NCBI GenBank assembly: GCA_031550325.1
Contig: JAVBOR010000007.1
Location: 27,885-91,884, forward strand
DNA length: 64,000 nt
Direction: 5' to 3'
Source: Oscillospiraceae bacterium
Lineage (GTDB): Bacteria; Bacillota; Clostridia; Oscillospirales; UBA929
Shown one piece after another: positions 1-64,000 of the stretch. The translations under genes and the position numbers were made by a program. The notes below the pieces were generated by a model. That model worked only from the letters and a program-made list of their open reading frames with translations, had not been told where the DNA came from and did not search any database. The first letter of the stretch is position 1, and the number at the start of each line of letters is the position of its first letter.

Positions 1-205
1 CGCGCGCCGCAGTGCGGACAATGGTGCGCAAATCCTTGGCAACGCGGCCGTTGCGGCCGATCACCTTGCCCATGTCCTCCTTGGCCACGCGGAGTTCCAG
101 AACGCATTCCTCGCCCTGCTGAATCTCAGAAACATCCACGCTTTCAGGGTGTTCCACAATGCTTTTGGCCATAAACACAAGCAGTTCCTTAACCGAAGCA
201 GCCAT
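1..205 (-). CDS. KH-domain RNA-binding protein (YlqC-like); C-terminus runs off the window edge
   Basis: Reverse translation from the ATG at 205-203 gives MAASVKELLVFMAKSIVEHPESVDVSEIQQGEECVLELRVAKEDMGKVIGRNGRVAKDLRTIVRTAAR. It has a GxxG KH motif (IGRNGR) and sits in the conserved position immediately downstream of rpsP. Confidence 0.75.
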   Translation of the reverse strand, partial: MAASVKELLVFMAKSIVEHPESVDVSEIQQGEECVLELRVAKEDMGKVIGRNGRVAKDLRTIVRTAAR

Positions 206-208
206 TGT

Positions 209-448
209 TTACAGCACCCCGGCTTTCTTCAGCAGCTTTTTGACGATGTCAGTCGGCTGCGCGCCCATGCTGATCCATTCTTTGGCGCGTTCGGCGTTGA
301 TGGTAATCTCGGACGGCTCTTTCAGGGGGTTATACGCACCGATCTCCTCAATAAAACGTCCGTCACGGGGATATCGGGAATCGGCCACCACAATGCGGTA
401 AAAAGGTGCTTTTTTTGCGCCCATCCGGCGGAGTCTCAGCTTGACCAT
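209..448 (-). CDS. rpsP: 30S ribosomal protein S16
   Basis: 79-aa [44 protein letters not shown], a textbook S16 N-terminus. RBS ggaggtgaaaga lies upstream. Confidence 0.95.
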
Positions 449-537
449 TCTTTCACCTCCAAATAAAATGTGTTCCTATAGATCCAAGCGGCGCGCCGGC
501 GCGCATGCACAGCTCCGGGCCGCTGATGCTAAGGCAG

Positions 538-1866
538 TTAGAACGGAAGGCCCTTCATGCCCTTGGGCATCTTTCCCGCGGCCATTTGCCGCGCCATCTG
601 CTTCATCAGCTCATACTGCTTGAGCAGGCGGTTGATGTCCTCGACGCGCGTTCCGGAGCCTGCCGCCACGCGGCGTTTGCGTGAGGAGTTGAGGATTTCG
701 GGCGTATCGCGCTCACGGGGCGTCATCGACAGAATGATGGCCTCGGTGCGGGCCAGCGCGCTCTCGTCAAAGCGGGCGTCACGGAGCTGGCTCTTGTTAA
801 AGCCCGGCACCATGCCCATGATGTCCGAAACCGAGCCCATATTCTTCAGCTGTGTCAGCTGATCGTAAAAATCAGTCAGGGTAAAGCGCCCGGCGCGCAG
901 CTTCTTTTCCAAGTCCTCGGCCTTGCGCGCGTCCAGAACGCCCTCGGCCTTTTCAATCAGCGTCAGCACGTCGCCCATGCCCAAAATGCGGGAGGCCATG
1001 CGGTCGGGATAAAACGGCTCGATACTGTCAAGCTTTTCCCCGACGCCGACATATTTGATGGGCCTGCCGGTCACTGCCCGCACAGACAGCGCCGCGCCGC
1101 CTCGGGCATCGCCGTCGAGCTTGGTGAGCATCACGCCGTCCAGCCCGAGCTGTTCATGAAAGGCCTGCGCTGCGTTGACGGCGTCCTGGCCGGTCATAGC
1201 GTCCACCACGAGCAAGATCTCGGTGGGCTTCACCGCAGCTTTCATGCGCCTGAGCTCATCCATGAGCGCATCGTCCAGATGGAGCCGCCCGGCCGTGTCC
1301 AGAAAAACCATGTCGTTGCCGTGTTTGATGGCGTGGGCGATGGCGTCCGAGGCAATCTGCACGGGATCGCCCTGGCCCTGCTCAAACACGGGAATGCCGA
1401 GCTGTCCGCCCACAATCTGAAGCTGTTTGATCGCGGCGGGGCGGTAAACGTCGCACGCGACAAGCAGCGGGCGTTTGCCCTGCTGCTTTTTGAAAAGCCC
1501 GGCGAGCTTGGCACCGTTGGTTGTCTTGCCCGCGCCCTGCAAACCGACCAGCATGATGACGGTCGGGGGCTTTGAGGCGATCGTGATCTTGGCGTTTGCG
1601 CCGCCCATCAGGGCGGTGAGCTCCTCGTTGACAATCTTGACAATCATCTGCGCGGGGTTGAGCGTGTCCAGAACCTCGGTGCCGACACAGCGCTCGGTTG
1701 CGCGTGAGACAAAGTCCTTGACCACTTTGAAGCTGACGTCGGCCTCGAGAAGCGCGATGCGCACCTCGCGCATGGACTCGCGCACGTCTTTTTCACTCAG
1801 GCGGCCCTTGCCGCGCATTTTCTTAAATACCGAACTAAGTTTTTCGGTCAATCCTTCAAACGCCAT
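538..1866 (-). CDS. ffh: Signal recognition particle protein Ffh
   Basis: True start is MAFEGLTEKLSSVFKKMRGKG (ATG at 1866-1864, RBS cagggagga). GTPase motifs are GLQGAGKTT and DTAGR, and the C-terminus has a Met-rich M domain. The 79-aa N-terminal extension in the ORF track is spurious. Confidence 0.95.
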   Translation of the reverse strand: MAFEGLTEKLSSVFKKMRGKGRLSEKDVRESMREVRIALLEADVSFKVVKDFVSRATERCVGTEVLDTLNPAQMIVKIVNEELTALMGGANAKITIASKPPTVIMLVGLQGAGKTTNGAKLAGLFKKQQGKRPLLVACDVYRPAAIKQLQIVGGQLGIPVFEQGQGDPVQIASDAIAHAIKHGNDMVFLDTAGRLHLDDALMDELRRMKAAVKPTEILLVVDAMTGQDAVNAAQAFHEQLGLDGVMLTKLDGDARGGAALSVRAVTGRPIKYVGVGEKLDSIEPFYPDRMASRILGMGDVLTLIEKAEGVLDARKAEDLEKKLRAGRFTLTDFYDQLTQLKNMGSVSDIMGMVPGFNKSQLRDARFDESALARTEAIILSMTPRERDTPEILNSSRKRRVAAGSGTRVEDINRLLKQYELMKQMARQMAAGKMPKGMKGLPF

Positions 1867-1912
1867 GACAATCCTCCCTGGCAGCGCAGCGCCCGCAACG
1901 CCGCCCGCTTGA

Positions 1913-2275
1913 CTACTCCGACGAACCGCAGAGTCGGATGATGTTCTCGGCGCGATCGCGGATTTCAGCGTTGAAGACCCGCCGCCCGTTGACGTCGCAA
2001 ATCGTCTGCGCGTCGGCGCGGATCTCCTGCATCGCCTGCTGTAATCCGCCGAGCCGCCCGGCAAGCCCCAAAGAATGCTCCATGTCGCGCAGGATGCGCT
2101 CACCGCGCATCAGTACGTCGCGCACGCCCTGCCGCGTGATGCCCTCGTTTTCAGCAATTTCGGCCAGGGACAGGTCGTTGTTGTGGTAGTAATCAAAAAA
2201 GGCCTGTTGTTTTGGGGTGAGGATGGCGCCGTAAAAATCAAACAAGACCGACATTTCCACTGAGTTGTCTTTCAC
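1913..2275 (-). CDS. ylxM: YlxM/UPF0122 putative DNA-binding protein of the SRP operon
   Basis: MSVLFDFYGAILTPKQQAFFDYYHNNDLSLAEIAENEGITRQGVRD matches the YlxM pattern upstream of ffh. The start is taken as the GTG at 2275, after RBS gggaggtgg. The ATG 21 nt downstream is an alternative. Confidence 0.8.
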   Translation of the reverse strand: MKDNSVEMSVLFDFYGAILTPKQQAFFDYYHNNDLSLAEIAENEGITRQGVRDVLMRGERILRDMEHSLGLAGRLGGLQQAMQEIRADAQTICDVNGRRVFNAEIRDRAENIIRLCGSSE

Positions 2276-2328
2276 AGCCGCCCACCTCCCTGATGAGTTG
2301 TAAAGCAAGAACACTTTACACTTTTACT

Positions 2329-2357
2329 ATTTTACATGACGCCAGCCGGTTTGTCAA
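2329..2357 (-). promoter_or_regulatory. Sigma-70-type promoter for ylxM-ffh-rpsP
   Basis: Minus strand reads TTGACA, a 17-nt spacer, then TAAAAT, about 50 nt upstream of ylxM. Confidence 0.5.
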
Positions 2358-2400
2358 GCGCCGATTCAGGAAAAATTCAGAATTCTGTAAACTTGTATTA

Positions 2401-2429
2401 TTGACGCGTCAGCGGCCGGATGCTATGAT
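2401..2429 (+). promoter_or_regulatory. Sigma-70-type promoter for the methyltransferase/xth pair
   Basis: TTGACG (2401-2406), a 17-nt spacer, then TATGAT (2424-2429). Confidence 0.45.
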
Positions 2430-2481
2430 AAAGGCGGCCCTATCAGGGGTTTTGGGCTGATGGGGAGAGGGGGCGGAGAAA

Positions 2482-3129
2482 ATGATTGTCGGCAAAAAGA
2501 GAGGGTACGCGCTGTGGAAGTCCACCGTGGCAACAGCTCTCAAGCGGCGCCGTGTCAAGGCGATGCTCGGCCTTGCCGGGGCGGACGCCGCGCGGGGCCG
2601 CCTGCGCGTTTTGGAGATCGGCTGCGCAAACGGCAAGGACGTCATCCAGTTTCTGAATGACCCTGAGCGGTATGACGTGGTGGGCGTAGACCTTGCGCCC
2701 GGGGACATTGATCAGGATAACGTCACGGTCGTCCTGGCCGACGCCGAGGCGCTTCCCTTTGAGGACGACAGCTTTGATCTGGTGATCAGCGTGGGGGTGC
2801 TTGAGCACATTGAGCCGATGGAAAAGCTCAGCCGCGTCATCCGAGAGGCAAGCCGCGTCGGGCGCGCTTACGTGCACGTCGTTCCGTGCGTATCGACCCT
2901 CATCGAGGCGCACAACGCGGGCTTTCGCTGGCCAGTCCGCCTTCACCGTGACATGGTGCAAAAGAGGGCGACGTCCCCGCTGAAACTGAACTTTTTCTCA
3001 GACCACACCTGGACCAAGTTTGAGGGCTTTGCCGAGGGCGACGTGACGCGCCGGTTTTATCTGCCGCCGCTGATTCGCAATACTTATGTATACAAGACCA
3101 TTGAACAGGCAGGAGGGACTAGCCGATGA
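2482..3129 (+). CDS. Class I SAM-dependent methyltransferase
   Basis: Motif I is VLEIGCANGKD. Downstream are LPFEDDSFDLVISVGVLEHIEP, typical of the Methyltransf_11/25 fold. Confidence 0.75.
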   Translation: MIVGKKRGYALWKSTVATALKRRRVKAMLGLAGADAARGRLRVLEIGCANGKDVIQFLNDPERYDVVGVDLAPGDIDQDNVTVVLADAEALPFEDDSFDLVISVGVLEHIEPMEKLSRVIREASRVGRAYVHVVPCVSTLIEAHNAGFRWPVRLHRDMVQKRATSPLKLNFFSDHTWTKFEGFAEGDVTRRFYLPPLIRNTYVYKTIEQAGGTSR

Positions 3130-3875
3130 GGCTGATATCATGGAATGTCAACGGGCTGCGGGCCTGTCTGGGCAAGGGCTTCATGCAGGCGTTCGAGGAG
3201 TTCGACGCCGACGTGTTTGCGCTGCAGGAAACGAAAATGGAAAAGGGGCAGGCCGAACTGCCGCTTGACGGATACACAGAGGTTTGGAACTCCGCCGAAA
3301 AGAAGGGCTACTCGGGAACCGCGGTTTTCTGCAAAGAAGCGCCGATTTCGGTTCAAAACGGCATCGGGGACCCGCATGACGGCGAGGGTCGGGTGATCAC
3401 GCTTGAATACGACCGGCTGTATTTTGTCAACGTATATACGCCCAACGCGCGGCGCGAGCTGGAGCGACTGCCCTATCGCATGGAGTGGGACGACGCGTTC
3501 CGCGCCTATGTGCAGAAGCTGGACGCCCAAAAGCCCGTGGTGATTTGCGGCGACCTCAACTGCGCCCATAGGGAGATCGACATCAAAAACGCGCGCGCCA
3601 ACCGCCGCAGCGCGGGCTTTACCGATGAAGAGCGCGCCAAGCTGTCGGCGCTTATCGACGCAGGCTTTACCGACGCGTTTCGCGCGCTTCACCCGGATGT
3701 GCGCGACGCCTACACCTGGTGGTCCTACATGGGAAAGGCCAGAGAAAAGAACGTCGGCTGGCGCATTGACTATTTTCTCGTGTCGGACAGGCTGATGCCC
3801 AGCGTCACCGCCACGCCTCTGTATACCCATGTGCTGGGCTCGGACCACTGCCCGGTGGGCCTGGAGCTGAAATAG
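3126..3875 (+). CDS. xth: Exodeoxyribonuclease III
   Basis: MRLISWNVNGLRA, LQETK, VVICGDLNCAHREIDIKN, WWSYMGKAREKNVGWRIDYFLVS and GSDHCPV are canonical ExoIII/AP endonuclease motifs. Confidence 0.9.
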   Translation: MRLISWNVNGLRACLGKGFMQAFEEFDADVFALQETKMEKGQAELPLDGYTEVWNSAEKKGYSGTAVFCKEAPISVQNGIGDPHDGEGRVITLEYDRLYFVNVYTPNARRELERLPYRMEWDDAFRAYVQKLDAQKPVVICGDLNCAHREIDIKNARANRRSAGFTDEERAKLSALIDAGFTDAFRALHPDVRDAYTWWSYMGKAREKNVGWRIDYFLVSDRLMPSVTATPLYTHVLGSDHCPVGLELK

Positions 3876-3880
3876 GGAGA

Positions 3881-3965
3881 CTCCCGGCTGCAGACAAGCC
3901 CAAGGGTTTGTCCGTAGCCGGGAGAAGGTCAGACTGCCAAAGAACGCAGGTTCATTGGCAAAGCG
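3881..3965. repeat. Partial copy of the interspersed intergenic repeat family (hairpin module plus ttcatt module)
   Basis: The imperfect hairpin ctcccggctgcagacaa/ttgtccgtagccgggag (3881-3923) matches the tgcagacaa...ttgtctgca module. cgcaggttcattggcaaagcg (3944-3965) resembles cgcgggttcattccgggaaag in the copy at 10438-10613. Confidence 0.5.
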
Positions 3966-3987
3966 AAGGGGCAAAAGCCGCCGCTTG

Positions 3988-5379
3988 TCAGGCGGTCACC
4001 GCCTGAAGAACAAAGTTGAGGATGAAGAACAGGGCCGCGCCGCCGAGCAGCGGGTGAATTTCCTTGATCTTGCCGGTGCAGATCTTGGCAATGCAGTAGA
4101 AAATAAAGCCAGCCGCGATTCCGTAGGAGATCGAATAGCCGAAGGCCATGATGACGACCGTGAAGAACACGGGCAGCGCCTCTTCAAACGAATCCCAGCG
4201 GATATGCATAAACGAGGCCATCATCAGCACGCCGACCAGAATCAGCACTGGCGCGGTGGCCTGCGCCGGCACAATGCCCACGACCGAGGCAAACGGGATG
4301 CACAGCAGCAGCAGGATTCCGGTGGTCAGGGAGGTCAGGCCGGTGCGTCCGCCCGCGCTGATGCCGGTGGCCGACTCGACGTACGTTGTGACGTTCGAGG
4401 TGCCGAACAGCGAGCCGCAAACCGTGGCGATCATGTCGGCAAGCAGGCCGCGCTCCAGACGGGTGCTGAGCTGGCCGCCCTCTCTGAGGTGCTTTTCATC
4501 CTCGTCGGTGAATATGCCGCTCTGGCGGCCGGTGCCGATGAAGGTGCCGATGGTGTCAAAGATGTCGGTAAGCGAAAACGCGATGATCGCGGTGATCGCG
4601 AGGAATATGCGCGTCGGGTCGCCAAACATGGAGGAAAAGCCCGTGTTGCCGAAAAACGCGAAGGCGACTTCCTTGACGTCCGCAACGGCCGACATGTCAA
4701 ACCATTTGATGTTGCTCAGATCGACAATCCCCATGGGGATGCCGATGACCGTCGTGGCGATGATGCCGATGAACAGCGCGCCCTTGATCTTAAGCAGCAT
4801 CAGCACAACCATGATCAGCAGGCCGATCAGCGCAAGCTGTACACCGCGGTCGGTAAAGTTAACCAGTCTGGGCACGGCGGCCGCGCCCGTGGTGAGACCC
4901 TCGGCAGTGCCGGCAAACTCCAAAATACCGGCGTTTTTCAACCCGATATACGCGATAAACAGACCGATCGCGCCGCCGATGGCGTTCTGGATGGAGCGCG
5001 GAATGGACAGCAGCAGGGATTTGCGCACCTTGGTGACCGTGAGCGTCACCGAGATCAGGCCGCAGATGAACACCATAGCCAGCGCCTCCTGCCAGGCAAA
5101 GCCCATGCTGGCACAAACGGCGTACGCGAAAAACGCATTGAGTCCCATGCCCGGGGCCTGCGCATAGGGGAGATTGGCCAGAAACGACATGATCAGAGTG
5201 CCCACGGCGGCGGCAAGACAGGTGGCTACAAACACGCCGTTCCAGTTCATGCCGGTGCTGCTGAGAATGTTGGGGTTGACGAAGATGATATAGGCCATGG
5301 TGAAAAAAGTGGTGATGCCGGCAAGGAGTTCGGTGCGGACATTGGAGCCATACTTTTTCAGTCTGAAGAGCTTTTCCAT
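3988..5379 (-). CDS. NCS2-family purine (adenine/guanine/hypoxanthine) permease, AzgA/PbuG-like
   Basis: 463-aa polytopic protein starting MEKLFRLKKYGSNVRTELLAGITTFFTMAYIIFVNPNIL, a typical AzgA-type N-terminus. RBS is ggaggtaaacgg. Confidence 0.85.
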   Translation of the reverse strand: MEKLFRLKKYGSNVRTELLAGITTFFTMAYIIFVNPNILSSTGMNWNGVFVATCLAAAVGTLIMSFLANLPYAQAPGMGLNAFFAYAVCASMGFAWQEALAMVFICGLISVTLTVTKVRKSLLLSIPRSIQNAIGGAIGLFIAYIGLKNAGILEFAGTAEGLTTGAAAVPRLVNFTDRGVQLALIGLLIMVVLMLLKIKGALFIGIIATTVIGIPMGIVDLSNIKWFDMSAVADVKEVAFAFFGNTGFSSMFGDPTRIFLAITAIIAFSLTDIFDTIGTFIGTGRQSGIFTDEDEKHLREGGQLSTRLERGLLADMIATVCGSLFGTSNVTTYVESATGISAGGRTGLTSLTTGILLLLCIPFASVVGIVPAQATAPVLILVGVLMMASFMHIRWDSFEEALPVFFTVVIMAFGYSISYGIAAGFIFYCIAKICTGKIKEIHPLLGGAALFFILNFVLQAVTA

Positions 5380-5413
5380 TCCGTTTACCTCCTACATCTT
5401 GTTGGGACGCTTG

Positions 5414-5442
5414 ATTATACCACGGGGTGGCAAGCAAGACAA
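5414..5442 (-). promoter_or_regulatory. Sigma-70-type promoter for the permease
   Basis: Minus strand reads TTGTCT, a 17-nt spacer ending in TGG (extended -10), then TATAAT. The leader is only about 30 nt. Confidence 0.5.
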
Positions 5443-5624
5443 GAGAAAAATTTACAATTTGTCTATATTTTGGGCTCCAATGGTTCCCCAAAATAGAGAA
5501 ATTGACTAAAATCTGGAGTCCGATGGAAAAACTATTCCGACCCGAAGCCCGCAGCGGGGTCTGTCTGCGGTCTGAACCTATTCTGCCTCTAAAACGCTGG
5601 CTTATGATGAAAGGAGGCCCACCT

Positions 5625-6173
5625 ATGCGGTACGAGCTTACTGTGGCCGGGCTGAAGAGAACTTTGCCGCTGTGCAAGGTCAGGGATGATTTGTATATCG
5701 CCGCGTTCGTCATTTTCGGCGACGTGCAGCTGACCTGCGCCTGCGCCGCGCGTCTTTTGGACATCGCGCCCGAGGCCGATTTATTAATCACCGCCGAGGC
5801 CAAGGGCATCCCGCTTGTGCACGAGATGGCCAGGCAGGGGGAGAAGCCCTATCTGGTGGCGCGCAAGGCAGCCAAGCTCTATATGCGCGACATCTTCTCG
5901 GTTGAGGTGCGCTCCATCACGACGGCCGCACGCCAGACGCTGTATATGGATGGAGGCGACGCGCAGGCCATACGCGGCAAACGCGTTGTGCTTGTCGATG
6001 ACGTGATCTCCACCGGCGAGAGCCTGCGCGCGCTTGAAAAGCTTGTGATCACAGCCGGTGGTGAGGTGGCCGGGCGGATGGCCGTGCTTGCCGAGGGGGA
6101 CGCCTATTTGCGCGAGGATATCCGCTATTTGGAGCGGCTTCCTCTGTTTGGCCCTGACGGCGCGCCGCTCTGA
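5625..6173 (+). CDS. Purine/adenine phosphoribosyltransferase-family protein
   Basis: Start is MRYELTVAGL after RBS aaaggagg. The PRPP-binding loop is VVLVDDVISTGESL. The gene is divergent from the purine permease. Confidence 0.7.
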   Translation: MRYELTVAGLKRTLPLCKVRDDLYIAAFVIFGDVQLTCACAARLLDIAPEADLLITAEAKGIPLVHEMARQGEKPYLVARKAAKLYMRDIFSVEVRSITTAARQTLYMDGGDAQAIRGKRVVLVDDVISTGESLRALEKLVITAGGEVAGRMAVLAEGDAYLREDIRYLERLPLFGPDGAPL

Positions 6174-6195
6174 GCGGGAAAACCGGGCAAAAGAC

Positions 6196-6396
6196 CCTCA
6201 CGTCCTCGTCCTTTTTCGGGTTTCACGTCGAGCCTGACGGCACAGCCGGCAGGTCCTTGCTGGACTGGTTTGGCGCAAAGTTTTGAAATGAGTGATTTTC
6301 ACGGATTCATTCCGGAAAAGTCATTCTTTGCGCGTCTTCGCAAAGACGCGAGCCTCCCCCCGTTTGCAGACAAACCTTCGATGTGTCGGCAAACGC
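6196..6396 (+). repeat. Full copy of the modular intergenic repeat
   Basis: Modules in order: cgtcctcgtcctttttcgggtttcacgtcgagcctgacggcacagccggcagg; ttcacggattcattccggaaaagtc; the palindrome gcgcgtcttcgcaaagacgcg; the hairpin cgtttgcagaca...tgtcggcaaacg. The same order is seen at 10438-10613 and 63423-63610. Confidence 0.8.
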
Positions 6397-6399
6397 TAA

Positions 6400-6438
6400 G
6401 GGCGCCCTGCGGGACATCTCTGAACCCGCAGGGCGCTG
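6400..6438. terminator. Strong hairpin between the convergent PRTase and deoC genes
   Basis: agggcgccctgcggg, a loop, then cccgcagggcgct, giving a 13-14 bp GC-rich stem. There is no clean U-tract on either strand. Confidence 0.4.
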
Positions 6439-6465
6439 TCGTACAAGCAAGTCGCTGTGTTTGGA

Positions 6466-7122
6466 CTATTGGGGCAGCTCGCCTACAATCGAGACGGAGG
6501 CTGAACAGCCTATGCGGTCTGCACCGGCTCCCAGCATGGCGAGCGCGTCGGACAGGGTGCGGATGCCGCCCGCCGCCTTGACGAGAAGTCCGCCGCCCGC
6601 GCGCTTGAGTAGCCTGACATCCTCCACGGTCGCGCCGGCGCGGCCAAACCCTGTGGACGTTTTGACAAAGGCGGCTCCCGCCTCGGCGCAAAGCCGGCAG
6701 GCCAGCTCCTTTTCGGCGCCTGTGAGCAGACAGGTCTCCAAAATGACCTTGACAGTGGCCGGAGCAGCGGCGCTGACCACGGCCGCTATATCGGCGCGCA
6801 CGTCGTCGGCGCGGCCTGACTTGAGAAATCCGACGCCCAGCACCATGTCGATTTCCGCGGCACCGTCAGAGACGGCGCGCGCCGCCTCAAACGCTTTGGC
6901 GACGGAGGCAGAAGCGCCGAGCGGAAAGCCCGCGACTGTGCAGACGTTGACGCTTGTGCCTGAAAGCTGTTCGGCGCAAAAGGATACATAGCAGGGAGGG
7001 ACACATACGCTGCAAAAGCCCAATTCGACACTTTCGCGGCACAGAAGCGACATGTCCCGCATGGTGGCATCGGGACGCAGAAGCGTATGGTCAATGCGCG
7101 CGGCGAGCTCTTTTTTGGTCAT
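6466..7122 (-). CDS. deoC: Deoxyribose-phosphate aldolase
   Basis: MTKKELAARIDHTLLRPDAT, VCTVAGFPLGA, EIDMV, KVILET and the Schiff-base lysine context AFVKTSTGF. Confidence 0.9.
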   Translation of the reverse strand: MTKKELAARIDHTLLRPDATMRDMSLLCRESVELGFCSVCVPPCYVSFCAEQLSGTSVNVCTVAGFPLGASASVAKAFEAARAVSDGAAEIDMVLGVGFLKSGRADDVRADIAAVVSAAAPATVKVILETCLLTGAEKELACRLCAEAGAAFVKTSTGFGRAGATVEDVRLLKRAGGGLLVKAAGGIRTLSDALAMLGAGADRIGCSASVSIVGELPQ

Positions 7123-7124
7123 CC

Positions 7125-7358
7125 TTAAAGATTGTCGTCGATATACTGCGCAACGTCTTCGACAGTTTTAAAGCCGCGAGCGTCCTCTTCGGTGATCGCG
7201 ATTCCAAATTCCTCTTCGACGGACATCATCAGTTCAATCACATCCAGAGAATCTGCGCCAAGATCGTCGGCGATCAGGGAACTGGCCTTGATCTTGTCCT
7301 CGTCAATGTCAAGCTGCGCTGCCAGAATTGCGCGCACTTTTTCGGCGGTAGAACTCAT
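7125..7358 (-). CDS. acpP: Acyl carrier protein
   Basis: 77 aa starting at MSSTAEKVRAIL (RBS gaaaggagg). The phosphopantetheine attachment motif is LGADSLDVIELMM. Confidence 0.85.
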   Translation of the reverse strand: MSSTAEKVRAILAAQLDIDEDKIKASSLIADDLGADSLDVIELMMSVEEEFGIAITEEDARGFKTVEDVAQYIDDNL

Positions 7359-7659
7359 ACCGAGCTTGCCTCCTTTCACACATCCCCGGCGCGCAGACGC
7401 GCCAAAAGGGCTAGTTCACCCCCGCGGCATTCTGCGAGCGGAGATTTCTATCATGAAGTATACTCTGAAGGGCCTGTCTATGACAAGCCCTTTTAAAAAA
7501 ATATTTTTATCCAATATGCTTTTTTGTGAGTCTGCGGACATAAAACGACGTTGCGCCGCTGCAGATAAAGAGGTATAATATCCAAATGGCAGCCGGGCGC
7601 GGGGAGCTTACAGGCGCTCAAGTGCCTTATGAATGTGAGCAAAAGGTTGGGAAAAACTG

Positions 7660-8823
7660 TTGACAGAGATTATCATGCTGAAAATGGGGGAACTCGTACT
7701 CAAGGGCCTCAATCGCGCGCGCTTTGAACAGCGCCTTTTGGACTGCGTAAAGCGCAGAACAGCGCCGTTTGGCTCGTTTTCACTTCGCTCGGTGCAGTCC
7801 ACCGTCTACGTGGAGCCCGAGGACAGCGCAGCCGATCTGGCCTCGGCGTTTGACGCTTGCGGACGCGTATTCGGACTTGCCGCGATTTGCCGCGCGTTTG
7901 TGGCGGAAAAAACACTGGAGGACATCGCCGAAAAGGCGCTCCTTCTTCCCGCGCTCGGCGCGGCGCGCTCCTTTAAGGTGGAGGCGCGCCGGGCGGACAA
8001 GCGCTTCAGATTGACCTCTCCGCAGATTATGAATGAGATCGGCGGGATGATTTTAGAGCGCATGCCCCATCTGGCTGTCGACGTGCACAAGCCGGACGTG
8101 ACGGTTTGGGTGGAGATCCGGGAGCTTGGCGCTTATGTGCACACCTCGCCCACGCCCGGCGCGGGGGGCTTGCCGGCCGGCATGTCGGGAAAAGGCGCGT
8201 TGCTGCTGTCGGGCGGCATTGATTCGCCGGTGGCGGGCTGGCGCATGGCGCGGCGGGGCCTTGAGCTGATGCCGGTTCATTTTTTCAGCTATCCGTACAC
8301 CTCACTGGAGGCTAAGGATAAGGTGCTTGCGCTGGCGCGCATCTTGGCGGGCTGGTGCGGGCGCATGAACCTGTGCGTTGTGCCGTTTACAGCCGTGCAG
8401 GAGGCCATCCGCCGCGGCGGGCCCCAGGACCTGTTTACGCTGCTGATGCGCCGCAGCATGTGCCGGATGTCCGAGGCGATCGCGCGCGCGAACGGCTGCG
8501 GCGCGCTGGTCACCGGAGAAAGTCTGGGCCAGGTTGCGTCGCAGACCATGGAGGCCATGGCCGTGACGGGAAACGCGTGCTCGCTGCCGATCTTTCGGCC
8601 TCTTGTGGGCATGGATAAGGAGGAGGTCAGCGGGCAGGCGCGCCGGATCGGCACGTTTGAGACCTCTATTTTACCCTATGAGGACTGCTGCACGGTCTTC
8701 ACGCCCAAGCATCCCAAGACCAAGCCCAAACTTGACGAGATTCTCCGCGCGGAAGCGGCGGTTGACTTGGCGGCGCTGGAGGCCGAGGCTCTTGAAAACT
8801 TAGAATGGATTGAGGTGCGCTGA
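7660..8823 (+). CDS. thiI: tRNA 4-thiouridine(8) synthase ThiI
   Basis: N-terminal ferredoxin-like/THUMP region (IIMLKMGELVLKGLNR) and the PP-loop LLLSGGIDSPVA. The start is uncertain: TTG at 7660 or ATG at 7675. Confidence 0.85.
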   Translation: MTEIIMLKMGELVLKGLNRARFEQRLLDCVKRRTAPFGSFSLRSVQSTVYVEPEDSAADLASAFDACGRVFGLAAICRAFVAEKTLEDIAEKALLLPALGAARSFKVEARRADKRFRLTSPQIMNEIGGMILERMPHLAVDVHKPDVTVWVEIRELGAYVHTSPTPGAGGLPAGMSGKGALLLSGGIDSPVAGWRMARRGLELMPVHFFSYPYTSLEAKDKVLALARILAGWCGRMNLCVVPFTAVQEAIRRGGPQDLFTLLMRRSMCRMSEAIARANGCGALVTGESLGQVASQTMEAMAVTGNACSLPIFRPLVGMDKEEVSGQARRIGTFETSILPYEDCCTVFTPKHPKTKPKLDEILRAEAAVDLAALEAEALENLEWIEVR

Positions 8824-8824
8824 C

Positions 8825-10078
8825 ATGGCGCTTGTTGTGGAAATCATCGCCGTGGGAACCGAGCTGCTGCTGGGCAACATTGCCAACACCGACGCGCAGG
8901 ATATCTCCCAGGGCCTGGGCGAGCTAGGGCTGAACTGTTATTTTCATACCACCGTCGGGGACAACGTCGGCAGGCTGGTGCAGGCGCTGGACATTGCCCG
9001 GTCGCGCGCTGACGTCATCATCACAACCGGCGGGCTGGGCCCGACATATGACGATCTGACCAAGCAGACGGTCTGCGAGGCCTTTGGACAGGCGCTTGTG
9101 CTGCACGCGCCGACGTGGGCGCGCATTGAATCGTTTTTCAAGCAGGTGGGGCGGCCCGTCACCGAGAACAACCGCCAGCAGGCGTATTTGCCCGAGGGCT
9201 GCACGGTGTTTGAAAACAACTGGGGCACGGCGCCGGGATGCGCGTTTTTGGCCGGAGGCAAGCATGTGCTGCTGCTGCCCGGCCCGCCGCGCGAGTGCCG
9301 CCCGATGTTCAGAGTCTGTGCGATGCCCTATTTGGCCAAGCTCAGCGAAAAGGCGCTTGTCTCGCGAAATGTGCGGATTTTTGGCAGGGGCGAGTCGGAT
9401 GTCGAGCAGCGGCTGCGCGAAAAGATGCTCTCGGCGAGCAACCCCACAATCGCGCCGTACGCCAAGGAGGGGGAGGTGATGCTGCGCGTCACCGCCTCGG
9501 CCGACACCAAGGAGCAGGCCTATGCGCTGACCGAACCCGTGGTCAAGGACATTCTGGACACGCTGGGTGACATCGTGTACGGCGTGGACGTCGAAAATCT
9601 GGAGGGCGTAGTGCTTGATCTGTTGGCGCAGCACGACCGCACGCTAGCGGTGGCTGAGTCGTGTACAGGCGGCATGATCGCCGCGCGGCTGACGGCCATT
9701 CCCGGCGCATCGAGTCATTTTGTCGGAGGGGTGTGCGTATACCAGACGCAGCTGAAGACCGCTCTGCTCGGCATTTCGCGCGAGGATCTGACGCGGGACG
9801 GCGTGGTGTCCGAGCCCACGGCGCGCGCCATGGCTATCGGCGTCTGCCGGGTTACCGGCGCCTCGTTGGGCCTGGCCGTCACAGGACTGGCCGGCCCGGG
9901 CGGAGACGGGTCGCTGACGCCGCTGGGTACGGTCTGGGTGGCTCTGCATGACGCCCAGACCGGAGAGACCCTGGTCAAGGGCGGAAATTTTGGCGACGAG
10001 CGCTATCGCGTGCGGCAAATGGCCGCCAACACGTCGCTGGACACGGTGCGCCGGCACCTGTTGGCCGTCAAAAGCTGA
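8825..10078 (+). CDS. cinA: Competence/damage-inducible protein CinA (MoCF-type domain fused to a PncC-like NMN deamidase domain)
   Basis: MALVVEIIAVGTELLLGNIANTDAQ and ITTGGLGPTYDDLT, with C-terminal LAVAESCTGGMIAARLT. Confidence 0.85.
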   Translation: MALVVEIIAVGTELLLGNIANTDAQDISQGLGELGLNCYFHTTVGDNVGRLVQALDIARSRADVIITTGGLGPTYDDLTKQTVCEAFGQALVLHAPTWARIESFFKQVGRPVTENNRQQAYLPEGCTVFENNWGTAPGCAFLAGGKHVLLLPGPPRECRPMFRVCAMPYLAKLSEKALVSRNVRIFGRGESDVEQRLREKMLSASNPTIAPYAKEGEVMLRVTASADTKEQAYALTEPVVKDILDTLGDIVYGVDVENLEGVVLDLLAQHDRTLAVAESCTGGMIAARLTAIPGASSHFVGGVCVYQTQLKTALLGISREDLTRDGVVSEPTARAMAIGVCRVTGASLGLAVTGLAGPGGDGSLTPLGTVWVALHDAQTGETLVKGGNFGDERYRVRQMAANTSLDTVRRHLLAVKS

Positions 10079-10099
10079 TGACAAACGTCTGGGTTGTCA

Positions 10100-10265
10100 T
10101 CAAGCGGGAGATGGCATCAAACCGCTGAGGCTGTTTGCGGAAAAAGCTTTTTTCGGAGTGTATCCGTGAACGCATTGCGGCCTAATCTTTATCAGTTTTC
10201 CGTCCGGCAGGGATCCGACGGCTGCGCCGTCAGGCACGACGCAAAGCAGGTAAAGGAGCAGGCGT
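10100..10265 (-). repeat. Full copy of the intergenic repeat, reverse orientation
   Basis: ttttcggagtgtatccgtgaa is the reverse complement of the ttcacggattcattccggaaaa module. ccgacggctgcgccgtcaggcacgacg is the reverse complement of the cgtcgagcctgacggcacagccgg module. Confidence 0.7.
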
Positions 10266-10288
10266 GAAGTTTTTTTGACAAAGCTGGT

Positions 10289-10327
10289 CGGGCTCTTCCG
10301 GGCTAAACCCTGGAGAGCCCGGCTTTT
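10289..10327 (+). terminator. Candidate terminator downstream of cinA
   Basis: cgggctcttcc, a loop, then ggagagcccg, followed by gcttttcacgtttt. Confidence 0.4.
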
Positions 10328-10437
10328 CACGTTTTGCGCCTGCTCGGCGGGAGAGGGGTTCGGACCTGCCGCATACACCTTTATATATAAGGAGTCAGCA
10401 TGCAGGTAAAAGTAGCCGCCGCGCACCTTTGCGCAAG

Positions 10438-10613
10438 ACCACGTCGAGCCTGACGGCGCAGCCGACAGGTTTTTGCTGGACCCTTTTTGCGCAAAGCATT
10501 GAAAAAAGAGGCTTTCGCGGGTTCATTCCGGGAAAGTTGTTCTCTGCGCGCCTCTGCAAAGCAGCGATTCGTCTTCCGCCTGCAGACAAGCAAAGGGTTT
10601 GTCTGCAGGCGGA
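10438..10613 (+). repeat. Full copy of the intergenic repeat, forward orientation, ending in a perfect 14-bp hairpin
   Basis: cacgtcgagcctgacggcgcagccgacagg; ttcgcgggttcattccgggaaag; ccgcctgcagacaa gcaaaggg tttgtctgcaggcgg. The copy is bracketed by the 16-nt direct repeat acctttatatataagg at 10377-10392 and 10615-10630. Confidence 0.8.
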
Positions 10614-10731
10614 TACCTTTATATATAAGGGATATGCGCGCGCATTACTCTGCGCGCGTATATCGCCATTAACATAACACGATATTCTTCCTCAGCCTAG
10701 TTTTGGACGCTAAAATGTCGGCAAAAAAAGC

Positions 10732-10758
10732 TCAAGGAGAATTGAGTTCTGACGATAT
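10732..10758 (+). promoter_or_regulatory. Candidate SigD (sigma-28)-type promoter upstream of fliK
   Basis: TCAA, a 15-nt spacer, then GACGATAT. A second candidate, TATA-N15-CACGATAT, lies at 10659-10685. The B. subtilis consensus is TAAA-N15-GCCGATAT. Confidence 0.3.
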
Positions 10759-10848
10759 ATGTATTGTGACGGCGAGAGAGAACATCCCGCCCCGGCTGCA
10801 CGGCAGGGGGAGGGCCCTAACGACCCCGGTCACAAAGGAGGCAATCGC

Positions 10849-12294
10849 ATGAGAGACGTCAGCGCAACGCTGATGGCACCCGTCAATATGCCGACTCCGG
10901 ATTCGCGCAGTCTTGCCGAGAGCAGACAGAGCATGTATAAAGCGCCGATCAGCTTCAATAAGATTTTGGAGCGTGTCACCGAAGAGGGCGCTTTGCCGGA
11001 GATTTCTGAAATGCCGGAAGACTCTGAATCCCCAATGCAGCCTGGACTCCTGCAAGAGGAGCTGACAGGAACGATCGTCAAGTTTCAGATATTGAAGCAG
11101 ATGGTCGAGCGCCAATCCGATTGGGATTTGGACGAACAGGAGTTGCCGCCCGAACTCGTGGCGCTGCTCACGGATCTCCCGGTGACGTACGTAACGCCGA
11201 TTGAACCTCTTGCAGAGGTTGACATGGAAGTCATAAGCGCCGTTCCCTCCGCAGAGCTGCCGGTTCTGGATGAACTTAAGGATCTGCTCGCCCAGTTGTT
11301 TGGGCAGAAGGATGACGGCGTATTTTTGCGCACTTTAGAGGCGATATCCCCTCAGCCGATCTCCGAATTGCTGGAAGGCCTTGAGAAATCGCAGTGGCCT
11401 CAGGCGCTGCTCAGCGTCGTGGAAAACGCGCTGGCGGCCGAGGAAAAAACCGGGATCCCCGCTCAGGCGGTCAATGCGCCTGACGCTGCGCCTGTTGACC
11501 CCGCCGCCCCGGCGGAAAAGGCGCCGCTCGCCGAGCTGGTTCCACTGCTGCGGGTTACGCTGATGGCGCTGGTTCGGGCAAACGGACAAAGTGAGGGCCG
11601 AGAGCAGGGCGAGCTTTTGACGGAACCTGAAGCGGCAACGCCCGAGGCCGGGGAACTCTCCATAGAGCAGGAGTTTTCCGTCAAACCCGAACAGAACACA
11701 AAGGAGCTGAGTACCGCGTCGGACGACGCGCCGGAGCTCCCCCCGATAAACGCAAACCACGCAGCCGCCGGGCCTGTCGGGCAAAGCGCCGACGGACAGG
11801 GCTCCGCGCCGGGCGCGCCGGTCGAACGCGTTCCCGTCAGTTCTCTGGTTGACCGCATCACCCAGGCGGCTGCCCAGAACAGCAATGAGGGCGTGACCAG
11901 ACTGGAACTCCAGCTCAACCCCGAGTTTTTGGGAAAAGTCAGTGTGGTTCTGACCTCGACGAGCGAGGGCATGACCGCCTCGCTGAAATCAGGCGACAAC
12001 GCCGTGCGAAACCTGCTGGCCGCCAACATCACCACGCTGCAGGATACGCTTAGGGACATGGGCATCACGATGAAAAACGTCGAAGTAACCGGCCAGGAAC
12101 AAAGCTTTGATTTTTCGCAGCAGTCCCGCGGGCAAAACCAGTTTCAGCAGCAAAGCCACGGCGACCGCGCCCGCGAGGCCGCCATCGGCAGGATTTTCCG
12201 AATGACGCCCGCCGCCGCCGACGCCAAGCTGTATACCCTGGCCGCGGCCGCCAGTCCATATGAGGAACAAGTCGCGTTCGATTCGCGGGCGTGA
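10849..12294 (+). CDS. fliK: Flagellar hook-length control protein FliK
   Basis: Start is MRDVSATLM after RBS aaaggagg. The central region is Pro/Ala/Glu-rich and looks disordered. The C-terminal Flg_hook-type domain is ELQLNPEFLGKVSVVLTSTSEGMTASLKSGDNAVRNLLAANITTLQDTL. Confidence 0.8.
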   Translation: MRDVSATLMAPVNMPTPDSRSLAESRQSMYKAPISFNKILERVTEEGALPEISEMPEDSESPMQPGLLQEELTGTIVKFQILKQMVERQSDWDLDEQELPPELVALLTDLPVTYVTPIEPLAEVDMEVISAVPSAELPVLDELKDLLAQLFGQKDDGVFLRTLEAISPQPISELLEGLEKSQWPQALLSVVENALAAEEKTGIPAQAVNAPDAAPVDPAAPAEKAPLAELVPLLRVTLMALVRANGQSEGREQGELLTEPEAATPEAGELSIEQEFSVKPEQNTKELSTASDDAPELPPINANHAAAGPVGQSADGQGSAPGAPVERVPVSSLVDRITQAAAQNSNEGVTRLELQLNPEFLGKVSVVLTSTSEGMTASLKSGDNAVRNLLAANITTLQDTLRDMGITMKNVEVTGQEQSFDFSQQSRGQNQFQQQSHGDRAREAAIGRIFRMTPAAADAKLYTLAAAASPYEEQVAFDSRA

Positions 12295-12312
12295 ACCCCG
12301 AAAGGAGAGAGT

Positions 12313-12969
12313 TTGTTGGCAGACACCGTAAGCAGCGTAAACACCGTCGATCAATTTGTCCTCACAAAGAAGACAAAAGAGCTCAAGCAGGAGCTTGGCA
12401 AGGACGAGTTTTTAAAGATCTTTCTGACGCAGCTTCAGAATCAGGACCCGACGTCCCCCATGGAAAACGTCGACTCCATCGCTCAGATGGCGCAGTTTTC
12501 CGCGTTGGAGGCCATGACCAACCTGGCCAACACCTACACCGTCACCCAGACCTACGGGATGATCGGCAAAGGCGTCATCGGAATCGTGAAGGACGAGCTC
12601 TCGGGATACACCGCTGAAATCATCGGAACCGTTGACAGCGCCGGCGTGGAAAACGGAAAGCCGTACCTGATGGTGGGCGAGTCCAGGCTGTGGGCCGAGA
12701 ACGTCACGCAGGTGTTTGACAACAGCATCATTGCCGGGGAAACGAACAATGTCGTCGCCGGTACAGCAATGGTGGGCAAGTATGCCCGCGCCACCCAGAC
12801 CATCGATGGCGTGACCACGACCATTGAGGGCAAGGTTGAGCGCATGAGCGTCAAAGAAGGAAAGCTTTATCTCGCCATTGAGGGAACCGAGGTGGCGCTC
12901 AACCAGATCATCAGTGTCGCCGATTCTGCCTCCGCTCTGGGTGAGGTTGACCAGCAAGCCTCCGGGTAA
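12313..12969 (+). CDS. flgD: Flagellar hook capping/assembly protein FlgD
   Basis: LGKDEFLKIFLTQLQNQDPTSPMENVDSIAQMAQFSALEAMTNL is the canonical FlgD N-terminal domain. TTG start after RBS aaaggagag. Confidence 0.85.
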   Translation: MLADTVSSVNTVDQFVLTKKTKELKQELGKDEFLKIFLTQLQNQDPTSPMENVDSIAQMAQFSALEAMTNLANTYTVTQTYGMIGKGVIGIVKDELSGYTAEIIGTVDSAGVENGKPYLMVGESRLWAENVTQVFDNSIIAGETNNVVAGTAMVGKYARATQTIDGVTTTIEGKVERMSVKEGKLYLAIEGTEVALNQIISVADSASALGEVDQQASG

Positions 12970-13022
12970 ACGCCCCGCGGGACTCAAAAAAACTCAAATT
13001 TAATATTATTGGAGGATCTTAT

Positions 13023-13994
13023 ATGCTTCGATCGATGTTTTCTGGTGTCTCCGGTCTTCGCAATCACCAAGTGAAAATGGACGTTTTGGCCAACAACATC
13101 TCAAACGTCAATACATACGCCTACAAAGCCAGCCGCGTCAGTTTCAAAGAGATGTATAACCAGACCATGTCGGCATCGTCCGGCCCGTCGGCCGCCGGAA
13201 CCATCGGTGGCGTCAACCCCAAGCAGATTGGTTTGGGCGTGACCACCTCCTCGATTGACGTGCTGCACAGCGACGGCGCCACACAGACGACCGACCGCGC
13301 GCTTGACCTGATGATTGAGGGCGAAGGCTTCTTTACCGTCAAGGACGGCAACTCCACTTTCTATACGAGAGCCGGCAACCTTTACCTTGACCCCCATGGC
13401 TACCTTGTGACGTCCGACGGCCTGTTTGTGCAGGGCGCGATGCTTATCGAGGGCATGCCCGACACGGGCATTGAGGAGTCCACGCTTGAAGTGGTGGAGA
13501 GCGACGAGAGCATCATCTGGGGTGACGACTCCACGCTGGAGAGCCTTGCCGGAGACGAAGACGCGCTGCCCATTCACGTGATGGGTGAAGACGGCGTCGA
13601 GGCCAGAGACGCGATGTTCGGCCGCATTGTCATCCCGACCTGCTACAAGCAAATCTCGATTGACCAGAACGGCGTCATCTCCGCCATCAACGAAAACAAT
13701 GAGCCCGTCAACGTGGGGGTGCTGTCGATGACCACCTTCATCAACTCCGGCGGATTGGATCGTCAGGGCTCCAACCTGTACACGGAAACCAACAACTCCG
13801 GAACGCCGGCCGTGTCGCTGGCAGGGATGAACAGCGCGGGAACCCTGAAGTCAGGGGCGCTCGAGATGAGCAACGTCGACCTTTCCAAAGAGTTTACCGA
13901 TATGATCATCACCCAGCGCGGCTTTCAGGCCAACTCCCGCATCATCACCGTCTCGGATACACTGCTCGAAGAGCTGATTAATCTCAAGCGGTAA
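13023..13994 (+). CDS. flgE: Flagellar hook protein FlgE (short form)
   Basis: N-terminal rod/hook motif MLRSMFSGVSGLRNHQVKMDVLANNISNVNT. C-terminus is LEMSNVDLSKEFTDMIITQRGFQANSRIITVSDTLLEELINLKR. Confidence 0.85.
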   Translation: MLRSMFSGVSGLRNHQVKMDVLANNISNVNTYAYKASRVSFKEMYNQTMSASSGPSAAGTIGGVNPKQIGLGVTTSSIDVLHSDGATQTTDRALDLMIEGEGFFTVKDGNSTFYTRAGNLYLDPHGYLVTSDGLFVQGAMLIEGMPDTGIEESTLEVVESDESIIWGDDSTLESLAGDEDALPIHVMGEDGVEARDAMFGRIVIPTCYKQISIDQNGVISAINENNEPVNVGVLSMTTFINSGGLDRQGSNLYTETNNSGTPAVSLAGMNSAGTLKSGALEMSNVDLSKEFTDMIITQRGFQANSRIITVSDTLLEELINLKR

Positions 13995-14112
13995 ACGGAC
14001 TGAACTGATCTCTTTTTGAGGTGGGTGGCGCAACGTCATTCACCTCAATGCGCATCAGTGGTAGATTTTGTCATGTAAAATCGAAATGAATAAAATATTC
14101 CAGAAAAAGTAT

Positions 14113-14141
14113 TATACATTTCGGGAATAGTGTGTTATAAT
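14113..14141 (+). promoter_or_regulatory. Sigma-70-type promoter with extended -10, inside the AT-rich spacer before flbD-motAB
   Basis: TATACA, a 17-nt spacer ending in TGt, then TATAAT (14136-14141). Confidence 0.45.
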
Positions 14142-14292
14142 GTGGTGAGTCTAAAGAGAATCAATGTTTATTTGCCCCAGTTTTGTGCAAACTGATCGAC
14201 AACATATGACGAAATGTGTTCTTTTAAGTGAAATTTGAATAAAATAGTGACCTTTGCCCGAATCCCTATATTATGGCTTGAGGTGGTGTCCT

Positions 14293-14502
14293 ATGGTCAA
14301 GGTGACGCGTCTGAACGGAAAAGAGTTTTTCGTCAACCACGATTTGATCGAATTTATTGAGGAAACCCCCGACACTGTTGTTACGCTGACCACAGGAAAA
14401 AGGATTGTTGTGGTAGAGAGCGCCGATGAGATTATTGAGCGCATCGTTCTTTTCAGACGGGCTTCCCTTGAAGCGCTGCCCAAGATCACACCGAAGACGT
14501 AG
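14293..14502 (+). CDS. flbD: Flagellar protein FlbD
   Basis: MVKVTRLNGKEFFVNHDLIEFIEETPDTVVTLTTGKRIVVVESADEIIERI matches the FlbD family pattern. RBS is tgaggtgg. Confidence 0.8.
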   Translation: MVKVTRLNGKEFFVNHDLIEFIEETPDTVVTLTTGKRIVVVESADEIIERIVLFRRASLEALPKITPKT

Positions 14503-14513
14503 GAGACAAAACG

Positions 14514-15311
14514 ATGGAAATTACAACACTTTTTGGTCTGGTCGCCTCGCTGGCGCTTGTGGTTGTGGGAATCTTCTGGGGCGGCGGCAGCATCAACAGC
14601 TTTATCGACGCCTCGTCGGTGGTCATTACCTTCGGCGGTTCCATCGCGGCGATGTTTATGGCGTTTTCCTTAAAGGACATGGCCGGGTTCGGCAAGGTTC
14701 TCGGCAGCGCCTTTAAGCAAAAGAGCTATGACTCCATCCAGGGCATCAACGCCATTGTGGGCTTGGCCAACGTCGCGCGCAAAGAGGGCATGCTGGCGCT
14801 GGAGGACAATGTGGCGCAGCTTGAGGAGCCATTTTTGCAAAAGGGCATCATGCTGATCGTCGACGGCACCGACCCCGAGCTTGTCAAGTCGATCATGGAG
14901 GCGGAGATCAGCTCGATCGAGACGCGCCACAACAGAGGCAGGAGTATGCTGGAGAGCCTCGGCGCGTACGGCCCGGCGTTTGGTATGCTGGGAACGCTGA
15001 TCGGACTGGTTATCATGCTGGGCAACCTCGACGACCCCTCTTCGCTTGGCGCGGGCATGGCGGCCGCCTTGATCACTACGTTTTACGGCTCCCTGCTCGC
15101 AAACGCCTTTGCCATCCCGATTGCCAACAAGCTCAAGGTGACCTCGGACGTCGAGGTCATGTATAAGGAAATCCTGCTCGAGGGCATTTTATCCATTCAG
15201 GCGGGAGAAAACCCGCGGATCATTGAGGAAAAGCTTTACTCGTTCCTGCCGCGTTCGGCCAAAGACGCGGCGCTTCCCGCCGCCGCAGCTGCTGCAAAAC
15301 AGGAGGAGTAG
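14514..15311 (+). CDS. motA: Flagellar stator protein MotA
   Basis: Four-TM MotA/TolQ/ExbB-type protein with AYGPAFGMLGTLIGLV and AAALITTFYGSLLANAFAIPIANKL. Confidence 0.9.
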   Translation: MEITTLFGLVASLALVVVGIFWGGGSINSFIDASSVVITFGGSIAAMFMAFSLKDMAGFGKVLGSAFKQKSYDSIQGINAIVGLANVARKEGMLALEDNVAQLEEPFLQKGIMLIVDGTDPELVKSIMEAEISSIETRHNRGRSMLESLGAYGPAFGMLGTLIGLVIMLGNLDDPSSLGAGMAAALITTFYGSLLANAFAIPIANKLKVTSDVEVMYKEILLEGILSIQAGENPRIIEEKLYSFLPRSAKDAALPAAAAAAKQEE

Positions 15312-15388
15312 CCTTGCCGTCCGCAGTGATTCGGTTTTCCCGAAACGAGACGACTGCCGGCAAGCATATGTAATGACCATGTTGGGAT

Positions 15389-16168
15389 GTGATCACTGTG
15401 GGGCGAAAAAAAGCTGCTGAAGAGGCAGCGCCCGGTTCACCGGCCTGGATGACGACGTTCAGCGATATGATGACGCTGCTCCTTTGCTTCTTCGTTCTTC
15501 TTTATTCGATGTCCTCTGTTGACACCGAAAAGTGGCGCAATCTTGTCGAGGCGTTTACCGGAAACCCGTCGATCTTTGACCAGCTGACTGACGACGGGGA
15601 CGGAAACGACTATCCCAATCCCAACGACACCGATGTCGATGAGGAGTCCATCACGCAGGCCAGCGAGTGGGCGGTCATCGGCGAAAAGGTGCGTTCAGGC
15701 ATCGGAAAAATTGCCGATCAGCTCGGTTTGGGCGACATTGACGTGGAGGTCACGGAGACCGAGATCATCATCAATTTGCCCGGCGACATTTTGTTTGACA
15801 CGGGTAGGGCCGTTCTGAAGGAAGAAGCCAAGCAGGTCATCTTACAGGTGATGGATATTGCGGTGGTCGCCCATATGCAAAGCCTGAAGGAGATCAGGTT
15901 TGAGGGCCACACCGACAAACGACCGATTAGCACGATTCAATTTCCCAGCAACAAGGAGCTTTCTGCCGGGCGCGCCATTTCGGCCGCAAACTACGTGGAA
16001 AGCAATTATCCGCAAATACCCCAGCGTCAAATCGGCTACATCGGATATGCGGAAACGCGTCCGGTTGACACGGCAGATACGCCTGAGGCGTATGCCAAGA
16101 ACAGGCGTGTGGCCATCGTGATGATCCGCGACCTCCAGGTCAGCCTGGATGAAATGCAAACGCCGTAA
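15389..16168 (+). CDS. motB: Flagellar stator protein MotB (OmpA-like C-terminus)
   Basis: The plug/TM region is PAWMTTFSDMMTLLLCFFVLLYSM, with the conserved Asp. The C-terminal OmpA-like domain shows FEGHTDKRPI, ELSAGRA and NRRVAIV. GTG start. Confidence 0.85.
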   Translation: MITVGRKKAAEEAAPGSPAWMTTFSDMMTLLLCFFVLLYSMSSVDTEKWRNLVEAFTGNPSIFDQLTDDGDGNDYPNPNDTDVDEESITQASEWAVIGEKVRSGIGKIADQLGLGDIDVEVTETEIIINLPGDILFDTGRAVLKEEAKQVILQVMDIAVVAHMQSLKEIRFEGHTDKRPISTIQFPSNKELSAGRAISAANYVESNYPQIPQRQIGYIGYAETRPVDTADTPEAYAKNRRVAIVMIRDLQVSLDEMQTP

Positions 16169-16213
16169 CGAGCCCCGCATTGAAGCGGTCTATACTCAAG
16201 GAGGAGAAATCCC

Positions 16214-16615
16214 ATGCCAAAAAAATGTTTTGCCCTTTTCGCGGCGCTGATCCTGATGTTCACGCTGGCGGGATGCGAGCCCAAGCCCGAAAGCTTCCCC
16301 GGTCAGGCGACCATTCCCTATGACGTGGGGGACAAGTTTATTGTCAACATTACAGACGACTCCAAGAAATACATTTCCTGCGCGGTTACGCTTGACGTCT
16401 CCAGCGAAGACGACGTCAAGGTGCTGACCGAAAAGAACCACTGGGTTCGCGACACGGTCATCGCCGTGATCCGCACCAAAACGGACGCGCAGCTTGAGGC
16501 TGCCGACGCGATGGAGGTCGTCGGTCAGGAGATCGGCGAAAGAATTACGCAGGAGTTTCAGCTCAGCGGCGTGTTTCGCGTCAGTTTTAAGGAATACTAT
16601 GTATACTCCAAATAA
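16214..16615 (+). CDS. fliL: FliL-family flagellar basal-body-associated protein with a lipoprotein-type signal peptide
   Basis: It occupies the FliL position between motB and fliM. FIVNITDDSKKYISCAVTLDVS and VRDTVIAVIRTKT are FliL-like. The N-terminus MPKKCFALFAALILMFTLAGCEP carries the lipobox LAGC. Confidence 0.7.
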   Translation: MPKKCFALFAALILMFTLAGCEPKPESFPGQATIPYDVGDKFIVNITDDSKKYISCAVTLDVSSEDDVKVLTEKNHWVRDTVIAVIRTKTDAQLEAADAMEVVGQEIGERITQEFQLSGVFRVSFKEYYVYSK

Positions 16616-16669
16616 ACAGGGTTAACGATACCGGGGACACTTGATTAAAGCGGCGAAGGAGGTGTTGTT

Positions 16670-17659
16670 TTGTCGGATGTGTTGTCACAGAGCGAAATCG
16701 ACGCACTTTTAAACGCCATTAGTTCGGGGGAACTGAGCGAGCGAGATGAGGGGCAAAGTTCGGCCGTAAAGGTTCGGGAATACGATTTTCGAACAGCAAA
16801 CCGTTTTCACAAGGAACAAATCCGCACCCTTCGCATCATTTATGACACCTTTGCGCGATTGTTCGCAACATATCTTTCAGGCACACTTAGAGTGATGTGC
16901 GGTGCTGAAATTATATCTGTCGAGGAGCTGAAATACCAGGAGTTTGTCAACGCGCTCCCCGAACCTGTTCTGTTGGCGGTGCTGCGGCAGCCGCCGCTGG
17001 CGGGTCCGGTGCTTCTGGAACTATCACCCGACATCTCTTACGCCATGATCTCCCGGTTGTTGGGCGGTACGCCCGCGACCAGCGGAATGAGCCGGAACTT
17101 TACCGAGATTGAACTTGTGCTTCTGGAGCGGGTTTTGCGCCAGTTTTTGCCTCTGTTTGCCGAGAGCTGGGAGAAGATTATCTCGGTCAACACGACGCTT
17201 GACCGCATTGAAACCAGTCCGCAGTTTGCGCAGATTGTGGCATCCAACGAGGTTGTGGCCATTGTCACGATCAACGTGCAGATTGCCGATATCGAAGGAC
17301 TTATCAACATATGCCTTCCGCATTTGTCGATTGAGCCAATCAATAAACAGCTGTCCACCAAGCTGATGTATCAGTCTGGGATGGAAAACCGAAGCAGAGA
17401 GCCGGCGGGCGACCAGATCAGAGTCAGACTGAACCGCACGCCGCTTGAACTTACCGCTGTTTTCAATGATACACAAGCCACGGTTCGGGATATTCTCAAT
17501 CTGCAGGAGGGGGATGTCATTCGCCTGGATCAGCGCGTTGAGGACCCCCTTACCATCAAGGTGGGACATCTGCCCAAGTTTAAAGCGGCGCTCGGCGTTC
17601 GAGATGAGAAATATGCCGTGCGCATTATGGATTTCATCCAAAAGGAGGAAAATGAATGA
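16670..17659 (+). CDS. fliM: Flagellar motor switch protein FliM
   Basis: The CheY-P binding N-terminus is MSDVLSQSEIDALL. FliM middle and C-terminal SpoA-like domains follow. TTG start after RBS gaaggagg. Confidence 0.9.
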   Translation: MSDVLSQSEIDALLNAISSGELSERDEGQSSAVKVREYDFRTANRFHKEQIRTLRIIYDTFARLFATYLSGTLRVMCGAEIISVEELKYQEFVNALPEPVLLAVLRQPPLAGPVLLELSPDISYAMISRLLGGTPATSGMSRNFTEIELVLLERVLRQFLPLFAESWEKIISVNTTLDRIETSPQFAQIVASNEVVAIVTINVQIADIEGLINICLPHLSIEPINKQLSTKLMYQSGMENRSREPAGDQIRVRLNRTPLELTAVFNDTQATVRDILNLQEGDVIRLDQRVEDPLTIKVGHLPKFKAALGVRDEKYAVRIMDFIQKEENE

Positions 17660-19053
17660 GTAACGGGCTTTCGCAGGCGGAAATTGACGCCTTGCTGCGG
17701 GGAGAACCCGTTCCGGGCGTTGAACCGTCACCTCCCGAGGACGAAATTCAGCCGGGGAATGCGCTTCCATCCTCGGAAATTGCCAAGGCTTTTACCGAGG
17801 CGCAGGACGAGGAGGGCGCTGACGAAGAGGATCTGATTGAACCGATGACCCCAAGTGAGGCCAAAGCCGCTTTTGCCGCGGCCGGTCTGGAAGAGGACGG
17901 AGAGGCGCAGGAGCGCAAACCGGACGGCTTCCCGGACGTGAAGCCCGACACCAGCGGCGTACTCACTCCCATAGAGGTCGACGCTATGGGGGAGATCGGA
18001 AATATCAGCATGGGAACGTCGGCCACAACACTGTTTGCGCTGCTCAACCGCCGGGTAGATATCACGACGCCCAAGGTTTCGGTAGCGACGATGGCAGAAA
18101 TCGCCAGGACCTATCCGCTGCCGTTTGTGGCGGTTGAAGTCAAATATACCATTGGACTCGAAGGCACCAATGTCCTGTTTCTCAAACAGAGCGATGTGAA
18201 GATTATCACGGATCTGATGCTTGGCGGGGACGGCACCAATGTCTCGGGTGAGCTGACCGAGATGCACATGAGCTGCATCAGCGAGGTCATGAACCAGATG
18301 ATGGGGTCGGCGTCTACCTCACTGGCGAAAATGCTCAATAAGTCCATTGACATTTCTCCGCCGACGGCGTATCAGGTCAATCTTGCCGAACCGAAAACCT
18401 ACCCGTTTTCCGAGATGGACGATATTGTTGTGCGTACTGGTTTTGACATGGAAGTTGAGGGGCTAATCAAAAGCGAGATCATGCAGATTACCCCTGTGCC
18501 GTTTGCTAAGGAGATGGTTCGCACCTTGATGAACATCAATGCCGAGCCCGCCGCGCCCGCCGCACCGGCGCCGCAGGCCACCGCGCCGGCGCCACAGGCG
18601 CCGCAGACTCCTCCCCCGGCTGCGCCTCAAGCAGCGCCGCAGGCTGCGCCCGTCCAGGCGCAGAGGGAGTATGAGCCTCAAGCAGCGCAGTCCCACCAGT
18701 CCCCGCCTTCCCCCATGCGCCAACAGGCTGTCGATGTGCGGCCGATGCAGTACGCCTCCTTTGAAGGCAACCCTGTGGGCGAGACGGTAGGTGAGAATAT
18801 GGACCTTTTGCTGGATGTTCCCTTGCAGGTTTCGGTGGAACTCGGCAAAAGCAGGAAGTATATTAAGGAAATTCTGGACTTCAACGTCGGGACCATCATT
18901 GTGCTGGACAAAATGGCCGGCGAACTTGTGGATGTCGTTGTCAACGGAAAGCTCATCGCCAAAGGCGAGGTCGTCGTCATTGATGAAAGCTTTGGCTGCC
19001 GCATCACGGATATTATCAGCCCGTCCAAGAGGATTGTCGCTGATAGCAAGTAA
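17656..19053 (+). CDS. fliY: Flagellar motor switch phosphatase FliY (CheC-like domains plus a FliN C-terminus)
   Basis: The N-terminus is LSQAEIDALL. The CheC-like segment is GEIGNISMGTSATTLFALLNRRV. The FliN/SpoA C-terminus is LLLDVPLQVSVELGKSRKYIKEILDFNVGTIIVLDKMAGELVDVVVNGKLIAKGEVVV. Confidence 0.85.
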   Translation: MSNGLSQAEIDALLRGEPVPGVEPSPPEDEIQPGNALPSSEIAKAFTEAQDEEGADEEDLIEPMTPSEAKAAFAAAGLEEDGEAQERKPDGFPDVKPDTSGVLTPIEVDAMGEIGNISMGTSATTLFALLNRRVDITTPKVSVATMAEIARTYPLPFVAVEVKYTIGLEGTNVLFLKQSDVKIITDLMLGGDGTNVSGELTEMHMSCISEVMNQMMGSASTSLAKMLNKSIDISPPTAYQVNLAEPKTYPFSEMDDIVVRTGFDMEVEGLIKSEIMQITPVPFAKEMVRTLMNINAEPAAPAAPAPQATAPAPQAPQTPPPAAPQAAPQAAPVQAQREYEPQAAQSHQSPPSPMRQQAVDVRPMQYASFEGNPVGETVGENMDLLLDVPLQVSVELGKSRKYIKEILDFNVGTIIVLDKMAGELVDVVVNGKLIAKGEVVVIDESFGCRITDIISPSKRIVADSK

Positions 19054-19094
19054 GCTGAGTCAACTCAACCAAATCCTTGGAGGTTATTATCAAT

Positions 19095-19457
19095 ATGGGA
19101 AATCGTATTTTGGTGGTCGATGACGCCGCGTTTATGCGCATGATGATTAAAGACGTACTGACCAAAAACGGGTTCGATGTCGTTGGCGAGGCAGAAAACG
19201 GAAAGGTCGCGCTGGAGAAGTATAAGGAGCTCGATCCCGACCTGGTGATTATGGACATCACAATGCCCGAAGTCAACGGGATTGAGGCGCTGAAGAGCAT
19301 CAAGGAGCACAACGCGCAGGCCAAGGTCATTATGTGCTCGGCAATGGGCCAGCAGGCCATGGTCATCGAGGCCATCCAATCGGGCGCTAAAGACTTTATT
19401 GTCAAACCGTTTCAGGCGGATCGTGTATGTGAAGCCGTCAGAAAGGTGCTGGGGTAA
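19095..19457 (+). CDS. cheY: Chemotaxis response regulator CheY
   Basis: MGNRILVVDDAAFMR, DLVIMDITMPEVNG and KDFIVKPF form a single receiver domain of 120 aa. RBS is ggaggt. Confidence 0.85.
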   Translation: MGNRILVVDDAAFMRMMIKDVLTKNGFDVVGEAENGKVALEKYKELDPDLVIMDITMPEVNGIEALKSIKEHNAQAKVIMCSAMGQQAMVIEAIQSGAKDFIVKPFQADRVCEAVRKVLG

Positions 19458-20402
19458 GTGATCGCGGAAACACGACTTCCCCTTTTTGCCGCAAGTCTGG
19501 GATCGCAGCAGATCTTCGGGCTGGTTGTGGGTGTCGCTGTCTTTATTCTGCTTATGGCCGGTTCGTATTTTGCGCTGAAGTGGCTTTCGGGGAAGGGGTT
19601 CTCCGGGGGCAAGAGCAAATATATGAAGGTGCTTGACCGCCTTGCCATGTCTAAAGAATCCTCGTTTATTTTGCTGGAGGTCGGCTCGCGCATCTTTGCC
19701 GTGGCTGTGAGCAAGGATGGTGCCAGTGTGCTCGGCGAGCTCGACCGCGATGAGCTCGGTGCGCCACAGGCAGCCGCGCCACAGGCGGCAGCGCCGCAGA
19801 CTGCCGCCGAACAGGGGCGGCAGGCCGGCTTTGGCAAACGTATGGCGCACAACCTCAAACTCAATATGGGCCTTCTGCCCAAGGGAACGCCACCGCTTGG
19901 CCCGACGCCGCCCGGCAAGGCGCCTGAGGCGGCAGTTGTTTCTCTCGCCCCAGAGCAGCCCGCGCCGGCACAGGTCGGGCCGTCCGGGGAGACGTTCCGC
20001 GATGCGCTGGCGCAGGCCAGACAGCGTCAGCAGTTCAACCCGATTTCCTCCGCTCCCAAGAGCCAAGGAACGTCGGGTCAAACTTATGTTCAGCCGTCTG
20101 CGCCGCCGACCGGCGAGGCAGCGCGTTATGACGAGATTATCAACAATATGCGGTCGCTTGGACAACTTGACGGCGCTGCGCAGCACAAGGGCTTTACAAG
20201 GCCCGAGCCTGCGCCCGCGCCTGTTCGGGCGGCCGCCGCGCCGGACGAAGCGCCGACTGGCCCGCCGCGTGCTGCGTCTATGGAACGCCCGCCGGCCGTT
20301 GAGGCCAGCGCCGATGAAAAAATGGATCAAATGTTTGACCTGATTGCCAAACGGAAGGCCCGCTTCAGCCAGACAGGCGGGCGGGGGAAGGAAGCGCCAT
20401 GA
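19458..20402 (+). CDS. fliO: FliO/FliZ-family flagellar export protein with a long Pro/Ala-rich C-terminal extension
   Basis: It has an N-terminal TM ([22 protein letters not shown]) and a FliO core ([39 protein letters not shown]), and sits just before fliP. The remaining roughly 200 aa are low-complexity. Confidence 0.6.
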
Positions 20403-21238
20403 GTCGCAGACGCCGCCTTTGCAAAAACATTGTCGTGTTTGTGTTGTCGCTGGTGCTGCTTACGGCTGGCCTGACCTGCGTCCTCGCGGCTGCCGACGTG
20501 CAAACGCCCGATGTCGTGGCGGGGGAGGGAACTGACGCCGACGTTTTCCCGTTTAATCTTCTGACGGACTTTTTGGAAACGGCGGGAGCCGAAGGCGCGT
20601 CGACCACCATTGAGCTTGTTCTGCTTTTAACGGTTCTGACGCTGGTTCCCTCCATTTTGCTGATGATGACCTCCTTCACGCGCATCGTCATCATCTTAAG
20701 CTTCACGCGCAACGCCATGGGAACCCAACAGACCCCGCCGAATCAGGTGATTCTGGGCCTTGCACTGTTCCTGACATACTTCACGATGTTCGGAACGCTC
20801 AGCCAGATCATGAATGAGGCGTGGAAGCCCTATAACGAGGGCGAGATCACGATTAACGAGGCGTTTGAGCGCGCGGTCGACCCGCTCAGGGACTTTATGT
20901 TTACCGAAATCCGCGCGCAGGGAAACAGTTCCGACCTGCGGGAGTTTATGATCATCGCCAAGATGGACATGCCTGAATCCTCAACAGATGAAATTCCCAC
21001 GCATGTGCTGATTCCGGCGTTTATCATCAGCGAGATCAAAACCGCGTTTCGCATAGGCTTTTACATCTTCATCCCGTTTATTGTTATAGATATGGTGGTC
21101 GCGTCGGCACTGATGTCCATGGGGATGATGATGCTGCCACCGGTGATGATCAGTCTGCCGTTTAAGATCATGCTCTTCGTGCTTGTCAACGGCTGGGATC
21201 TGGTCGTCGGCTCGATCGTGAAATCCTTTTCGCATTAG
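20399..21238 (+). CDS. fliP: Flagellar type III export apparatus protein FliP
   Basis: [56 protein letters not shown] is the canonical FliP core. Confidence 0.9.
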
Positions 21239-21284
21239 TATCTAAATACTTGCCGGTCAGTAGAGGAAAAGGGAGGCGTCTTGC

Positions 21285-21545
21285 TTGTCACAGGCGGATA
21301 TCACGAGTATCATCACCGACGCCATTATGACGATCCTGCTTGTCTCGCTTCCCATGCTGGGCATCGGCCTGGTGGTCGGCCTGATCATCTCCGTTCTGCA
21401 GGCGACCACGCAGATCAATGAGCAGACGATTGTGTTTGTCTCCAAAATTCTTTCGGTGTTTCTGGCGCTGATTGTCTTTGGCAGTTGGATGCTGACGCAG
21501 CTGCAGGACTTTACGCTGCGCGTGTTTAACCTGATTGCCTCATGA
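21285..21545 (+). CDS. fliQ: Flagellar export apparatus protein FliQ
   Basis: 86-aa two-TM protein with GLVVGLIISVLQATTQINEQTIVFVSKI. TTG start after RBS gggagg. Confidence 0.85.
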   Translation: MSQADITSIITDAIMTILLVSLPMLGIGLVVGLIISVLQATTQINEQTIVFVSKILSVFLALIVFGSWMLTQLQDFTLRVFNLIAS

Positions 21546-22330
21546 TAACGCCCGCCGACAACCTGCTGGGCTGGATGGCGCAGCTGCTGCTGATCCTCAC
21601 AAGGGTGTCCGCCATGTTTGTGCTTACGCCAATTCTTGGGCGGGGAAGCATTCCGGCCATGGTCAAGATTGGGTTTTCTCTGCTGATGGCGTTTATGCTG
21701 ATCAGTTTTTATCCGCCCCCCGAGGTTTATCCGTACCAGACCGTGCTGGCGCTTTCAATGGCCGTGCTGCTGGAACTCGTCGTGGGCTTTGTCATAGGCT
21801 TTATGACGCTTTTGTTTTTTTCCCTGGTGTACACGGCTGGGCAGGTTATCGACATGCAGATCGGGTTTACGATGGCGCAGATGTTTGACCAGACGACCAA
21901 CTCGCAGATGCCGATCACCGGAAACCTGCTCAACATCGTGATGATTCAGTGCTTCCTGGCGGCCGGCGGGCTGGGCATTTTGTTCGGCACCGTTGTGCGC
22001 ACCTTTGAGGTCATCCCCATAGGCGGCGCCGTGCTGCCCCAGCTCATCGCGCCGACGGTTGTCGGATTCTTCGCCAAAAGCTTTGTGCTGTCGCTCAATG
22101 TGGCCATGCCCGTGCTGGCCTCGGCGCTTCTGGCCGAGGTCGGGCTGGGACTGATTGTGCGTACGGCGCCCCAGATGAACGTTTTTGTCGTCGGCATTCC
22201 GATCAAGGTCATTTTGGGCCTTGTGATGCTGGCCATAACGATTCCCATGTTCGTATCGGCGACCGGGCCGATTTTTGAGCGCATGTATGAAGCGATTGAC
22301 GCGGTGACAGGGGTGATGATTCCGACATGA
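21542..22330 (+). CDS. fliR: Flagellar export apparatus protein FliR
   Basis: 262-aa polytopic protein in the fliR position, translationally coupled to fliQ and flhB. It carries the GFTMAQMFDQTTNSQMPITG motif. Confidence 0.85.
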   Translation: MITPADNLLGWMAQLLLILTRVSAMFVLTPILGRGSIPAMVKIGFSLLMAFMLISFYPPPEVYPYQTVLALSMAVLLELVVGFVIGFMTLLFFSLVYTAGQVIDMQIGFTMAQMFDQTTNSQMPITGNLLNIVMIQCFLAAGGLGILFGTVVRTFEVIPIGGAVLPQLIAPTVVGFFAKSFVLSLNVAMPVLASALLAEVGLGLIVRTAPQMNVFVVGIPIKVILGLVMLAITIPMFVSATGPIFERMYEAIDAVTGVMIPT

Positions 22331-23418
22331 CGCCTGAACAATCCGGCGGAGAAAAAACCGAGAAAGCAACACCAAAAAAGCGTGAAGACGCGCGAAAGCG
22401 TGGCCAGGTGCTCAAAAGCGCCGAAGTCAATACGGCGGTGATGACCGCGGCCAACATCGCTGCGCTGTTTGTCTTTGGCGGCTCAATGATCAACGGCATG
22501 ATGAATCTCATTGTGCGCTACTTCAACGACGTGGGTACGCAGCGGGGCTCGTTTACGGCGGCCGACATGAATGTGGTGGTCGGCCAGGCCGTGTGGGAAC
22601 TGGTGAAGATCGTCGGGCCGCTGCTGGGGGTTGCGCTGGCGGCGGGCGTCGTTGTCAATCTCGCGCAGGTGGGCTTCCTGTTCTCCGGGGAAGGGCTGAA
22701 GCCGAAGTTCAGCAAGATCAATCCCCTCCAGGGGATCAAGCGCCTTTTTTCGATGCGCAGTCTGGTAGAGATGCTCAAAGCCCTGCTCAAACTCACGATT
22801 GTCGGCGTGCTTGTGTACCAGGAGTACATGAAAAACTTCGACAAGTTCCCCGGACTGCTGAACGTCTCGATTGCCGACGCTGCCAAGACCATCGTCGATA
22901 TCTGCTTCGCGCTGGCGTTTAAGGCCATTCTGGCGCTGGTCGGGCTAGGGCTGGCAGACTATCTGTACCAGTGGTGGGAATACGAGAAAAACCTCAAAAT
23001 GTCCAAGGAAGAGGTCAAGCAGGAGTACAAGCAGCAGGAAGGCGATCCGCTGATCAAATCCAAGCGGCGCGAGCGGCAGCGCCAGATGAGCATGATGCGC
23101 ATGATGCAGGCCCTGCCCAAGGCGGACGTCGTCATCACAAACCCCACACACTACGCCATTGCGCTGCGCTACAACGAAGAGGAAAATCCCGCGCCGGTCG
23201 TGCTGGCCAAGGGGAAGGATCTCGTGGCAAAAAAGATTAAGGAAAAGGCGCGTGAGCTTGCAGTTGAAATTGTGGAAAACAAACCGGTTGCCCAGGCGCT
23301 GTTTGTTGCCTGTGAGATTGGACAGAGTATTCCGGACGATATGTTTGCCGCCGTGGCGGAAATTCTGGCGTACGTCTACAAGCTTAAAAACCCCGATCCC
23401 ATCCGCAGAAGGCGTTGA
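22327..23418 (+). CDS. flhB: Flagellar export switch protein FlhB
   Basis: N-terminus EKTEKATPKKREDARKRGQV, the autocleavage site NPTHYA, and VAKKIKEKARELAVEIVENKPVAQAL. Confidence 0.9.
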   Translation: MTPEQSGGEKTEKATPKKREDARKRGQVLKSAEVNTAVMTAANIAALFVFGGSMINGMMNLIVRYFNDVGTQRGSFTAADMNVVVGQAVWELVKIVGPLLGVALAAGVVVNLAQVGFLFSGEGLKPKFSKINPLQGIKRLFSMRSLVEMLKALLKLTIVGVLVYQEYMKNFDKFPGLLNVSIADAAKTIVDICFALAFKAILALVGLGLADYLYQWWEYEKNLKMSKEEVKQEYKQQEGDPLIKSKRRERQRQMSMMRMMQALPKADVVITNPTHYAIALRYNEEENPAPVVLAKGKDLVAKKIKEKARELAVEIVENKPVAQALFVACEIGQSIPDDMFAAVAEILAYVYKLKNPDPIRRRR

Positions 23419-23477
23419 CGCCGCGATGACCCTTTCGGTTGGTCAGGCGCGGCAGAACAGTGAAAGGTGGTGAGCGT

Positions 23478-25520
23478 GTGACCCTGACCAAGTACCGCGT
23501 GGGAGACATTGTCATTGCCGTCGTGGTGGTGGCCGTGGTGCTGATGCTCATCGTTTCACTCAACACGTTCATGCTGGACGTGATGATCGTCATCAACATC
23601 GCGCTGGCGGTTACCATTCTGCTCATCACGCTGGGAACGCGCGAAGCGCTGGACTTCTCCACGTTTCCGTCGCTTCTGCTGATTCTCACGATTTTCCGCA
23701 CGGCGCTCAACATCAGCTCGACGAGGCTGATTCTGGGCAACGGCGGCGACGCAGGGCACATGGTGGCCACGTTCGGCACATATGTCGCAGGCGGCGCGGG
23801 CATTGTGGTCGGCGTGATCATCTTCCTCATTTTGATCGTCGTTCAGTTTCTCGTCATCACCAAGGGCGCAGAGCGCGTGGCCGAGGTCGCGGCGCGGTTT
23901 ACGCTTGACGCGATGCCCGGTAAGCAGATGGCCATCGACGCCGATCTCAACTCGGGCGCCATTGATGAGGAAACTGCGCGCAAACGCCGCACCAACGTGT
24001 CGCGCGAGGCCGACTTTTACGGCAGCATGGACGGCGCGAGCAAGTTTGTCAAGGGAGACAACATCGTCGGCATCATTATCACGGCCATCAACATCATCGG
24101 TGGCATGATCATCGGCAGCATGACCGGCGTGTCCGACGTGGTCGGCACCTATGTGACCGCCGCCATCGGCGACGGGCTGTGCGCGCAGATTCCCGCGCTG
24201 ATGATCTCGACGGCGACCGGCATCATCGTGACCAAGGCCGCCAGCGACAACACCATGGGAACGGACGTGTCCCGCCAGCTCACGCAGCAGCCGTCGATTC
24301 TCATCGTTTCGGGCAGCGTACTGGCGATTATTTCGCTGATTCCGGGCATCCCGAAGATTGTCACCATTCCCATCGGCGCGGCGCTCATCGTGCTGGGCGT
24401 CATCATGGGAAAGTCCCACAAGAAGCAGGAAGTGATTGAAGAGGTTGAGGAGGTCGAACAGCAGGCGCAGGAGACGCGAAAACCCGAGAACGTCGTTTCG
24501 CTGCTGGAGGTTGACCCCATAGAGCTTGTGTTTGGATACGGCATCATTCCCATGGCCGAGACCTCGCAGGGCGGGGACCTGCTTGACCGGGTCGTGATGA
24601 TCCGGCGGCAATGCGCGATTGAGCTGGGCATGATCGTACCGGTGATCCGGCTGCGCGACAACATCCAGTTTGCCGCCAACGAGTACAGCATCGCCATCAA
24701 GGGCAACGAGGTGGCCCATGGGGAGATTGTACTTGACCACTATCTGGCGATGAACCCCGGAGACATCTCCGAGGAGATCGACGGAATCGATACGGTTGAG
24801 CCGGCGTTCGGCCTTCCGGCCAAGTGGATTTCGGGAAAACAGCGTGAAAAGGCCGAACTCATGGGCTACACCATTGTCGATCCGCCGTCGGTGATTGCCA
24901 CGCACCTGACCGAGGTTGTGCGCCGGCACGCCAACGAGCTTCTCGGCCGGCAGCAGGTGCAGGTGCTGATGGACAACCTGCGCAAGCAGCAGCCGTCGCT
25001 TGTGGATGAAATTGTACCCAAGCAGTTTACGCTGGGAGAGGTTCAGAGAATTTTGGGCAACCTATTGCGAGAGGGCGTTTCGATTCGCGACATGGGAACC
25101 ATTATCGAAACGATGGGGGATTACGGCGGCGTGACGCGCGACCCCGACATGCTCACGGAGTATGTACGCCAGGCGCTCAAACGCACGATTACGGCCAAAT
25201 TTGTACCCGATCGAAAGGCTCATGTGATTACGCTTGACCCGACCGTGGAACAGACCATTCTGGACAGCATCAGGCAGGGGGAGAGCGGCTCCTACGTTTC
25301 TCTGGAGGCCGGCGACGTGCAGAAGATCTTCAATTCGCTTCGCCGCGCGGTGGAGCGCATGAACTCCCTTGGTCTCGCGCCCATCGTACTGACCGGCCCC
25401 GTGGTGCGCTTCCACTTTAAGAAAATGACCGAGGCGCTTGCCCCGGAGCTGGTGGTTCTCTCTTACAACGAACTTGAACAAACTGTGGATATTCAGGCCG
25501 ATGGGATGGTGACACTGTGA
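23478..25520 (+). CDS. flhA: Flagellar export gate protein FlhA
   Basis: FPSLLLILTIFRTALNISSTRLIL, the FHIPEP motif region FVKGDNIVGIIITAINIIGG, and the cytoplasmic FlhAc domain. The start is taken as the GTG at 23478, after RBS aaaggtgg. Confidence 0.9.
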   Translation: MTLTKYRVGDIVIAVVVVAVVLMLIVSLNTFMLDVMIVINIALAVTILLITLGTREALDFSTFPSLLLILTIFRTALNISSTRLILGNGGDAGHMVATFGTYVAGGAGIVVGVIIFLILIVVQFLVITKGAERVAEVAARFTLDAMPGKQMAIDADLNSGAIDEETARKRRTNVSREADFYGSMDGASKFVKGDNIVGIIITAINIIGGMIIGSMTGVSDVVGTYVTAAIGDGLCAQIPALMISTATGIIVTKAASDNTMGTDVSRQLTQQPSILIVSGSVLAIISLIPGIPKIVTIPIGAALIVLGVIMGKSHKKQEVIEEVEEVEQQAQETRKPENVVSLLEVDPIELVFGYGIIPMAETSQGGDLLDRVVMIRRQCAIELGMIVPVIRLRDNIQFAANEYSIAIKGNEVAHGEIVLDHYLAMNPGDISEEIDGIDTVEPAFGLPAKWISGKQREKAELMGYTIVDPPSVIATHLTEVVRRHANELLGRQQVQVLMDNLRKQQPSLVDEIVPKQFTLGEVQRILGNLLREGVSIRDMGTIIETMGDYGGVTRDPDMLTEYVRQALKRTITAKFVPDRKAHVITLDPTVEQTILDSIRQGESGSYVSLEAGDVQKIFNSLRRAVERMNSLGLAPIVLTGPVVRFHFKKMTEALAPELVVLSYNELEQTVDIQADGMVTL

Positions 25521-26809
25521 ATGTAAAACGGTTTCTTGCCGAGACTGCGTCGGAGGCCATGAATCAGATCCGTGATGAGTTGGGCCGGGACGCGTTTATT
25601 CTCAATCAACGCACCATCCGCCGAAAAGGCCTCAAGGGTTTATTTCAAAAGCCGATGATTGAGGTTGTGGCAGCCTACGAGCCCAAATCCGAACTCAAGG
25701 AAGAACGCAGGGCCGAGCCCAACCCCATGCCGTCGCTCACACCGCCTCCCAGACGGGACGAGAAGACGCTGAAGACGGTCAACCGGTCCATGGCGGGCGC
25801 GCTCTACAAGACAACTGCCGAGCCGCAGACCGTTTTTTCGCCTGAGGCCATCGTTGACGAAGAGGTTTTCCGACCGTTCACCGCCGGAGCGCCGGTGGAA
25901 CGCGTTGCGCCCATCCAGCCCAGACGCGGAGAGGAAAAAATCGCGACGCTGGAGACCAAAATAGACAGTCTGACCGCGACCGTCAGCGCGCTGGCCGGGA
26001 AGATTCAGGTCTCGCGGGACGGGCGGTCTTATCAGCCCGAGGTCGAAGCCCTGCTGCTGCCGCTTTTGGAAAACGACGTGCACGAGGAGTTTGCGCACAA
26101 AGTGGCGCGCGAAGTGGCAGATATTTTGGGAAAGCAGGACGCCGACCCGACCGAGGTGATGGAGCAGATCCTCAAGCAGTATATTGGGGAACCTGCGCCG
26201 GTTCGGCTCAAGCGGTTTAAGCGCACGGTGGTCATGCTCGTGGGCGCCACCGGCGTGGGCAAGACGACGACGCTGGCCAAGCTGGCTGCGATTTATCAGC
26301 TCAACCATCACGCCAAGGTGGGGATCATCGCCACCGACACGTACCGCATCGCGGCGGTTGACCAGCTGAAGACGTACGCCGAGATCCTCGAGATCCCGCT
26401 TTCGATCGTCTATTCGCCGTCCGAGGTCGCCGAGGCGCTGCAGGAGCATGAGGACAAGGACATCGTGCTCATCGACACGGCAGGCAAAAGCCCCAAGGAT
26501 CCCACGCACGTTGAGGAGATCACCGAACTGATCAAATACTCCGACTGCGACGAGGTGCATCTGGTGCTGTCGGCCACCACGAGCTTTGCAGGCCTTTTGG
26601 GCATCATCCAGACCTACAGCTTTTTGCGGGACTATAAGATTTTGTTTACCAAAATGGACGAGAACCCGACATGGGGGATGCTGCTGAACACCAAGTTTCT
26701 CACTGAAAAACCCATTTCCTATGTGGCGGCCGGCCAGAACGTGCCCGACGACATAGAGGTCATGGACGCGCGCAAAATCATATCCAGATTGATAGGGCGG
26801 GAATTATGA
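25517..26809 (+). CDS. flhF: Flagellar SRP-type GTPase FlhF
   Basis: The N-terminus is VKRFLAETASEAMNQIRDELG. GTPase motifs are LVGATGVGKTTTLAKLA and DTAGK. GTG start overlaps the end of flhA. Confidence 0.85.
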   Translation: MNVKRFLAETASEAMNQIRDELGRDAFILNQRTIRRKGLKGLFQKPMIEVVAAYEPKSELKEERRAEPNPMPSLTPPPRRDEKTLKTVNRSMAGALYKTTAEPQTVFSPEAIVDEEVFRPFTAGAPVERVAPIQPRRGEEKIATLETKIDSLTATVSALAGKIQVSRDGRSYQPEVEALLLPLLENDVHEEFAHKVAREVADILGKQDADPTEVMEQILKQYIGEPAPVRLKRFKRTVVMLVGATGVGKTTTLAKLAAIYQLNHHAKVGIIATDTYRIAAVDQLKTYAEILEIPLSIVYSPSEVAEALQEHEDKDIVLIDTAGKSPKDPTHVEEITELIKYSDCDEVHLVLSATTSFAGLLGIIQTYSFLRDYKILFTKMDENPTWGMLLNTKFLTEKPISYVAAGQNVPDDIEVMDARKIISRLIGREL

Positions 26810-27693
26810 ACGATCAGGCCAGTGCCTTGCGACAAATTGTGCACAACCTCAAGCAGCAACGCTCCCGCCCGGCCGGCGAGGGGGCGCGCGTGGTGTGCGT
26901 CACAAGCGGAAAGGGCGGCGTGGGCAAGACAAGCCTGACCGTCAATCTGGCGATCTCTCTGGTGAAAAAGGGCCTGCGCGTACTTGTCATCGACGCCGAC
27001 TTCGGCCTGGCCAACGTCGACGTGATGATGGGGATCAACCCTCCATATGACCTTTCGCATGTCATCAATCTGAAAAAAGACCTCAAGGACATCATCACCG
27101 ACGCGCCCGGCGGGGTTCGCGTTGTATCGGGCGGGTCGGGGGTGTATGAACTTTTAAATTTATCCCAAACACAGCTTGCCAATGTGGTCAATCATCTGTT
27201 ATCATTAGATGACATAGCCGATGTGATCATTTTCGACACGGGCGCGGGCATCAGCAGCAGCGTGCTGCGCATGGTCACTGCCTCGAGCGAGGCCATCGTG
27301 GTGGCCACGCCCGAGCCCACCGCCATCATGGACGCCTACGCGCTTGTCAAGACCGTGGTGTCTTCCGACTCCGAGGCGCGCATCCGGCTGGTGATCAACA
27401 GAGCGGAATCCGCAGCCGAGGGCGAGGAGACGCTGGCCAAGTTCGCCGCGGTGGTGAGGCTCTATTTGAAGGTGGAGATCGAGGAACTGGGGTATGTTCT
27501 TTCCGACCCGGCGGTCGCCAAGGCCGTGCGGCTGCAAAACCCCTTCATGCTGAGCTTTCCCAAGTCGGCGGCTGCAAAGAGCATGGAAAACATCGCGTGG
27601 AAGTTTATGAACCTGGAGCAGGAAAACAGCGAACGCAAGGGACTCGGCGGTTTTTTGGCCGGGTTTATGAGAAAAAACGCAAAGGAGCGGTAA
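26806..27693 (+). CDS. flhG: MinD/ParA-type ATPase FlhG (YlxH/FleN)
   Basis: Deviant Walker A is VTSGKGGVGKTSLTVNLA. The gene follows flhF. Confidence 0.85.
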   Translation: MNDQASALRQIVHNLKQQRSRPAGEGARVVCVTSGKGGVGKTSLTVNLAISLVKKGLRVLVIDADFGLANVDVMMGINPPYDLSHVINLKKDLKDIITDAPGGVRVVSGGSGVYELLNLSQTQLANVVNHLLSLDDIADVIIFDTGAGISSSVLRMVTASSEAIVVATPEPTAIMDAYALVKTVVSSDSEARIRLVINRAESAAEGEETLAKFAAVVRLYLKVEIEELGYVLSDPAVAKAVRLQNPFMLSFPKSAAAKSMENIAWKFMNLEQENSERKGLGGFLAGFMRKNAKER

Positions 27694-27695
27694 AT

Positions 27696-28403
27696 ATGGA
27701 TTATGATCTGTCCCTGGGCGAACGCCTGGACGTTCTGATCGGCGAACGCCGTTGCATCAGCAACGTGCAGGAGATCACCCGCGAGGGGACCCTGATCATT
27801 TCCGCCCCGACGTTTCGCAGCGTCACTGTCCCCATCCGCGAAGGCGAACTGGTCAATGTGGTTTATTTCCGTCAGTCCGGCATGTTTTCCTTTGTGGCAG
27901 CCTTGCTCCGGCGCTTTGTCAGCGGAGAGCTGGAGTTTTGTGAAATTGAAATTAAAAGTCCCATCAGCAAGTATCAACGGAGGGACTTTGTCCGGTTTGA
28001 AACGGTGATCCCCGTCAAGGTCAGCGTGCTGGCGGACGCGGACGTTTTGGCCAAGATGTCCATCGAGGAGACGCTGAAGGTCATCTTTGACCGCCGGTAC
28101 ATGGGGCTTCCCCGGCCGAATGAGTCCGAGGCTGACGAGTGTCTGTCGCTTGACATCAGCGGCGGCGGCATCCGGTTCGCCTCCAAAGAGCCTTATGAAA
28201 AGAACACGCTGCTGGAGTGCACGCTGGAGTTTCAGAAGGACGACAGCATGACGGTGGATGTTCTGGTGGTCAGGTCAGAGCAGCCGCTTAAAGGCGAACC
28301 GCACCGCATTGGCGCGCAGTATGTCAACATTGAGGAGCGCCTGAGACGGCGCATTATCAAATATATATTCGAGGAGCAGGTCAAGGAGCGGCAAAAGCTC
28401 TAA
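27696..28403 (+). CDS. PilZ-domain c-di-GMP receptor (YcgR/MotI-like flagellar brake or clutch candidate)
   Basis: The RxxxR motif is QRRDFVR and the D/NxSxxG motif is DISGGGIRF. An N-terminal YcgR-like beta-barrel region is present. The gene lies between flhG and sigD. Confidence 0.8.
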   Translation: MDYDLSLGERLDVLIGERRCISNVQEITREGTLIISAPTFRSVTVPIREGELVNVVYFRQSGMFSFVAALLRRFVSGELEFCEIEIKSPISKYQRRDFVRFETVIPVKVSVLADADVLAKMSIEETLKVIFDRRYMGLPRPNESEADECLSLDISGGGIRFASKEPYEKNTLLECTLEFQKDDSMTVDVLVVRSEQPLKGEPHRIGAQYVNIEERLRRRIIKYIFEEQVKERQKL

Positions 28404-28447
28404 GGCAGGACGCTCTTGGAACCTGCCGCCTGGGAAGGAGAAGACAC

Positions 28448-29200
28448 ATGTCCGACCAATCGGACAAGCTGGCCAGACTTTGGAAAGATTTTTCCGAGAC
28501 GAAGAATCTGGAGCTGCGCAACCAGCTTGTGATGCAGTATGTTGCCCTTGTCAAGGCCATTGTGCTGCGCATGCTGCCCACCTACCGCAAACACGTCGAC
28601 TTTGACGATCTGATGAGTTGCGGATTGCTGGGCCTGATGGATGCCATTGACAAATTTGACTTGAAGAAGGAGGTTAAGTTTGAAACTTATGCGTCGCTGA
28701 GGATCAAGGGCGAAATCGTCGACCAGATCCGCAAACAGGATTGGGCGCCGATCAGTCTTCGGCAAAAAATCAAGCGCATTGAAGAGGGAATTGAATCTCT
28801 GGAGGGAAAACTGGGACGCAGTCCGACCGAGCAGGAGTTGGCGGCCTATGTGTCGATGAATGTGGAGGACGTCAAGCGCACGCTGGACGAGTCGCATACC
28901 TTCAACGTTGTTTGTCTGGACGAAATTCTTGTCGACCGCATGGGCGGGGAAGAACTCGTGCCCGGCAGCGGCGAGGGCCCTGAAGAGAGTTTGGAAAAAA
29001 AGGAACTGCGCGAAATTCTGAGCCAGTCGATCGACAGCCTGCCTGAGAAAGAGCGCATGGTCGTGTCCCTTTATTATCACGATGAGCTGACCTTGAAGGA
29101 AATCGGCGCTGTGCTCGGGGTATCCGAGTCGCGCATCAGTCAAATCCACGCAAAGGCCATTATGTCGTTGCGCCTGCGCATGAAGAGCGTGATCGGATAA
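28448..29200 (+). CDS. fliA: Flagellar sigma factor SigD/FliA (sigma-28)
   Basis: Region 2 is LVMQYVALVKAIVLRM and GLLGLMDAIDKFD. Region 4 is LTLKEIGAVLGVSESRISQIHAKAI. Confidence 0.9.
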   Translation: MSDQSDKLARLWKDFSETKNLELRNQLVMQYVALVKAIVLRMLPTYRKHVDFDDLMSCGLLGLMDAIDKFDLKKEVKFETYASLRIKGEIVDQIRKQDWAPISLRQKIKRIEEGIESLEGKLGRSPTEQELAAYVSMNVEDVKRTLDESHTFNVVCLDEILVDRMGGEELVPGSGEGPEESLEKKELREILSQSIDSLPEKERMVVSLYYHDELTLKEIGAVLGVSESRISQIHAKAIMSLRLRMKSVIG

Positions 29201-29230
29201 AAGGCGCTGCGCGAGCGGGAGGGAACCTTT

Positions 29231-29602
29231 ATGGCACTGCATATTATTGAGACGCAAATGATGTTGTCCCGCCCTGTCGAGGCCACGTCGGAAAAGGCGC
29301 ACGCGCTTGCCAAGCAGGCGATGAATCCCGACGCGCTGCGCCACGACGAGCAGCAGCAGGTGGAAAAGCAACTGAACAGTCCACAGGCTGCGGAGACGGT
29401 CGAGGAGGGCAAGGTGCGCGAGGAACACGGGCGACAGGAGGGCGGCCAAAACGAAAAGAGCGAACAGCAGCAGGAGGAAGAGGCCGCCAAAGATGAGCTT
29501 GAGCAATTAAAGAAGCAGGCCACCGAAAAACTGCTGAATCTTCCGGTTGAGCGCGGCCGCTATGCCAAACGCGATGAGCATCGCGTTGACATCACCCTGT
29601 AG
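29231..29602 (+). CDS. Hypothetical acidic Glu/Gln-rich protein (123 aa) following sigD
   Basis: RBS is gggaggga. The sequence is MALHIIETQMMLSRPVEAT...EEEAAKDELEQLKKQATEKLL. I recognise no family. Coding is supported mainly by position and RBS. Confidence 0.5.
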   Translation: MALHIIETQMMLSRPVEATSEKAHALAKQAMNPDALRHDEQQQVEKQLNSPQAAETVEEGKVREEHGRQEGGQNEKSEQQQEEEAAKDELEQLKKQATEKLLNLPVERGRYAKRDEHRVDITL

Positions 29603-29612
29603 GCAGACGGCG

Positions 29613-30134
29613 ATGTGGGGGTATTTGATCGGATTTTCGGCCGTGATGGCGGCCGCCTATATTGCTCTGTTCGTCATCCTGTGGCGCAGGACGGCAAAAA
29701 TGAACAGCCCTACCGACCGGCGCGAGGCGTCGGTCTTTAAACTCTATGAAGAAATAGAGTCCATGCTCGACAGCTTTGAGGACTATGTGCGCGAGGTGCA
29801 CGAGGGCTTTGAGGCCGAGCGCGCCCGGCTGGATGAGCTGTTTCGGCAGGTCAGCCTGCTTCACGGGCAGCTGGGCGAGCGCGTTCCGATCTCCTATGTG
29901 CCGCCCCCGGTGTCCGCGCCTGAGGCAAGGCCCGCCGAGCCCGCGGCCGAGCCGACAGCGCCGCCGCCGTCCCGCTTGAGCCAAAAGGACCGGGACACGC
30001 TTGACAAAATGGGAAAAAAGTCGCAGAAGGTGCGCTTTTTGATGAGCAGGGGCCTGTCGCTGGACGAGGTGGCCCGGGAGCTTGGCATTGGAAAGGGCGA
30101 AGTGCGCCTGATTGCCGACTTGGAAAAAAATTGA
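29613..30134 (+). CDS. Hypothetical single-pass membrane protein with a C-terminal helix-turn-helix-like segment
   Basis: MWGYLIGFSAVMAAAYIALFVILW forms the TM. A coiled region follows, then GLSLDEVARELGIGKGEVRLIADL, which is HTH-like. No family assigned. Confidence 0.5.
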   Translation: MWGYLIGFSAVMAAAYIALFVILWRRTAKMNSPTDRREASVFKLYEEIESMLDSFEDYVREVHEGFEAERARLDELFRQVSLLHGQLGERVPISYVPPPVSAPEARPAEPAAEPTAPPPSRLSQKDRDTLDKMGKKSQKVRFLMSRGLSLDEVARELGIGKGEVRLIADLEKN

Positions 30135-30156
30135 ACCTTTTCCTGGACCTTTTGGT

Positions 30157-30183
30157 TAAGCCGCGACTTATTTTCAACGATAT
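30157..30183 (+). promoter_or_regulatory. Candidate SigD-type promoter upstream of the rod genes
   Basis: TAAG, a 15-nt spacer, then AACGATAT. Confidence 0.4.
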
Positions 30184-30226
30184 ATAATTAAAACTAAGGC
30201 TATGTTTGAGGATAAGGAGTGTTGCT

Positions 30227-31078
30227 ATGCTGCGCGGTTTGTATACGGCAGGGACGGCCATGATCGCCCAGAGTCGGCGCATGGATGTGATTTCCAACAA
30301 CCTGGTCAACGTGGAGACCGTTGGGTACAAGCAGGACGTGATGGTGACCAAGAGCTTCCGCGACATGATGATCAGCAGGATCAACGACCCGTCAGTATAC
30401 CAGTACAGCTATGTAGGGCCCCATAACACAGGCATCCATATCGACACGATCTACTCGGTCTTTACGCAAGGGCCGCTTGAACAGACCGAGAACCCGACCG
30501 ATCTGGCGCTGGACAAAGAGGGCTTTTTTGTGGTCGAATTTACGCCCACCACGCTCGTCCCACCGACGCCCGAGGAACTGGCCGACCCCGACTACGAGCC
30601 GGAGTACGAGGAGGGCGAAACCGAGTACCGCTACACGCGCTCAGGTAACTTTAACGTCGACGCCGACGGGTATCTCGTCACGCCGACCGGCCACTACGTA
30701 CAGGGACAGGACGGCCCGATTCTCGTGGGGACGACCGACTTTGAGGTCAGCTCCGAAGGCCTGGTCACCGTGGACGGACAGGAGATCGACACGTTGCGCG
30801 TGGTCGCGTTTGAGGATCCCGGCGTGCTTCGCAAGGCTGGGGACAATCTCTGGTTTCCCGTGGGCTCTGCCGATGAGGACGGGGACATTGCCGTGCCCGA
30901 GCCGATGGACATTACAGGTTCTGTCAAGCAGGGCTTTCTGGAGGCGTCCAACGTCGACACCGCCTCTGAAACCGTGCGCATGATTGAGTGTCAGCGCGCG
31001 TATGAGATCAACCAGCGCATGATTCACATGATTGACGAGTCGCTCGGCCGCGCGGTCAACGACATTGCGAAGGTGTAA
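30227..31078 (+). CDS. Flagellar basal-body rod protein (FlgF/FlgG family)
   Basis: The N-terminus is MLRGLYTAGTAMIAQSRRMDVISNNLVNVETVGYK. The C-terminus is GFLEASNVDTASETVRMIECQRAYEINQRMI. Confidence 0.8.
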   Translation: MLRGLYTAGTAMIAQSRRMDVISNNLVNVETVGYKQDVMVTKSFRDMMISRINDPSVYQYSYVGPHNTGIHIDTIYSVFTQGPLEQTENPTDLALDKEGFFVVEFTPTTLVPPTPEELADPDYEPEYEEGETEYRYTRSGNFNVDADGYLVTPTGHYVQGQDGPILVGTTDFEVSSEGLVTVDGQEIDTLRVVAFEDPGVLRKAGDNLWFPVGSADEDGDIAVPEPMDITGSVKQGFLEASNVDTASETVRMIECQRAYEINQRMIHMIDESLGRAVNDIAKV

Positions 31079-31080
31079 CG

Positions 31081-31875
31081 ATGATACAAACACTGTATAC
31101 GGGCGCGACCGGGCTGACAAGCCAGCAAAAAAATATCGACGTCATCGCGCACAACGTGAGTAACCTTCAGACAGAGGGCTTCAAGCGCTCCCGGTTTGAC
31201 TTCCGGGACTGTCTGTACATGCGCATGCAGAGCCCGGTGGACAACAGCCCCGGGAAGAATCTTCAGCGCGGCGCGGGAGCTATTGAATATCAGATCGCGC
31301 GGATGTTCGCGCAGGGTGCGACGCTGACAACCGAGCGCACGCTGGACTTCATGCTTGACGGCCGGGGATTCTTCGCCGTGGAAAACCCTAACCAACTTGA
31401 GGACAACGAGGGCCGGGACGCCATTCTCTATACGCGGAAGGGCAACTTTTATGTCACGCCCGAGGAAGAGGGCGGCTTTCTCGTCGACGCCGACGGTCGC
31501 TACCTCCTGGAAGAGGGCGGCGAGCGCATCAGCCTGCGCTATCCCTCCACGCTCAGCATCAGCGCCGAGGGCGTGATCAGCGAGACAGACAACGACGGAA
31601 ACAGCTTTGAGGTGGCCACGCTGGCCCTTAAGGATTTCAGCAACCGTGACGGGCTCCAGTCCGTTGGGGACAACTACTTTATGGAGTCGGCCAACAGCGG
31701 TGAGCTCATCGCGGCGGGCGGCACGGTGCGTCAGGGTGCGCTGGAGGGCTCGAACGTGGATTACGGCAATGAAGTCACCCGCCTGATCAGAGCACAGAGG
31801 GCCTATCAACTGGCCTCGCGTGTGATCTCGACGGCCGATCAGATGATGCAGACGGCCAACAACATCAGACAGTAG
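31081..31875 (+). CDS. flgG: Flagellar basal-body rod protein FlgG
   Basis: MIQTLYTGATGLTSQQKNIDVIAHNVSNLQTEGFK and GALEGSNVDYGNEVTRLIRAQRAYQLASRVI. Confidence 0.85.
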   Translation: MIQTLYTGATGLTSQQKNIDVIAHNVSNLQTEGFKRSRFDFRDCLYMRMQSPVDNSPGKNLQRGAGAIEYQIARMFAQGATLTTERTLDFMLDGRGFFAVENPNQLEDNEGRDAILYTRKGNFYVTPEEEGGFLVDADGRYLLEEGGERISLRYPSTLSISAEGVISETDNDGNSFEVATLALKDFSNRDGLQSVGDNYFMESANSGELIAAGGTVRQGALEGSNVDYGNEVTRLIRAQRAYQLASRVISTADQMMQTANNIRQ

Positions 31876-31946
31876 CGTGCGCCGGCGCTTTCGCCCGATG
31901 CGACGCGCCCGAATGTTGAATAATAGTACATGCAGGAGAAATGATT

Positions 31947-32366
31947 ATGGATTTCCGTCAATGTAAAAACTGCCGAAAACTGTTTCAGTACCGCAACAGC
32001 CCGCTCTGTCCCGACTGTGTCAACGAGCTGGACAGGCTTTTCGAGGCGGTGCGCAACTATATTTATGAGAACCCCCGTTCCTCTACAGAGGAGATCTGCG
32101 CCGAAACCGGCGCCGACTCGCAGATGCTGTATGGCTGGCTGCGCGAAGGGCGGCTCATTTTGGGCAAGGACAGCGCAAAGCTGCTTGTCTGCGAATCCTG
32201 CGGTCAGCCCATCAGCCTGGGACGGTACTGCGACGCCTGCTCGAGCGACGTGCGCAATCAACTTGAGGGCGCCGCAAAGTCGCTGGACGCGATGAAGGCC
32301 CAACCGCGGCCAAAGGCCGGCGACAAGGACGGCCCTAGGATGCATGTGGACTTCCGGAAAGGTTGA
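31947..32366 (+). CDS. YvyF-like flagellar operon zinc-ribbon protein
   Basis: CKNCRKLF...CPDC at the N-terminus and CESCGQPI...CDAC later. It sits upstream of flgM, as B. subtilis yvyF does. RBS spacing favours the ATG at 31947 over the one at 31941. Confidence 0.65.
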   Translation: MDFRQCKNCRKLFQYRNSPLCPDCVNELDRLFEAVRNYIYENPRSSTEEICAETGADSQMLYGWLREGRLILGKDSAKLLVCESCGQPISLGRYCDACSSDVRNQLEGAAKSLDAMKAQPRPKAGDKDGPRMHVDFRKG

Positions 32367-32532
32367 CCGCCATAAAAAAGAAAAAATTACCAATTTTAAG
32401 AAATGCTGCTGGATTTTTGATTAATGGCGGAAAACACGTAGGGTTTACGGCGCTTTTGCGTCACAAAGGATTCTCTCAAACATTGATTTGAAAAATATTA
32501 TTGTAAACCGGGTGGAAATGACCTGCTTTGGC

Positions 32533-32560
32533 TCAAGGCGAGCGAACTTTTTTACGATAT
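32533..32560 (+). promoter_or_regulatory. Candidate SigD-type promoter upstream of flgM
   Basis: TCAA, a 16-nt spacer, then TACGATAT. Confidence 0.4.
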
Positions 32561-32621
32561 AGAAGTTGAATAGAAATGGCGTGGCTTACAGCCCGGCATA
32601 AGAAGAGAAGGAGGAGCAAGC

Positions 32622-32897
32622 ATGGATCTCAAGATCGGATCGGTACCCACGGCAGGAATCTCGCGTTATAGCGAGGTGCAGAAAAAAGCGCCCCAAAGTG
32701 TTCAGGTGAAGCAGGAGTCAGATAAGGTGGACACATCATCATCGTCAAGACTTTTCAATCAGGCCCTGCGCGCGGTCAAGGAGTCTCCCGACGTGCGCGC
32801 CGACAAAGTCGAAGCCATTCGCAAAAGCATTGAAGACGGTACGTATCGTGTGGACAGCGAAGCGATTGCTGATAAAATGCTGTCCTCCATTCGCTGA
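32622..32897 (+). CDS. flgM: Anti-sigma-28 factor FlgM
   Basis: 91 aa. The C-terminus RADKVEAIRKSIEDGTYRVDSEAIADKML is the FlgM signature. Confidence 0.8.
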   Translation: MDLKIGSVPTAGISRYSEVQKKAPQSVQVKQESDKVDTSSSSRLFNQALRAVKESPDVRADKVEAIRKSIEDGTYRVDSEAIADKMLSSIR

Positions 32898-32921
32898 GCA
32901 AGTCACGGTTGAGGCAGACCA

Positions 32922-33416
32922 TTGAGTATTGAATTCGAAAAGCTGCTGACCGTTTTGCTTGCGGAGTCGGATATTTACACGCAGCTTCTGGCGCTGTCCA
33001 AGGACAAAAAAGAAGCGGTGCTCAACAACGATCTGGATCAGATCAACCGTGTTGTGCGCGAGGAGCAGGCGCTCGTCGCGCGGCTTTCCGACAAGGAGCG
33101 TTTGCGCCTTGCCAGTGTGCGGGAGCTCACGGCGAAGCTCGGAGATCCGGAGGCTACTCTGATGAGCTTTGCCGCTCTGGGCACACCCCAGCAGCAAGCG
33201 CGGCTGGATGACCTGCAAATCGCCCTTCGTGGAGTGCTTTCCGAACTTCAAGCCGCCAATGAGGTCAACAAGAGGCTCATCGACACGCGGCTGGACTACA
33301 TTCGCTTTGTCGTCGATTCCATGTCGGAGGGCGGCGGCGCGGGCGTTTATGGAGCACTCGGCGAAGGGCCCTCCCATTCTGGGCAGCGAACCAATCTTTA
33401 TGATCAGAAGGTGTGA
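32922..33416 (+). CDS. flgN: FlgN-family flagellar chaperone
   Basis: Helical 164-aa protein (LLTVLLAESDIYTQLLALSKDKKEAVLNNDLDQINRVVREEQALV) between flgM and flgK. TTG start. Confidence 0.7.
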   Translation: MSIEFEKLLTVLLAESDIYTQLLALSKDKKEAVLNNDLDQINRVVREEQALVARLSDKERLRLASVRELTAKLGDPEATLMSFAALGTPQQQARLDDLQIALRGVLSELQAANEVNKRLIDTRLDYIRFVVDSMSEGGGAGVYGALGEGPSHSGQRTNLYDQKV

Positions 33417-33422
33417 GATAGC

Positions 33423-35012
33423 TTGAGATCGACCTTTTATGGACTCAATATTGCCAGCAAGGGACTTTTCGTTTCGCAGAGGCAAATCGACGTCACCAGC
33501 CACAACGTGGCCAACTCCAACGTCGATGGATACAGCCGTCAGCGCTATATCACCTCGGCGGTGCCGCCCAAAGGCGCGCTGAGCCAGTTTGTCGATCCTA
33601 CGCGCGGCCAGGTGGGCGACGGTGTGCAGACCTTGTCGCTGGACCAAATCCGCGACCGCTTTCTGGATCAGCAGTACCGCACCGAAAACGCGAAATCCAG
33701 CTATTGGGAGACGCGTTCCAACGCCCTTTACTATGTGGAGGACGTGTTTAACGCCACGGATGAGACCAGCCTAAACGGCATCATGTCGGCTTTCTTCAAC
33801 AGCCTGCAAGAGCTTTCAAAAAACTCCACCGACGAGGCCATTCGCACGAACGTATTGGCCGAGGCCAAGAAGCTCACCGACACGTTTCACATGTACCACA
33901 GCCAGCTGACCGACCTCATGGCTCAGCAGGACACCAACCTCGTGGCGCAGACTTCCAGTGTCAATGACATGATAAGCGACATTGCCGCATACAACGATAA
34001 GATCTTCAAGTTTGAGCTCGGCGGCTCGGTGGCCAACGATTTGCGCGACCAGCGCAACGTCGTGCTGGACAAGCTTTCCGGCATGATGAACATCGCATAC
34101 TCCGAACAGAGCTTTGAGCCGCCGCTTTACAATATTTACGGTCTGGAGCTCACGAGGCTCAACGTGTTCGCCGGCAAACAGGTCGGTGAGGATTACAGCG
34201 ACAGACTGCTCGTGTCGCATGACGAACCGTTCTACTTAACGCTTGAGCAGGAACAGGGCCTGAACGAGATTGCCGACTTTAACGAGCCCGCCATTCCGAC
34301 CCATAAGGTCTATCTTGCCTCCGGCCTCGCGCTGGATCAGGATGACATTGAAGATTTGGACGGCGGTATGCTCAAGAGTTATATGGATATGCGCGACGGA
34401 AATGTCACTGAAAACCAGGGCGTGCCGTATTATATCGCGCAGCTGAACACGATGGTGTCCTCGCTGGTGCATGAGTTTAACGCCATTCACAGTATGGGAT
34501 ACTCGATGCCGTATTCTGCGGTGATGTCCTCATCGGATTCCACCAGCGGCATTAACTTTTTTGATCCCGACGGCGAGACTGCCGCGACCATTACGCTGTC
34601 GGCTGATATTTTGCTCAGTTCCTTCAACATTGCCGCTTCGTCGGAATATGTCACGATGGACTCCGACGGTCACCTGCAGACAGGCAACAACAACACTATG
34701 CTTGAACTGATCAAGGGCGTGAAGGAACGCACCGATCTGGACGAAGTGGGCAGCTACGAGGGCTTCTACAAGAACTTTCTGGGCAGCCTGGCGTCCGAGG
34801 TGGCGCACTCGAACAATATGTTGAGCGGGCAGGTTGTGCTGCTGGACAGCATTCAGTCCCAGAGGGTATCGGTCATGGGCGTCAGCGTTGACGAGGAAAT
34901 GACCAACTTAATCCGCTTCCAGCACGCGTATAACTCGTCGGCCCGCGCCATCACCGCGATGGACGAGGCCCTTGACAAGCTCATCAACGGCACAGGCCGC
35001 GTCGGCCTGTAA
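33423..35012 (+). CDS. flgK: Flagellar hook-associated protein 1 FlgK
   Basis: STFYGLNIASKGLFVSQRQIDVTSHNVANSNVDGYSRQ at the N-terminus. The C-terminus is EEMTNLIRFQHAYNSSARAITAMDEALDKLI. Confidence 0.9.
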   Translation: MRSTFYGLNIASKGLFVSQRQIDVTSHNVANSNVDGYSRQRYITSAVPPKGALSQFVDPTRGQVGDGVQTLSLDQIRDRFLDQQYRTENAKSSYWETRSNALYYVEDVFNATDETSLNGIMSAFFNSLQELSKNSTDEAIRTNVLAEAKKLTDTFHMYHSQLTDLMAQQDTNLVAQTSSVNDMISDIAAYNDKIFKFELGGSVANDLRDQRNVVLDKLSGMMNIAYSEQSFEPPLYNIYGLELTRLNVFAGKQVGEDYSDRLLVSHDEPFYLTLEQEQGLNEIADFNEPAIPTHKVYLASGLALDQDDIEDLDGGMLKSYMDMRDGNVTENQGVPYYIAQLNTMVSSLVHEFNAIHSMGYSMPYSAVMSSSDSTSGINFFDPDGETAATITLSADILLSSFNIAASSEYVTMDSDGHLQTGNNNTMLELIKGVKERTDLDEVGSYEGFYKNFLGSLASEVAHSNNMLSGQVVLLDSIQSQRVSVMGVSVDEEMTNLIRFQHAYNSSARAITAMDEALDKLINGTGRVGL

Positions 35013-35063
35013 GAGGGCCGGTTTGCCGCTCCCCATACTTCTTGAAAGTCCGGAGGTTATTCT

Positions 35064-35996
35064 ATGGCGCAACGCATCACGAACTCCATGATGATCTCAT
35101 CCTATAATCGCAATCTCAACGCCAACCAAAAGCGCATGAGCACGCTTCAGGATCAGCTGGCCACAAACAAGAAGCTGGTCAGGCTGTCGGACGACCCGGT
35201 CAGCGTGGTTAAAGTGCTCAACTCCAAGAGCAAGCTCAACGACATAGAGCAGTACCAGAAGAACCTGCGGGACGCCAACGCCTGGCTGACCCATACCGAG
35301 ACGGCGCTGGGTGAAATGAACGAAGTCATCAAGCGCACATACGAGCTGGCGGTTTACGCCTCCAACGATGTGCTCGAGCCCGACGACCGGCAGGCCATTG
35401 CCGAAGAAGTGCAGCAGCTTCGCGATCAGGTGATCACGCTTGCCAACACGACGTTGGGGGACAAGTACATCTTTGGCAGCTACAACGTGTCGTCGGCGCC
35501 GTTTATGCCCGACCCCGAGACGGGCGATGTGCTGCTCAACGGCACGAGCATGGTCTTTGACGACGGAGACGAAGAGTTTATCCGCTATGAGATCAACCTC
35601 GGCATTGACTTTGACGTCGCTGTTCCGGGAAACGCTCTTTTAGGCGTCGGGGAACAAAACAACATTTACTTTCAGATCAATGAGTTTCTCAATACCATTC
35701 AAAACCCTGAGTCAACGCTGAACGAGATTCAGCCGTTTATCGGAAGCATGCAGAACCTCCAGAAGAGCGTTTTGGCCACGATGGCCGAAGTGGGCGGACG
35801 CACAAGCCGGCTTGAAATGATGGAAACCCGGTTTGCGCAGGACAACATCAACTACACGCAGATGAAATCGGATGTGGAGGATCTGGATACGGCGGAGGCC
35901 GTGATGAAGTTCTCTATGGCGGAGGCTGTATACCGGGCGGCGCTGGGCGTCGGCGGACGGATACTGCAGCCCACGCTGGTGGACTTTTTGAAATAG
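35064..35996 (+). CDS. flgL: Flagellar hook-associated protein 3 FlgL
   Basis: The flagellin-like N-terminus is MAQRITNSMMISSYNRNLNANQKRMSTLQDQLATNKKLVRLSDDPV. The C-terminus is AEAVMKFSMAEAVYRAALGVGGRILQPTLVDFL. Confidence 0.85.
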   Translation: MAQRITNSMMISSYNRNLNANQKRMSTLQDQLATNKKLVRLSDDPVSVVKVLNSKSKLNDIEQYQKNLRDANAWLTHTETALGEMNEVIKRTYELAVYASNDVLEPDDRQAIAEEVQQLRDQVITLANTTLGDKYIFGSYNVSSAPFMPDPETGDVLLNGTSMVFDDGDEEFIRYEINLGIDFDVAVPGNALLGVGEQNNIYFQINEFLNTIQNPESTLNEIQPFIGSMQNLQKSVLATMAEVGGRTSRLEMMETRFAQDNINYTQMKSDVEDLDTAEAVMKFSMAEAVYRAALGVGGRILQPTLVDFLK

Positions 35997-36074
35997 GCCC
36001 CCACACGAGGCTTACGACAAACTTGACGATGACGAACAAGGATGTTCAGGGTCAAAACAGACAAGGTGGTCGCT

Positions 36075-36683
36075 ATGTTATCAAGAATTGTCATCAAACA
36101 GAGCGCGGGCGCCATCGCCATCGACGTCAGGCACGCAAAGCTGGAGGGCCGGCCCGGGCGCATGGAGATGTCCATGGAGCAGAACGCCGCCGAGGTGCTG
36201 ACCATGGCCAATACGCTCCCGAAGATCCGGATCGATCAATCCGCGGCGTTTGCCAGCGTCGGACTGAAGCAATCAGTCCCTCTGGCCAACGATATCCACG
36301 CCAAGGCGCTGCAAAACGGACTGCAGGCCATTGGCCGCATTGTCCAGGACGGACTGGAGTTCTTGCGCATCGAATCGCAGTCGCAGCCCATTGCCGCTCA
36401 GGCGCAGCGTCTGGGTGTGCAGGATCTGCGCCTGACGGTGCGGGCGCTGCCGTCTGTCGGGCCGGATATCACGCTTGACGAGGGCAGTGTGGACATCGAC
36501 ATTCCCCGCCCCCAGTTGCAGGTCAACTGGAAGTGGGTCGATTCCACCAGCGAGTACACCCCGTATGAGGTCAATATTACGCTGGCGCGGAAACCTTCGA
36601 TCGAAATTTCGGTCGAGCCGGGGATTGAACTGAGCTTTCCGACGAATATGGGAGTGGGCGGCGCCGTCGATGAAGCGATTTAG
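36075..36683 (+). CDS. Hypothetical protein in the YviE position (between flgL and fliW)
   Basis: Start is MLSRIVIKQ after RBS aaggtgg. The position is the same as B. subtilis yviE. The family assignment is from memory of synteny only. Confidence 0.5.
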   Translation: MLSRIVIKQSAGAIAIDVRHAKLEGRPGRMEMSMEQNAAEVLTMANTLPKIRIDQSAAFASVGLKQSVPLANDIHAKALQNGLQAIGRIVQDGLEFLRIESQSQPIAAQAQRLGVQDLRLTVRALPSVGPDITLDEGSVDIDIPRPQLQVNWKWVDSTSEYTPYEVNITLARKPSIEISVEPGIELSFPTNMGVGGAVDEAI

Positions 36684-36770
36684 CATTGTATTTTTAAACA
36701 GTGTGTGATAAGATACCCGGAGGGATATTAACGATCCCTCTGGGTTCTCATGTGAGAAGGGAGAAACGGT

Positions 36771-37250
36771 ATGCGCATCAATACGTCTCGATTTGGGGAA
36801 ATTGACATTGCGGACGAAAAGATCATCGCGTTTCACAATGGGATTCCGGGGTTTGAACACTGCAAGCACTTTGCGCTGATCACATCTGAAGAGACAGAGC
36901 CGTTCCATTGGCTTCAGGCGATGGAGGAACCCGATATCGCCATTGCCGTGATCAACCCCTTCAGGCTGTTTCCCGAGTACTCTCCGCAGGTGCCGGAGTC
37001 GGCGCTGTCCGACATCGGCAAGCCGCAGGACGAGGACATCGTCGTGCTCACGGTGGCGGTCATCCCGCCCGAGGTCACGCGGATGACCACAAATCTCGTT
37101 TCGCCCATTTTGATCAACTCGAGGGTCAACGCGGGACGGCAGGTGATTTTGGAGGGCAGCGACTTCCAGATCAGACAGCCGATCTTTGAGGCGGTGCAGA
37201 CACTGCTAAATGGAGGTGCGGACAATGCTGGTGCTGACCAGAAAGCTTAA
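36771..37250 (+). CDS. fliW: Flagellar assembly factor FliW
   Basis: MRINTSRFGEIDIADEKIIAFHNGIPGFEHCKHFALI...PFHWLQAMEEPDIAIAVINPF is the canonical FliW pattern. Confidence 0.9.
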   Translation: MRINTSRFGEIDIADEKIIAFHNGIPGFEHCKHFALITSEETEPFHWLQAMEEPDIAIAVINPFRLFPEYSPQVPESALSDIGKPQDEDIVVLTVAVIPPEVTRMTTNLVSPILINSRVNAGRQVILEGSDFQIRQPIFEAVQTLLNGGADNAGADQKA

Positions 37251-37458
37251 CCAGTCGATCACACTTGGCGAGAACATCCGCATCACCGTATTGTCGGTTG
37301 AGGGTGATCGCGTGAGCCTGGGCATTGACGCGCCGCGGGACGTGCGCATCTTCCGGTCGGAGCTGCTTGAGGGCACAAAAGAGACCAACCAGGAGTCGCT
37401 GTCCTCTGTTTTCCCCGCCAAGGAGCTTGTCAGGCGGAAGGGCGAAAAGCCGCAGTAA
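37225..37458 (+). CDS. csrA: Carbon storage regulator CsrA (flagellin translation repressor)
   Basis: MLVLTRKLNQSITLGENIRITVLSVEGDRVSLGIDAPRDVRIFRSEL. The gene overlaps the 3' end of fliW. Confidence 0.9.
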   Translation: MLVLTRKLNQSITLGENIRITVLSVEGDRVSLGIDAPRDVRIFRSELLEGTKETNQESLSSVFPAKELVRRKGEKPQ

Positions 37459-37533
37459 GGCGGCCGGAGGGCCGGGCTGTCCGGCGGCTCGCCGCCGGCA
37501 TCTATATCTATTTATAAGTGCAAGACAAAAAGC

Positions 37534-37574
37534 GCAAGGATGGAAGGCGAGAAACGCCCCCTCCTTGCTTTTTT
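37534..37574 (+). terminator. Rho-independent terminator downstream of csrA
   Basis: The stem is gcaagga...tccttgc, with an inner ggcg/cgcc pairing, followed by tttttt (37569-37574). Confidence 0.55.
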
Positions 37575-37783
37575 GATATGTTGATTGGGCAGGGCAGCAC
37601 CCCGGGCGCCGACTGCTATTTTTGCCGATAAAGCCGAAAAGGCCAGCGCCGCGCCGATCTCAGGCGCAGTCAGAAACCCCGCGCCGGGCGCAGGGAGGTC
37701 GGCCGGCGCGGCGCGGGGCGCGGAGGAAGAGCGGCGCTTGACCTGCTCGGAGACGCGCCGGTGAAAAAAGATCGAAGAAGGAT

Positions 37784-37810
37784 TAAAGGTTTGTCCTGAA
37801 AGCACGATAT
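37784..37810 (+). promoter_or_regulatory. SigD (sigma-28)-type promoter of the flagellin gene
   Basis: TAAA (37784-37787), a 15-nt spacer, then CACGATAT (37803-37810). The consensus is TAAA-N15-GCCGATAT. The promoter is about 140 nt upstream of the flagellin ATG. Confidence 0.55.
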
Positions 37811-37952
37811 TATTGTTCGGAGGGGAACAGAGCCTGTCAGCCAAAAGCGTTGGCGCCAACGAAGCTGGACGGCGGGCTTTGCAACCTCGATAAAAATCAT
37901 GCAAGGCTCTGGCAAGATGCCGGGGACCTAAAATTCAAGGAGGAAAACCCAA

Positions 37953-39008
37953 ATGCGTATTCAGAACAATATGATGGCCCTTAACACCCACCGTCAGCTC
38001 GCCGTGAACCAGAACAACCAGACCAAAGCCACCGAGAAGCTCAGCTCCGGATTTCGAATCAACCGCGCCGCGGACGACGCCGCCGGCCTCTCGATCAGTG
38101 AGAAAATGAGAGCTCAGATTCGTGGCCTTAACCGTGCATCCGCCAACGCGCAGGACGGCATTTCGATGATCCAGGCCGCTGAAGGCGCGCTCCAGGAGAC
38201 CCACTCGATCCTGCAGCGTACCCGTGAGCTGGCAGTTCAGGGCGCCAATGACGTCAACGCCGACGAAGACCGTACCGCGATCATGGACGAAATTCAGCAG
38301 CTCGGCCGCGAGCTTGACCGTATTTCCACCACGACCAACTTCAACGGCAAGTACATTCTGTCCGGCCAGTACGCCGACCTCGGCACCACTTCTGGCGACG
38401 ACCGTTATTCCGGCAACGTAGTGTATGCCGACGTCAACGACAACTCCGACGTCATCGGCTCGATCAACCTTCAGGTTGGCGCGAACACGCTGTTCGGCGA
38501 TGTCATCTCGGTTAACATGTCGGGCGTCAACGCCACAAACCTGCTCACCGACAACTTCTGGTCCAATGACGGTGCCTACGGCTCCATCGGAACGCTCAAC
38601 AAGGAACCCGGTGAAGTCATGGCCATGGTCGGCGACAGCGATGTTGCGACTTCCGCCGACGGAACTGCCTGGACCATCAACTCCTTCCAGTCCCTGATCA
38701 ACATTATCGACAGCAAGAATCCCGATGGAACTGCCAAAGACGCCGCCTCGGAAGCCAAGACGGGCATCGGCCTTGTCAACGAACTGCGCAGCCAGCTCGG
38801 CGCCGTGCAGAACCGCCTTGAGCACACCATCAGCAACACCGACACCGTGGCCGAGAACATGCAGGGCGCTGAGAGCCGCATACGCGACGCCGACATGGCC
38901 AAGGAAATGATGAACTTCACGAAGAACAACATCCTCAACCAGGCCGCGACCGCGATGCTCGCGCAGGCCAACCAGGCCCCGCAGACCGTGCTGCAGCTGC
39001 TGCAGTAA
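37953..39008 (+). CDS. fliC: Flagellin
   Basis: MRIQNNMMALNTHRQLAVNQNNQTKATEKLSSGFRINRAADDAAGLSISEKMRAQIRGL at the N-terminus. The C-terminus is RIRDADMAKEMMNFTKNNILNQAATAMLAQANQAPQTVLQLLQ. Confidence 0.95.
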   Translation: MRIQNNMMALNTHRQLAVNQNNQTKATEKLSSGFRINRAADDAAGLSISEKMRAQIRGLNRASANAQDGISMIQAAEGALQETHSILQRTRELAVQGANDVNADEDRTAIMDEIQQLGRELDRISTTTNFNGKYILSGQYADLGTTSGDDRYSGNVVYADVNDNSDVIGSINLQVGANTLFGDVISVNMSGVNATNLLTDNFWSNDGAYGSIGTLNKEPGEVMAMVGDSDVATSADGTAWTINSFQSLINIIDSKNPDGTAKDAASEAKTGIGLVNELRSQLGAVQNRLEHTISNTDTVAENMQGAESRIRDADMAKEMMNFTKNNILNQAATAMLAQANQAPQTVLQLLQ

Positions 39009-39193
39009 TCGTAAACTAAGCTAGCCAAGGGCATAGTATTCATATGGCATTGTCAGACGGGCGCTACGCCCGTTTGGCATGTCAGGAGAAAATTCCTCAC
39101 AAAAACCTCACAACTTCCCCCCTCCTATGAGGGCCTATCCTGTCAAGAGGTAGGGAAACCTCTTGCGACATATTGAATGGAGGCAACTCACTC

Positions 39194-41335
39194 ATGAAAA
39201 CCAAGAAATTACTGTCTCTGGTGCTTGCGTTTGTGTTCGTAGCCAGCCTGGCGGCAATTCCCGCGTTTGCCGAAGGCGAGACCGAAGAAGTCGTAGCCTT
39301 TAATCCCGGCATCGTTTTTGAAGAAGCAGTTGACTACACCCTCATCCCGACCGTGGACAGAATCGGCGACACCACCGTCACCACGGCGTTTGACGCCGTG
39401 ACCGCCGCCCTGGCAGAAGGTTCGATTAAGCTCGACCTCGGCGCTGAGAAGCTCTTTGTGCCCGAATCCGTAGCCATCGCCGCGTACAGCGTGGATGGCG
39501 GACAGAAGTGGAAGACGGCTTCCCTGGGCTCCAACACCGGCGCAGACATCAGCAAGCTTCTGAACAAGGAAAACACCATCTGGCTGACCACTTCGTATGA
39601 CAAGAAGGCCAAGGGCCCCACAAAGGGTACCGCCGCTGTTGCCCAGACGGCTGACAAAGAAGCCGTTGCTGCTGTTGAAGGCGCTGTCGTCCTGAAGTTT
39701 GCCAAGATCGCCGCCCGCCCCAAAGCCGAGAAACTGGTTGTCAACTACGCGCTGTTTAAGGACGCTACGGGAGTGACCCCCGGCGAGTGGGCGCTGACCA
39801 AGAAGGACGCCACAACCACCGCCGTGAAGACCGGCCTGCAGGTTGCCCTGTCCGACGACAAGAAAAACCCCAATGTGACCAAGGTTGAAGAAGTGTCCTT
39901 CACCTGGGGCGCATTCCCCGAAGAGGGCGGCCTGAACGTGGAAGCTCTGGCCGAAGGTTCCAAGCCCACCAAGCGCGTGTACCTGGTTCGCCTCCAGCCT
40001 GTTATGGAAGCCGGCAAATACGCGCCCGCGTCCAAGCCCGCTAAAGTAACCGCGTCCAGCGAACAGAAGGCTGTCAAGCTCAAAGCCGACTACAAAAAAG
40101 AGCTGATCAAGGGCAAAGAAAACCTGAACGTGTTCTTTGGCGGAGACATCTCCAAAGTCGATGCTGAAAAGACCTATACCAAGGATGCCCCGCGCGGCAC
40201 GCTGATGGCTCCCATGACCAAAGAGCAGGCCAAAGCGGGCGTCGATATCTCGACGTATATGACCGAAGCTCGCGAGAGTGTTACGCTGTGGATCGGTGCC
40301 ACTGAGAAGAAGCCCGCCACTGCCAAGCAGGTCATCAAACTCGCTGCACGCGCCTATCTGAAAAATGAGGCCCTTTCCCCGGCCAAGGGCAAGCTGAAGG
40401 TCGACAGCAAAAAGTATGAAGTGCTCAACACTGAAAAGAATAAGTGGGGCTCGCTGCCCAAAGTCGAAGCCAGCAAGACGCTTTCCATCCGCCTGAAAGC
40501 CACCGCCAAGGGCGGCAAGGAAGACGACACGACCTATGCAGCAAGCCGCAACGGCGGACTGGTCCTCGGGTTTGGCCCGTTTGACGAGAAGAAGCTTGAC
40601 AAAAAGGGAATCGTCTCCGCCATGGTGAACGCACCCGAATATGCGGGCGTGCTGACCGCGGTTCCGGAAACCGAGAGCGTCTCTGTTGAGTTCGGCATGA
40701 CGACCCAGACCGTCGTCTTTAACGTCACCGGCCTTGTTGAGGATGACACGCTTGTCAGCGAAGCCGGCGCAGGCAAAATCAGCTATGACGTGTCCTTTGG
40801 CACCGCCGACATTGTTTCCGCAACCTCTTCGTACGCCGACAAGAAGATTACGCTGACCCTGACCACTAAGAACGCCGGCAAGACCAGCGTGGACATCGCG
40901 TTTACCGTCGACGCCGCAGTGGAAACTGCCGATCTGTACTTCCCCGAAATGTTCTCCACACTCCCGGCCAATGTCACCGTTACGCCCAAAGCCCTGAAGC
41001 TTCCTGACGTCACCGCCGCCACCATCGCCGCGCTCTCCGCGACTGCTGTGAAGTACACCTTTACGTTTGAAGACTCGCTGAAAGCCCTGCTGACCAGCGG
41101 CGCAGTGAAGATCACCAACAACACGCTGAGCAACGTGAGCGTGAGCTACGACACCGCGACAGAGGGCAAGATCATCGCCTCGGTCGTTGGAAGCGGCAAC
41201 AATGAGACCCCGCAGGAGCTCGTCTTTACCCTGGCGGTTGACGCTGCCAAGACCACGAACTATGTGGTCGCCGAAACCGCCATCACGAAAACCGTGACCA
41301 TCACCAAGGTCGCCGCGCTGAGCGAAGGCGAATAA
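39194..41335 (+). CDS. Secreted protein of unrecognised family, paralog 1 (713 aa)
   Basis: RBS is aatggagg. The signal peptide is MKTKKLLSLVLAFVFVASLAAIPAFA. It shares an ordered motif series with the next two genes: YSVDGGQKWK, RPKAEKLVVNY, PASKPAKVT, KADYKKELIK, ATEKKPATA, KWGSLPK, IRLKATAKGGKE. Confidence 0.85.
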   Translation: MKTKKLLSLVLAFVFVASLAAIPAFAEGETEEVVAFNPGIVFEEAVDYTLIPTVDRIGDTTVTTAFDAVTAALAEGSIKLDLGAEKLFVPESVAIAAYSVDGGQKWKTASLGSNTGADISKLLNKENTIWLTTSYDKKAKGPTKGTAAVAQTADKEAVAAVEGAVVLKFAKIAARPKAEKLVVNYALFKDATGVTPGEWALTKKDATTTAVKTGLQVALSDDKKNPNVTKVEEVSFTWGAFPEEGGLNVEALAEGSKPTKRVYLVRLQPVMEAGKYAPASKPAKVTASSEQKAVKLKADYKKELIKGKENLNVFFGGDISKVDAEKTYTKDAPRGTLMAPMTKEQAKAGVDISTYMTEARESVTLWIGATEKKPATAKQVIKLAARAYLKNEALSPAKGKLKVDSKKYEVLNTEKNKWGSLPKVEASKTLSIRLKATAKGGKEDDTTYAASRNGGLVLGFGPFDEKKLDKKGIVSAMVNAPEYAGVLTAVPETESVSVEFGMTTQTVVFNVTGLVEDDTLVSEAGAGKISYDVSFGTADIVSATSSYADKKITLTLTTKNAGKTSVDIAFTVDAAVETADLYFPEMFSTLPANVTVTPKALKLPDVTAATIAALSATAVKYTFTFEDSLKALLTSGAVKITNNTLSNVSVSYDTATEGKIIASVVGSGNNETPQELVFTLAVDAAKTTNYVVAETAITKTVTITKVAALSEGE

Positions 41336-41547
41336 GGCTTAAACCCCGCATCCAAAGCAAAACATGCGAACAGAGCGGGGAACCCCCGGCACAGCGCCGG
41401 GGATTCCCCGTTCCCCCGGATTGACGCTGTTTTGCGTGTCAGGCAGGCCGAACTGCCTGGTGTGCAAAACATCGCTAATCGGTAAAACGAGGAGCTTAAG
41501 CAGACAATCACCGCGCGGGTTCACGCGGATACAAAGGAGATGCCATT

Positions 41548-44500
41548 ATGAAACGCATCGGAATCCTCTTGCTGGCGCTTTGCTGCGCGGTTTGCGCCAT
41601 GACCATTTCTGCACTGGCCGCGGACGAGCCGGCCACCTTTGACCACAACATCAACTATGCCGACAATCTGTCGGCCAACCGCTACAAGGTTAGTGCCGAC
41701 TCCAGCGACGCATGGATCGACCTGGGAACCGAGCGCCTGTACGCGGCTGACGGCGTCAACATCAGCGGCATCAGCTACGACGGCGGCAACAAGTGGAAGA
41801 CGGTCGTCGTCCCCGCGGAAGGGCTTGACCTGACCAAGGCATTCAACAAGCCCACCTCGATCGTGTTGGCCACGCAGATGAACGGCAAGAAGCCCCGTCT
41901 CACGGCCTCGGCCGACGGTTCGGAGCCCGCGGGCAAGCTCATCAAGTTTCCCTCGATCTCCGGCCGGCCCAAAATAGACAAGTTTATAGTCAACTATCTA
42001 GTCGGCGCGGACGACACCGGCGCGACAAACGGGCGCTGGGTGCTGACGCTGAAAGATTCCAGCAGGCCGCTGACCGGCTATCAGGTCGCGCCCTCGCTTA
42101 ACAAAAAGACGCCCGATACCGTCATGCTCGACACCAGTGGAAAGGTCAGTGACTCCGGCACGGTGGAAGCCAGCTGGGGGAGCTTTTCGCTCAGCGGCAG
42201 CGCCCAGGGCGTCAGTATCATCGGCCTGACCGAAAGCGGCAAACAGCAGAAGCTGAACTACGTTGTGCGTGTGGCGCCGAACGCGCAGACGCGCACACCA
42301 GCCTCCAAAGTGAAAAAGATCACCGTGGCCGGCGTCGGCAAGAAAGTTGTGTTTAAGGCCGATTATAAAAAGGAAATCATCAAGCTCAAAGAAAACGGCA
42401 TGTTCTTTGAGGGGGATCTCGCCGGTCTCGGGCAAAACACGACAAAGCTTTCCCGCCAGTCCAAGGATGAGGCAAAAGCCGGGACTCAGCTGGGGAACAT
42501 GATGGAAAAAACCGCCTGCATGTGGATTGCGGCCACGGTCAAAAAACCGGCCACAGCGGCGCAGGAAGTGACGTTTGCAGCGCGCGGCATGATGAAAGAG
42601 ACCGAACTGAAGGTGGCCTCGGGCAAAACAAGCGTCAGCACCAAAGAGTATGAGATCTACGACCCCGCCAAGAAAAAGTGGGGCTCGCTGCCCAAGCTTA
42701 CGGGCGCATGTGAACTGGGTATCCGCATCAAGGCTACCGCGAAGGGCGGCAAGGAGTCGGATGACACGAAGTTCGCAGCCAGTGAAGAGGGAAAACTGGT
42801 CATTGACTGGGGCGAATACACCAAGGGAAAATCAGGCGTTATCGGCGCGGCGATCATTGCGCCGGAGTATACGGGCGTTTTCCGGTATAGTCCGGACAAG
42901 ACAGTGTACATCCAGGACGAGTCGGATACGACCTTTACGGTGACCTTTGAGGCCAAGGGCCTTTACTCGGGCGACACTCTGGTGCTGAAGGCCACCGGCG
43001 ACACCCTCACGGACGTGGCTGCGGGCGAGGTTTGGATCAGGCCCAAAGTCAACTACAAGAACACGGGCGCCGCGGAGGACTCCATTACCTACACGGCGAG
43101 CCTTTCCGACGGAAAACTGAAGCTGGAGGTCATGCCCGAGCTGGCCTGCGAGGCCACCATTGAGCTTGAGTACGCTCTGGGCACGCACAGCCCGGTCTAT
43201 GACGCTGACAACAGCGGGGGCCGCGCGGCGGTGATCAAGGTCAACAGCGTCGGTGAAACCGTGAAGCTGAACAGCATGAAACCCGCGTATCTGGACGACG
43301 GCGTGCGCATCAGCATGACGACCGCGGCCACCAGCGGCACCACGCCGCGCCGCGCCAAGGTTGTCAAGGGCACAGCGGTCATCTCGTCCGACGGCCAACT
43401 GCAGATGGCTTCCAAGCAGGATTTGAGCGGGTATACCAGCTTTACCTACGCTGCCTCCGACAAGGACGAAGCGCTGCCCGAAGAATCTGTGTTTACAAGC
43501 GACGCTGTCGAGGTCAGCCATGAGGGATATCTATTTGTCAAAGCCGAGGGGCAGGGCAAGAGCACCATCTACTTTGCCTATGAACTCAAGGACGCCTCGG
43601 GCGCGCGCATGAAAAGCGCTGCCTTCTCGGGCGACCAGGTGATCGTTACGCTTGACGAGCCGCTGTCCGACAGCGCCGAAACAGGCGGAGCGTCCATTGT
43701 CCTGGAGGGCTGGGGCGTAGGCCAGGCCACGCGCAGCTATGTGACAAACATCGCCCTCAGCGCGGACAAGAAGCAGATGACCATGACGCTGGACGACGGG
43801 TTTGCGATGCAGAGCGGCGCAAAATATGTGCTGACCTACAGCGGCGCGACGCAGTCGGACGTTTTGTCCGACCGGCACAGCAACGCGATGCAGCCCGGCA
43901 GCGTGCCGGTCGGCAGCATCAGCGGCGTGGACCGCGTCCGGTTTGAAAACGGACTGATGAACACCCCTGTCGACGTCGTGGCCCCTGAGCCGGTCTCCTC
44001 GCTGTCGGCGCTGACTACAGACAACATTTACAGCATTTCGCTGGCCGGAAGCAACACGGGCATGATGATTGTTGACGGCGCAACCAGTGTGCAGTATGCG
44101 CGCAGCAACACACTGATGGCCACCGAGATGACCATGAACAGCTTCACCAACGGAACCGTTGTCTCCGGCCTGAGCGTGGGCGATTATCTGTATGTCAAGG
44201 CCGACGGGAAATATTATGTGTTCCAGGTGGCCAAAAACTCGCTGGCCAGCACGACCGACACCACGCGCCCGCTGGCCTCCAGCGCCGCGCTTATCAAGTC
44301 CGAAGCCACCTACACCGCCACGCTGACCGCCAACGAGGCGCTGCTCAAGTTCGGCCTTGGGCCGAGACCCGAGCAGTTCAGAATTGACACGGGCACGCTC
44401 AACAATATTGCAGTGAGCAAAGTGGCCGTTTCGGGCACAAAGATTACGCTGACCCTCACGGGAAGCGATCTCAGCGGCATCGCGAACGGCGATGATGTCA

Positions 44501-44619
44501 AAATCACTTATAACACCGGCAGAAACGGCATTTCGGACGCGAACGGAAACCGCGTCCTGGCTTTCAACACGGTCAAGCTGACGCTGTCCGGCTTTTCCAC
44601 CGCTTCGCCGTTGCCTTAA
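41548..44619 (+). CDS. Secreted protein of unrecognised family, paralog 2 (1023 aa)
   Basis: RBS is aaaggaga. The signal peptide is MKRIGILLLALCCAVCAMTISALA. Motifs are SYDGGNKWK, RPKIDKFIVNY, PASKVKKIT, KADYKKEIIK, ATVKKPATA, KKWGSLPK, IRIKATAKGGKE. The long beta-rich C-terminal half has D-x-x-GN endings (ISDANGNRV). Confidence 0.85.
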   Translation: MKRIGILLLALCCAVCAMTISALAADEPATFDHNINYADNLSANRYKVSADSSDAWIDLGTERLYAADGVNISGISYDGGNKWKTVVVPAEGLDLTKAFNKPTSIVLATQMNGKKPRLTASADGSEPAGKLIKFPSISGRPKIDKFIVNYLVGADDTGATNGRWVLTLKDSSRPLTGYQVAPSLNKKTPDTVMLDTSGKVSDSGTVEASWGSFSLSGSAQGVSIIGLTESGKQQKLNYVVRVAPNAQTRTPASKVKKITVAGVGKKVVFKADYKKEIIKLKENGMFFEGDLAGLGQNTTKLSRQSKDEAKAGTQLGNMMEKTACMWIAATVKKPATAAQEVTFAARGMMKETELKVASGKTSVSTKEYEIYDPAKKKWGSLPKLTGACELGIRIKATAKGGKESDDTKFAASEEGKLVIDWGEYTKGKSGVIGAAIIAPEYTGVFRYSPDKTVYIQDESDTTFTVTFEAKGLYSGDTLVLKATGDTLTDVAAGEVWIRPKVNYKNTGAAEDSITYTASLSDGKLKLEVMPELACEATIELEYALGTHSPVYDADNSGGRAAVIKVNSVGETVKLNSMKPAYLDDGVRISMTTAATSGTTPRRAKVVKGTAVISSDGQLQMASKQDLSGYTSFTYAASDKDEALPEESVFTSDAVEVSHEGYLFVKAEGQGKSTIYFAYELKDASGARMKSAAFSGDQVIVTLDEPLSDSAETGGASIVLEGWGVGQATRSYVTNIALSADKKQMTMTLDDGFAMQSGAKYVLTYSGATQSDVLSDRHSNAMQPGSVPVGSISGVDRVRFENGLMNTPVDVVAPEPVSSLSALTTDNIYSISLAGSNTGMMIVDGATSVQYARSNTLMATEMTMNSFTNGTVVSGLSVGDYLYVKADGKYYVFQVAKNSLASTTDTTRPLASSAALIKSEATYTATLTANEALLKFGLGPRPEQFRIDTGTLNNIAVSKVAVSGTKITLTLTGSDLSGIANGDDVKITYNTGRNGISDANGNRVLAFNTVKLTLSGFSTASPLP

Positions 44620-44759
44620 TGCTGTCTATCCAGGGGCCGTCTCAGAGTCGGCTCCTGGATAGCCTATATGCCCCGCGGGCCGGCAAGGCCCTTGTTTAGA
44701 GTTTCCCCGGCGCCCCGATGCCTGGACCCTATACAGATCAATTGCCTGGAGGTGGAGAC

Positions 44760-47546
44760 ATGAAACGTGCACTGTCGCTGATTTTGTCCCTCGCGCTTTG
44801 CGCCGGTATGATGGCCGGGCTGGGACAGCCGCGGGCTGCCGACGGTCGGGAAAGCGCGCCGGATGTGTACATTCAGGACAACCGGCTGTATCTCCAGGGG
44901 GAGACGACGACCTTTGAAAACATGCTGCGCAACTTTGACGTGCGCTATGTCCCGGCCAAGGACGCGCACACGTTCAGCCTGGCCACGCTCAACACGGACA
45001 GCAGCTACGCCGAAAACGCGTATAAGCTGTATCTCGACCCGCTGAATATCCAGTTCGGCTCTTATATTGAGCTGGTCAGCGTGTCGATGGTTCCCGGAGA
45101 TGTGCTGTACATCGCCTATATGGACTATGACGCCGTTGAGCCCGGGCTGTACGCGCAGATTACGCTCTCAGAGCAGATGCTGGCGATGACCACGACGCAG
45201 AACCCCGCCCAACTGCCGAAGCTGGCCGTTACGGCCTCGACGCTGACCATCACGCCCGGCAACCGGTACACGCAGTATGAATATGCCGTGATCCCCGCAG
45301 TCAGGCCGGCCGACTTCACCCCTGCGTGGATTTTGGCGGGCTCGGCGGCTCAGCAGAACGCGTCGGCGATCAAGGTCAGTCTTCAGCCGCGCGCCGGGGC
45401 GTATACCCTCCGCGTGCGCGTTCAGGGGGACGACCGAGCGGGATTCTATTACGCCTCGATCACCGGAATTACCACTGCGACGCCGATTGTCTCGCTCGAA
45501 CTTGAGGCGCTCGGTCCGCTTGTCGGCGGGAAAAACGGCGAAACATACTATTTCAGCAGTGACGGCGGGTCGTCCTACAAGACGGTCTTCGTTGCGCCCA
45601 ACGAGGAATTTGTCATTGACCTGAGCAAGGTCTTCGGAAAAAAAGAAGTGCAGCTCATTTTGAAAAAAGCCAGCGGGGACAAGGACCCAAAGGATATCAC
45701 GGGAGCGCTTCTCCAGCGCTCTGTAAACGCGCGCGCCGACTTCCCCAAGGAGGCCAAACCGCAGGCGTATGTCAGCGCGAAATACACTGAAAACTTTACG
45801 CTCTCGGGGCTGAGCGGTGAAAAACTGGAGGCCCGTTTGCCGCAGACAGCGCAGTATATCAGCTTTCTGCCGAGCGTGGGACTGCCGCTGCTGTCGGCAG
45901 CCGAGCAGGCGATGAAGAAAAAGGCTATGAAAATTGAGTTCCGCGTGGCCGCCAATACGTCGACGATGACGCCGGCTTCTGCCCCGAAAAAGATCACGCA
46001 GCCCAAGCAGACCAAGGCGCCGACCGTCAAGGTTGACTACAAAAAGGAGATCATCAAGCTCAAGGGGGGCGTGTCGATTGCCTATGCGGACGCGCCGACG
46101 GCCGATCCTTCCACGCTGAAGTTCTCTCAGGTGCAGGGCGACGAAATTAGCGTTTCGGACGCCATCACCACGGGCAAGGTTATGTACTTTTACCTCAACG
46201 CGACCGAAAAAAAGTCGCGTTCTGCTATCCAGCGCGTGAAGTTTGCCCCGCGCCACATCAGACCCGACAACCAGGAGGGTCTGGTTGTGGAAAAGGGCAA
46301 GCTCAAACTGACCAAGGGCTTCGAGGTGTACGCCGCGGAAAAGGGCAAGTGGGGCTCATTCCCCAAGGGCGAAAAAGTGGTCAGCTTGCGCCGCAAGGCG
46401 GATGCCAAGTATAACAAAAAGACCGGCGCGTCGACGGGCAACGCCGCCAGCGTTTCGGTGACGGCGAAGGTCGCCTACGACAAAGACGGCAAAACGGTTC
46501 TCAGCGCCGTGTCCCCCGACAAGCTTTCGCTGAGTACGACGGGTATTTCGTACCGAAACGTGCGCAACAGCCATGTGGACGTCTGGCCCAATGACAACGC
46601 TGAGATTTACGTCAAGGGGCGAACGCTGTACGCCATCTCTATCACCTCGCCCTATGACAACATCGGCGACAGCCGCACATGCGACTTTTCTCTGTCTATT
46701 GCAGCGCCGTACTTAGACGGAGAGAGACTGGCCGAGACGGTCAAATACTGCCTAAACGGTGAAACGGTGTCCGAGGATCAATACACATGTGTGTTTCGGA
46801 GTGTCTCGGTCGGTGATGAGGTGACCTTCGTGCTCACGCCAAAGGACCCCGACAACTACAGAGAGACCACCTACAAGTTTGTGGTCGGCCTTCCGTTTGA
46901 GGACACGCCGTACAGCGTGACGTGGAATGTTTCGGGGACGCGTCGAAGTGAGGTCACCGTCAGGCTGCCGCAAAACCTGTACGCGGGGGAGACGGCGCGT
47001 CTGCAGGTCAAGCTCATCAAGGTCGTTAACGGCGTCGACACCACCGTCGTCGACCGGCAGGAGACGCGCGGCTATGACCCGACCGGCGCCGCCAACAACA
47101 ACTTTACCATTGACTTTACCTCTGAGATCACGCGCTCCGGCGTCGGACGATACCTCGTCAGGGTGCAGCGGCTGGGTACGGCCGGGCTTTCCCAGAACAG
47201 CGGCGTGGTGAGCTCGTCAAACCTGCTGGTCTATGAAAGCGATCTCCAGCTGACCACCGTGACGCTGAGCGAGGCAGCCGCCGTGCGTCAGGACACGGTT
47301 TTGTCTGTGGACAAGGCAACCGACGGCCTGGGCAACGATTTACTCAGCACAGCCACCTTCCAGTGGGTGACCTCCGATACGGATCCGAGCGGAGCGGGGA
47401 CGTCCATAGACGGTCAGACCGCCCGCGCGTTCACGGTGCCCGCCGGACTGGAAGGAAAGTTTATCGGGGTGCGCGTCACAAACAAAAATGTGTCGATTAT
47501 CCGCTGGTATACGACCGTCGTGACCCCCGCGCCCGGCTCTCCCTGA
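44760..47546 (+). CDS. Secreted protein of unrecognised family, paralog 3 (928 aa)
   Basis: RBS is ggaggtgg. The signal peptide is MKRALSLILSLALCAGMMAGLG. Motifs are SSDGGSSYK, PASAPKKIT, KVDYKKEIIK, ATEKKSRSA, GKWGSFPK. An extra N-terminal region of about 250 aa precedes the shared core. Confidence 0.85.
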   Translation: MKRALSLILSLALCAGMMAGLGQPRAADGRESAPDVYIQDNRLYLQGETTTFENMLRNFDVRYVPAKDAHTFSLATLNTDSSYAENAYKLYLDPLNIQFGSYIELVSVSMVPGDVLYIAYMDYDAVEPGLYAQITLSEQMLAMTTTQNPAQLPKLAVTASTLTITPGNRYTQYEYAVIPAVRPADFTPAWILAGSAAQQNASAIKVSLQPRAGAYTLRVRVQGDDRAGFYYASITGITTATPIVSLELEALGPLVGGKNGETYYFSSDGGSSYKTVFVAPNEEFVIDLSKVFGKKEVQLILKKASGDKDPKDITGALLQRSVNARADFPKEAKPQAYVSAKYTENFTLSGLSGEKLEARLPQTAQYISFLPSVGLPLLSAAEQAMKKKAMKIEFRVAANTSTMTPASAPKKITQPKQTKAPTVKVDYKKEIIKLKGGVSIAYADAPTADPSTLKFSQVQGDEISVSDAITTGKVMYFYLNATEKKSRSAIQRVKFAPRHIRPDNQEGLVVEKGKLKLTKGFEVYAAEKGKWGSFPKGEKVVSLRRKADAKYNKKTGASTGNAASVSVTAKVAYDKDGKTVLSAVSPDKLSLSTTGISYRNVRNSHVDVWPNDNAEIYVKGRTLYAISITSPYDNIGDSRTCDFSLSIAAPYLDGERLAETVKYCLNGETVSEDQYTCVFRSVSVGDEVTFVLTPKDPDNYRETTYKFVVGLPFEDTPYSVTWNVSGTRRSEVTVRLPQNLYAGETARLQVKLIKVVNGVDTTVVDRQETRGYDPTGAANNNFTIDFTSEITRSGVGRYLVRVQRLGTAGLSQNSGVVSSSNLLVYESDLQLTTVTLSEAAAVRQDTVLSVDKATDGLGNDLLSTATFQWVTSDTDPSGAGTSIDGQTARAFTVPAGLEGKFIGVRVTNKNVSIIRWYTTVVTPAPGSP

Positions 47547-47703
47547 CGTGGGGAGGGCAAACAGCAATATATTGATGTACCAGTTAAACCTTGCGCCAAT
47601 CTGCGGGGAAAATGCGTCGCCCGCTGGGCGGGCAGAGCGTTTTGAGGAGCAAACTGCGCAAGGTTTAATCGTGGGACCAATAGTAAGCCACAAGTAAGCC
47701 ACA

Positions 47704-47790
47704 AGGCGTTGCGGGACTCAGTTCCGCAACGCCTTTCTCTGCGCGTCTTTGCGAAGACGCGCGTCTTACCTCGATTTGTTAGTGAACCAA
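47704..47790 (+). repeat. Partial copy of the intergenic repeat (hairpin module plus gcgcgtctttgcgaagacgcgc palindrome)
   Basis: aggcgttgcgg gactcagtt ccgcaacgcct is followed by ttctctgcgcgtctttgcgaagacgcgcg. The same hairpin arms recur at 56208-56238. Confidence 0.65.
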
Positions 47791-47805
47791 AGGTTTCTTA
47801 AAAGC

Positions 47806-49182
47806 CTATGTCTCCTGCGTGGGGAGCTTTCGGATCAGATACTTGGTCTTGGAGGAGGCCGTCATCTCCAGCGCGTCGGCCAGCTCCCAGGTCACGCTGA
47901 CCTGTTTGCCCAGCCGGTCTCTGGCGGCCTGCGCCGCGCGTTCGGCCGACTGGGGATCAAAGTTTGCATCGGGGATGATGCGGATGAGCAGCTTGTCGTA
48001 GTCGAGCTGGACGAGCTGACTGCGTATGGCACCGCGCAGCTCGGCAGCCACGAAACCGAGACGGCTGATTTTGCTGCCGTCCACCAGCAGAAAGTAGTCG
48101 TCCACGCGGCCGGTCAGGTCGGTTAAATAGCGAGATTTCCAGCCGCAGGGGCAGGGCTCGGCGCCGAGCGCGCCCAGGTCGCCCGTGACATAGCGGATGT
48201 AAGGAGCCTTGCGTGAGTTTAAATCGGTCAGCACGATATTGCCCACCTGCGAGTCGGGCAGGCAGCGCCCGTCGTCATCCAGTATTTCAGCGTATATATT
48301 GTCCTCAAACAAATGATAGCGCCGGTGGGCGCACATGACCGACAGGCCGCACAGCTCGCTCAGCCCGTATGTCTGATAGACCTTACAGCCCCAGAACTGC
48401 TCCAGGAAATCCTGCTCGGAGGGCGAAACGCCCTCACTGTCCGTGAGCAGCACCCGCAGGGGAGGCGGTCGGATGCCCAGCTCCTTGAGACATTGCGCCA
48501 GATGCAGCCAGGCCACGGGATAGCCGGTTGCGTAAACCACGCCATAGCGTTCCATTGCCCGTGCGTACAGCGGCGCCGTTTGGGCGTTGATGTGCAGAGA
48601 GGAGCACTGCAGCTGATGAAACACATCGGTATACAGCCAGAACGGCGGTTTTTTGCGCTCGCGTGGGACAACCTGAACGCCCGACAGGCGCGCTGCGCGC
48701 GCGTTCTTCGGAATGCCGAGCCCCATCAGGAACGCCTCCATATACGCCTTGGACATGCGCAGACTCTCATGGGAGACGTAATAGGAGACCGGCGTGCCGG
48801 TTGACCCGCTGGTCCGACCGGAAAAAAGCTCAAGCGATCCGGCCTCCGCCGAGCGCATGCGCTCCCGCCCGGCCTGCAGGTCGGATTTTTGGAGCAACGG
48901 CAACGCGCGCAGGCCGGACAGGTCGTCCAGCATCACGTCATAGCAGTCGTTTTGATAAAAAGGGACATGTTTGTGCGCGTACGCCACGAGATCCTGAAGG
49001 CGAGCGAGCGTTGTTTGCTCGCCGACGCCGCAGGCAAGGGGGTCGCGCGCCGCCAGTTCGGACAATAGAGCGCCATAGTCGCCGTACTTCCGAAACGCGT
49101 TGCGGCGGAGCCCCTCCAGATCGGCAAAGAGCCGCTTCAAAAAAAACGGCGCGGCCATATACACGGTATGCGCCAGAGACAT
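47806..49182 (-). CDS. CapK/PaaK-like adenylate-forming enzyme (phenylacetate-CoA ligase / F390 synthetase family)
   Basis: Start is MSLAHTVYMAAPFF after RBS ggaggg. Adenylation motifs are SGRTSGSTGTPV, QTYGLSELCG and YIRYVTGDLG. Confidence 0.8.
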   Translation of the reverse strand: MSLAHTVYMAAPFFLKRLFADLEGLRRNAFRKYGDYGALLSELAARDPLACGVGEQTTLARLQDLVAYAHKHVPFYQNDCYDVMLDDLSGLRALPLLQKSDLQAGRERMRSAEAGSLELFSGRTSGSTGTPVSYYVSHESLRMSKAYMEAFLMGLGIPKNARAARLSGVQVVPRERKKPPFWLYTDVFHQLQCSSLHINAQTAPLYARAMERYGVVYATGYPVAWLHLAQCLKELGIRPPPLRVLLTDSEGVSPSEQDFLEQFWGCKVYQTYGLSELCGLSVMCAHRRYHLFEDNIYAEILDDDGRCLPDSQVGNIVLTDLNSRKAPYIRYVTGDLGALGAEPCPCGWKSRYLTDLTGRVDDYFLLVDGSKISRLGFVAAELRGAIRSQLVQLDYDKLLIRIIPDANFDPQSAERAAQAARDRLGKQVSVTWELADALEMTASSKTKYLIRKLPTQET

Positions 49183-49231
49183 GGCAAAGCCCTCCAAAAT
49201 TATGGCTGTCGATATACCTTCTTTAACCTCC

Positions 49232-49260
49232 ATTATAGCAATATCGGCAAAAGATATCAA
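49232..49260 (-). promoter_or_regulatory. Sigma-70-type promoter for the CapK-like gene
   Basis: Minus strand reads TTGATA, a 17-nt spacer, then TATAAT. Confidence 0.55.
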
Positions 49261-49277
49261 GCCGCGCGGGTTTTGGG

Positions 49278-49306
49278 TTGAGCTGCCGGACACACTATGG
49301 TATGCT
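49278..49306 (+). promoter_or_regulatory. Candidate sigma-70-type promoter for the GNAT gene
   Basis: TTGAGC, a 17-nt spacer ending in TGG, then TATGCT. Confidence 0.4.
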
Positions 49307-49325
49307 TATTTGTGGAGGGCGAAAT

Positions 49326-49913
49326 ATGTTGAGACTAAAGAAAACCGAAGACGCAAAGGCACTGTACGCGCACATGCGCAGGGACTTTCCGGCGGGCGAG
49401 TTGCCGCCGCTGCCCGCGGTGCGCAAGAACGTCGCGCGCGGCGTTTATGAGGCGCTGTGGATTGTCGAGGACGAGACGCTGGTTGGGTATGCCGTGCTCA
49501 CCGCTCCGCCGGGGCTTGGGTACGCGCTGCTCCATTTTTTCGCGGTGCTGCCCGCGTTCCGGGGCGGCGGGTTTGGCAGCCGGGCGCTGGAATGCATTTT
49601 GGAGCGCCTGAACGGGCGGGTGCTTGTACTTGAGGTGGAGGCTCCGGACGCCGCCAAAAACGAAAAGCAGCGTATCCTCCGCGAGCGGCGTGTGAAGTTT
49701 TATGAGCGCGCCGGACTGAGGCTTATTCCGACTCAGAGAGCGAGGATCTTTGGCGTGGACATGCTGATCATGATGAACGGAGAAACGCACAGCGTGCGCG
49801 CCACGATGCACGCGCTGTACCTGCCGACATTTCGGTCGGAGCGCTGGCTGCGGTTTATCGACGTGCGCGACAGCGAGCCAGGGGCTTTGAGGGCGGCTGA
49901 GCGGCCGCTTTAG
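49326..49913 (+). CDS. GNAT-family N-acetyltransferase
   Basis: Start is MLRLKKTED after RBS ggaggg. The acetyl-CoA binding motif A region is FAVLPAFRGGGFGSRALECIL. Confidence 0.75.
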   Translation: MLRLKKTEDAKALYAHMRRDFPAGELPPLPAVRKNVARGVYEALWIVEDETLVGYAVLTAPPGLGYALLHFFAVLPAFRGGGFGSRALECILERLNGRVLVLEVEAPDAAKNEKQRILRERRVKFYERAGLRLIPTQRARIFGVDMLIMMNGETHSVRATMHALYLPTFRSERWLRFIDVRDSEPGALRAAERPL

Positions 49914-49996
49914 GGAAAATGCAAGTTTACTCTTGCGAAGGAGGGTGTTTTCATATACACTATACACATACAAACTAAAGAGAAGGGGGCGTTTCT

Positions 49997-51502
49997 ATGA
50001 GACGCAGAGTAACAGCATTGGGTTTGGCCCTGGCCATAGTATTGGCAGTTTTGCCAATGGGAGCGCTGGCCGCCTACAGTCTTCCGTCCAGCTTTGAAGC
50101 ACCGCAGAGTGTGGCGGTTTCGTTTAAGGGCAACGCATTTACCTTTGCGCACACGGCTTCGGCGGGCGTGCGATTGGCTGTGGACGCGCGGGAAGCCGGA
50201 GAGTTTTCTCCCGGCGCGCTGATGTATGTCGGGGTGCAGTGGGACTATCAGCTCGACGGCAACGGCTGGCATCATACGTCTGAATGGGACAACGGCGAGT
50301 GCCCCACGACGGCATTGGCCGACTATACGGCTGAGGGCGGATACGTCGACACGTTTGACGCGTTCCCCTATGAAATGCCCGACTTGTTTTCGGCTCAGAG
50401 CATTCCGGCGGGTTATTTTGACAGCCACACCCTGTCATTCCGCCTGCGCTACATTGTGATGTACGCCGAAAATATGGAGGACTCGGCCACGCTTTCTCCC
50501 TGGGCGGCGGTGCTGACCTATCCCACGGACGCAAACGGGGAGGGCGGGAACGAGTTCAGCCCGTCGTCAATGATCCAGCACGCGCCTGAGCTCAAAACCG
50601 TTACGCTCAACGCGTCCGGCACGCTTTTCGAGGGTACGCTCGCTGCGCCCAACAGCCAAATTACGAGCCTTAACACCGCTACGGCGCAAAACGCCAAAGG
50701 CGGCGTGAAGACAAACGTCTGGATCAAGGTGGGCAACAACCCCTGGACCGACGCCGGAAACTTTTCAGCGCTCAGCGGCGCCGTCAGCTTTGGCGCGCCG
50801 GACGGGATGGTCCCGAGTGATCCTGTTTTTCAGGTCAAGGCCCGATACGTGTTTGATCAGGCAGGCAATCCCGAGGGCGGGCAAACCGGTCTGATCTACA
50901 GCCCGTTTTCAAACGTCTTGACGCGCGGCGTGTCCACCTGGGCGGCGGGCTGGCTTGAGAAAGCTGAAACCGCCGAATTGATTCCCGCCATCATCAAGAA
51001 CACCAACATGCAAAAGCAGATCACGCGCGAGGAGTTCTGCGAGATGGCCGTCGTGCTGTATGAAAAGGTGACTGGCAAGCAGGCGACGCCCATCAGCCCC
51101 AACCCGTTTACCGACACCAGCAACGTGAACATCCTCAAGGCGTCCGCGCTGAGCATCACCGCGGGAACGTCTGAAACCACGTTCTCCCCCAAGACGCTCA
51201 TCAACCGCGAGCAGTGCGCCGTAATGCTCTACAACACGCTGCAGGCCATTGCGCCGGCAGGCTCATTTAATACTGCGGGCGCCAAGGATTTCCCCGACCA
51301 AAGCAAAATATCCGACTGGGCGGTTGTGGCTGCCAAATATATGTCCAAACTCAAGATTATCGCGGGGGACAGCGCGGGCAACTTCATGCCCAAGGCGTCC
51401 ACGCCCGCCGAAATAGCCGCCAACTATGGCATGGCCTCGCGCGAAGCGGCAGTCATCATGGTCACCAAGTGTTTTGAAATGAAGGAAAGCATTGGCAAGT
51501 GA
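49997..51502 (+). CDS. Secreted surface protein with C-terminal S-layer-homology (SLH) domains
   Basis: The signal peptide is MRRRVTALGLALAIVLAVLPMGALA. SLH-type repeats are FTDTSNVNILKASALSITAGTSETTFSPKTLINREQCAVMLYNTL and FPDQSKISDWAVVAAKYMSKLKIIAGDSAGNFMPK. The N-terminal 300 aa are unrecognised. Confidence 0.8.
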   Translation: MRRRVTALGLALAIVLAVLPMGALAAYSLPSSFEAPQSVAVSFKGNAFTFAHTASAGVRLAVDAREAGEFSPGALMYVGVQWDYQLDGNGWHHTSEWDNGECPTTALADYTAEGGYVDTFDAFPYEMPDLFSAQSIPAGYFDSHTLSFRLRYIVMYAENMEDSATLSPWAAVLTYPTDANGEGGNEFSPSSMIQHAPELKTVTLNASGTLFEGTLAAPNSQITSLNTATAQNAKGGVKTNVWIKVGNNPWTDAGNFSALSGAVSFGAPDGMVPSDPVFQVKARYVFDQAGNPEGGQTGLIYSPFSNVLTRGVSTWAAGWLEKAETAELIPAIIKNTNMQKQITREEFCEMAVVLYEKVTGKQATPISPNPFTDTSNVNILKASALSITAGTSETTFSPKTLINREQCAVMLYNTLQAIAPAGSFNTAGAKDFPDQSKISDWAVVAAKYMSKLKIIAGDSAGNFMPKASTPAEIAANYGMASREAAVIMVTKCFEMKESIGK

Positions 51503-51566
51503 CGTTATTTGAGCGCGACCATTTTTCATGCGTGTTTCGGTGGATACTTTTGGGGAAGGAGAAATA

Positions 51567-52808
51567 ATGTCAATTAAACGAGGTCAATCCAATCAAACAC
51601 AGTGCCGGGCAGACACGCTCCCCGGCACCATTGCCGACTATATGGCGATTAGGGACAGCATTCACACGGGCTTTGATGAGCAGGAGCGCATTCAGCGCCA
51701 GAAAGAAAAGATTTTGGCCTACTTAGGCGCAGAGGAAAGCCAGTGGCAGGACTTTCACTGGCAGATTGAAAACCGCTTTACCGAGGCGCGGGCCATTTGC
51801 GACGTGCTAGGGCTTGACGATCAAACCGCGTGTGAAATGGAGGAGGTCGGGCGGCAATACCGCTTTGCCGTTTCGCCCTATTACCTGTCGCTCATCGACG
51901 CCGAGAAGACATACGGCCCGATTTACAGGCAGGCGCTTCCCACGCTCAGCGAGCTCAACACCTTAGGGGAGCTTGACCCCATGGACGAAGAGGGTTCCTC
52001 CCCGGTTCCCTGCGTGACACGCAGGTATCCCGACCGGCTGATTATCAAGGTCACCAATATGTGCGGGATGTACTGCCGGTTTTGTCAGCGGCGGCGGCGC
52101 ATCGGCGAGTGCGACACGCACACGCCCAGGCAGCAGCTGGTGGGCGCGCTGGAGTATATTGGCTCCTGTCCGGAGATTCGTGATGTGCTGATTACTGGCG
52201 GCGATGCGTTTATGCTTTCTGACCAAGAGATTGACTGGCTGCTGCGCGAGCTCCGGGCCATCAAGCACGTGGAAATCATCCGCTTTGGGACGCGTACGCC
52301 CGTGACACTTCCGCAGCGTATTACGCCCCGGCTATGCGATATTTTAAAGAAGTACCACCCCATATACGTCAACACGCACTTTAACGCCCCCATGGAGATT
52401 ACGCCCGAGTCAGCCGCCGCCTGCGCGCGTCTGGCCGACGCGGGGATTTCCCTGGGAAATCAGATGGTGCTGCTGGCCGGAGTGAACAATCACGAGTTTA
52501 TTGTGCGCAAGCTCAATCAGAAGCTCTTAAGCATTCGCGTAAAGCCCTACTATATCTTCCACCCAAAACAGGTGATGGGCACGTCGCACTTCTGGGTGAC
52601 GCTCGGAACCGGTGTGGAAATTATTGAGGGCTTGCGCGGCTATACGTCCGGAATGGCGGTTCCGACCTATATTGTCAACGGCCCTGGCGGCCTGGGCAAA
52701 ACGCCGATGCTTCCCAACTACCTGCTGTATATCGCGAAAAACCGCGCGGTGTTCCGAAACTGGAACGGCGAGCTGTTTGAAATTGAAAACCTGCCGATGG
52801 AGGACTGA
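51567..52808 (+). CDS. KamA-family radical SAM 2,3-aminomutase (the glutamate 2,3-aminomutase-like signature favours Eam over lysine 2,3-aminomutase)
   Basis: The radical SAM cluster motif is CGMYCRFCQRRR, with strong full-length similarity to the LAM pattern (PYYLSLID, RYPDRL, VLITGGDAF, HVEIIRFGTRTPV, YVNTHFN). The positions aligned to the lysine-binding Asp residues of LAM read HPKQV and IVNGPGG. Confidence 0.85.
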   Translation: MSIKRGQSNQTQCRADTLPGTIADYMAIRDSIHTGFDEQERIQRQKEKILAYLGAEESQWQDFHWQIENRFTEARAICDVLGLDDQTACEMEEVGRQYRFAVSPYYLSLIDAEKTYGPIYRQALPTLSELNTLGELDPMDEEGSSPVPCVTRRYPDRLIIKVTNMCGMYCRFCQRRRRIGECDTHTPRQQLVGALEYIGSCPEIRDVLITGGDAFMLSDQEIDWLLRELRAIKHVEIIRFGTRTPVTLPQRITPRLCDILKKYHPIYVNTHFNAPMEITPESAAACARLADAGISLGNQMVLLAGVNNHEFIVRKLNQKLLSIRVKPYYIFHPKQVMGTSHFWVTLGTGVEIIEGLRGYTSGMAVPTYIVNGPGGLGKTPMLPNYLLYIAKNRAVFRNWNGELFEIENLPMED

Positions 52809-52819
52809 GTCCATTGTCA

Positions 52820-52861
52820 ACAGGGCCGTGTTTGTGAGATGAACCACAAATGCGGCCCTGT
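52820..52861 (+). terminator. Hairpin downstream of the aminomutase gene
   Basis: acagggccg...cggccctgt forms a 9-bp outer stem with an inner tgtttgtg/cacaaa pairing. The U-tract is poor. Confidence 0.4.
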
Positions 52862-53099
52862 TCCTTGCCTATTTATAACAAATGACAAAAATATTTGGGG
52901 TATTGGACTTTTTTAAGTAAAACAGTATATATGTCTAAAACATTATTTGTTATAGTGCATGTATTGTAAGCTTTCCTATATTGAGAATTAATTTTATTAA
53001 GATAAGGGTATCAATTTTTTCTTTACCCTGATATACTGTTGTTGATTATGATCGATATGTATTTATCGAAACACATGATCGACTGAATTTACTGATGCT

Positions 53100-54281
53100 G
53101 TGAAGGAGGTTATTGGTCTGGGAATCAGAAAGCTGATGCAGGATAAACTGACGGTTTGCTCGGAGTATAGAGTTGAGTTTAAAAAAAGAAACGCCAAGTT
53201 TAACAACACGGCGCTGATTCTGGCGGGCATTCTGGTTGCGCTGATGCTGGCGATTGTGCTGGTAGTTTCAACCATTAATGACATTCCTCAGATGTCGGAA
53301 ATTCGGCCTGTATATATTGCGTCCATCATATTTTTGCTGTTCTCGGCAGGCGTTCTCTTGTTGATCAGGCTGAAGCTGCCCGGGCTGCTGTGGCTGAGCG
53401 AGGCGCTGGCCGCGATGATCTATCTGATCACCATGGCGCTGATGCAGTGGAGCACCCATATTGAACTGCCCGCAACCCACATCAAGGATATCTCTGTCTT
53501 TATCTTCGGCTTATTTGTGCTTGTCGTGTTTTTGCGGTTTCGCCCGCTGGTCACGTTCGGCCTGCAGACAGTGTGCATTCTCATGTTTATAGGGCTGATG
53601 GTCGTGGAGCGCGGCGAGATCATCAACTTTTTTGCCTCGCTGACCAATGGCATCTGCTGCTATGTCCTTTCGGTTGTGTCGGCGGTGGCCATATACGTCA
53701 TGCATGTGCGCAGCTTTAACAATGAAAAGACGCTGGAGCAGCTGCTGACGTCGGACTACCTGACGCATGTGCACAACCGGAGAGGGTATGACTTTATGCT
53801 GCGCCGCATCTGGGATGAGGCGGAGAAGACAGGGACCAATATATCCCTGTTTATCATTGACGTCGATCATTTTAAGAAGTTTAACGACTGCTATGGGCAC
53901 GCCGAGGGCGATATTTGCCTGACGCGCGTGGCCGCCACCATCACAGAATCTGTGCGCAAGAATGATTTTGTGGCGCGGTACGGCGGGGAGGAGTTTGCGG
54001 TCATCCTGGCAGACACCGGCGCTGATGACGTTGAGTTGATCGCCAAGCGCATTCTGCGCGACATCCACATGCTGAGAATCAGGCATGAGCAGTCGGAGCA
54101 CGGCTATGTCTCCGTGAGCATTGGCGTCTCTACCGCCGTGCCGGGTAAAAAGGAAGTTCAATTCGCGGACTTTTCCAAAAGTGCCGACGACGCGCTTTAC
54201 GACGCCAAGCGCACGGGACGCAACAAGATCGTGTATTCAAACACGCTGATGCCGGGCAAACGTGCAAAAAAAACATCTTGA
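53100..54281 (+). CDS. Membrane-anchored diguanylate cyclase (GGDEF domain)
   Basis: Five or six predicted TM helices are followed by LTHVHNRRGYD, DVDHFKKFNDCYGH, the active site RYGGEEFAV, and DDALYDAKRTGRNK. The start is uncertain: GTG at 53100 sits upstream of the gaaggagg RBS, so an in-frame downstream start up to the ATG at 53136 is possible. Confidence 0.85.
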   Translation: MKEVIGLGIRKLMQDKLTVCSEYRVEFKKRNAKFNNTALILAGILVALMLAIVLVVSTINDIPQMSEIRPVYIASIIFLLFSAGVLLLIRLKLPGLLWLSEALAAMIYLITMALMQWSTHIELPATHIKDISVFIFGLFVLVVFLRFRPLVTFGLQTVCILMFIGLMVVERGEIINFFASLTNGICCYVLSVVSAVAIYVMHVRSFNNEKTLEQLLTSDYLTHVHNRRGYDFMLRRIWDEAEKTGTNISLFIIDVDHFKKFNDCYGHAEGDICLTRVAATITESVRKNDFVARYGGEEFAVILADTGADDVELIAKRILRDIHMLRIRHEQSEHGYVSVSIGVSTAVPGKKEVQFADFSKSADDALYDAKRTGRNKIVYSNTLMPGKRAKKTS

Positions 54282-54306
54282 TTCCTTTTTGCGGATCGTG
54301 TATACT
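54278..54306 (+). promoter_or_regulatory. Sigma-70-type promoter for tRNA-Gly
   Basis: TTGATT, a 17-nt spacer, then TATACT. The tRNA starts 14 nt after the -10. Confidence 0.5.
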
Positions 54307-54319
54307 GCTGATGGAACAC

Positions 54320-54394
54320 GCGGGAGTAGTTCAGCGGTAGAGCGTCGGCTTCCCAAGCCGAAAGTCGCGGGTTCGAATCCCGTTTCCCGCTCCA
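54320..54394 (+). tRNA. tRNA-Gly (anticodon CCC), with encoded CCA
   Basis: Cloverleaf read by eye. The acceptor stem is gcgggag/ttcccgc. The anticodon stem is tcggc/gccga with loop ttCCCaa. The T arm is gcggg ttcgaat cccgt. The 3' end is tcca. Confidence 0.9.
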
Positions 54395-54395
54395 C

Positions 54396-54442
54396 GCGGA
54401 GTGTTCTTACAGCGACTTTGCTGTGAGAACACTCCGCTTTTT
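54396..54442 (+). terminator. Rho-independent terminator after tRNA-Gly
   Basis: gcggagtgttcttacagc gacttt gctgtgagaacactccgc, followed by ttttt. Confidence 0.65.
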
Positions 54443-54496
54443 CCTTTTGGCTGACAGAGAACCCTTGGTTCTTTGTCAAAGCGAGGGCTTAGATCA

Positions 54497-54547
54497 AACC
54501 GCCTGCGGCGTCAGGCTCGACGCGAATCCAGGAAAAGGACGAAGGCG
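54497..54547 (-). repeat. Partial copy (5' module) of the intergenic repeat, reverse orientation
   Basis: gcgtcaggctcgacgcgaatccaggaaaaggacgaaggcg is the reverse complement of the cgtcct...ttcacgtcgagcctgacgg module. Confidence 0.65.
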
Positions 54548-54693
54548 TAAAGCGCTTTCTTGACAAAGCAGCCCCGCCCATTCCTGCCGGACACGGAATT
54601 ATGGCGAAAAAGCAAAGCTTTTGCAGCTCAAGCCCGATGATCTTTTCAAATGTAAACATGTGTGGTATACTGCAGCAAAGAAAGGATGAGTCT

Positions 54694-56136
54694 ATGCCGG
54701 CAGTATTTTACATTTGGCTGGGCGTTTTGGCGGCGCTGCTTGTGCTGCCTCTGGTGGTTGCGATACGCACGTCGCGTATTCGTCCCGTCCAGGCGGCTGC
54801 GCTGTCCAGGCCGGATTTTGACTCCGCTGCCGCGCAGCGCGCCAGCGAGAGCCTAGCCGGAGCCATCCGGTTCCAAACGGTCATCCGGGACGGCACGCCC
54901 GACACGGGTGAATGGGTGCGTCTGCGCGACTATCTGCGGTCGCGCTATCCTATGGTTCATGAGAAACTTGCGCCGGAACAGGTGGCCGGGTATAGCCTTG
55001 TCTATCACTGGAAAGCGCCGGAGCCCGGCAAACTTCCGCTGCTATTTTGCGCGCATATGGATGTTGTGCCCGCCGAAGGGCATTGGGAGCACGGCCCGTT
55101 TGAGGGCGTTATTCAGGACGGATATGTTTGGGGCCGCGGCGCGCTGGACTGCAAGCATTTGATGATTTGCCTGCTCGAAGCGGCGGAGCGCTTGCTGGAG
55201 CAGGGGTATGTCCCGGAGAGAGATATCTATCTGGCGTTTGGACACGATGAGGAGATCGGCGGGCCCGAAGGCGCGCGCAACATCGCCAAGCTTTTTCATC
55301 AGCGCGGACTGCGCTTTGCCATGGTTTTGGATGAAGGGGGAGCGCTTGCTCGCGCGCCGATCGCCACGGGCCGGCCGGTGGCCGAGGTCTCCGTGGCGGA
55401 GAAGGGCATGGTCAACCTGCGCATGACGGTGCGCGGCGAACCCGGTCACGCATCGACGCCGCCCCGCCACACCGCGCTCGGAAAGATGAGCGAAGCAGTT
55501 GCGCGCATGGAATTCCGCCGGAGCAAGGCACGCTTAACGCCCGTGGTGCTTGACACGCTCAAGCTGCTCGCGCCCTTCTTTCCCTATAAGCTGCGCATGT
55601 ATATTGCCAACCTGTGGCTGTTCAGGCGGCCGCTTCTGAACCTATTGGCCGCCGACCCGCGGTCAAACGCGCTGATTCGCACCACGGTTGCCGCAACCAT
55701 GGCCACATGCGGAACGGCGCCCAACGTGCTGCCTGAATCGGCCCAGGCGGTGTTTAACGCGCGTCTTCTGCACGGGGATGATGAGGCTGCGCTGCTCAGT
55801 TATCTGTGCGACGTCACGCATGATCTGGAAGCAGAGTTTGAGCTTCTTTACGCCAGTGAGCCCTCGGCCGTGGCGGACTACGGCGGCGCGGCGTTCCATA
55901 CGCTCTCGGACTCCATCCGGAATGTCTTCGGCGAGGTGGCCGTGGTGCCGTATCTGATGACGGGCGGAACCGACGCGCGGTACTACGAGGGCCTCAGCGA
56001 CAGCGTGCTGCGCTTTTGCCCGTTTATCCTCACGCCCGACGATCAGGCCACCATCCACAGCGTTGACGAGCGCGTGATGTGTGATGCGTTGGGCGTCGCC
56101 GTGCGGTTCTATGAGGATTTGATCAAGCGATTTTAG
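54694..56136 (+). CDS. M20/M25/M40-family metallopeptidase with an N-terminal membrane anchor
   Basis: Start is MPAVFYIWLGVLAALLVLPLVVAI after RBS aaagga. Metal-binding motifs are FCAHMDVVP and GRGALDCK, with the EE catalytic pair in HDEEIGG, and HASTP. Confidence 0.8.
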   Translation: MPAVFYIWLGVLAALLVLPLVVAIRTSRIRPVQAAALSRPDFDSAAAQRASESLAGAIRFQTVIRDGTPDTGEWVRLRDYLRSRYPMVHEKLAPEQVAGYSLVYHWKAPEPGKLPLLFCAHMDVVPAEGHWEHGPFEGVIQDGYVWGRGALDCKHLMICLLEAAERLLEQGYVPERDIYLAFGHDEEIGGPEGARNIAKLFHQRGLRFAMVLDEGGALARAPIATGRPVAEVSVAEKGMVNLRMTVRGEPGHASTPPRHTALGKMSEAVARMEFRRSKARLTPVVLDTLKLLAPFFPYKLRMYIANLWLFRRPLLNLLAADPRSNALIRTTVAATMATCGTAPNVLPESAQAVFNARLLHGDDEAALLSYLCDVTHDLEAEFELLYASEPSAVADYGGAAFHTLSDSIRNVFGEVAVVPYLMTGGTDARYYEGLSDSVLRFCPFILTPDDQATIHSVDERVMCDALGVAVRFYEDLIKRF

Positions 56137-56137
56137 T

Positions 56138-56166
56138 CTGTGAAAGAACCTCCCGTTCTTTCACAG
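56138..56166. terminator. Perfect 12-bp hairpin between the convergent M20 peptidase and pfp genes
   Basis: ctgtgaaagaac ctccc gttctttcacag. Confidence 0.5.
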
Positions 56167-56189
56167 AGCGGGGACTGGTTTAAACGGCT

Positions 56190-56238
56190 GCGGCGGTTTG
56201 CAGAGAAAGGCGTTGCGGAAGTGATTCCCGCAACGCCT
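56190..56238 (-). repeat. Partial copy (hairpin module) of the intergenic repeat, reverse orientation
   Basis: gcagagaaaggcgttgcgg aagtgattc ccgcaacgcct. The reverse complement shares ccgcaacgcctttctctgc with 47725-47743. Confidence 0.6.
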
Positions 56239-56258
56239 CAGATTCAATCTTTTGCGCC

Positions 56259-57551
56259 TTACTCGGTCTCTTTGCGGAAGCCCTCGGGCGTGTAGCCGGG
56301 GAGCTTTGGGGAAAGCGGGACGCAGCGCAGACGCGCAAAGCGCTGCAGACCGTGCTCCATAGGGCTGTCCGGCCAACTCTCGCCGATGAGCGGCATGGCG
56401 TAGCGCACAAAGTCATCGGTGACGTCGGTCTTGTCAGGGCTGAGCCAGTGCGCAGGCAGATGGCGCTCGGAGAGAGCGACAACGCGCAGGGGAACCTTGT
56501 CGTAGCGCGGGCGATAGGGAAGGCCCTGCCCACGCAGGATGGTGGCCATGAAGCCCGTGCCGTCGCGCATGGCCATGTCGACCGCGTGCGCGCCCACCTG
56601 GTACGCCTCTTCAATGTCGACGCGCGAGCGGTAAATGGCAGTTGAGCGCTGGAGAACGCCAGGCACCTGTCCCGTGACCTGCCCGCGCGCGTTGAGCCCG
56701 GATTGGTTGAGATGGTTGACCACCACCTGGGCCACCGTGGACTGGGACGCGCCATATTCCACGTGGCCAAAGCCGTCGCGCTTTTCGCCGAGCGATCCGA
56801 CCGGAAAGCCCTCGCTGACGACAACGACGCAGCGTCCGTGCCGGGCGAGCGACTGGCGCACGTGGTCGGTCAGTTCAGGGAGGCCCAGGCCGCTCTCGGC
56901 AAAGAACATCTTCAGCGGCGTCTGCCGCCCGGGGTCGGAGAGCCGCGCCGCCGCTGTGATGAATCCGCTGCCGCGGCCCATGGCCTGCAGAACGGCAACG
57001 GGCTCGGACACGCACATGCCCCTGTTTTCCTCTTCGGTGTTCTGAATGACGCTGGCCCAGTAGCGCGCGGCGCTGCCGTAACCCGGCGTGTGGTCGATCA
57101 CCGTAAACTCCTCGTCGCCGATGTCGTTGTCAATCGTCTTCGGCACGCCTGCCACAACGAGCTCCAGCCCGCGGCGGCGCGCCAGCGCGGAGATTTTGTC
57201 GGCGGTGTCCATGCTGTCGTTGCCGCCGATGTAGAAAAAATACCCGATGTTGTGGGCGCGGAAGACGTCAATGATGCGTTCGTAGTCAGCCTCTTTGGCA
57301 TCGGTCAGCTTGTATCGGCAAGTGCCGATGGCGCCCGACGCGGGAGTGCAGCGCAGCAAGGAGAGCTCGTGCGGATCCTCCCGGCCGAGGTCGGTGAGCG
57401 ACTCGGTCAGCACGCCCTCAATGCCGTGGCGCGCTGCAAGCACCGAGCCGATCGCGTTCGGGTACGCCAGACAGCGCTCCAGCGTGCCGAGCAGAGAGGC
57501 GTTGATGACAGGGGATGGGCCGCCCCCAAGGGCAATGAGCGCGTTGACCAT
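56259..57551 (-). CDS. pfp: Phosphofructokinase, PPi-dependent-type signature (diphosphate--fructose-6-phosphate 1-phosphotransferase)
   Basis: PFK fold: GGGPSPVINA, YIGGNDSMD, GVPKTIDNDI. Asp in GGNDS and Lys in PKTIDND sit at the positions that are Gly104 and Gly124 in ATP-dependent E. coli PfkA. Those two substitutions are the classical PPi-specificity markers. Confidence 0.8.
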   Translation of the reverse strand: MVNALIALGGGPSPVINASLLGTLERCLAYPNAIGSVLAARHGIEGVLTESLTDLGREDPHELSLLRCTPASGAIGTCRYKLTDAKEADYERIIDVFRAHNIGYFFYIGGNDSMDTADKISALARRRGLELVVAGVPKTIDNDIGDEEFTVIDHTPGYGSAARYWASVIQNTEEENRGMCVSEPVAVLQAMGRGSGFITAAARLSDPGRQTPLKMFFAESGLGLPELTDHVRQSLARHGRCVVVVSEGFPVGSLGEKRDGFGHVEYGASQSTVAQVVVNHLNQSGLNARGQVTGQVPGVLQRSTAIYRSRVDIEEAYQVGAHAVDMAMRDGTGFMATILRGQGLPYRPRYDKVPLRVVALSERHLPAHWLSPDKTDVTDDFVRYAMPLIGESWPDSPMEHGLQRFARLRCVPLSPKLPGYTPEGFRKETE

Positions 57552-57571
57552 ACGGTAAGCCTCCTGTTACG

Positions 57572-59746
57572 TTACGATTTGTTTTGTTCCTTCCACTTGG
57601 CCAGCTGGGCGGCAAGCGCGAAGTTTCCGCCGCCCGCCTGTTGCTGCGCTGCCATAAACTTGTTGACATCTGTCTTGTTCGCGCCGGCCTCGCCGCGGCG
57701 CTTTTCAAAGTCGGTGAGCTTTTCCCGGTGGCCGCACACACAGACAAACATGCGCTTTTCGCCCTCTCCGCGCAGCTCCAGCTTTTTATGACAGTTGGGG
57801 CAGCGCGCGTTGGTTTCCACAGAAACGCTCTTGCGGTAGCCGCATTCACGGTCGGGGCAGACGAGCATTTTTCCGCGCTTGCCCTGCACGTCCAGCAGAA
57901 GCTTGCCGCAGTCGGGGCACTTTTCGCGCGTCTGGTTGTCGTGCTGATATTTGGCGTCGCTGGCGATGACCATCGAGACAAGCTTGGCAGCGTACGCGCG
58001 CATCTGGGCGACAAACGCGTCCTTGCTGCCCTGCCGCTTGCTGATGGCCGAAAGCTGCTGCTCCCATCGCGCGGTGAGCTCGGCTGACTTCAGCTCGGGC
58101 GGGACGATGGAAATGAGCTGAATGCCCTTGGAGGTCGGCACGAGCTCCTTGCCGCGCCGCTCCATGTAAAAGGACGAAAACAGCTTTTCAATGATATCTG
58201 CGCGTGTGGCGGGCGTACCCAGCCCGCTGGTCTGCTGCATGATATCGCGCGAGGCCTTGCTCTCCAGCGGGGGATTTTCCATGGCGGTGAGCAGCGTGGC
58301 CTCGGTGTACCGGGCGGGCGGCTTGGTCTTTCCGGTCTCCAGTTTTATGGAGCGCAAGCTCAGGCGTTCGCCCTGGCGAAGAGGCGGCAGGGTCTGCTCG
58401 CCGTATTCGTCTTCGGTCTCGTCGTCGCCGAGGACGCCCGTGCTGTAGGCAGCTTTCCAGCCCGGAGAGCGGACGATCTTTCCCTTGGCGCCGAAACGCT
58501 CTCTGCCAATCGTGGCGACAAGCTTTGTCTCCTCGTATTCATACGCCGGAGACAGAACCGCAAGAAAGCGCCGCACGACGAGATCGTAGATGTTTCGCTC
58601 CTGCGGCGAGAGCGCCGACAGGTTTACGGGTTCCTCCGTGGGAATGATCGCGTGATGATCGGTGACCTTGGCGTTGTCCACCAGATAGCGCGTCGAGAGC
58701 GGGCGCATGCGCAAAAGTGCCCCGGCCATCTCGCGGTAAGGCCCGACGGCCACGCTCCTCAAACGGTCGGTCAGCGTGGAGGCGACGTCAGACGTGATGT
58801 AGCGCGAGTCGGTTCGCGGATAGGTCAGAAGCTTGTGCCGCTCGTAAAGAGACTGCATCAGCGAAAGGGTCTCCTTGGCCGAATAGGCGAACTTTCGGTT
58901 GGCGTCGCGCTGCAGCTCGGTCAGGTCATACGCGGCGGGCGGCGCTTTGTGCTTATACTGCTTACTCAGGTCGGTGATGACTGCCGGCTTCCCGGCGCAG
59001 GAGGAACAGACCGCCTCCGCGGCAGCTTTGTCAAATGTGCGCGTCTGTCCGCCCGGGCTGACCCACAGGGCAGAAAACCCGTCAAACGCAGCGCGCACGC
59101 CAAAGGTGTCGCGCGGCACAAACGACTTGATCTCCTGTTCGCGCGCGACAATCAGCGAAAGCGTCGGCGTCTGCACGCGTCCGCCCGAGAGCTGCGCGTT
59201 GTGCTTGCAGGTCAGCGCGCGCGTGACGTTGAGTCCGACCAGCCAGTCGGCCTCGGCGCGCGCCTGGGCCGAGGCGTACAGCGCGTCAAACTCCTGCGAC
59301 GGGCGCAGGCCGGCAAAACCCTCGCGTATGGCCTTTTCAGTCTGGGAGGAAATCCACAGCCGCCGGGCCGGCTTGCGGCAGCCCGCCTTGAGAAGAATCC
59401 ACCGCGCGACCAGCTCGCCCTCGCGTCCGGAGTCGGTGGCAATGATGATGTCGCTGACGTCGGCGCGGCCGAGCAGCTGTTTGACGACGCGAAACTGCTT
59501 GGACGTCTCCTGCATCACCACGAGCTGCATCCTTTCGGGAAGCATCGGCAGAGACTCAAGGCTCCAGGTCTTATACTGTTCTCCGTAGGCCTCGGGGTCG
59601 GCCAGCGTCACCAGATGGCCGAGCGCCCAGGTGACGATATACCGCTCGCCCGCGATGCAGCCCTCGCTGTTTTGGCGGCAGCCCAGCACTTTGGCCAGCT
59701 CCCGCGCCACCGAGGGCTTTTCGGCCAGCACAAGAGATTTTCCCAT
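57572..59746 (-). CDS. topB: DNA topoisomerase III
   Basis: The TOPRIM N-terminus is MGKSLVLAEKPSVAREL and IIATDSGREGELV. The active-site region is LTYPRTDSRYI. C-terminal zinc ribbons are CPDCGK...CPDRECGY and CPNCHKK...CVCGH. Confidence 0.9.
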   Translation of the reverse strand: MGKSLVLAEKPSVARELAKVLGCRQNSEGCIAGERYIVTWALGHLVTLADPEAYGEQYKTWSLESLPMLPERMQLVVMQETSKQFRVVKQLLGRADVSDIIIATDSGREGELVARWILLKAGCRKPARRLWISSQTEKAIREGFAGLRPSQEFDALYASAQARAEADWLVGLNVTRALTCKHNAQLSGGRVQTPTLSLIVAREQEIKSFVPRDTFGVRAAFDGFSALWVSPGGQTRTFDKAAAEAVCSSCAGKPAVITDLSKQYKHKAPPAAYDLTELQRDANRKFAYSAKETLSLMQSLYERHKLLTYPRTDSRYITSDVASTLTDRLRSVAVGPYREMAGALLRMRPLSTRYLVDNAKVTDHHAIIPTEEPVNLSALSPQERNIYDLVVRRFLAVLSPAYEYEETKLVATIGRERFGAKGKIVRSPGWKAAYSTGVLGDDETEDEYGEQTLPPLRQGERLSLRSIKLETGKTKPPARYTEATLLTAMENPPLESKASRDIMQQTSGLGTPATRADIIEKLFSSFYMERRGKELVPTSKGIQLISIVPPELKSAELTARWEQQLSAISKRQGSKDAFVAQMRAYAAKLVSMVIASDAKYQHDNQTREKCPDCGKLLLDVQGKRGKMLVCPDRECGYRKSVSVETNARCPNCHKKLELRGEGEKRMFVCVCGHREKLTDFEKRRGEAGANKTDVNKFMAAQQQAGGGNFALAAQLAKWKEQNKS

Positions 59747-59827
59747 GGCGTTGTCTCCTTTTGAGCAGACAGGCGAAGGCGGGCGCCGAAAAGGCTGTTC
59801 GCCAGATCGGACACCCGCCCGCGCGCA

Positions 59828-61264
59828 TCAGTATTGATAGCCCCAGTAGAGCATGGTCTCGGCCTTGCCGCCGCATACGGCGCAGTGCCCGCCAAGATCC
59901 TCCTGGTCAAACGGCATACAGCGCGATTTCATGCCGCCGGTTTTATCCTTGACAAGCTCCTCACAGGCGTTTGAGCCGCACCACATCGTTTTGATAAAGC
60001 CGCCCTTTTCCCGGGCGATACACGCCATGTCGTCCAGATCGTGGGCGACAGAGGTTTTTTCGGCCAGGTTGGCGCGCGCGCGGTCGAGCAGCTCGGCCTG
60101 GATCGAATCAAGTTCGGCCTTGACGGCGTCGGCAATCCCGTCAAGCGGTGAAACCAGCTTGCCGCCAGTGCGCCGCGCGAGCACGCACTGGCCGGCCTCG
60201 ATATCGCGCGGGCCGAGCTCGATGCGCAGCGGAACGCCCTTCATTTCATGTTCGGCAAACTTCCAGCCGGGCGAGGCGTCTGAGTTGTCCGTCTTGACGC
60301 GCAGGCCGGCGGCGCGCAGCTCCTGCTCCAGCAGGTTCGCGCGTTCGGTGACGCCCGGCTTGTGCGAGGCGACCGGAACGATGATCACCTGCAGGGGCGC
60401 GATGCGCGGCGGCAGAACCAGCCCGGAGTTGTCGCCATGCGTCATGATGATGCCGCCGATGATGCGTGTGGACAGCCCCCACGACGTCTGAAACACGGGT
60501 TTGAGCTGATTGTCGCGGTCGGTAAACAGGATGTCGAACGCCTTGGCGAAGCCATCCCCGAAAAAGTGGGAAGTGCCGCTTTGCAGCGCCTTGCCGTCGT
60601 GCATCATGCATTCAATCGTATAGGTCGAGACGGCGCCGGCGAATTTTTCGCTGTCGGTCTTTTTGCCCTTGACAACGGGCATGGCCAGCGAATTTTCGGC
60701 CAGATCGGCGTAAACGTCAAGCATTCTCAGCGTCTCTTCCATGGCCTCCTCGGGTGTGGCGTGCGCGGTGTGGCCCTCCTGCCACAGAAACTCGCGGTGG
60801 CGCAAAAACGGCCGCGTCGACTTCTCCCAGCGCAGCACCGAGCACCACTGATTGTAGAGTTTGGGGAGGTCGCGCCAGCTCTGAACCACATGCGAGTAAT
60901 GCTCGCAAAACAGAGTCTCCGACGTCGGCCGGATGCACAGCCGCTCTGTCAGCGGCTCGGTTCCGCCGTGCGTGACCCAGGCCACCTCGGGGGCAAAGCC
61001 CTCCACGTGGTCTTTTTCACGCTGCAGAAGCGATTCGGGAATGAGCAAAGGCATATAGACGTTTTCGTGTCCGGTTCGTTTAAACGAAGCGTCAAGAATC
61101 GCCTGGATGTTTTCCCAGAGCGCATAAGCGTGCGGGCGCAGCACGACGCAGCCCTTCACGCTTGAGTAGTCCACAAGTTCGGCCTTGAGCACGACGTCCG
61201 TGTACCACTTGGCAAAGTCCTCCTCCATGGATGTGATCTGCTCCACCTGTTTTTTTTCAGCCAC
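59828..61264 (-). CDS. proS: Proline--tRNA ligase (archaeal/eukaryote-like type with C-terminal zinc domain)
   Basis: The GTG start gives [54 protein letters not shown]. Class II motifs follow. The C-terminus is [18 protein letters not shown], ending in Tyr. Confidence 0.9.
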
Positions 61265-61313
61265 CCGTATCCCCCGCTTTCTTAAGGCACAGCTCCCAAG
61301 GAGCGTTCCTTTC

Positions 61314-61342
61314 ATTTTACCGTCCCGCGGGGCGGTTGTCAA
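61314..61342 (-). promoter_or_regulatory. Sigma-70 consensus promoter for proS
   Basis: Minus strand reads TTGACA, a 17-nt spacer, then TAAAAT. The leader is about 45 nt, with no T-box. Confidence 0.55.
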
Positions 61343-61420
61343 CACAGGCTTACAAAACAGACTGACAAAGCAGGGACTGGAGAAACCCAAACGCAGCGTG
61401 TCAAAAAGGTTCTCGCAAAC

Positions 61421-61470
61421 CGCGTCCTTTTTCGGATTCACTCCGGGATAAGGACGAAGGCGCAAAGCAC
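61421..61470. repeat. Composite short copy of the intergenic repeat
   Basis: gcgtcctttttcggattcactccgggataaggacgaaggcg fuses the cgtcctttttcgg and attcactccggga modules, followed by the inverted aaggacgaaggcg. Confidence 0.55.
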
Positions 61471-61498
61471 ATTTTTGACATAACCGTATGGACGTTGG

Positions 61499-62008
61499 TC
61501 AGGTGTGCCGGACAGCGCTTTGCACCGCCAGCCTTCCCAGCGCGTTACGGCCGATCAGCTGCTTGCCGTGTTCGGATAGAAAGCGCTCATAGCCTTTCTT
61601 GTATGCCATAATTTGCCCATACTCGCTCAGCCGTTCGGCCAGATGCTGAAAAGCGCGCCCAGAGCCGTCGACATGCAGGATGTACGCGCCGTCCAGCCAG
61701 AACAGCGAGGATTTGGCCCGACCGGAAACACAGGTGGCGTCCAGCAGCGCGTCAATCGAGTCAAAGGAGAAAAAGAGCGCGCCCTGTTCGGTGTCCTCCT
61801 TGAGCTGGACAAACAACATCACGCCAACGCGTCCCGTATAGGCCTCAATTTGGTCTAAAAGCGCTGTTTCAAGGCCCAAATTGCCCAGTGCCGCGGTCAC
61901 TACGCTATGCGCCTCGTCTTTGCCGAGCTCTTTCCAGCCATGGGCGTGAATTTCAGCCGATTCTATGTATACGGTTACACAGTTTTTGCCCGCGCGGTGC
62001 ACAACCAT
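61499..62008 (-). CDS. MecA-like adaptor protein (tentative)
   Basis: 169 aa. The C-terminal region LSEYGQIMAYKKGYERFLSEHGKQLIGRNALGRL resembles the MecA C-terminal pattern. The call is from memory only. Confidence 0.45.
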   Translation of the reverse strand: MVVHRAGKNCVTVYIESAEIHAHGWKELGKDEAHSVVTAALGNLGLETALLDQIEAYTGRVGVMLFVQLKEDTEQGALFFSFDSIDALLDATCVSGRAKSSLFWLDGAYILHVDGSGRAFQHLAERLSEYGQIMAYKKGYERFLSEHGKQLIGRNALGRLAVQSAVRHT

Positions 62009-62098
62009 TTACCATCACTTCCCTGATCATTGGCGGCGCCTGCCCGAGTGTTTTTTTGACAGCGGGACGGTGGGCGGCGGACGCTTATATTGACTTTA

Positions 62099-62665
62099 TT
62101 ATACCGCGCGGGACGGGGGAAAGATAGCGGTAATAACCGGTAATAAGCGAGGCGCAATCAACACAGCCAGTAAGGTTTTAAGCCCGTCGCCGGGGAGGAA
62201 AGACATGAGACCGAACACCGCGCTCATCAGGGCATGCGAGTCTGCGCCCGCGACATGCTTTAATACGAGGATCATGTAGGGGGTGCCCAGTGCATACTGA
62301 AGCGCCGTGGCGCACAGACATACAAAAAGTGTCCGGCCCGGCGTCATCCGCCGCCGGACTGTCAGCGCGCCCGCCAGCGCAGCCGAAGGCGCGAACGACA
62401 GCAAAAACCCGAAGGAGGGTTTGAAAATCTGGGCAAAGCCGCCCGAGAATCCCGCGAAGATCGGCAGCCCAAGCAGTCCGAGCAGCAGATAGACGAGCTG
62501 GGACACTGCTCCCCACTTTGGGCCGAGAAGGATGCCAGACAAGAGGACAAAGAGGGTTTGCAGTGTGATGGGAACCGGGCCGGCCGGGATGGCAACCATG
62601 GCACCGACCGCGGTCATAGCGGCAAACAGCGCGACAAGAACGAGCTGGCGGATCGGAGTTTTCAT
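62099..62665 (-). CDS. bioY: Biotin transporter BioY (ECF S-component)
   Basis: MKTPIRQLVLVALFAAMTAVGAMVAIPAGPVPITLQTLFVLLSGILLGPKWGA is a typical BioY sequence. Confidence 0.85.
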   Translation of the reverse strand: MKTPIRQLVLVALFAAMTAVGAMVAIPAGPVPITLQTLFVLLSGILLGPKWGAVSQLVYLLLGLLGLPIFAGFSGGFAQIFKPSFGFLLSFAPSAALAGALTVRRRMTPGRTLFVCLCATALQYALGTPYMILVLKHVAGADSHALMSAVFGLMSFLPGDGLKTLLAVLIAPRLLPVITAIFPPSRAV

Positions 62666-62677
62666 AGCGCCTCCGTA

Positions 62678-62705
62678 GTAAACTTCATTCAGGAGTACAG
62701 TTTAC
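62678..62705 (-). promoter_or_regulatory. Inverted repeat between the bioY promoter and start codon (candidate BirA-type operator)
   Basis: GTAAACT, a 14-nt spacer, then AGTTTAC, immediately downstream of the -10. Confidence 0.3.
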
Positions 62706-62706
62706 C

Positions 62707-62735
62707 ATTATAGCGCCAGAGGCGCACTTTGTAAA
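62707..62735 (-). promoter_or_regulatory. Sigma-70-type promoter for bioY
   Basis: Minus strand reads TTTACA, a 17-nt spacer, then TATAAT. Confidence 0.5.
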
Positions 62736-62799
62736 GCCGGGCCTCACTCTGCAAACGCCCTGAGACGGTAAGAAAGTCCCTCGATAGAGGCCCCTCTGC

Positions 62800-62828
62800 T
62801 TGCTTAATGCATGAGTTTGCTTTATACT
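62800..62828 (+). promoter_or_regulatory. Sigma-70-type promoter for the NUDIX gene
   Basis: TTGCTT, a 17-nt spacer, then TATACT. Confidence 0.45.
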
Positions 62829-62888
62829 CACAGAGAAGAGAAGATCATTTTTTGATAAATATGGCGTTATGCGAACGGAGGAATTCGC

Positions 62889-63395
62889 TTGGCTGAACTT
62901 TGGGATATTCTCGACGAAAACGGCAACGCAACAGGTCGTCTTCACGAGCGCGGCAAGCCTATGTGTGACGGCGAATACCATCTTACGGTCTATGTGCTGA
63001 TTGAGAACGACAACGGCGAGTATCTCATTTCTCAAAGAACGCCGAATAAGTCGCTCCCTCATATGTGGGAATGCACAGGTGGAAACGCGGTTGCAGGAGA
63101 TGACAGCTTGACGACTGCATTAAAAGAAACGAATGAGGAATTGGGGATTGTTCTTGAACCACTGAACGGGCAAAGAATAAAGCGTCAAATTCGGAAATGC
63201 ATATGCAATCATTGTTTGGCTGATGTTTGGCTGTTCCGGCAAAATGTTGACATATCGGAAGTGACTCTCGCTCCTGATGAAACCTGCGGGGCCATGTGGG
63301 CAAGCCGCGATAAAATGAACCGCATGATTGACGAGGGCACATTCACAACGTGGGGATTATGTACCCGCATTGACGAATTATTTGAGGAAGATTAG
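62889..63395 (+). CDS. NUDIX hydrolase
   Basis: The Nudix box is GGNAVAGDDSLTTALKETNEELGI. TTG start after RBS aacggagg. Confidence 0.8.
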   Translation: MAELWDILDENGNATGRLHERGKPMCDGEYHLTVYVLIENDNGEYLISQRTPNKSLPHMWECTGGNAVAGDDSLTTALKETNEELGIVLEPLNGQRIKRQIRKCICNHCLADVWLFRQNVDISEVTLAPDETCGAMWASRDKMNRMIDEGTFTTWGLCTRIDELFEED

Positions 63396-63422
63396 AGGCC
63401 AGAAGATACACCTTACGCGCTC

Positions 63423-63610
63423 TCGTCCTTTATCGGTTTTTACGCCGACCCTTGCGGTTGGAGCCGCAAGGGTCTTGCTGGGAGTAAAGCCGCAAAAAAG
63501 TAAACAGAAACGCTTTCACGGATTCACTCCGGGAAAGTCACCCAATGCGCGTCTTCACAAAGACGCATTCCTGCTCCCGTTTGTAGACAAATCGAAGGTT
63601 TGTCTACAGG
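63423..63610 (+). repeat. Full copy of the intergenic repeat
   Basis: ctcgtcctttatcggttttta; the hairpin cccttgcgg ttggag ccgcaaggg; ttcacggattcactccgggaaagtc; gcgcgtcttcacaaagacgc; the hairpin tgtagacaa atcgaagg tttgtctaca. Confidence 0.8.
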
Positions 63611-63613
63611 TTG

Positions 63614-63646
63614 AGGCCCGCCGGACAGTGTCCGGCGGGCCTTTTT
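63614..63646 (+). terminator. Rho-independent terminator
   Basis: aggcccgccgga cagtg tccggcgggcct forms a 12-bp stem, followed by a t-run. Confidence 0.65.
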
Positions 63647-63658
63647 AAGCGGCTGGGG

Positions 63659-64000
63659 CTACGGGCGAACCGTAAAGGTGAAGGAATAGCTTGGGAACAG
63701 CGCGGGATACTTGATGCCGGAGATGACCACGACCGACTGCGCGGGGAGGGCCTCTGTCAGGACGCCCAGTCTGACAACGCGGGCGCTCTCCACGGTCATC
63801 TGAACCGCCGCGCCGTTGAGCTTGGCGGCGCCCTTCGGCGCGGTCAGGTCTGCGTTGAAGCTCAGGCGCAGGTAGCCGTCCTCGCCCGTGAAGGGGGTGA
63901 CTGTCCAGATATCCGTGCTGTAGGCCAGAACTTCAATCGTGGTGATCGCCACGACCTCGTCGTCGCTGAACAGGTAAATCTCGTGGATGCCAGCTTCTCC
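63659..64000 (-). CDS. Hypothetical protein, C-terminal fragment (ORF open to the window edge)
   Basis: The reading frame stays open upstream of the listed start (GEAGIHEIYLFSDDEVVAITTIEV...). It is beta-rich with no recognisable motif. Confidence 0.45.
   Translation of the reverse strand, partial: GEAGIHEIYLFSDDEVVAITTIEVLAYSTDIWTVTPFTGEDGYLRLSFNADLTAPKGAAKLNGAAVQMTVESARVVRLGVLTEALPAQSVVVISGIKYPALFPSYSFTFTVRP

Follow-up and report, generated by a model that had tools for sequence, protein, structure and literature searches.

A hairpin-rich, MITE-like repeat family in Oscillospiraceae with duplicated palindromes at the ends of its young copies

Introduction

The 64-kb stretch of DNA analysed here, referred to as the window, contains a hairpin-rich sequence that recurs between genes and raises the question of what kind of element it represents and how it reaches the ends of genes. 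A sequence-only reading had named three possibilities, a REP/BIME-like repeat, a MITE-like element, or a family of structured RNA or terminator modules. Bacterial MITEs are common, and transposition directed by hairpins is known from very few elements (IS1272/TnSha1), where the hairpin is destroyed.

Results

Copies of the repeat in the window

At least nine full or partial copies had been described from the sequence alone, and this was borne out by nhmmer with a profile of the copies, by blastn and by a repeat search, which recovered four full copies of about 205-225 bp and five partial or variant copies in the 64-kb window. By nhmmer, the full copies were located at 6181-6408(+), 10405-10621(+), 63405-63623(+) and 10060-10285(-) with E-values of 1e-55 to 1e-66, and blastn and the repeat search concurred on them. 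In the repeat search, the segments 6224-6391, 10440-10607 and 63441-63608 formed one direct family with inverted partners at 10202-10241 and 54499-54558. Partial copies were recovered at 54500-54558(-), 47692-47801(+), 56147-56262(-), 3881-3920 and 61420-61448. An 18-nt core, TTCRCGGRTTCAYTCCGG, searched with up to three mismatches, matched five times in the window compared to 0.38 +/- 0.63 times in shuffled sequences, and none of 100 shuffles reached five matches. All four full copies reported earlier were found, but their true limits (about 6181-6400, 10396-10614, 63400-63613 and 10076-10284(-)) are wider than had been assumed. The conserved modules follow one another in a fixed order in alignments of the copies, as had been noted. 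The general layout consists of an outer hairpin H0 around H1, followed by H2, H3 and the terminal hairpin H4. The full copies and the features next to them are:

6181-6400, plus strand: full copy w6196; nhmmer E=7e-66; left boundary approximate
6233-6253, 6296-6320, 6331-6350 and 6361-6395: H1, H2 core, H3 and terminal H4 of w6196
6402-6436, no strand assigned: independent hairpin with a 12-bp stem, directly adjoining the H4 end of w6196
10076-10284, minus strand: full copy w10100; nhmmer E=2e-55
10290-10320, plus strand: hairpin GGGCTCTTCCGGGCTAAACCCTGGAGAGCCC followed by a T-rich tail, adjoining the left end of w10100; inner stem 10298-10322
10377-10392, no strand assigned: left copy of a 16-bp direct repeat, ACCTTTATATATAAGG (a quasi-palindrome), flanking w10438
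10396-10614, plus strand: full copy w10438; nhmmer E=4e-61
10449-10469, 10512-10536 and 10575-10613: H1, H2 and H4 of w10438
10615-10630, no strand assigned: right copy of the 16-bp direct repeat, a candidate target-site duplication, followed by a hairpin with a 13-bp stem at 10631-10664
63400-63613, plus strand: full copy w63423; nhmmer E=1e-59; left end CAGAAGATACACC
63447-63474, 63513-63537, 63549-63566 and 63582-63608: H1, H2, H3 and H4 of w63423
63614-63642, plus strand: canonical intrinsic-terminator hairpin with a 13-bp stem and TTTTT, immediately 3' of w63423

Copy w6196 is situated between a comF-like gene (stop codon 6171-6173) and deoC, which are convergent, and the hairpin at 6402-6436 probably represents the targeted terminator of comF/deoC. 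Similarly, the hairpin at 10290-10320 is probably the terminator of the cinA operon; it lies next to the left end of w10100, which reads TTGTCAAAAAAA on the minus strand (10270-10284). The copies had been described as exclusively intergenic, and this holds generally but not for w10100, as the stop codon of cinA (10076-10078) forms the first three bases of its H4 (10076-10102). The terminal hairpin of w10438 (10575-10613) has 17-nt arms with 16 pairs. Overall, the copies occur in varied housekeeping contexts and in both orientations relative to the neighbouring genes. Genes found around the copies in the window are comF-like, deoC, thiI, cinA, fliK/flgD, mecA, proS and that of an ECF-BioY component, a gene content indicative of a Clostridia genome with high GC.

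Neither the full copies of 205-225 bp nor the derivatives of 82-118 bp carry a Pfam-bearing ORF, and the copies differ from each other by many indels with lengths that are not multiples of three. In agreement with the earlier statement that no copy carries a transposase, none was identified among the window genes examined or among the large ORFs beside the copies in a second genome described below.

Occurrence in other genomes

Beyond the window, the family is present in another Oscillospiraceae MAG, GCA_031556035.1 (JAVBTT01), whose CinA is 74% identical to that of the window. CinA of the window is identical to P0001, which is encoded on an NCBI contig of 120 kb and on a Logan contig from SRR23967709; the next CinA relatives, this MAG among them, are only 74% identical and belong to Oscillospiraceae. 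Five MAG copies (L007, L018, L028, L053 and L072) were obtained from a scan of a genome collection, and this MAG was the only genome with real copies among the matches listed; the pattern used, the 18-nt degenerate core, was too loose, and 67 of the 72 matches listed were chance matches. The MAG copies, which we regard as young, are 93-96% identical to each other, and the identity of every other pair of copies, including those within the window, is 69-83%. Three of the MAG copies are located at contig ends, and an independent Logan contig (L073) begins inside w6196; repeats with many dispersed copies usually cause such contig breaks.

When the JGI metagenomes were scanned for an H4 pattern, this yielded two divergent full-length members from an unrelated community (L079 and L081), two 3' fragments (L077 and L093) and an 85-nt short form (L085). 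The scan returned 28 loci, most of them probably chance hairpins, as the pattern specifies about ten bases per arm and many terminators could match it; further features of the family were present only in the five loci named and possibly in L094 and L103. The H4 pattern gave no match in viral contigs, a 23-nt core matched neither in the JGI metagenomes nor in the viral contigs, and blastn against plasmids and phages also gave no match. The elements probably belong to gut-type Clostridia, namely an Oscillospiraceae lineage from which few genomes have been sampled, and relatives of it.

Ends of the element and duplications of flanking palindromes

Similarity among the young MAG copies ends at 5'-CAGAGTGAAGACAAAG ... 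GTTTGTCATCGGTCTG-3'. The left end of w10438, CAGCATGCAGGTAAAAG, is homologous to the left end of the MAG copies, and that of w63423 resembles it. The ends of the MAG copies form imperfect terminal inverted repeats (TIRs), in which CAGAGTGAAGACAAAGT and the reverse complement CAGACCGATGACAAACT match at 13 of 17 positions; in the old full copies of the window the TIRs are weak or decayed and hard to discern.

Directly outside the element ends, direct repeats of a locus-specific palindrome were identified, with lengths of 33, 25 and 28 bp at the MAG insertions and of 16 bp at the one copy in the window. At L072 the repeats agree in 33 of 33 bp (AGTTATCCCCCCGCTTTCAGCGGGGGGATAACT) and consist of a terminator-like hairpin after pfk. 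At L028 they agree in 24 of 25 bp (AATCT[G/C]CGCTTGCAGGGCGGAGATT), and the downstream copy is followed by TTTCTTTTT, a T-run. L018 and L007 are two contig ends that represent the halves of one insertion, with a 28-bp repeat with one mismatch that lies within a palindrome with 29-bp arms. In the window, w10438 is flanked by the 16-bp repeat ACCTTTATATATAAGG, which is perfect (16/16 bp). In both species the direct repeats begin exactly where the homologous element ends stop, and the midpoint of each repeat falls within +/-4 bp of the centre of a palindrome. All four duplicated targets are palindromes, and their sequences show no relationship to each other. As a control, 3300 random segments of equal size were analysed, the flanks of which mostly shared 4-8 nt; exact repeats of at least 15 nt occurred in 6 of the 3300, and these samples probably straddle the elements themselves. 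As locus-specific palindromic repeats are situated exactly at the element ends and are this rare at random positions, they are target-site duplications (TSDs).

Such flanking duplications are present at four copies only, and three of the four full copies in the window lack them. However, each of these older copies adjoins a strong hairpin, at 6402-6436, 63614-63642 and 10290-10320, respectively. In relatives with 74% CinA identity, a plain terminator and no element was found after cinA (L075, L076) and deoC (L075).

Partial copies and deletion derivatives

The partial copies mentioned by the sequence-only reading were all found, but three of them, at 54452-54569(-), 61399-61480 and 47692-47801(+), are internally deleted derivatives and not random fragments. 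The partial and variant copies are:

3881-3960, plus strand: two tandem solitary H4-like hairpins, CTCCCGGCTGCAGACAAGCC...GGTTTGTCCGTAGCCGGGAG and 3935-3960, between convergent genes; nhmmer E=4e-4
47692-47801, plus strand: variant 3' half between convergent genes; nhmmer E=8e-7
54452-54569, minus strand: internal-deletion derivative of about 118 bp; nhmmer match 54500-54558 to profile positions 11-68
56137-56262, minus strand: second member of the variant subfamily, between convergent M20 peptidase and PFK genes; nhmmer E=1e-6 (56147-56262)
61399-61480, plus strand: mini-derivative of 82 bp between mecA and proS

In the derivative at 54452-54569(-), the left end CTTTGTCAAGAAAG is retained together with the CGTCCTTTT block and H1, and H4 (54452-54478) follows directly, so that H2 and H3 are absent; this derivative adjoins the terminator of a tRNA-Gly gene (54396-54437). 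In the mini-derivative at 61399-61480, which is bounded by perfect 9-bp TIRs (TGTCAAAAA/TTTTTGACA), the CGTCCTTTTTCGG block on the 5' side is joined to the H2 apex ATTCACTCCGGGA. Thus, both ends are retained in these two derivatives, and 47692-47801(+) represents a 3' half, in which H2 has given way to another hairpin of 14 bp (47703-47735), whereas the linker TTTCTCTGCGCG is retained, as is H3 (47741-47762), and H4 has decayed. In the copy at 56137-56262(-), the hairpin in this position (H2', 56208-56238) is 95% complementary to 47704-47742, and an H4-like hairpin is present at 56137-56167. The copies at 47692-47801 and 56137-56262 make up a variant subfamily with another hairpin at the position of H2. 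Membership of the tandem hairpins at 3881-3960 in the family is weak; ordinary terminators are another possibility. Non-autonomous transposons typically give rise to internal deletions with preserved ends, in line with the MITE-like reading.

Internal hairpins

The hairpin arms had been described as conserved and the loops as variable, which was right and even understated, because the arms covary. In H1-H3, 90.2% of the alignment cells are paired, compared to 37-47% when the partners are slid against each other, and 12 pairs show double-sided changes, compared to 6.2 +/- 1.6 in shuffled alignments, none of which reached 12 in 500 trials. In H3, five of the six pairs covary. For H4, aligned from nine sequences, 93.9% of the cells are paired (31-42% when slid), and 6 of 11 pairs are compensated; the compensated pairs surround a conserved GACAA/TTGTC core. 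H0 is present around H1 in most copies, with the arms CTTTTTCACTTTTGCG/CGCAAGAGTGAAAAAG in the MAG and CTTTGCGCAA/TTGCGCAAAG in w10438. Since copies occur in other genomes and the hairpins covary, the similarity is neither confined to a few loci of the window nor devoid of structural covariation.

Conservation is highest in H2, as all lineages retain its TTCAY loop, its inner stem and an internal purine-purine mismatch. In L079 and L081, CACCCG/CGGGTG has fully replaced CTTTC/GAAAG as the outer stem. The most conserved part of the element is thus internal and not located at the ends, unlike what would be predicted for a plain MITE, and this may point to an additional function.

Folding is about equally good on either strand, with forward/reverse z-scores of, for example, -6.4/-7.1, -2.4/-2.35 and -4.4/-4.9 against mononucleotide shuffles. 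RNAalifold gave about 22 G-U compared to about 9 A-C cells, a count biased by structure prediction on the forward strand and by the non-independent MAG copies. A scan for promoters and terminators detected no sigma-70-like promoter and no intrinsic terminator inside the copies; an internal promoter suggested by eye, TTGAAA-N17-TTCAYT, received no support from the promoter scanner. The Rfam scan that the sequence-only reading had proposed as a check matched no family, as only a tRNA-Gly (54320-54391) was identified in the window at gathering thresholds. At E<=10, the copies gave only hairpin-driven matches of 14-22 bits, compared to gathering scores of 37-84. The hairpins are constrained, but as the strands fold alike, the copies occur in both orientations and no promoter was detected, these data lend no support to a constraint at the RNA level.

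Discussion

A MITE-like transposon as the best explanation

The family probably consists of non-autonomous, non-coding MITE-like elements that are mobilised in trans by a DDE transposase joining the element ends at palindromes. No autonomous IS with matching ends was found in about 130 kb from the two genomes, nor in plasmids, phages or viral contigs, and as no autonomous partner was found, we infer mobilisation in trans. A transposase encoded elsewhere in the genome would recognise the ends of the element by the G(A/T)CAAA core, which recurs in the terminal hairpin, and the same enzyme would recognise as its target a palindrome or terminator hairpin without a specific sequence. The 3'-OH ends of the element would be joined on either side of this palindrome. 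The simplest sites for this would be the two feet of an extruded stem-loop or cruciform, which are spatially near each other. Gap repair would then duplicate the whole palindrome, resulting in a long target-site duplication of variable length that is centred on it. Strand transfer on either side of the palindrome would explain both the variable length of the duplications (16-33 bp) and their centring. Over time, the flanking repeats would decay, or copies with long perfect repeats would be lost by recombination between them, so that surviving old elements would simply adjoin a hairpin. Precise loss of the element should be favoured where long perfect direct repeats are separated by about 220 bp, which may explain why old survivors lack repeats. 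Internal deletions would give rise to the shorter derivatives with retained ends.

Of the possibilities that had been named from the sequence, the MITE-like element is thus the one favoured by the TIRs, the long TSDs, the end-preserving derivatives, the varied contexts and the absence of the element after cinA and deoC in relatives. A further-reaching version appears unlikely. In it, the copies would be the natural footprint of a pathway that has so far only been drawn, in which a DDE transposase would attack the 5' feet of an extruded terminator stem-loop or cruciform, so that the whole hairpin is duplicated and a terminator on either side insulates the insertion. In addition, H2, the stem of which is fully compensated between lineages, would act in cis and be read in a folded, single-stranded form, as DNA during transposition or as an RNA encoded by the element.

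Alternative explanations

The covariation of the hairpins, which had been anticipated when structured RNA or terminator modules were considered, is real, and non-coding RNAs with the hairpins as their helices, either sRNA genes or modules of 3' UTRs and terminators, spread by duplication or on a mobile element, would account for pairing and compensatory changes in H1-H3 and H4 well above the slid and shuffled controls. It would also account for the retention of the H2 loop TTCAY and mismatch in L079 and L081 while the outer stem was swapped, and for the terminators directly after several copies. However, the copies match no Rfam family even at E<=10, the two strands fold about equally without a strand bias, and no sigma-70-like promoter lies within the copies. 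They are found in both orientations relative to the upstream gene, and the young ones have a terminator on each side. TIRs, TSDs and end-preserving deletions are properties of DNA transposition, and compensatory changes in a quasi-palindrome are possible at the level of DNA too, so that we consider an RNA family very unlikely. Hairpin-rich intergenic sequences with conserved loops that can fold on both strands are also typical of ends recognised as single-stranded DNA, as expected of a REP/BIME-REPIN or IS200/IS605-type PATE moved by a Y1 HUH transposase (RAYT/TnpA) that reads hairpins. Against this, which is also the REP/BIME-like repeat suggested earlier, stands that such families lack TSDs and TIRs, whereas the present one has TIRs and direct repeats of 16-33 bp. 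The unit is about 215 bp long with four or five different hairpins rather than a 20-40-nt palindrome or an inverted REP doublet, and no RAYT/TnpA was identified among the window genes examined or the ORFs beside the MAG copies. A REP- or PATE-type origin is therefore extremely improbable.

A MITE might instead be moved by a transposase of the IS1202 family, which makes a long, fixed stagger, with palindromes being merely a preferred target. The direct repeats of 33, 25, 28 and 16 bp are close to the published classes for this family, the subgroups with long repeats occur in Firmicutes, and the mini-derivative at 61399-61480 has the termini TGT...ACA. Yet a single subfamily with 93-96% identity has repeats of 33, 25 and 28 bp, so that their length is not fixed, they are centred on palindromes, and the MAG copies start with CAG or CAA rather than TGT and end with CTG. 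In addition, the paper on this family (bioRxiv 10.1101/2022.12.17.520857) reports no targeting of palindromes or terminators for the IS1202 and ISTde1 subgroups. We therefore regard an IS1202-family transposase as quite unlikely.

Comparison with known systems

For a MITE-like family that inserts at hairpins, IS1272 of the IS1182 family would be the closest mechanistic precedent, and the IS1202 family the rival one. In staphylococci, IS1272/TnSha1 target stem-loops by their structure without a sequence consensus, and RNA-seq has confirmed several of these stem-loops as terminators. The likeness comprises the target, a potential stem-loop (there frequently a Rho-independent terminator with experimental proof), insertion at the hairpin base, and Firmicutes hosts. 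IS1272L has extra tandem copies of its end sequence, and in the present family the GACAAA core occurs three times. In contrast, IS1272 is autonomous, 1.9 kb long and encodes a transposase of 548 aa, whereas the present elements are 0.2 kb long and non-coding; and IS1272 deletes the target hairpin and leaves no TSD, whereas the young copies described here duplicate the palindrome. This duplication matches the alternative pathway b of the published IS1272 model. Elements of the IS1182 family have direct repeats of 0-60 bp in ISfinder.

In the IS1202 family (ISNCY), direct repeats measure 27-28 bp in the IS1202 subgroup and 15-17 bp in the ISTde1 subgroup, both of which are present in Firmicutes, or else 5-6 bp, and the inverted repeats start with 5'-TGT (bioRxiv 10.1101/2022.12.17.520857) and are about 24-26 bp long. 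Long direct repeats, Firmicutes hosts and, in the mini-derivative, TGT termini are shared with the present family, and one IS1202 subgroup targets palindrome-like XerC/D sites. However, the length of the repeats is fixed for each IS1202 subgroup, whereas here a single subfamily shows lengths from 25 to 33 bp, in accordance with the palindrome; the young copies begin with CAG, and terminator targeting is undescribed for the subgroups with long repeats.

In overall appearance, the closest analogues are the pneumococcal BOX, RUP and SPRITE elements, which are considered MITE-like and have no transposase of their own (PMC3049150), although the family is not a member of this group. They are likewise shorter than 300 bp, intergenic, hairpin-rich, of Firmicute origin and enriched between convergent genes or near gene 3' ends, and BOX is modular with variable internal modules, as is the case here. 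There is, however, no evident sequence relationship, they are AT-rich, and duplication of a whole hairpin is unreported for them; SPRITE is itself a terminator-like hairpin and not an element that targets hairpins.

Further systems share single features. REP/BIME, REPIN-RAYT and IS200/IS605 PATEs are intergenic palindromes recognised as hairpins, but have much shorter units, neither TSD nor TIR, and depend on a Y1 HUH transposase; the PATEs carry subterminal hairpins and insert on the 3' side of a fixed sequence of four or five nucleotides. Class C group II introns also select a secondary structure, the stem-loop of terminators, but are ribozymes of 0.7-2 kb that produce no TSD. IS1397 and ISKpn1 target REP loops by structure but, unlike the present elements, insert in the loop with a TSD of 3-4 bp. 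A 2024 review of prokaryotic MITEs mentions neither MITEs linked to IS1182 nor hairpin duplication (PMC10969869). New in the present case is a MITE-like family that has the palindrome-centred duplication of a whole hairpin as its footprint, a footprint that had been predicted and rarely seen before.

Significance

If the further-reaching version is true, the family would represent a previously undescribed structure-guided MITE/transposase system. The young copies carry a complete terminator-like palindrome on each side, which suggests a route by which a selfish element can enter gene ends without abolishing termination, and the long direct repeats should make the insertions reversible. The elements also provide a small natural substrate with which the transposase responsible can be sought and tested. 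In practical terms, the family breaks the assemblies of Oscillospiraceae MAGs, and it rewrites the 3' ends of genes, as at cinA in the window, which it supplies with a stop codon.

Insertion sites of the element and a possible effect on cinA

At window 10060-10102, cinA and the inverted copy adjoining it (10076-10284, minus strand) overlap: the copy's terminal hairpin H4 (10076-10102) begins with TGA (10076-10078), which is the stop codon of cinA. The protein ends in ...HLLAVKS*, whereas its 74% identical relatives end in ...YLQ(G/E)L*. Given the stop within H4 and a C-terminus unlike that of these relatives, insertion of the element appears to have reshaped the end of CinA and provided its stop codon.

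A possible 4-nt direct repeat, AGGC, was noted on either side of the copy at 63400-63613 (window 63394-63399 and 63614-63617), the right-hand AGGC being the start of the terminator stem; it may represent either a minimal target duplication or a coincidence.

In the related Oscillospiraceae genome GCA_031556035.1, one insertion of the element was split between two contigs, JAVBTT010000021 (L018 1-200) and JAVBTT010000008 (L007 1-260), one ending and the other starting inside it. As both contig ends carry the same insertion and their outer flanks form the two halves of a single palindrome with 29-bp arms, the contigs can be joined across the element.

Related and additional repeats

The following arrangement was found on two contigs of metagenome Ga0182027:

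L094 1150-1240 and L103 130-215: GC-rich hairpin GCCCCGC...GCGGGGC, then an identical H4 hairpin, CGATGACAAACGTGAGTTTGTCATCG

The arrangement resembles a short repeat of H3+H4 type, and its occurrence in an unrelated community hints that the right-end module is wider in distribution than the full element.

A second conserved motif is common to the window genome and GCA_031556035.1:

Window 47563-47685: 13-bp inverted repeat TTAAACCTTGCGC ... GCGCAAGGTTTAA, about 70 nt between the arms, then TCG[T/C]GGGACCAATA
GCA_031556035.1, L007 276-304, L074 19474-19502 and L072 4065-4101: pieces of the motif, 90-93% identity

The pieces lie near gene 3' ends at all three loci. An Rfam search of the motif gave sub-threshold matches only (ncS01, 30 bits vs a gathering score of 58). 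Like the main family, the motif may represent a small element, either mobile or structured.

Repeats within genes of the flagellar region

The flagellar cluster is adjoined by a run of three large genes (window 39173-47546; products of 720, 1023 and 942 aa). They have repeated segments in common (direct-repeat families D2, D3 and D7) and resemble tandem paralogues encoding a family of uncharacterised proteins; in Pfam, only one of the three gave a match, a weak one to SWM_repeat ('putative flagellar system-associated repeat'). ORFs of the cluster itself contain repeats of family D4, which are probably linker regions:

Window 18538-18609 and 19761-19802: low-complexity repeats rich in Pro and Ala (GCGCCGCAGGC...)

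Follow-up and report, generated by a model that had tools for sequence, protein, structure and literature searches.

Three large proteins encoded in tandem in an Oscillospiraceae bacterium may well be Sec-exported surface proteins of a large unnamed Clostridia family, held at the cell wall by a basic module that leaves the acidic part of each protein displayed. The analysed window is 64,000 nt long (GCA_031550325.1, JAVBOR010000007.1 positions 27,885-91,884, forward strand) and contains the three same-strand open reading frames, here W1, W2 and W3, at the positions originally predicted (Table 1); the public gene calls P0001, P0015 and P0044 have the same lengths (713, 1023 and 928 aa). The W1 and W3 frames open upstream of the chosen starts, at TTG 39173 and ATG 44718 respectively, and the shorter starts are backed by orthologue alignments and by the identical public calls. 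All three N-termini (MKTKKLLSLVLAFVFVASLAAIPAFA, MKRIGILLLALCCAVCAMTISALA and MKRALSLILSLALCAGMMAGLGQPRA) read as the basic-hydrophobic-AxA pattern of putative Sec-type signal peptides, and the gene directly upstream of the triplet is identified by Pfam as fliC, both as had been proposed. The proposed absence of fliD and fliS likewise held in a tblastn search of the whole 64-kb window, as did the SLH protein at 49997-51502 (Pfam SLH, E 2.6e-10), which indicates that the organism already uses another anchoring system.

Table 1. Features of the fliC-W1-W2-W3 region, in window positions
Feature	Position	Strand	Details
σ28/SigD-type promoter of fliC, TAAAG-N14-GCACGATAT	37784..37810	+	also kept ahead of fliC in L001 and L024
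fliC (flagellin), 351 aa, pI 4.6	37953..39008	+	Flagellin_N E 3.8e-46, Flagellin_C E 5.6e-27 (Pfam)
Conserved stem-loop after fliC stop, terminator/attenuator-like, weak U tract	39045..39084	+	MFE -27.5 kcal/mol, z -5.6
Spacer CCTCACA-AAAA-CCTCACA, 7-bp direct repeat, 11-bp period	39095..39112	+	upstream of first family gene
W1, 713 aa, secreted (predicted)	39194..41335	+	predicted signal peptide aa 1-26; acidic linker 27-76; basic module 77-480; acidic β-rich tail 481-713
W1 conserved basic module	39422..40633	+	four predicted β-sandwich sub-domains, pI 9.1-9.7 each; AF2 and Foldseek
GC-rich stem-loop after W1	41376..41410	+	MFE -35.9 kcal/mol, z -4.8
W2, 1023 aa, secreted (predicted)	41548..44619	+	basic module aa 54-438, then 585-aa acidic tail
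W2 conserved basic module, pI 9.5	41707..42861	+	profile positions 2-374, E 8e-124
SWM_repeat (PF13753), single, W2 tail aa 904-990	44257..44517	+	28.9 bits, cut-off 27
Two stem-loops after W2; second terminator-like, GGGCC...GGCCC then TTGTTT	44626..44691	+	MFE -39.7 kcal/mol, z -2.8
W3, 928 aa, secreted (predicted)	44760..47546	+	W3-specific N-terminal region aa 27-240; diverged basic module 241-585; acidic tail 586-928
W3 basic module, pI 9.7	45480..46514	+	strong similarity to W1/W2 retained only in second half (D3-D4)
Stem-loop between W3 and AMP-ligase gene, possibly bidirectional terminator	47705..47733	.	MFE -27.2 kcal/mol, z -5.2, then UUUCUCU

W1, W2 and W3 are anciently diverged paralogues. 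W1 and W2 share 36% identity over 520 aa (BLASTP, E 2e-80), and the significant pairwise BLASTP alignments of W3 to these two cover only ~170-190 aa (E 3e-17 and 6e-20); in the W3-type protein L001 g3, which is outside the family profile, nearly the whole module is aligned by that profile (positions 19-369, E 5e-50). The original prediction of a shared core with seven ordered motifs stands in that a module of ~375 aa is common to all three, but W3 retains five of the seven, RPK..VNY and IRxKATAKGGKE having degenerated. The motif-encoding DNA strings quoted in that prediction lie at 40088, 42361 and 46035. The same codon is used at only about half of the identical residues (79/154, 49/105 and 55/110 for the W pairs), blastn scarcely picks up the paralogy, and long DNA repeats are absent; recent duplication or gene conversion was rejected on these grounds. 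The earlier view that this is an old and maintained triplication is thus borne out by the synonymous sites and by orthologous sets in other genomes, with W1/W2/W3 triplets in L001 and L151, W2- and W3-type genes in L024 and other loci, and W2 orthologues including L001 g2 (45% over 1038 aa), P0029, P0030 and P0054. Identity to relatives is 31-55% for the W proteins vs 57-89% for FliC, i.e. the W proteins evolve much faster than the adjoining flagellin.

The shared module, about 375-400 aa long with four sub-domains, defines a family that spans Oscillospiraceae and Lachnospiraceae and comprises at least 727 clusters at 50% identity, membership being set by full-length match to a 375-position profile. 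Of the 727 representatives that the profile search returned at E<=1e-3, 378 remain at E<=1e-30, and all genome matches are metagenome-assembled genomes (MAGs). W1, W2 and W3, all in the seed alignment, match at E 3.5e-143, 8e-124 and 3.7e-88, and independent W3-type orthologues at E about 1e-47 to 1e-50. The core had been described as belonging to no recognised family, and indeed Pfam, NCBIfam and PDB sequence searches gave no match to it, let alone a confident whole-core match to a characterised family; no PDB sequence scored below E 0.1 when the core profile, W1, W2 or the W3 profile served as query, the public names are all ‘hypothetical protein’, and our literature searches met with no account of the module family, nor of proteins exported by Sec and encoded in flagellar loci of Clostridia. 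Among 100 members scanned the partner domains include Peptidase_C1, lectins, LRR_5, cohesin, GH17, Flg_new, GLUG and adhesin repeats, as well as pectate-lyase-like, hyaluronate-lyase N-terminal and BACON domains. Lachnospiraceae members combine the module with protease, lectin, LRR and cohesin domains, and their loci are non-flagellar.

AlphaFold confidently models the module as a chain of FN3/Ig-like β-sandwiches (AF2 of the W1 core: pLDDT 86.7, pTM 0.73, all-β), and the predicted chain resembles only FN3/Ig tandems in Foldseek (PDB E>=8.9e-3; three BFVD matches at E<=1e-3), the comparison that the original prediction had proposed. The full-length W3 model (pLDDT 64) is nearly all-β and matches long Ig/FN3 rods and titin-type arrays, with E down to 6e-12. 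An FN3-like motif (Y-x-V-R-x-A...PAS) closes each sub-domain, and neither Pfam fn3 nor Big models match the module. Comparison of the four sub-domains by hhalign gave a best probability of only 25-29%, too low to show that the module arose by repetition. As in BNR/Asp-box propellers there is an S-x-D-G-G-x-x-W motif, in the first sub-domain, but in one copy as opposed to four to six repeats and within a predicted chain of β-sandwiches; the Asp-box likeness noted earlier does not extend to a sialidase-type fold, since the AF2 model places the single motif in a β-sandwich, not a propeller, and the only PDB BNR match is at E 9.7. The W2 ending likened to Big_5 falls within the one SWM_repeat match, an Ig-like repeat.

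The module is strongly basic and lies at one end of otherwise acidic proteins. Its pI exceeds 8 in 148 of 154 members (median 9.4), while the rest of the protein is below pI 6 in 142 of 143 (median 4.5), and it is net-positive in 97.4% of cases vs 3.2% of 219 control windows from the same proteins. For W1, W2 and W3 the module and remainder have pI 9.6/4.2, 9.5/4.8 and 9.7/4.8, respectively, and Lys or Arg occupies 11 of the 22 invariant alignment columns. The module is terminal in 135 of 150 members (N-terminal in 61 members, C-terminal in 93) and internal in 15; it is N-terminal in W1 and W2 and starts 240 aa into W3. The N-terminus resembles a signal peptide in about 121 of 150 members. This basic terminal module did not figure in the original prediction, which had listed the anchors that W1-W3 lack; Pfam finds neither SLH (at E<=1), CWB2, LPXTG nor choline-binding domains in the three proteins, in agreement with that list; the SLH protein at 49997-51502 was the positive control for SLH. 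Scanned against the known wall-anchor repertoire (PMC5817068, Table 1), 100 members gave no SLH, CWB2, LysM, LPXTG, SH3b, ChW or choline-binding domain, and neither they nor W1-W3 matched WxL or other wall-binding Pfam repeats. A screen for the LPXTG motif plus hydrophobicity flagged one of 154 family proteins, not W1, W2 or W3, with no Gram_pos_anchor match. The lack of known anchors is suggestive only, because many secreted proteins have no anchor at all, but a terminal, strongly basic module on acidic proteins points to a wall-binding role and would resolve the puzzle of the missing anchor. The module is therefore best read, from its sequence, as a putative non-covalent cell-wall-binding module of a new kind, with the acidic domains as the passengers on display. 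In such an assembly the predicted signal peptide would carry the protein across the membrane, the Lys/Arg-rich module would bind an anionic wall polymer (teichoic acid, secondary wall polysaccharide or peptidoglycan) non-covalently, and the acidic part would point outward as a fibrillar adhesin or S-layer-like coat, or in other members as an enzyme or lectin. The proteins are pictured by the models as elongated FN3/Ig-like chains, with a conserved basic module and fast-evolving acidic domains.

Such a module would join known non-covalent anchors in organisation rather than in sequence. SLH (PF00395, three in tandem), CWB2 (PF04122, three repeats) and the binding regions of SbsC and Lactobacillus S-layer proteins are likewise multi-repeat modules at the N- or C-terminus, and these anchors also carry many unrelated passengers, enzymes included, and occur as several paralogues per genome (PMC5817068). 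The secondary wall polymer- or LTA-binding regions of SbsC and Lactobacillus S-layer proteins are similarly basic, with an acidic exposed part, and as in known wall anchors the conserved basic residues are likely ligand contacts. It has no sequence similarity to SLH, CWB2 or SbsC-type anchors and is much larger, at about 375 aa, and in contrast to the three-fold α-helical or α/β pseudo-trimer of SLH and CWB2 it is predicted to place four FN3/Ig-like β-sandwiches in a row. A predicted fold of strung all-β sandwiches is shared with fn3/Big_2/SWM_repeat surface fibrils, as reflected in the Foldseek matches to fibronectin, titin and phage FN3 arrays and in the SWM_repeat of W2. Unlike those fibrils, the module has no Pfam fn3/Big match, and its four sub-domains form one unit of fixed order and consistently basic charge, not interchangeable spacers.

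The flagellar link of the family is real as synteny. The proposed non-random placement near flagellar genes was confirmed by a neighbourhood survey in which ten other Oscillospiraceae sources have one to three family genes right after fliC and/or right before fliD-fliS(-fliT). A family gene directly follows fliC in the window, L001, L007, L020/L021, L024 and L152, and directly precedes fliD-fliS(-fliT) in L001, L024, L025, L027, L028, L029, L151, L152 and L153. The first six W3-type orthologues found all adjoin fliD, even though FliD identity is down to 38-61% and the gene on the upstream side may be W2, rsmI or one of a clpC region; in L027, L028 and L029 the W3-type gene lies ~40 nt after rsmI. 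A generic surface-protein role does not explain this placement in ten other sources. In one Oscillospiraceae clade one to three family genes are fixed between fliC and fliD. The family extends far more widely than this flagellar setting, and 16 other family loci, all Lachnospiraceae ones included, have no flagellar gene within the flank.

Predicted transcription signals set the W genes apart from fliC and fliD. The Bacillus-type SigD pattern TAAA-N13-17-CCGATAW has no match in the window, and the fliC promoter, which reads CACGATAT, was recognised only after alignment of orthologous fliC leaders. The resulting σ28-type motif is sharply defined (TAAAG-N13-16-CGATA[AT]; 0.26 matches expected per shuffled window). 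In the gaps examined, all fliC and fliD genes but L153 fliD have a match upstream, and W1, W2, W3 and their orthologues have none, with the single exception of L021 g3. The fliD promoter lies within the gap, between the family gene and fliD, and in L001 a strong terminator precedes fliD; a W3-fliD operon was for these reasons dropped as a firm claim, L153 being the one gap in which that promoter is missing. The suggested SigD co-regulation with flagellin is thus not supported in the window, where no σ28-type promoter precedes W1-W3 and a strong hairpin follows each gene. Judging from sequence, read-through of the conserved fliC hairpin, whose core CAAACGGGC...GCCCGTTTGG is kept in L001, L007 and L024, into the W genes is possible. 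Because the σ28-type promoter is confined to fliC and fliD (save L021 g3) and hairpins follow each gene, a flagellar role of W1-W3 is possible but unproven, and the W genes would here be transcriptionally delimited neighbours of late flagellar genes rather than demonstrated members of the σ28 regulon.

A role as a flagellum accessory, i.e. a Sec-exported filament coat or sheath, a collar at the wall or S-layer, or a filament-borne adhesin, especially for the W3 and W2 types next to fliD, nonetheless has to be weighed, and we consider it unlikely. The basic module would then have as its partner either the acidic flagellin or the wall that surrounds the rod, which is in keeping with the opposite charges of module and FliC, with the gene order, in particular the constancy of the W3-fliD junction despite FliD divergence and changing upstream neighbours, and with the σ28-type motif of L021 g3. 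Spirochaete FlaA, a filament sheath protein exported by Sec to the periplasm of a diderm, is a precedent: it too has a Sec-type signal peptide and is encoded in a flagellar context, and its example shows that Sec-exported proteins can be filament components. The W proteins have no sequence or Pfam similarity to FlaA and are large, multi-domain proteins of presumably monoderm Clostridia. Similarly, flaG precedes fliD-fliS-fliT in Bacillus subtilis, the slot immediately upstream of and co-directional with fliD-fliS-fliT that W3- or W2-type genes occupy, but FlaG is a small protein without a Sec signal peptide, W1-W3 have no FlaG Pfam match, and a separate σ28 promoter for fliD lies between the family gene and fliD. 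Indeed, W1-W3 resemble neither FlaA, FlaG, FliD nor any other flagellar protein by sequence (Pfam E<=1) or by Foldseek, and their N-termini appear classical Sec-type, where substrates of flagellar type III export have no Sec signal peptide. An accessory role is further at odds with the promoter distribution, the L001 terminator, the W3-type genes close behind rsmI, the 16 loci lacking flagellar neighbours and the broken link to fliD in the window. The ‘flagellar system-associated’ label of SWM_repeat was dropped as evidence; reports place this generic Ig-like repeat also in eCIS tail fibres and in a chitin PUL, and its presence in W2 is therefore uninformative on flagella. Joining the two ideas, such that the fliC/fliD-linked W1/W2/W3 types would be a hitherto unknown extracellular accessory of the Gram-positive flagellum, Sec-exported and wall-anchored (a wall/surface-layer collar or bushing, or a filament coat) built on a new wall-binding module common to hundreds of other Clostridia surface proteins, gives a reading that is improbable.

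The anchor reading itself is weakened by the 15 members in which the module is internal, and by the fact that a basic surface would bind any polyanion, such as acidic flagellin (pI 4.6), DNA or an acidic dietary or host glycan. It is conceivable, if slightly less so than an accessory role, that the module is a carbohydrate or polyanion binder for acidic plant or host glycans or eDNA, on released or loosely associated adhesins and enzymes, and that the fliC/fliD location means no more than that one clade has inherited a hypervariable surface-antigen region tolerant of insertions. The GH17, pectate-lyase-like, hyaluronate-lyase N-terminal, lectin and BACON partners are typical of glycan-directed proteins, the suggested habitats of the hosts are rumen and gut, and the fliC-fliD interval holds a variable one to three family genes, with GLO_MAG_00153 having its own lineage-specific expansion. 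The terminal position and the lack of known anchors in 100 members are more readily reconciled with an anchor than with a CBM, as CBM-bearing surface enzymes of Clostridia usually also have an anchor, and no CBM family likeness is seen in Pfam or the PDB. Less probable again is that W1 is a self-assembling S-layer protein proper, with W2 and W3 perhaps alternative or minor subunits, the basic module its putative wall-binding domain and the array beside fliC a cluster of major surface antigens. W1 has an S-layer-typical composition (0 Cys, 10.8% Lys, 41.5% Thr+Ser+Ala+Val) with an acidic bulk and basic terminal region, two family members carry the SbsC C-terminal S-layer domain (SbsC_C), the tandem paralogue arrays that adjoin Wzy_C and sugar-nucleotide genes in L003 and L006 resemble S-layer glycosylation loci, and the fast evolution of the W proteins would also fit. 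Against this, the family includes many enzymes and lectin/LRR adhesins that are not lattice formers, W1 has neither a strong σ70-like promoter nor a long leader upstream, and the SLH-domain protein could equally serve an SLH-based S-layer.

A wall-anchor function of the basic four-domain module, if real, would account for the way in which gut and rumen Oscillospiraceae and Lachnospiraceae, which are abundant but little studied, retain hundreds of large surface proteins (proteases, lectins, LRR and cohesin proteins), and would offer better surface-proteome annotation and a new display tag. The fliC-to-fliD placement in one clade is a concrete way to ask about Sec-exported accessories of Gram-positive flagella, such extracellular flagellar proteins being known so far, to our knowledge, mainly from spirochaetes. 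Even if neither reading holds, a family of this size without a name merits a domain entry.

Two features of the intergenic regions were also seen. When metagenomes were scanned with the spacer 16-mer, the 120 stretches recovered contained no flagellin or family gene and are chance matches in a very large collection; Rfam has no match for the spacer and nothing credible over 37000-48000. The spacer is present in a single copy in the window, and L001, L007, L024 and L151 have it unchanged or almost so, in each case in the stretch that separates fliC from the first family gene. At the other end of the array, W3 and the AMP-ligase gene are convergent, with a stem-loop between them.

W1, W2 and W3, three long open reading frames encoding paralogous, putatively secreted proteins (see table), are co-directional and lie directly downstream of the plus-strand block of late flagellar genes (flgN, flgK, flgL, a DUF6470 gene, fliW, csrA and fliC). 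The start codons chosen in the original prediction agree with the orthologue alignments, and public gene calls of identical length exist for all three (protein records P0001, P0015 and P0044). Their N-termini, to judge from sequence, would be Sec-type signals of basic-hydrophobic-AxA form, and we infer Sec export. W1 and W2 share 36% identity over 520 aa (E 2e-80), and W3 aligns pairwise with W1 and W2 at significance over ~170-190 aa only (E 3e-17 and 6e-20); the family profile nevertheless still aligns nearly the whole shared module of W3-type proteins kept outside its build. The codon strings from which an ancient triplication had been argued were located in the window, about half of the identical residues among the paralogues use the same codon, blastn barely detects the paralogy and no long DNA repeats were found among W1-W3, so the duplication is indeed old. 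AT skew is raised (0.17-0.21) across 38-44 kb of the window, which covers fliC, W1 and W2, and GC skew is negative across 38-42 kb with G+C unchanged (0.58-0.60), probably a consequence of coding rich in Lys, Thr and Ala and not of a foreign source.

Positions of the genes and sequence elements discussed, in the window and in related loci
Feature	Source	Position	Strand	Remark
DUF6470 gene	window	36042-36683	+	between flgL and fliW
fliW and csrA	window	36771-37458	+	directly 5' of fliC
σ28/SigD-type promoter	window	37784-37810
fliC leader	window	37784-37952
CCTCACA-AAAA-CCTCACA	window	39095-39112
W1	window	39194-41335	+	713 aa
W2	window	41548-44619	+	1023 aa
W3	window	44760-47546	+	928 aa
Codon strings in W1-W3	window	40088, 42361, 46035
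AMP-binding ligase gene	window	47806-49293	-	convergent with W3
GNAT acetyltransferase gene	window	49278-49913		next beyond the ligase gene
SLH protein gene	window	49997-51502		next beyond the GNAT gene
Radical SAM gene	window	51528-52808		LAM_C + Radical_SAM
GGDEF diguanylate cyclase gene	window	53100-54281
CCTCACA-AAAA-CCTCACA	L001	9894-9910
CCTCACA-AAAA-CCTCACA	L007	~479-495
CCTCACA-AAAA-CCTCACA	L024	~3743-3759
CCTCACA-AAAA-CCTCACA	L151	~336-352
L020 span (GLO_MAG_00153)	L020	6027-8936
Family gene g3	L021	9506-12679		σ28-type motif at 9418
Region with SLH protein homologue	L025	15874-17922		28% identity
Region with SLH protein homologue	L154	110-1528		37% identity
Tandem array	L006 (also L011)	1288-20155
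Tandem array	L003	7204-13054

W1-W3 belong to a large unnamed family. Their common core, a basic module of ~375 aa, has no match in Pfam or NCBIfam, and PDB sequence searches for the family returned nothing; a single match exceeds its curated threshold, one SWM_repeat in the tail of W2 (28.9 bits, cut-off 27), which is a generic Ig-like repeat reported from eCIS tail fibres and from a chitin PUL as well. A word-indexed protein search gave only 12 relatives, and an exhaustive HMM search with the 13-sequence core alignment (A1) gave 727 cluster representatives at E<=1e-3, 378 of them at E<=1e-30. Source names, where there are any, read 'hypothetical protein'. The matched genomes are MAGs throughout; their contigs bear the title Oscillospiraceae or Lachnospiraceae, the exceptions being single contigs of Clostridia, Eubacteriales and Fusobacteriales, the last only 3 kb long.

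AlphaFold2 on A1 predicts with confidence an all-β core (pLDDT 86.7, pTM 0.73), probably FN3/Ig-like, of ~26 strands in four blocks, and Foldseek searches of this model against PDB and BFVD returned tandem FN3/Ig arrays only (fibronectin, titin, LILRB and phage FN3 proteins), with the weak scores that are normal for flexible multi-domain chains. The four sub-domains share an FN3-like strand motif at their ends, seen as Y-x-V-R-x-A-P...PAS..K-I-x-V, I-W-x-A-A-T-x-K-K-P-A-S and I-R-L-K-A-T-A-K-G-G...A-A-S, and profile-profile comparison among them reaches at best 25-29% probability, which leaves a repeat origin unproven. A full-length model of W3, built from four sequences only, is nearly all-β at moderate pLDDT (64) and resembles long Ig/FN3 rods. 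These models and matches therefore portray W1, W2 and W3 as predicted elongated strings of β-sandwiches without an enzyme fold. An Asp-box propeller was also considered for the module and rejected, S-x-D-G-G-x-x-W occurring once, in the first sub-domain.

The module differs sharply in charge from the proteins that carry it. Across 154 family proteins the median pI is 9.4 for the module and 4.5 for the remainder (pI >8 in 148/154 modules, <6 in 142/143 remainders), and 97.4% of modules are net-positive (median +3.4 charges per 100 aa) against 3.2% of control windows of 375 aa from the rest of the proteins (n=219, median -4.0). Lys and Arg make up half of the invariant alignment columns, among them core positions K222, K231, K233, K297, K298, R311, K342, R358, K360 and K364, and are densest in the third and fourth sub-domains, the part that W3 retains. 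In W1 an acidic linker of net charge -10 separates the signal peptide from the four sub-domains, each of them basic (pI 9.1-9.7), and the tail that follows is acidic (pI 4.4). In 135 of 150 proteins the module sits at one end, lying <=130 aa from the N-terminus in 61 and <=30 aa from the C-terminus in 93. Its partners, in a Pfam survey of 100 other members, include Listeria-Bacteroides, GLUG, Big_2 and BspA-type LRR repeats, papain-like proteases, lectins, cohesin, GH17, transglutaminase-like and SbsC C-terminal domains; among the known wall anchors (PMC5817068, Table 1), these 100 contain no SLH, CWB2, LysM, SH3b, ChW, choline-binding repeat or LPXTG.

The plan seen here, a conserved basic module at the end of acidic, otherwise unrelated secreted proteins devoid of known anchors, is also that of SLH and CWB2 triplets and of the basic regions by which SbsC and the S-layer proteins of Lactobacillus bind the wall. 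From the conserved terminal position, the basic charge, the unrelated acidic partners and the absence of known anchors we infer a new unit for non-covalent attachment to the wall, or surface retention: the module would bind the wall and the acidic remainder of the protein would be displayed outward. Less probably, the module would bind an external polyanion instead of the wall, or W1-W3 would have a true S-layer role. On the wall-binding reading W1-W3 would be surface proteins of the Gram-positive kind that are retained non-covalently by a dedicated module. In Lachnospiraceae MAGs (L006, also L011, and L003) 2-5 large secreted proteins are encoded in tandem, the module being C-terminal in at least three of those in L006; these arrays adjoin Wzy_C/LRR and transglutaminase-like genes and sugar-nucleotide genes (GHMP kinase, NTP-transferase, SIS) and are reminiscent of surface-glycoprotein loci.

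As regards position near flagellar genes, the original prediction is borne out as synteny, family genes adjoining fliC and/or fliD in ten sources besides the window. In an Oscillospiraceae MAG (L001) fliC on one side and fliD-fliS on the other enclose orthologues of W1 (43%), W2 (45% over 1038 aa) and W3 (40% over 907 aa); L151 has the spacer motif, W1-like, W2-type and W3-type genes and fliD-fliS-fliT; L024 runs flgL, DUF6470, fliW, csrA, fliC, three family genes and fliD; L152 has a single W2-type gene between fliC and fliD-fliS-fliT; and L007 has fliC and two family copies before the contig ends. Four further loci (L025, L027, L028, L029) carry one W3-type gene immediately upstream of fliD-fliS(-fliT) with fliC not nearby, and in GLO_MAG_00153 (L020, L021, L153) family genes lie downstream of fliC on two contigs and upstream of fliD on a third. 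Identity among these loci is 38-61% for FliD and 31-55% for W3-type proteins, and placement between fliC and fliD is conserved in one Oscillospiraceae clade. In sixteen other family loci, all those of Lachnospiraceae among them, the flanks examined contain no flagellar genes, and several of these loci adjoin more paralogues as well as Wzy_C or sugar-nucleotide genes. The two fliC contigs of GLO_MAG_00153 bear three or more flagellin genes, each followed by family genes of a lineage-specific group, and the gene upstream of fliD on its third contig is W2-type. The DUF6470 gene keeps its position in L020 and L024 (31-36% identity) and seems to be a conserved, uncharacterised component of the late flagellar gene block.

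Regulation speaks against simple membership of the flagellar regulon. The aligned fliC leaders of three genomes conserve a σ28/SigD-type promoter (TAAAG-N14-GCACGATAT) ahead of a 5'UTR of ~140 nt, and the fliC Shine-Dalgarno is surrounded by two conserved stretches, AAGGCTCnGGCAAGATGCCGGG and TTCAAGGAGGAAAAC, that are compatible with putative CsrA sites of the FliW-CsrA-flagellin circuit. The refined σ28 pattern (0.26 matches in shuffled windows) is found upstream of every fliC and in the gap between family gene and fliD of all examined loci except L153; upstream of W1, W2, W3 and their orthologues it never occurs, the sole exception being family gene g3 of L021. W1-W3 thus have no σ28 promoter of their own, and flagellar co-regulation, as originally proposed, is unsupported by the only regulatory test. 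Stable stem-loops follow fliC, W1, W2 and W3 (z -5.6, -4.8, -2.8 and -5.2), the fliC-W1 hairpin being conserved in four genomes; in L001 a strong terminator separates the W3-type gene from the fliD promoter, and in L027, L028 and L029 the W3-type gene begins ~40 nt downstream of rsmI. Given the missing motif and these stem-loops, the family genes are conserved neighbours of fliC and fliD rather than demonstrated members of their regulon, co-transcription and σ28 dependence being only conjectural. The family is a broad one of surface proteins, with a widespread fold as its basis. We regard a structural or functional role of W1-W3 at the flagellum as unlikely.

Just after the fliC hairpin, 98-195 nt upstream of the first family gene, lies the element CCTCACA-AAAA-CCTCACA, which is conserved, identically or nearly so, in four relatives, is unique within the window and matches nothing in Rfam. 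The direct repeats of this element, 7 bp long and spaced at an 11-bp period, presumably share the architecture of OmpR/PhoB-type response-regulator boxes, and the first family gene may accordingly have a regulated promoter of its own; alternatively, the two CCUC tracts of the element could be anti-Shine-Dalgarno sequences.

In the window the connection with fliD is interrupted: its 64 kb, part of a 120-kb contig, contain neither fliD nor fliS, and the fliD-fliS-fliT set that relatives have downstream of the family genes is missing. Ligase, GNAT and SLH protein genes follow W3 instead, and since homologues of the SLH protein occur close to the fliD block of L025 and beside a family gene in L154, the segment 47547-51502 suggests that genes were locally rearranged or lost here. 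Beyond the SLH gene lie a lysine 2,3-aminomutase-like radical SAM gene and then the GGDEF gene; the radical SAM and GNAT genes, <2 kb apart with the SLH gene between them, could form a β-lysine acetylation pair.
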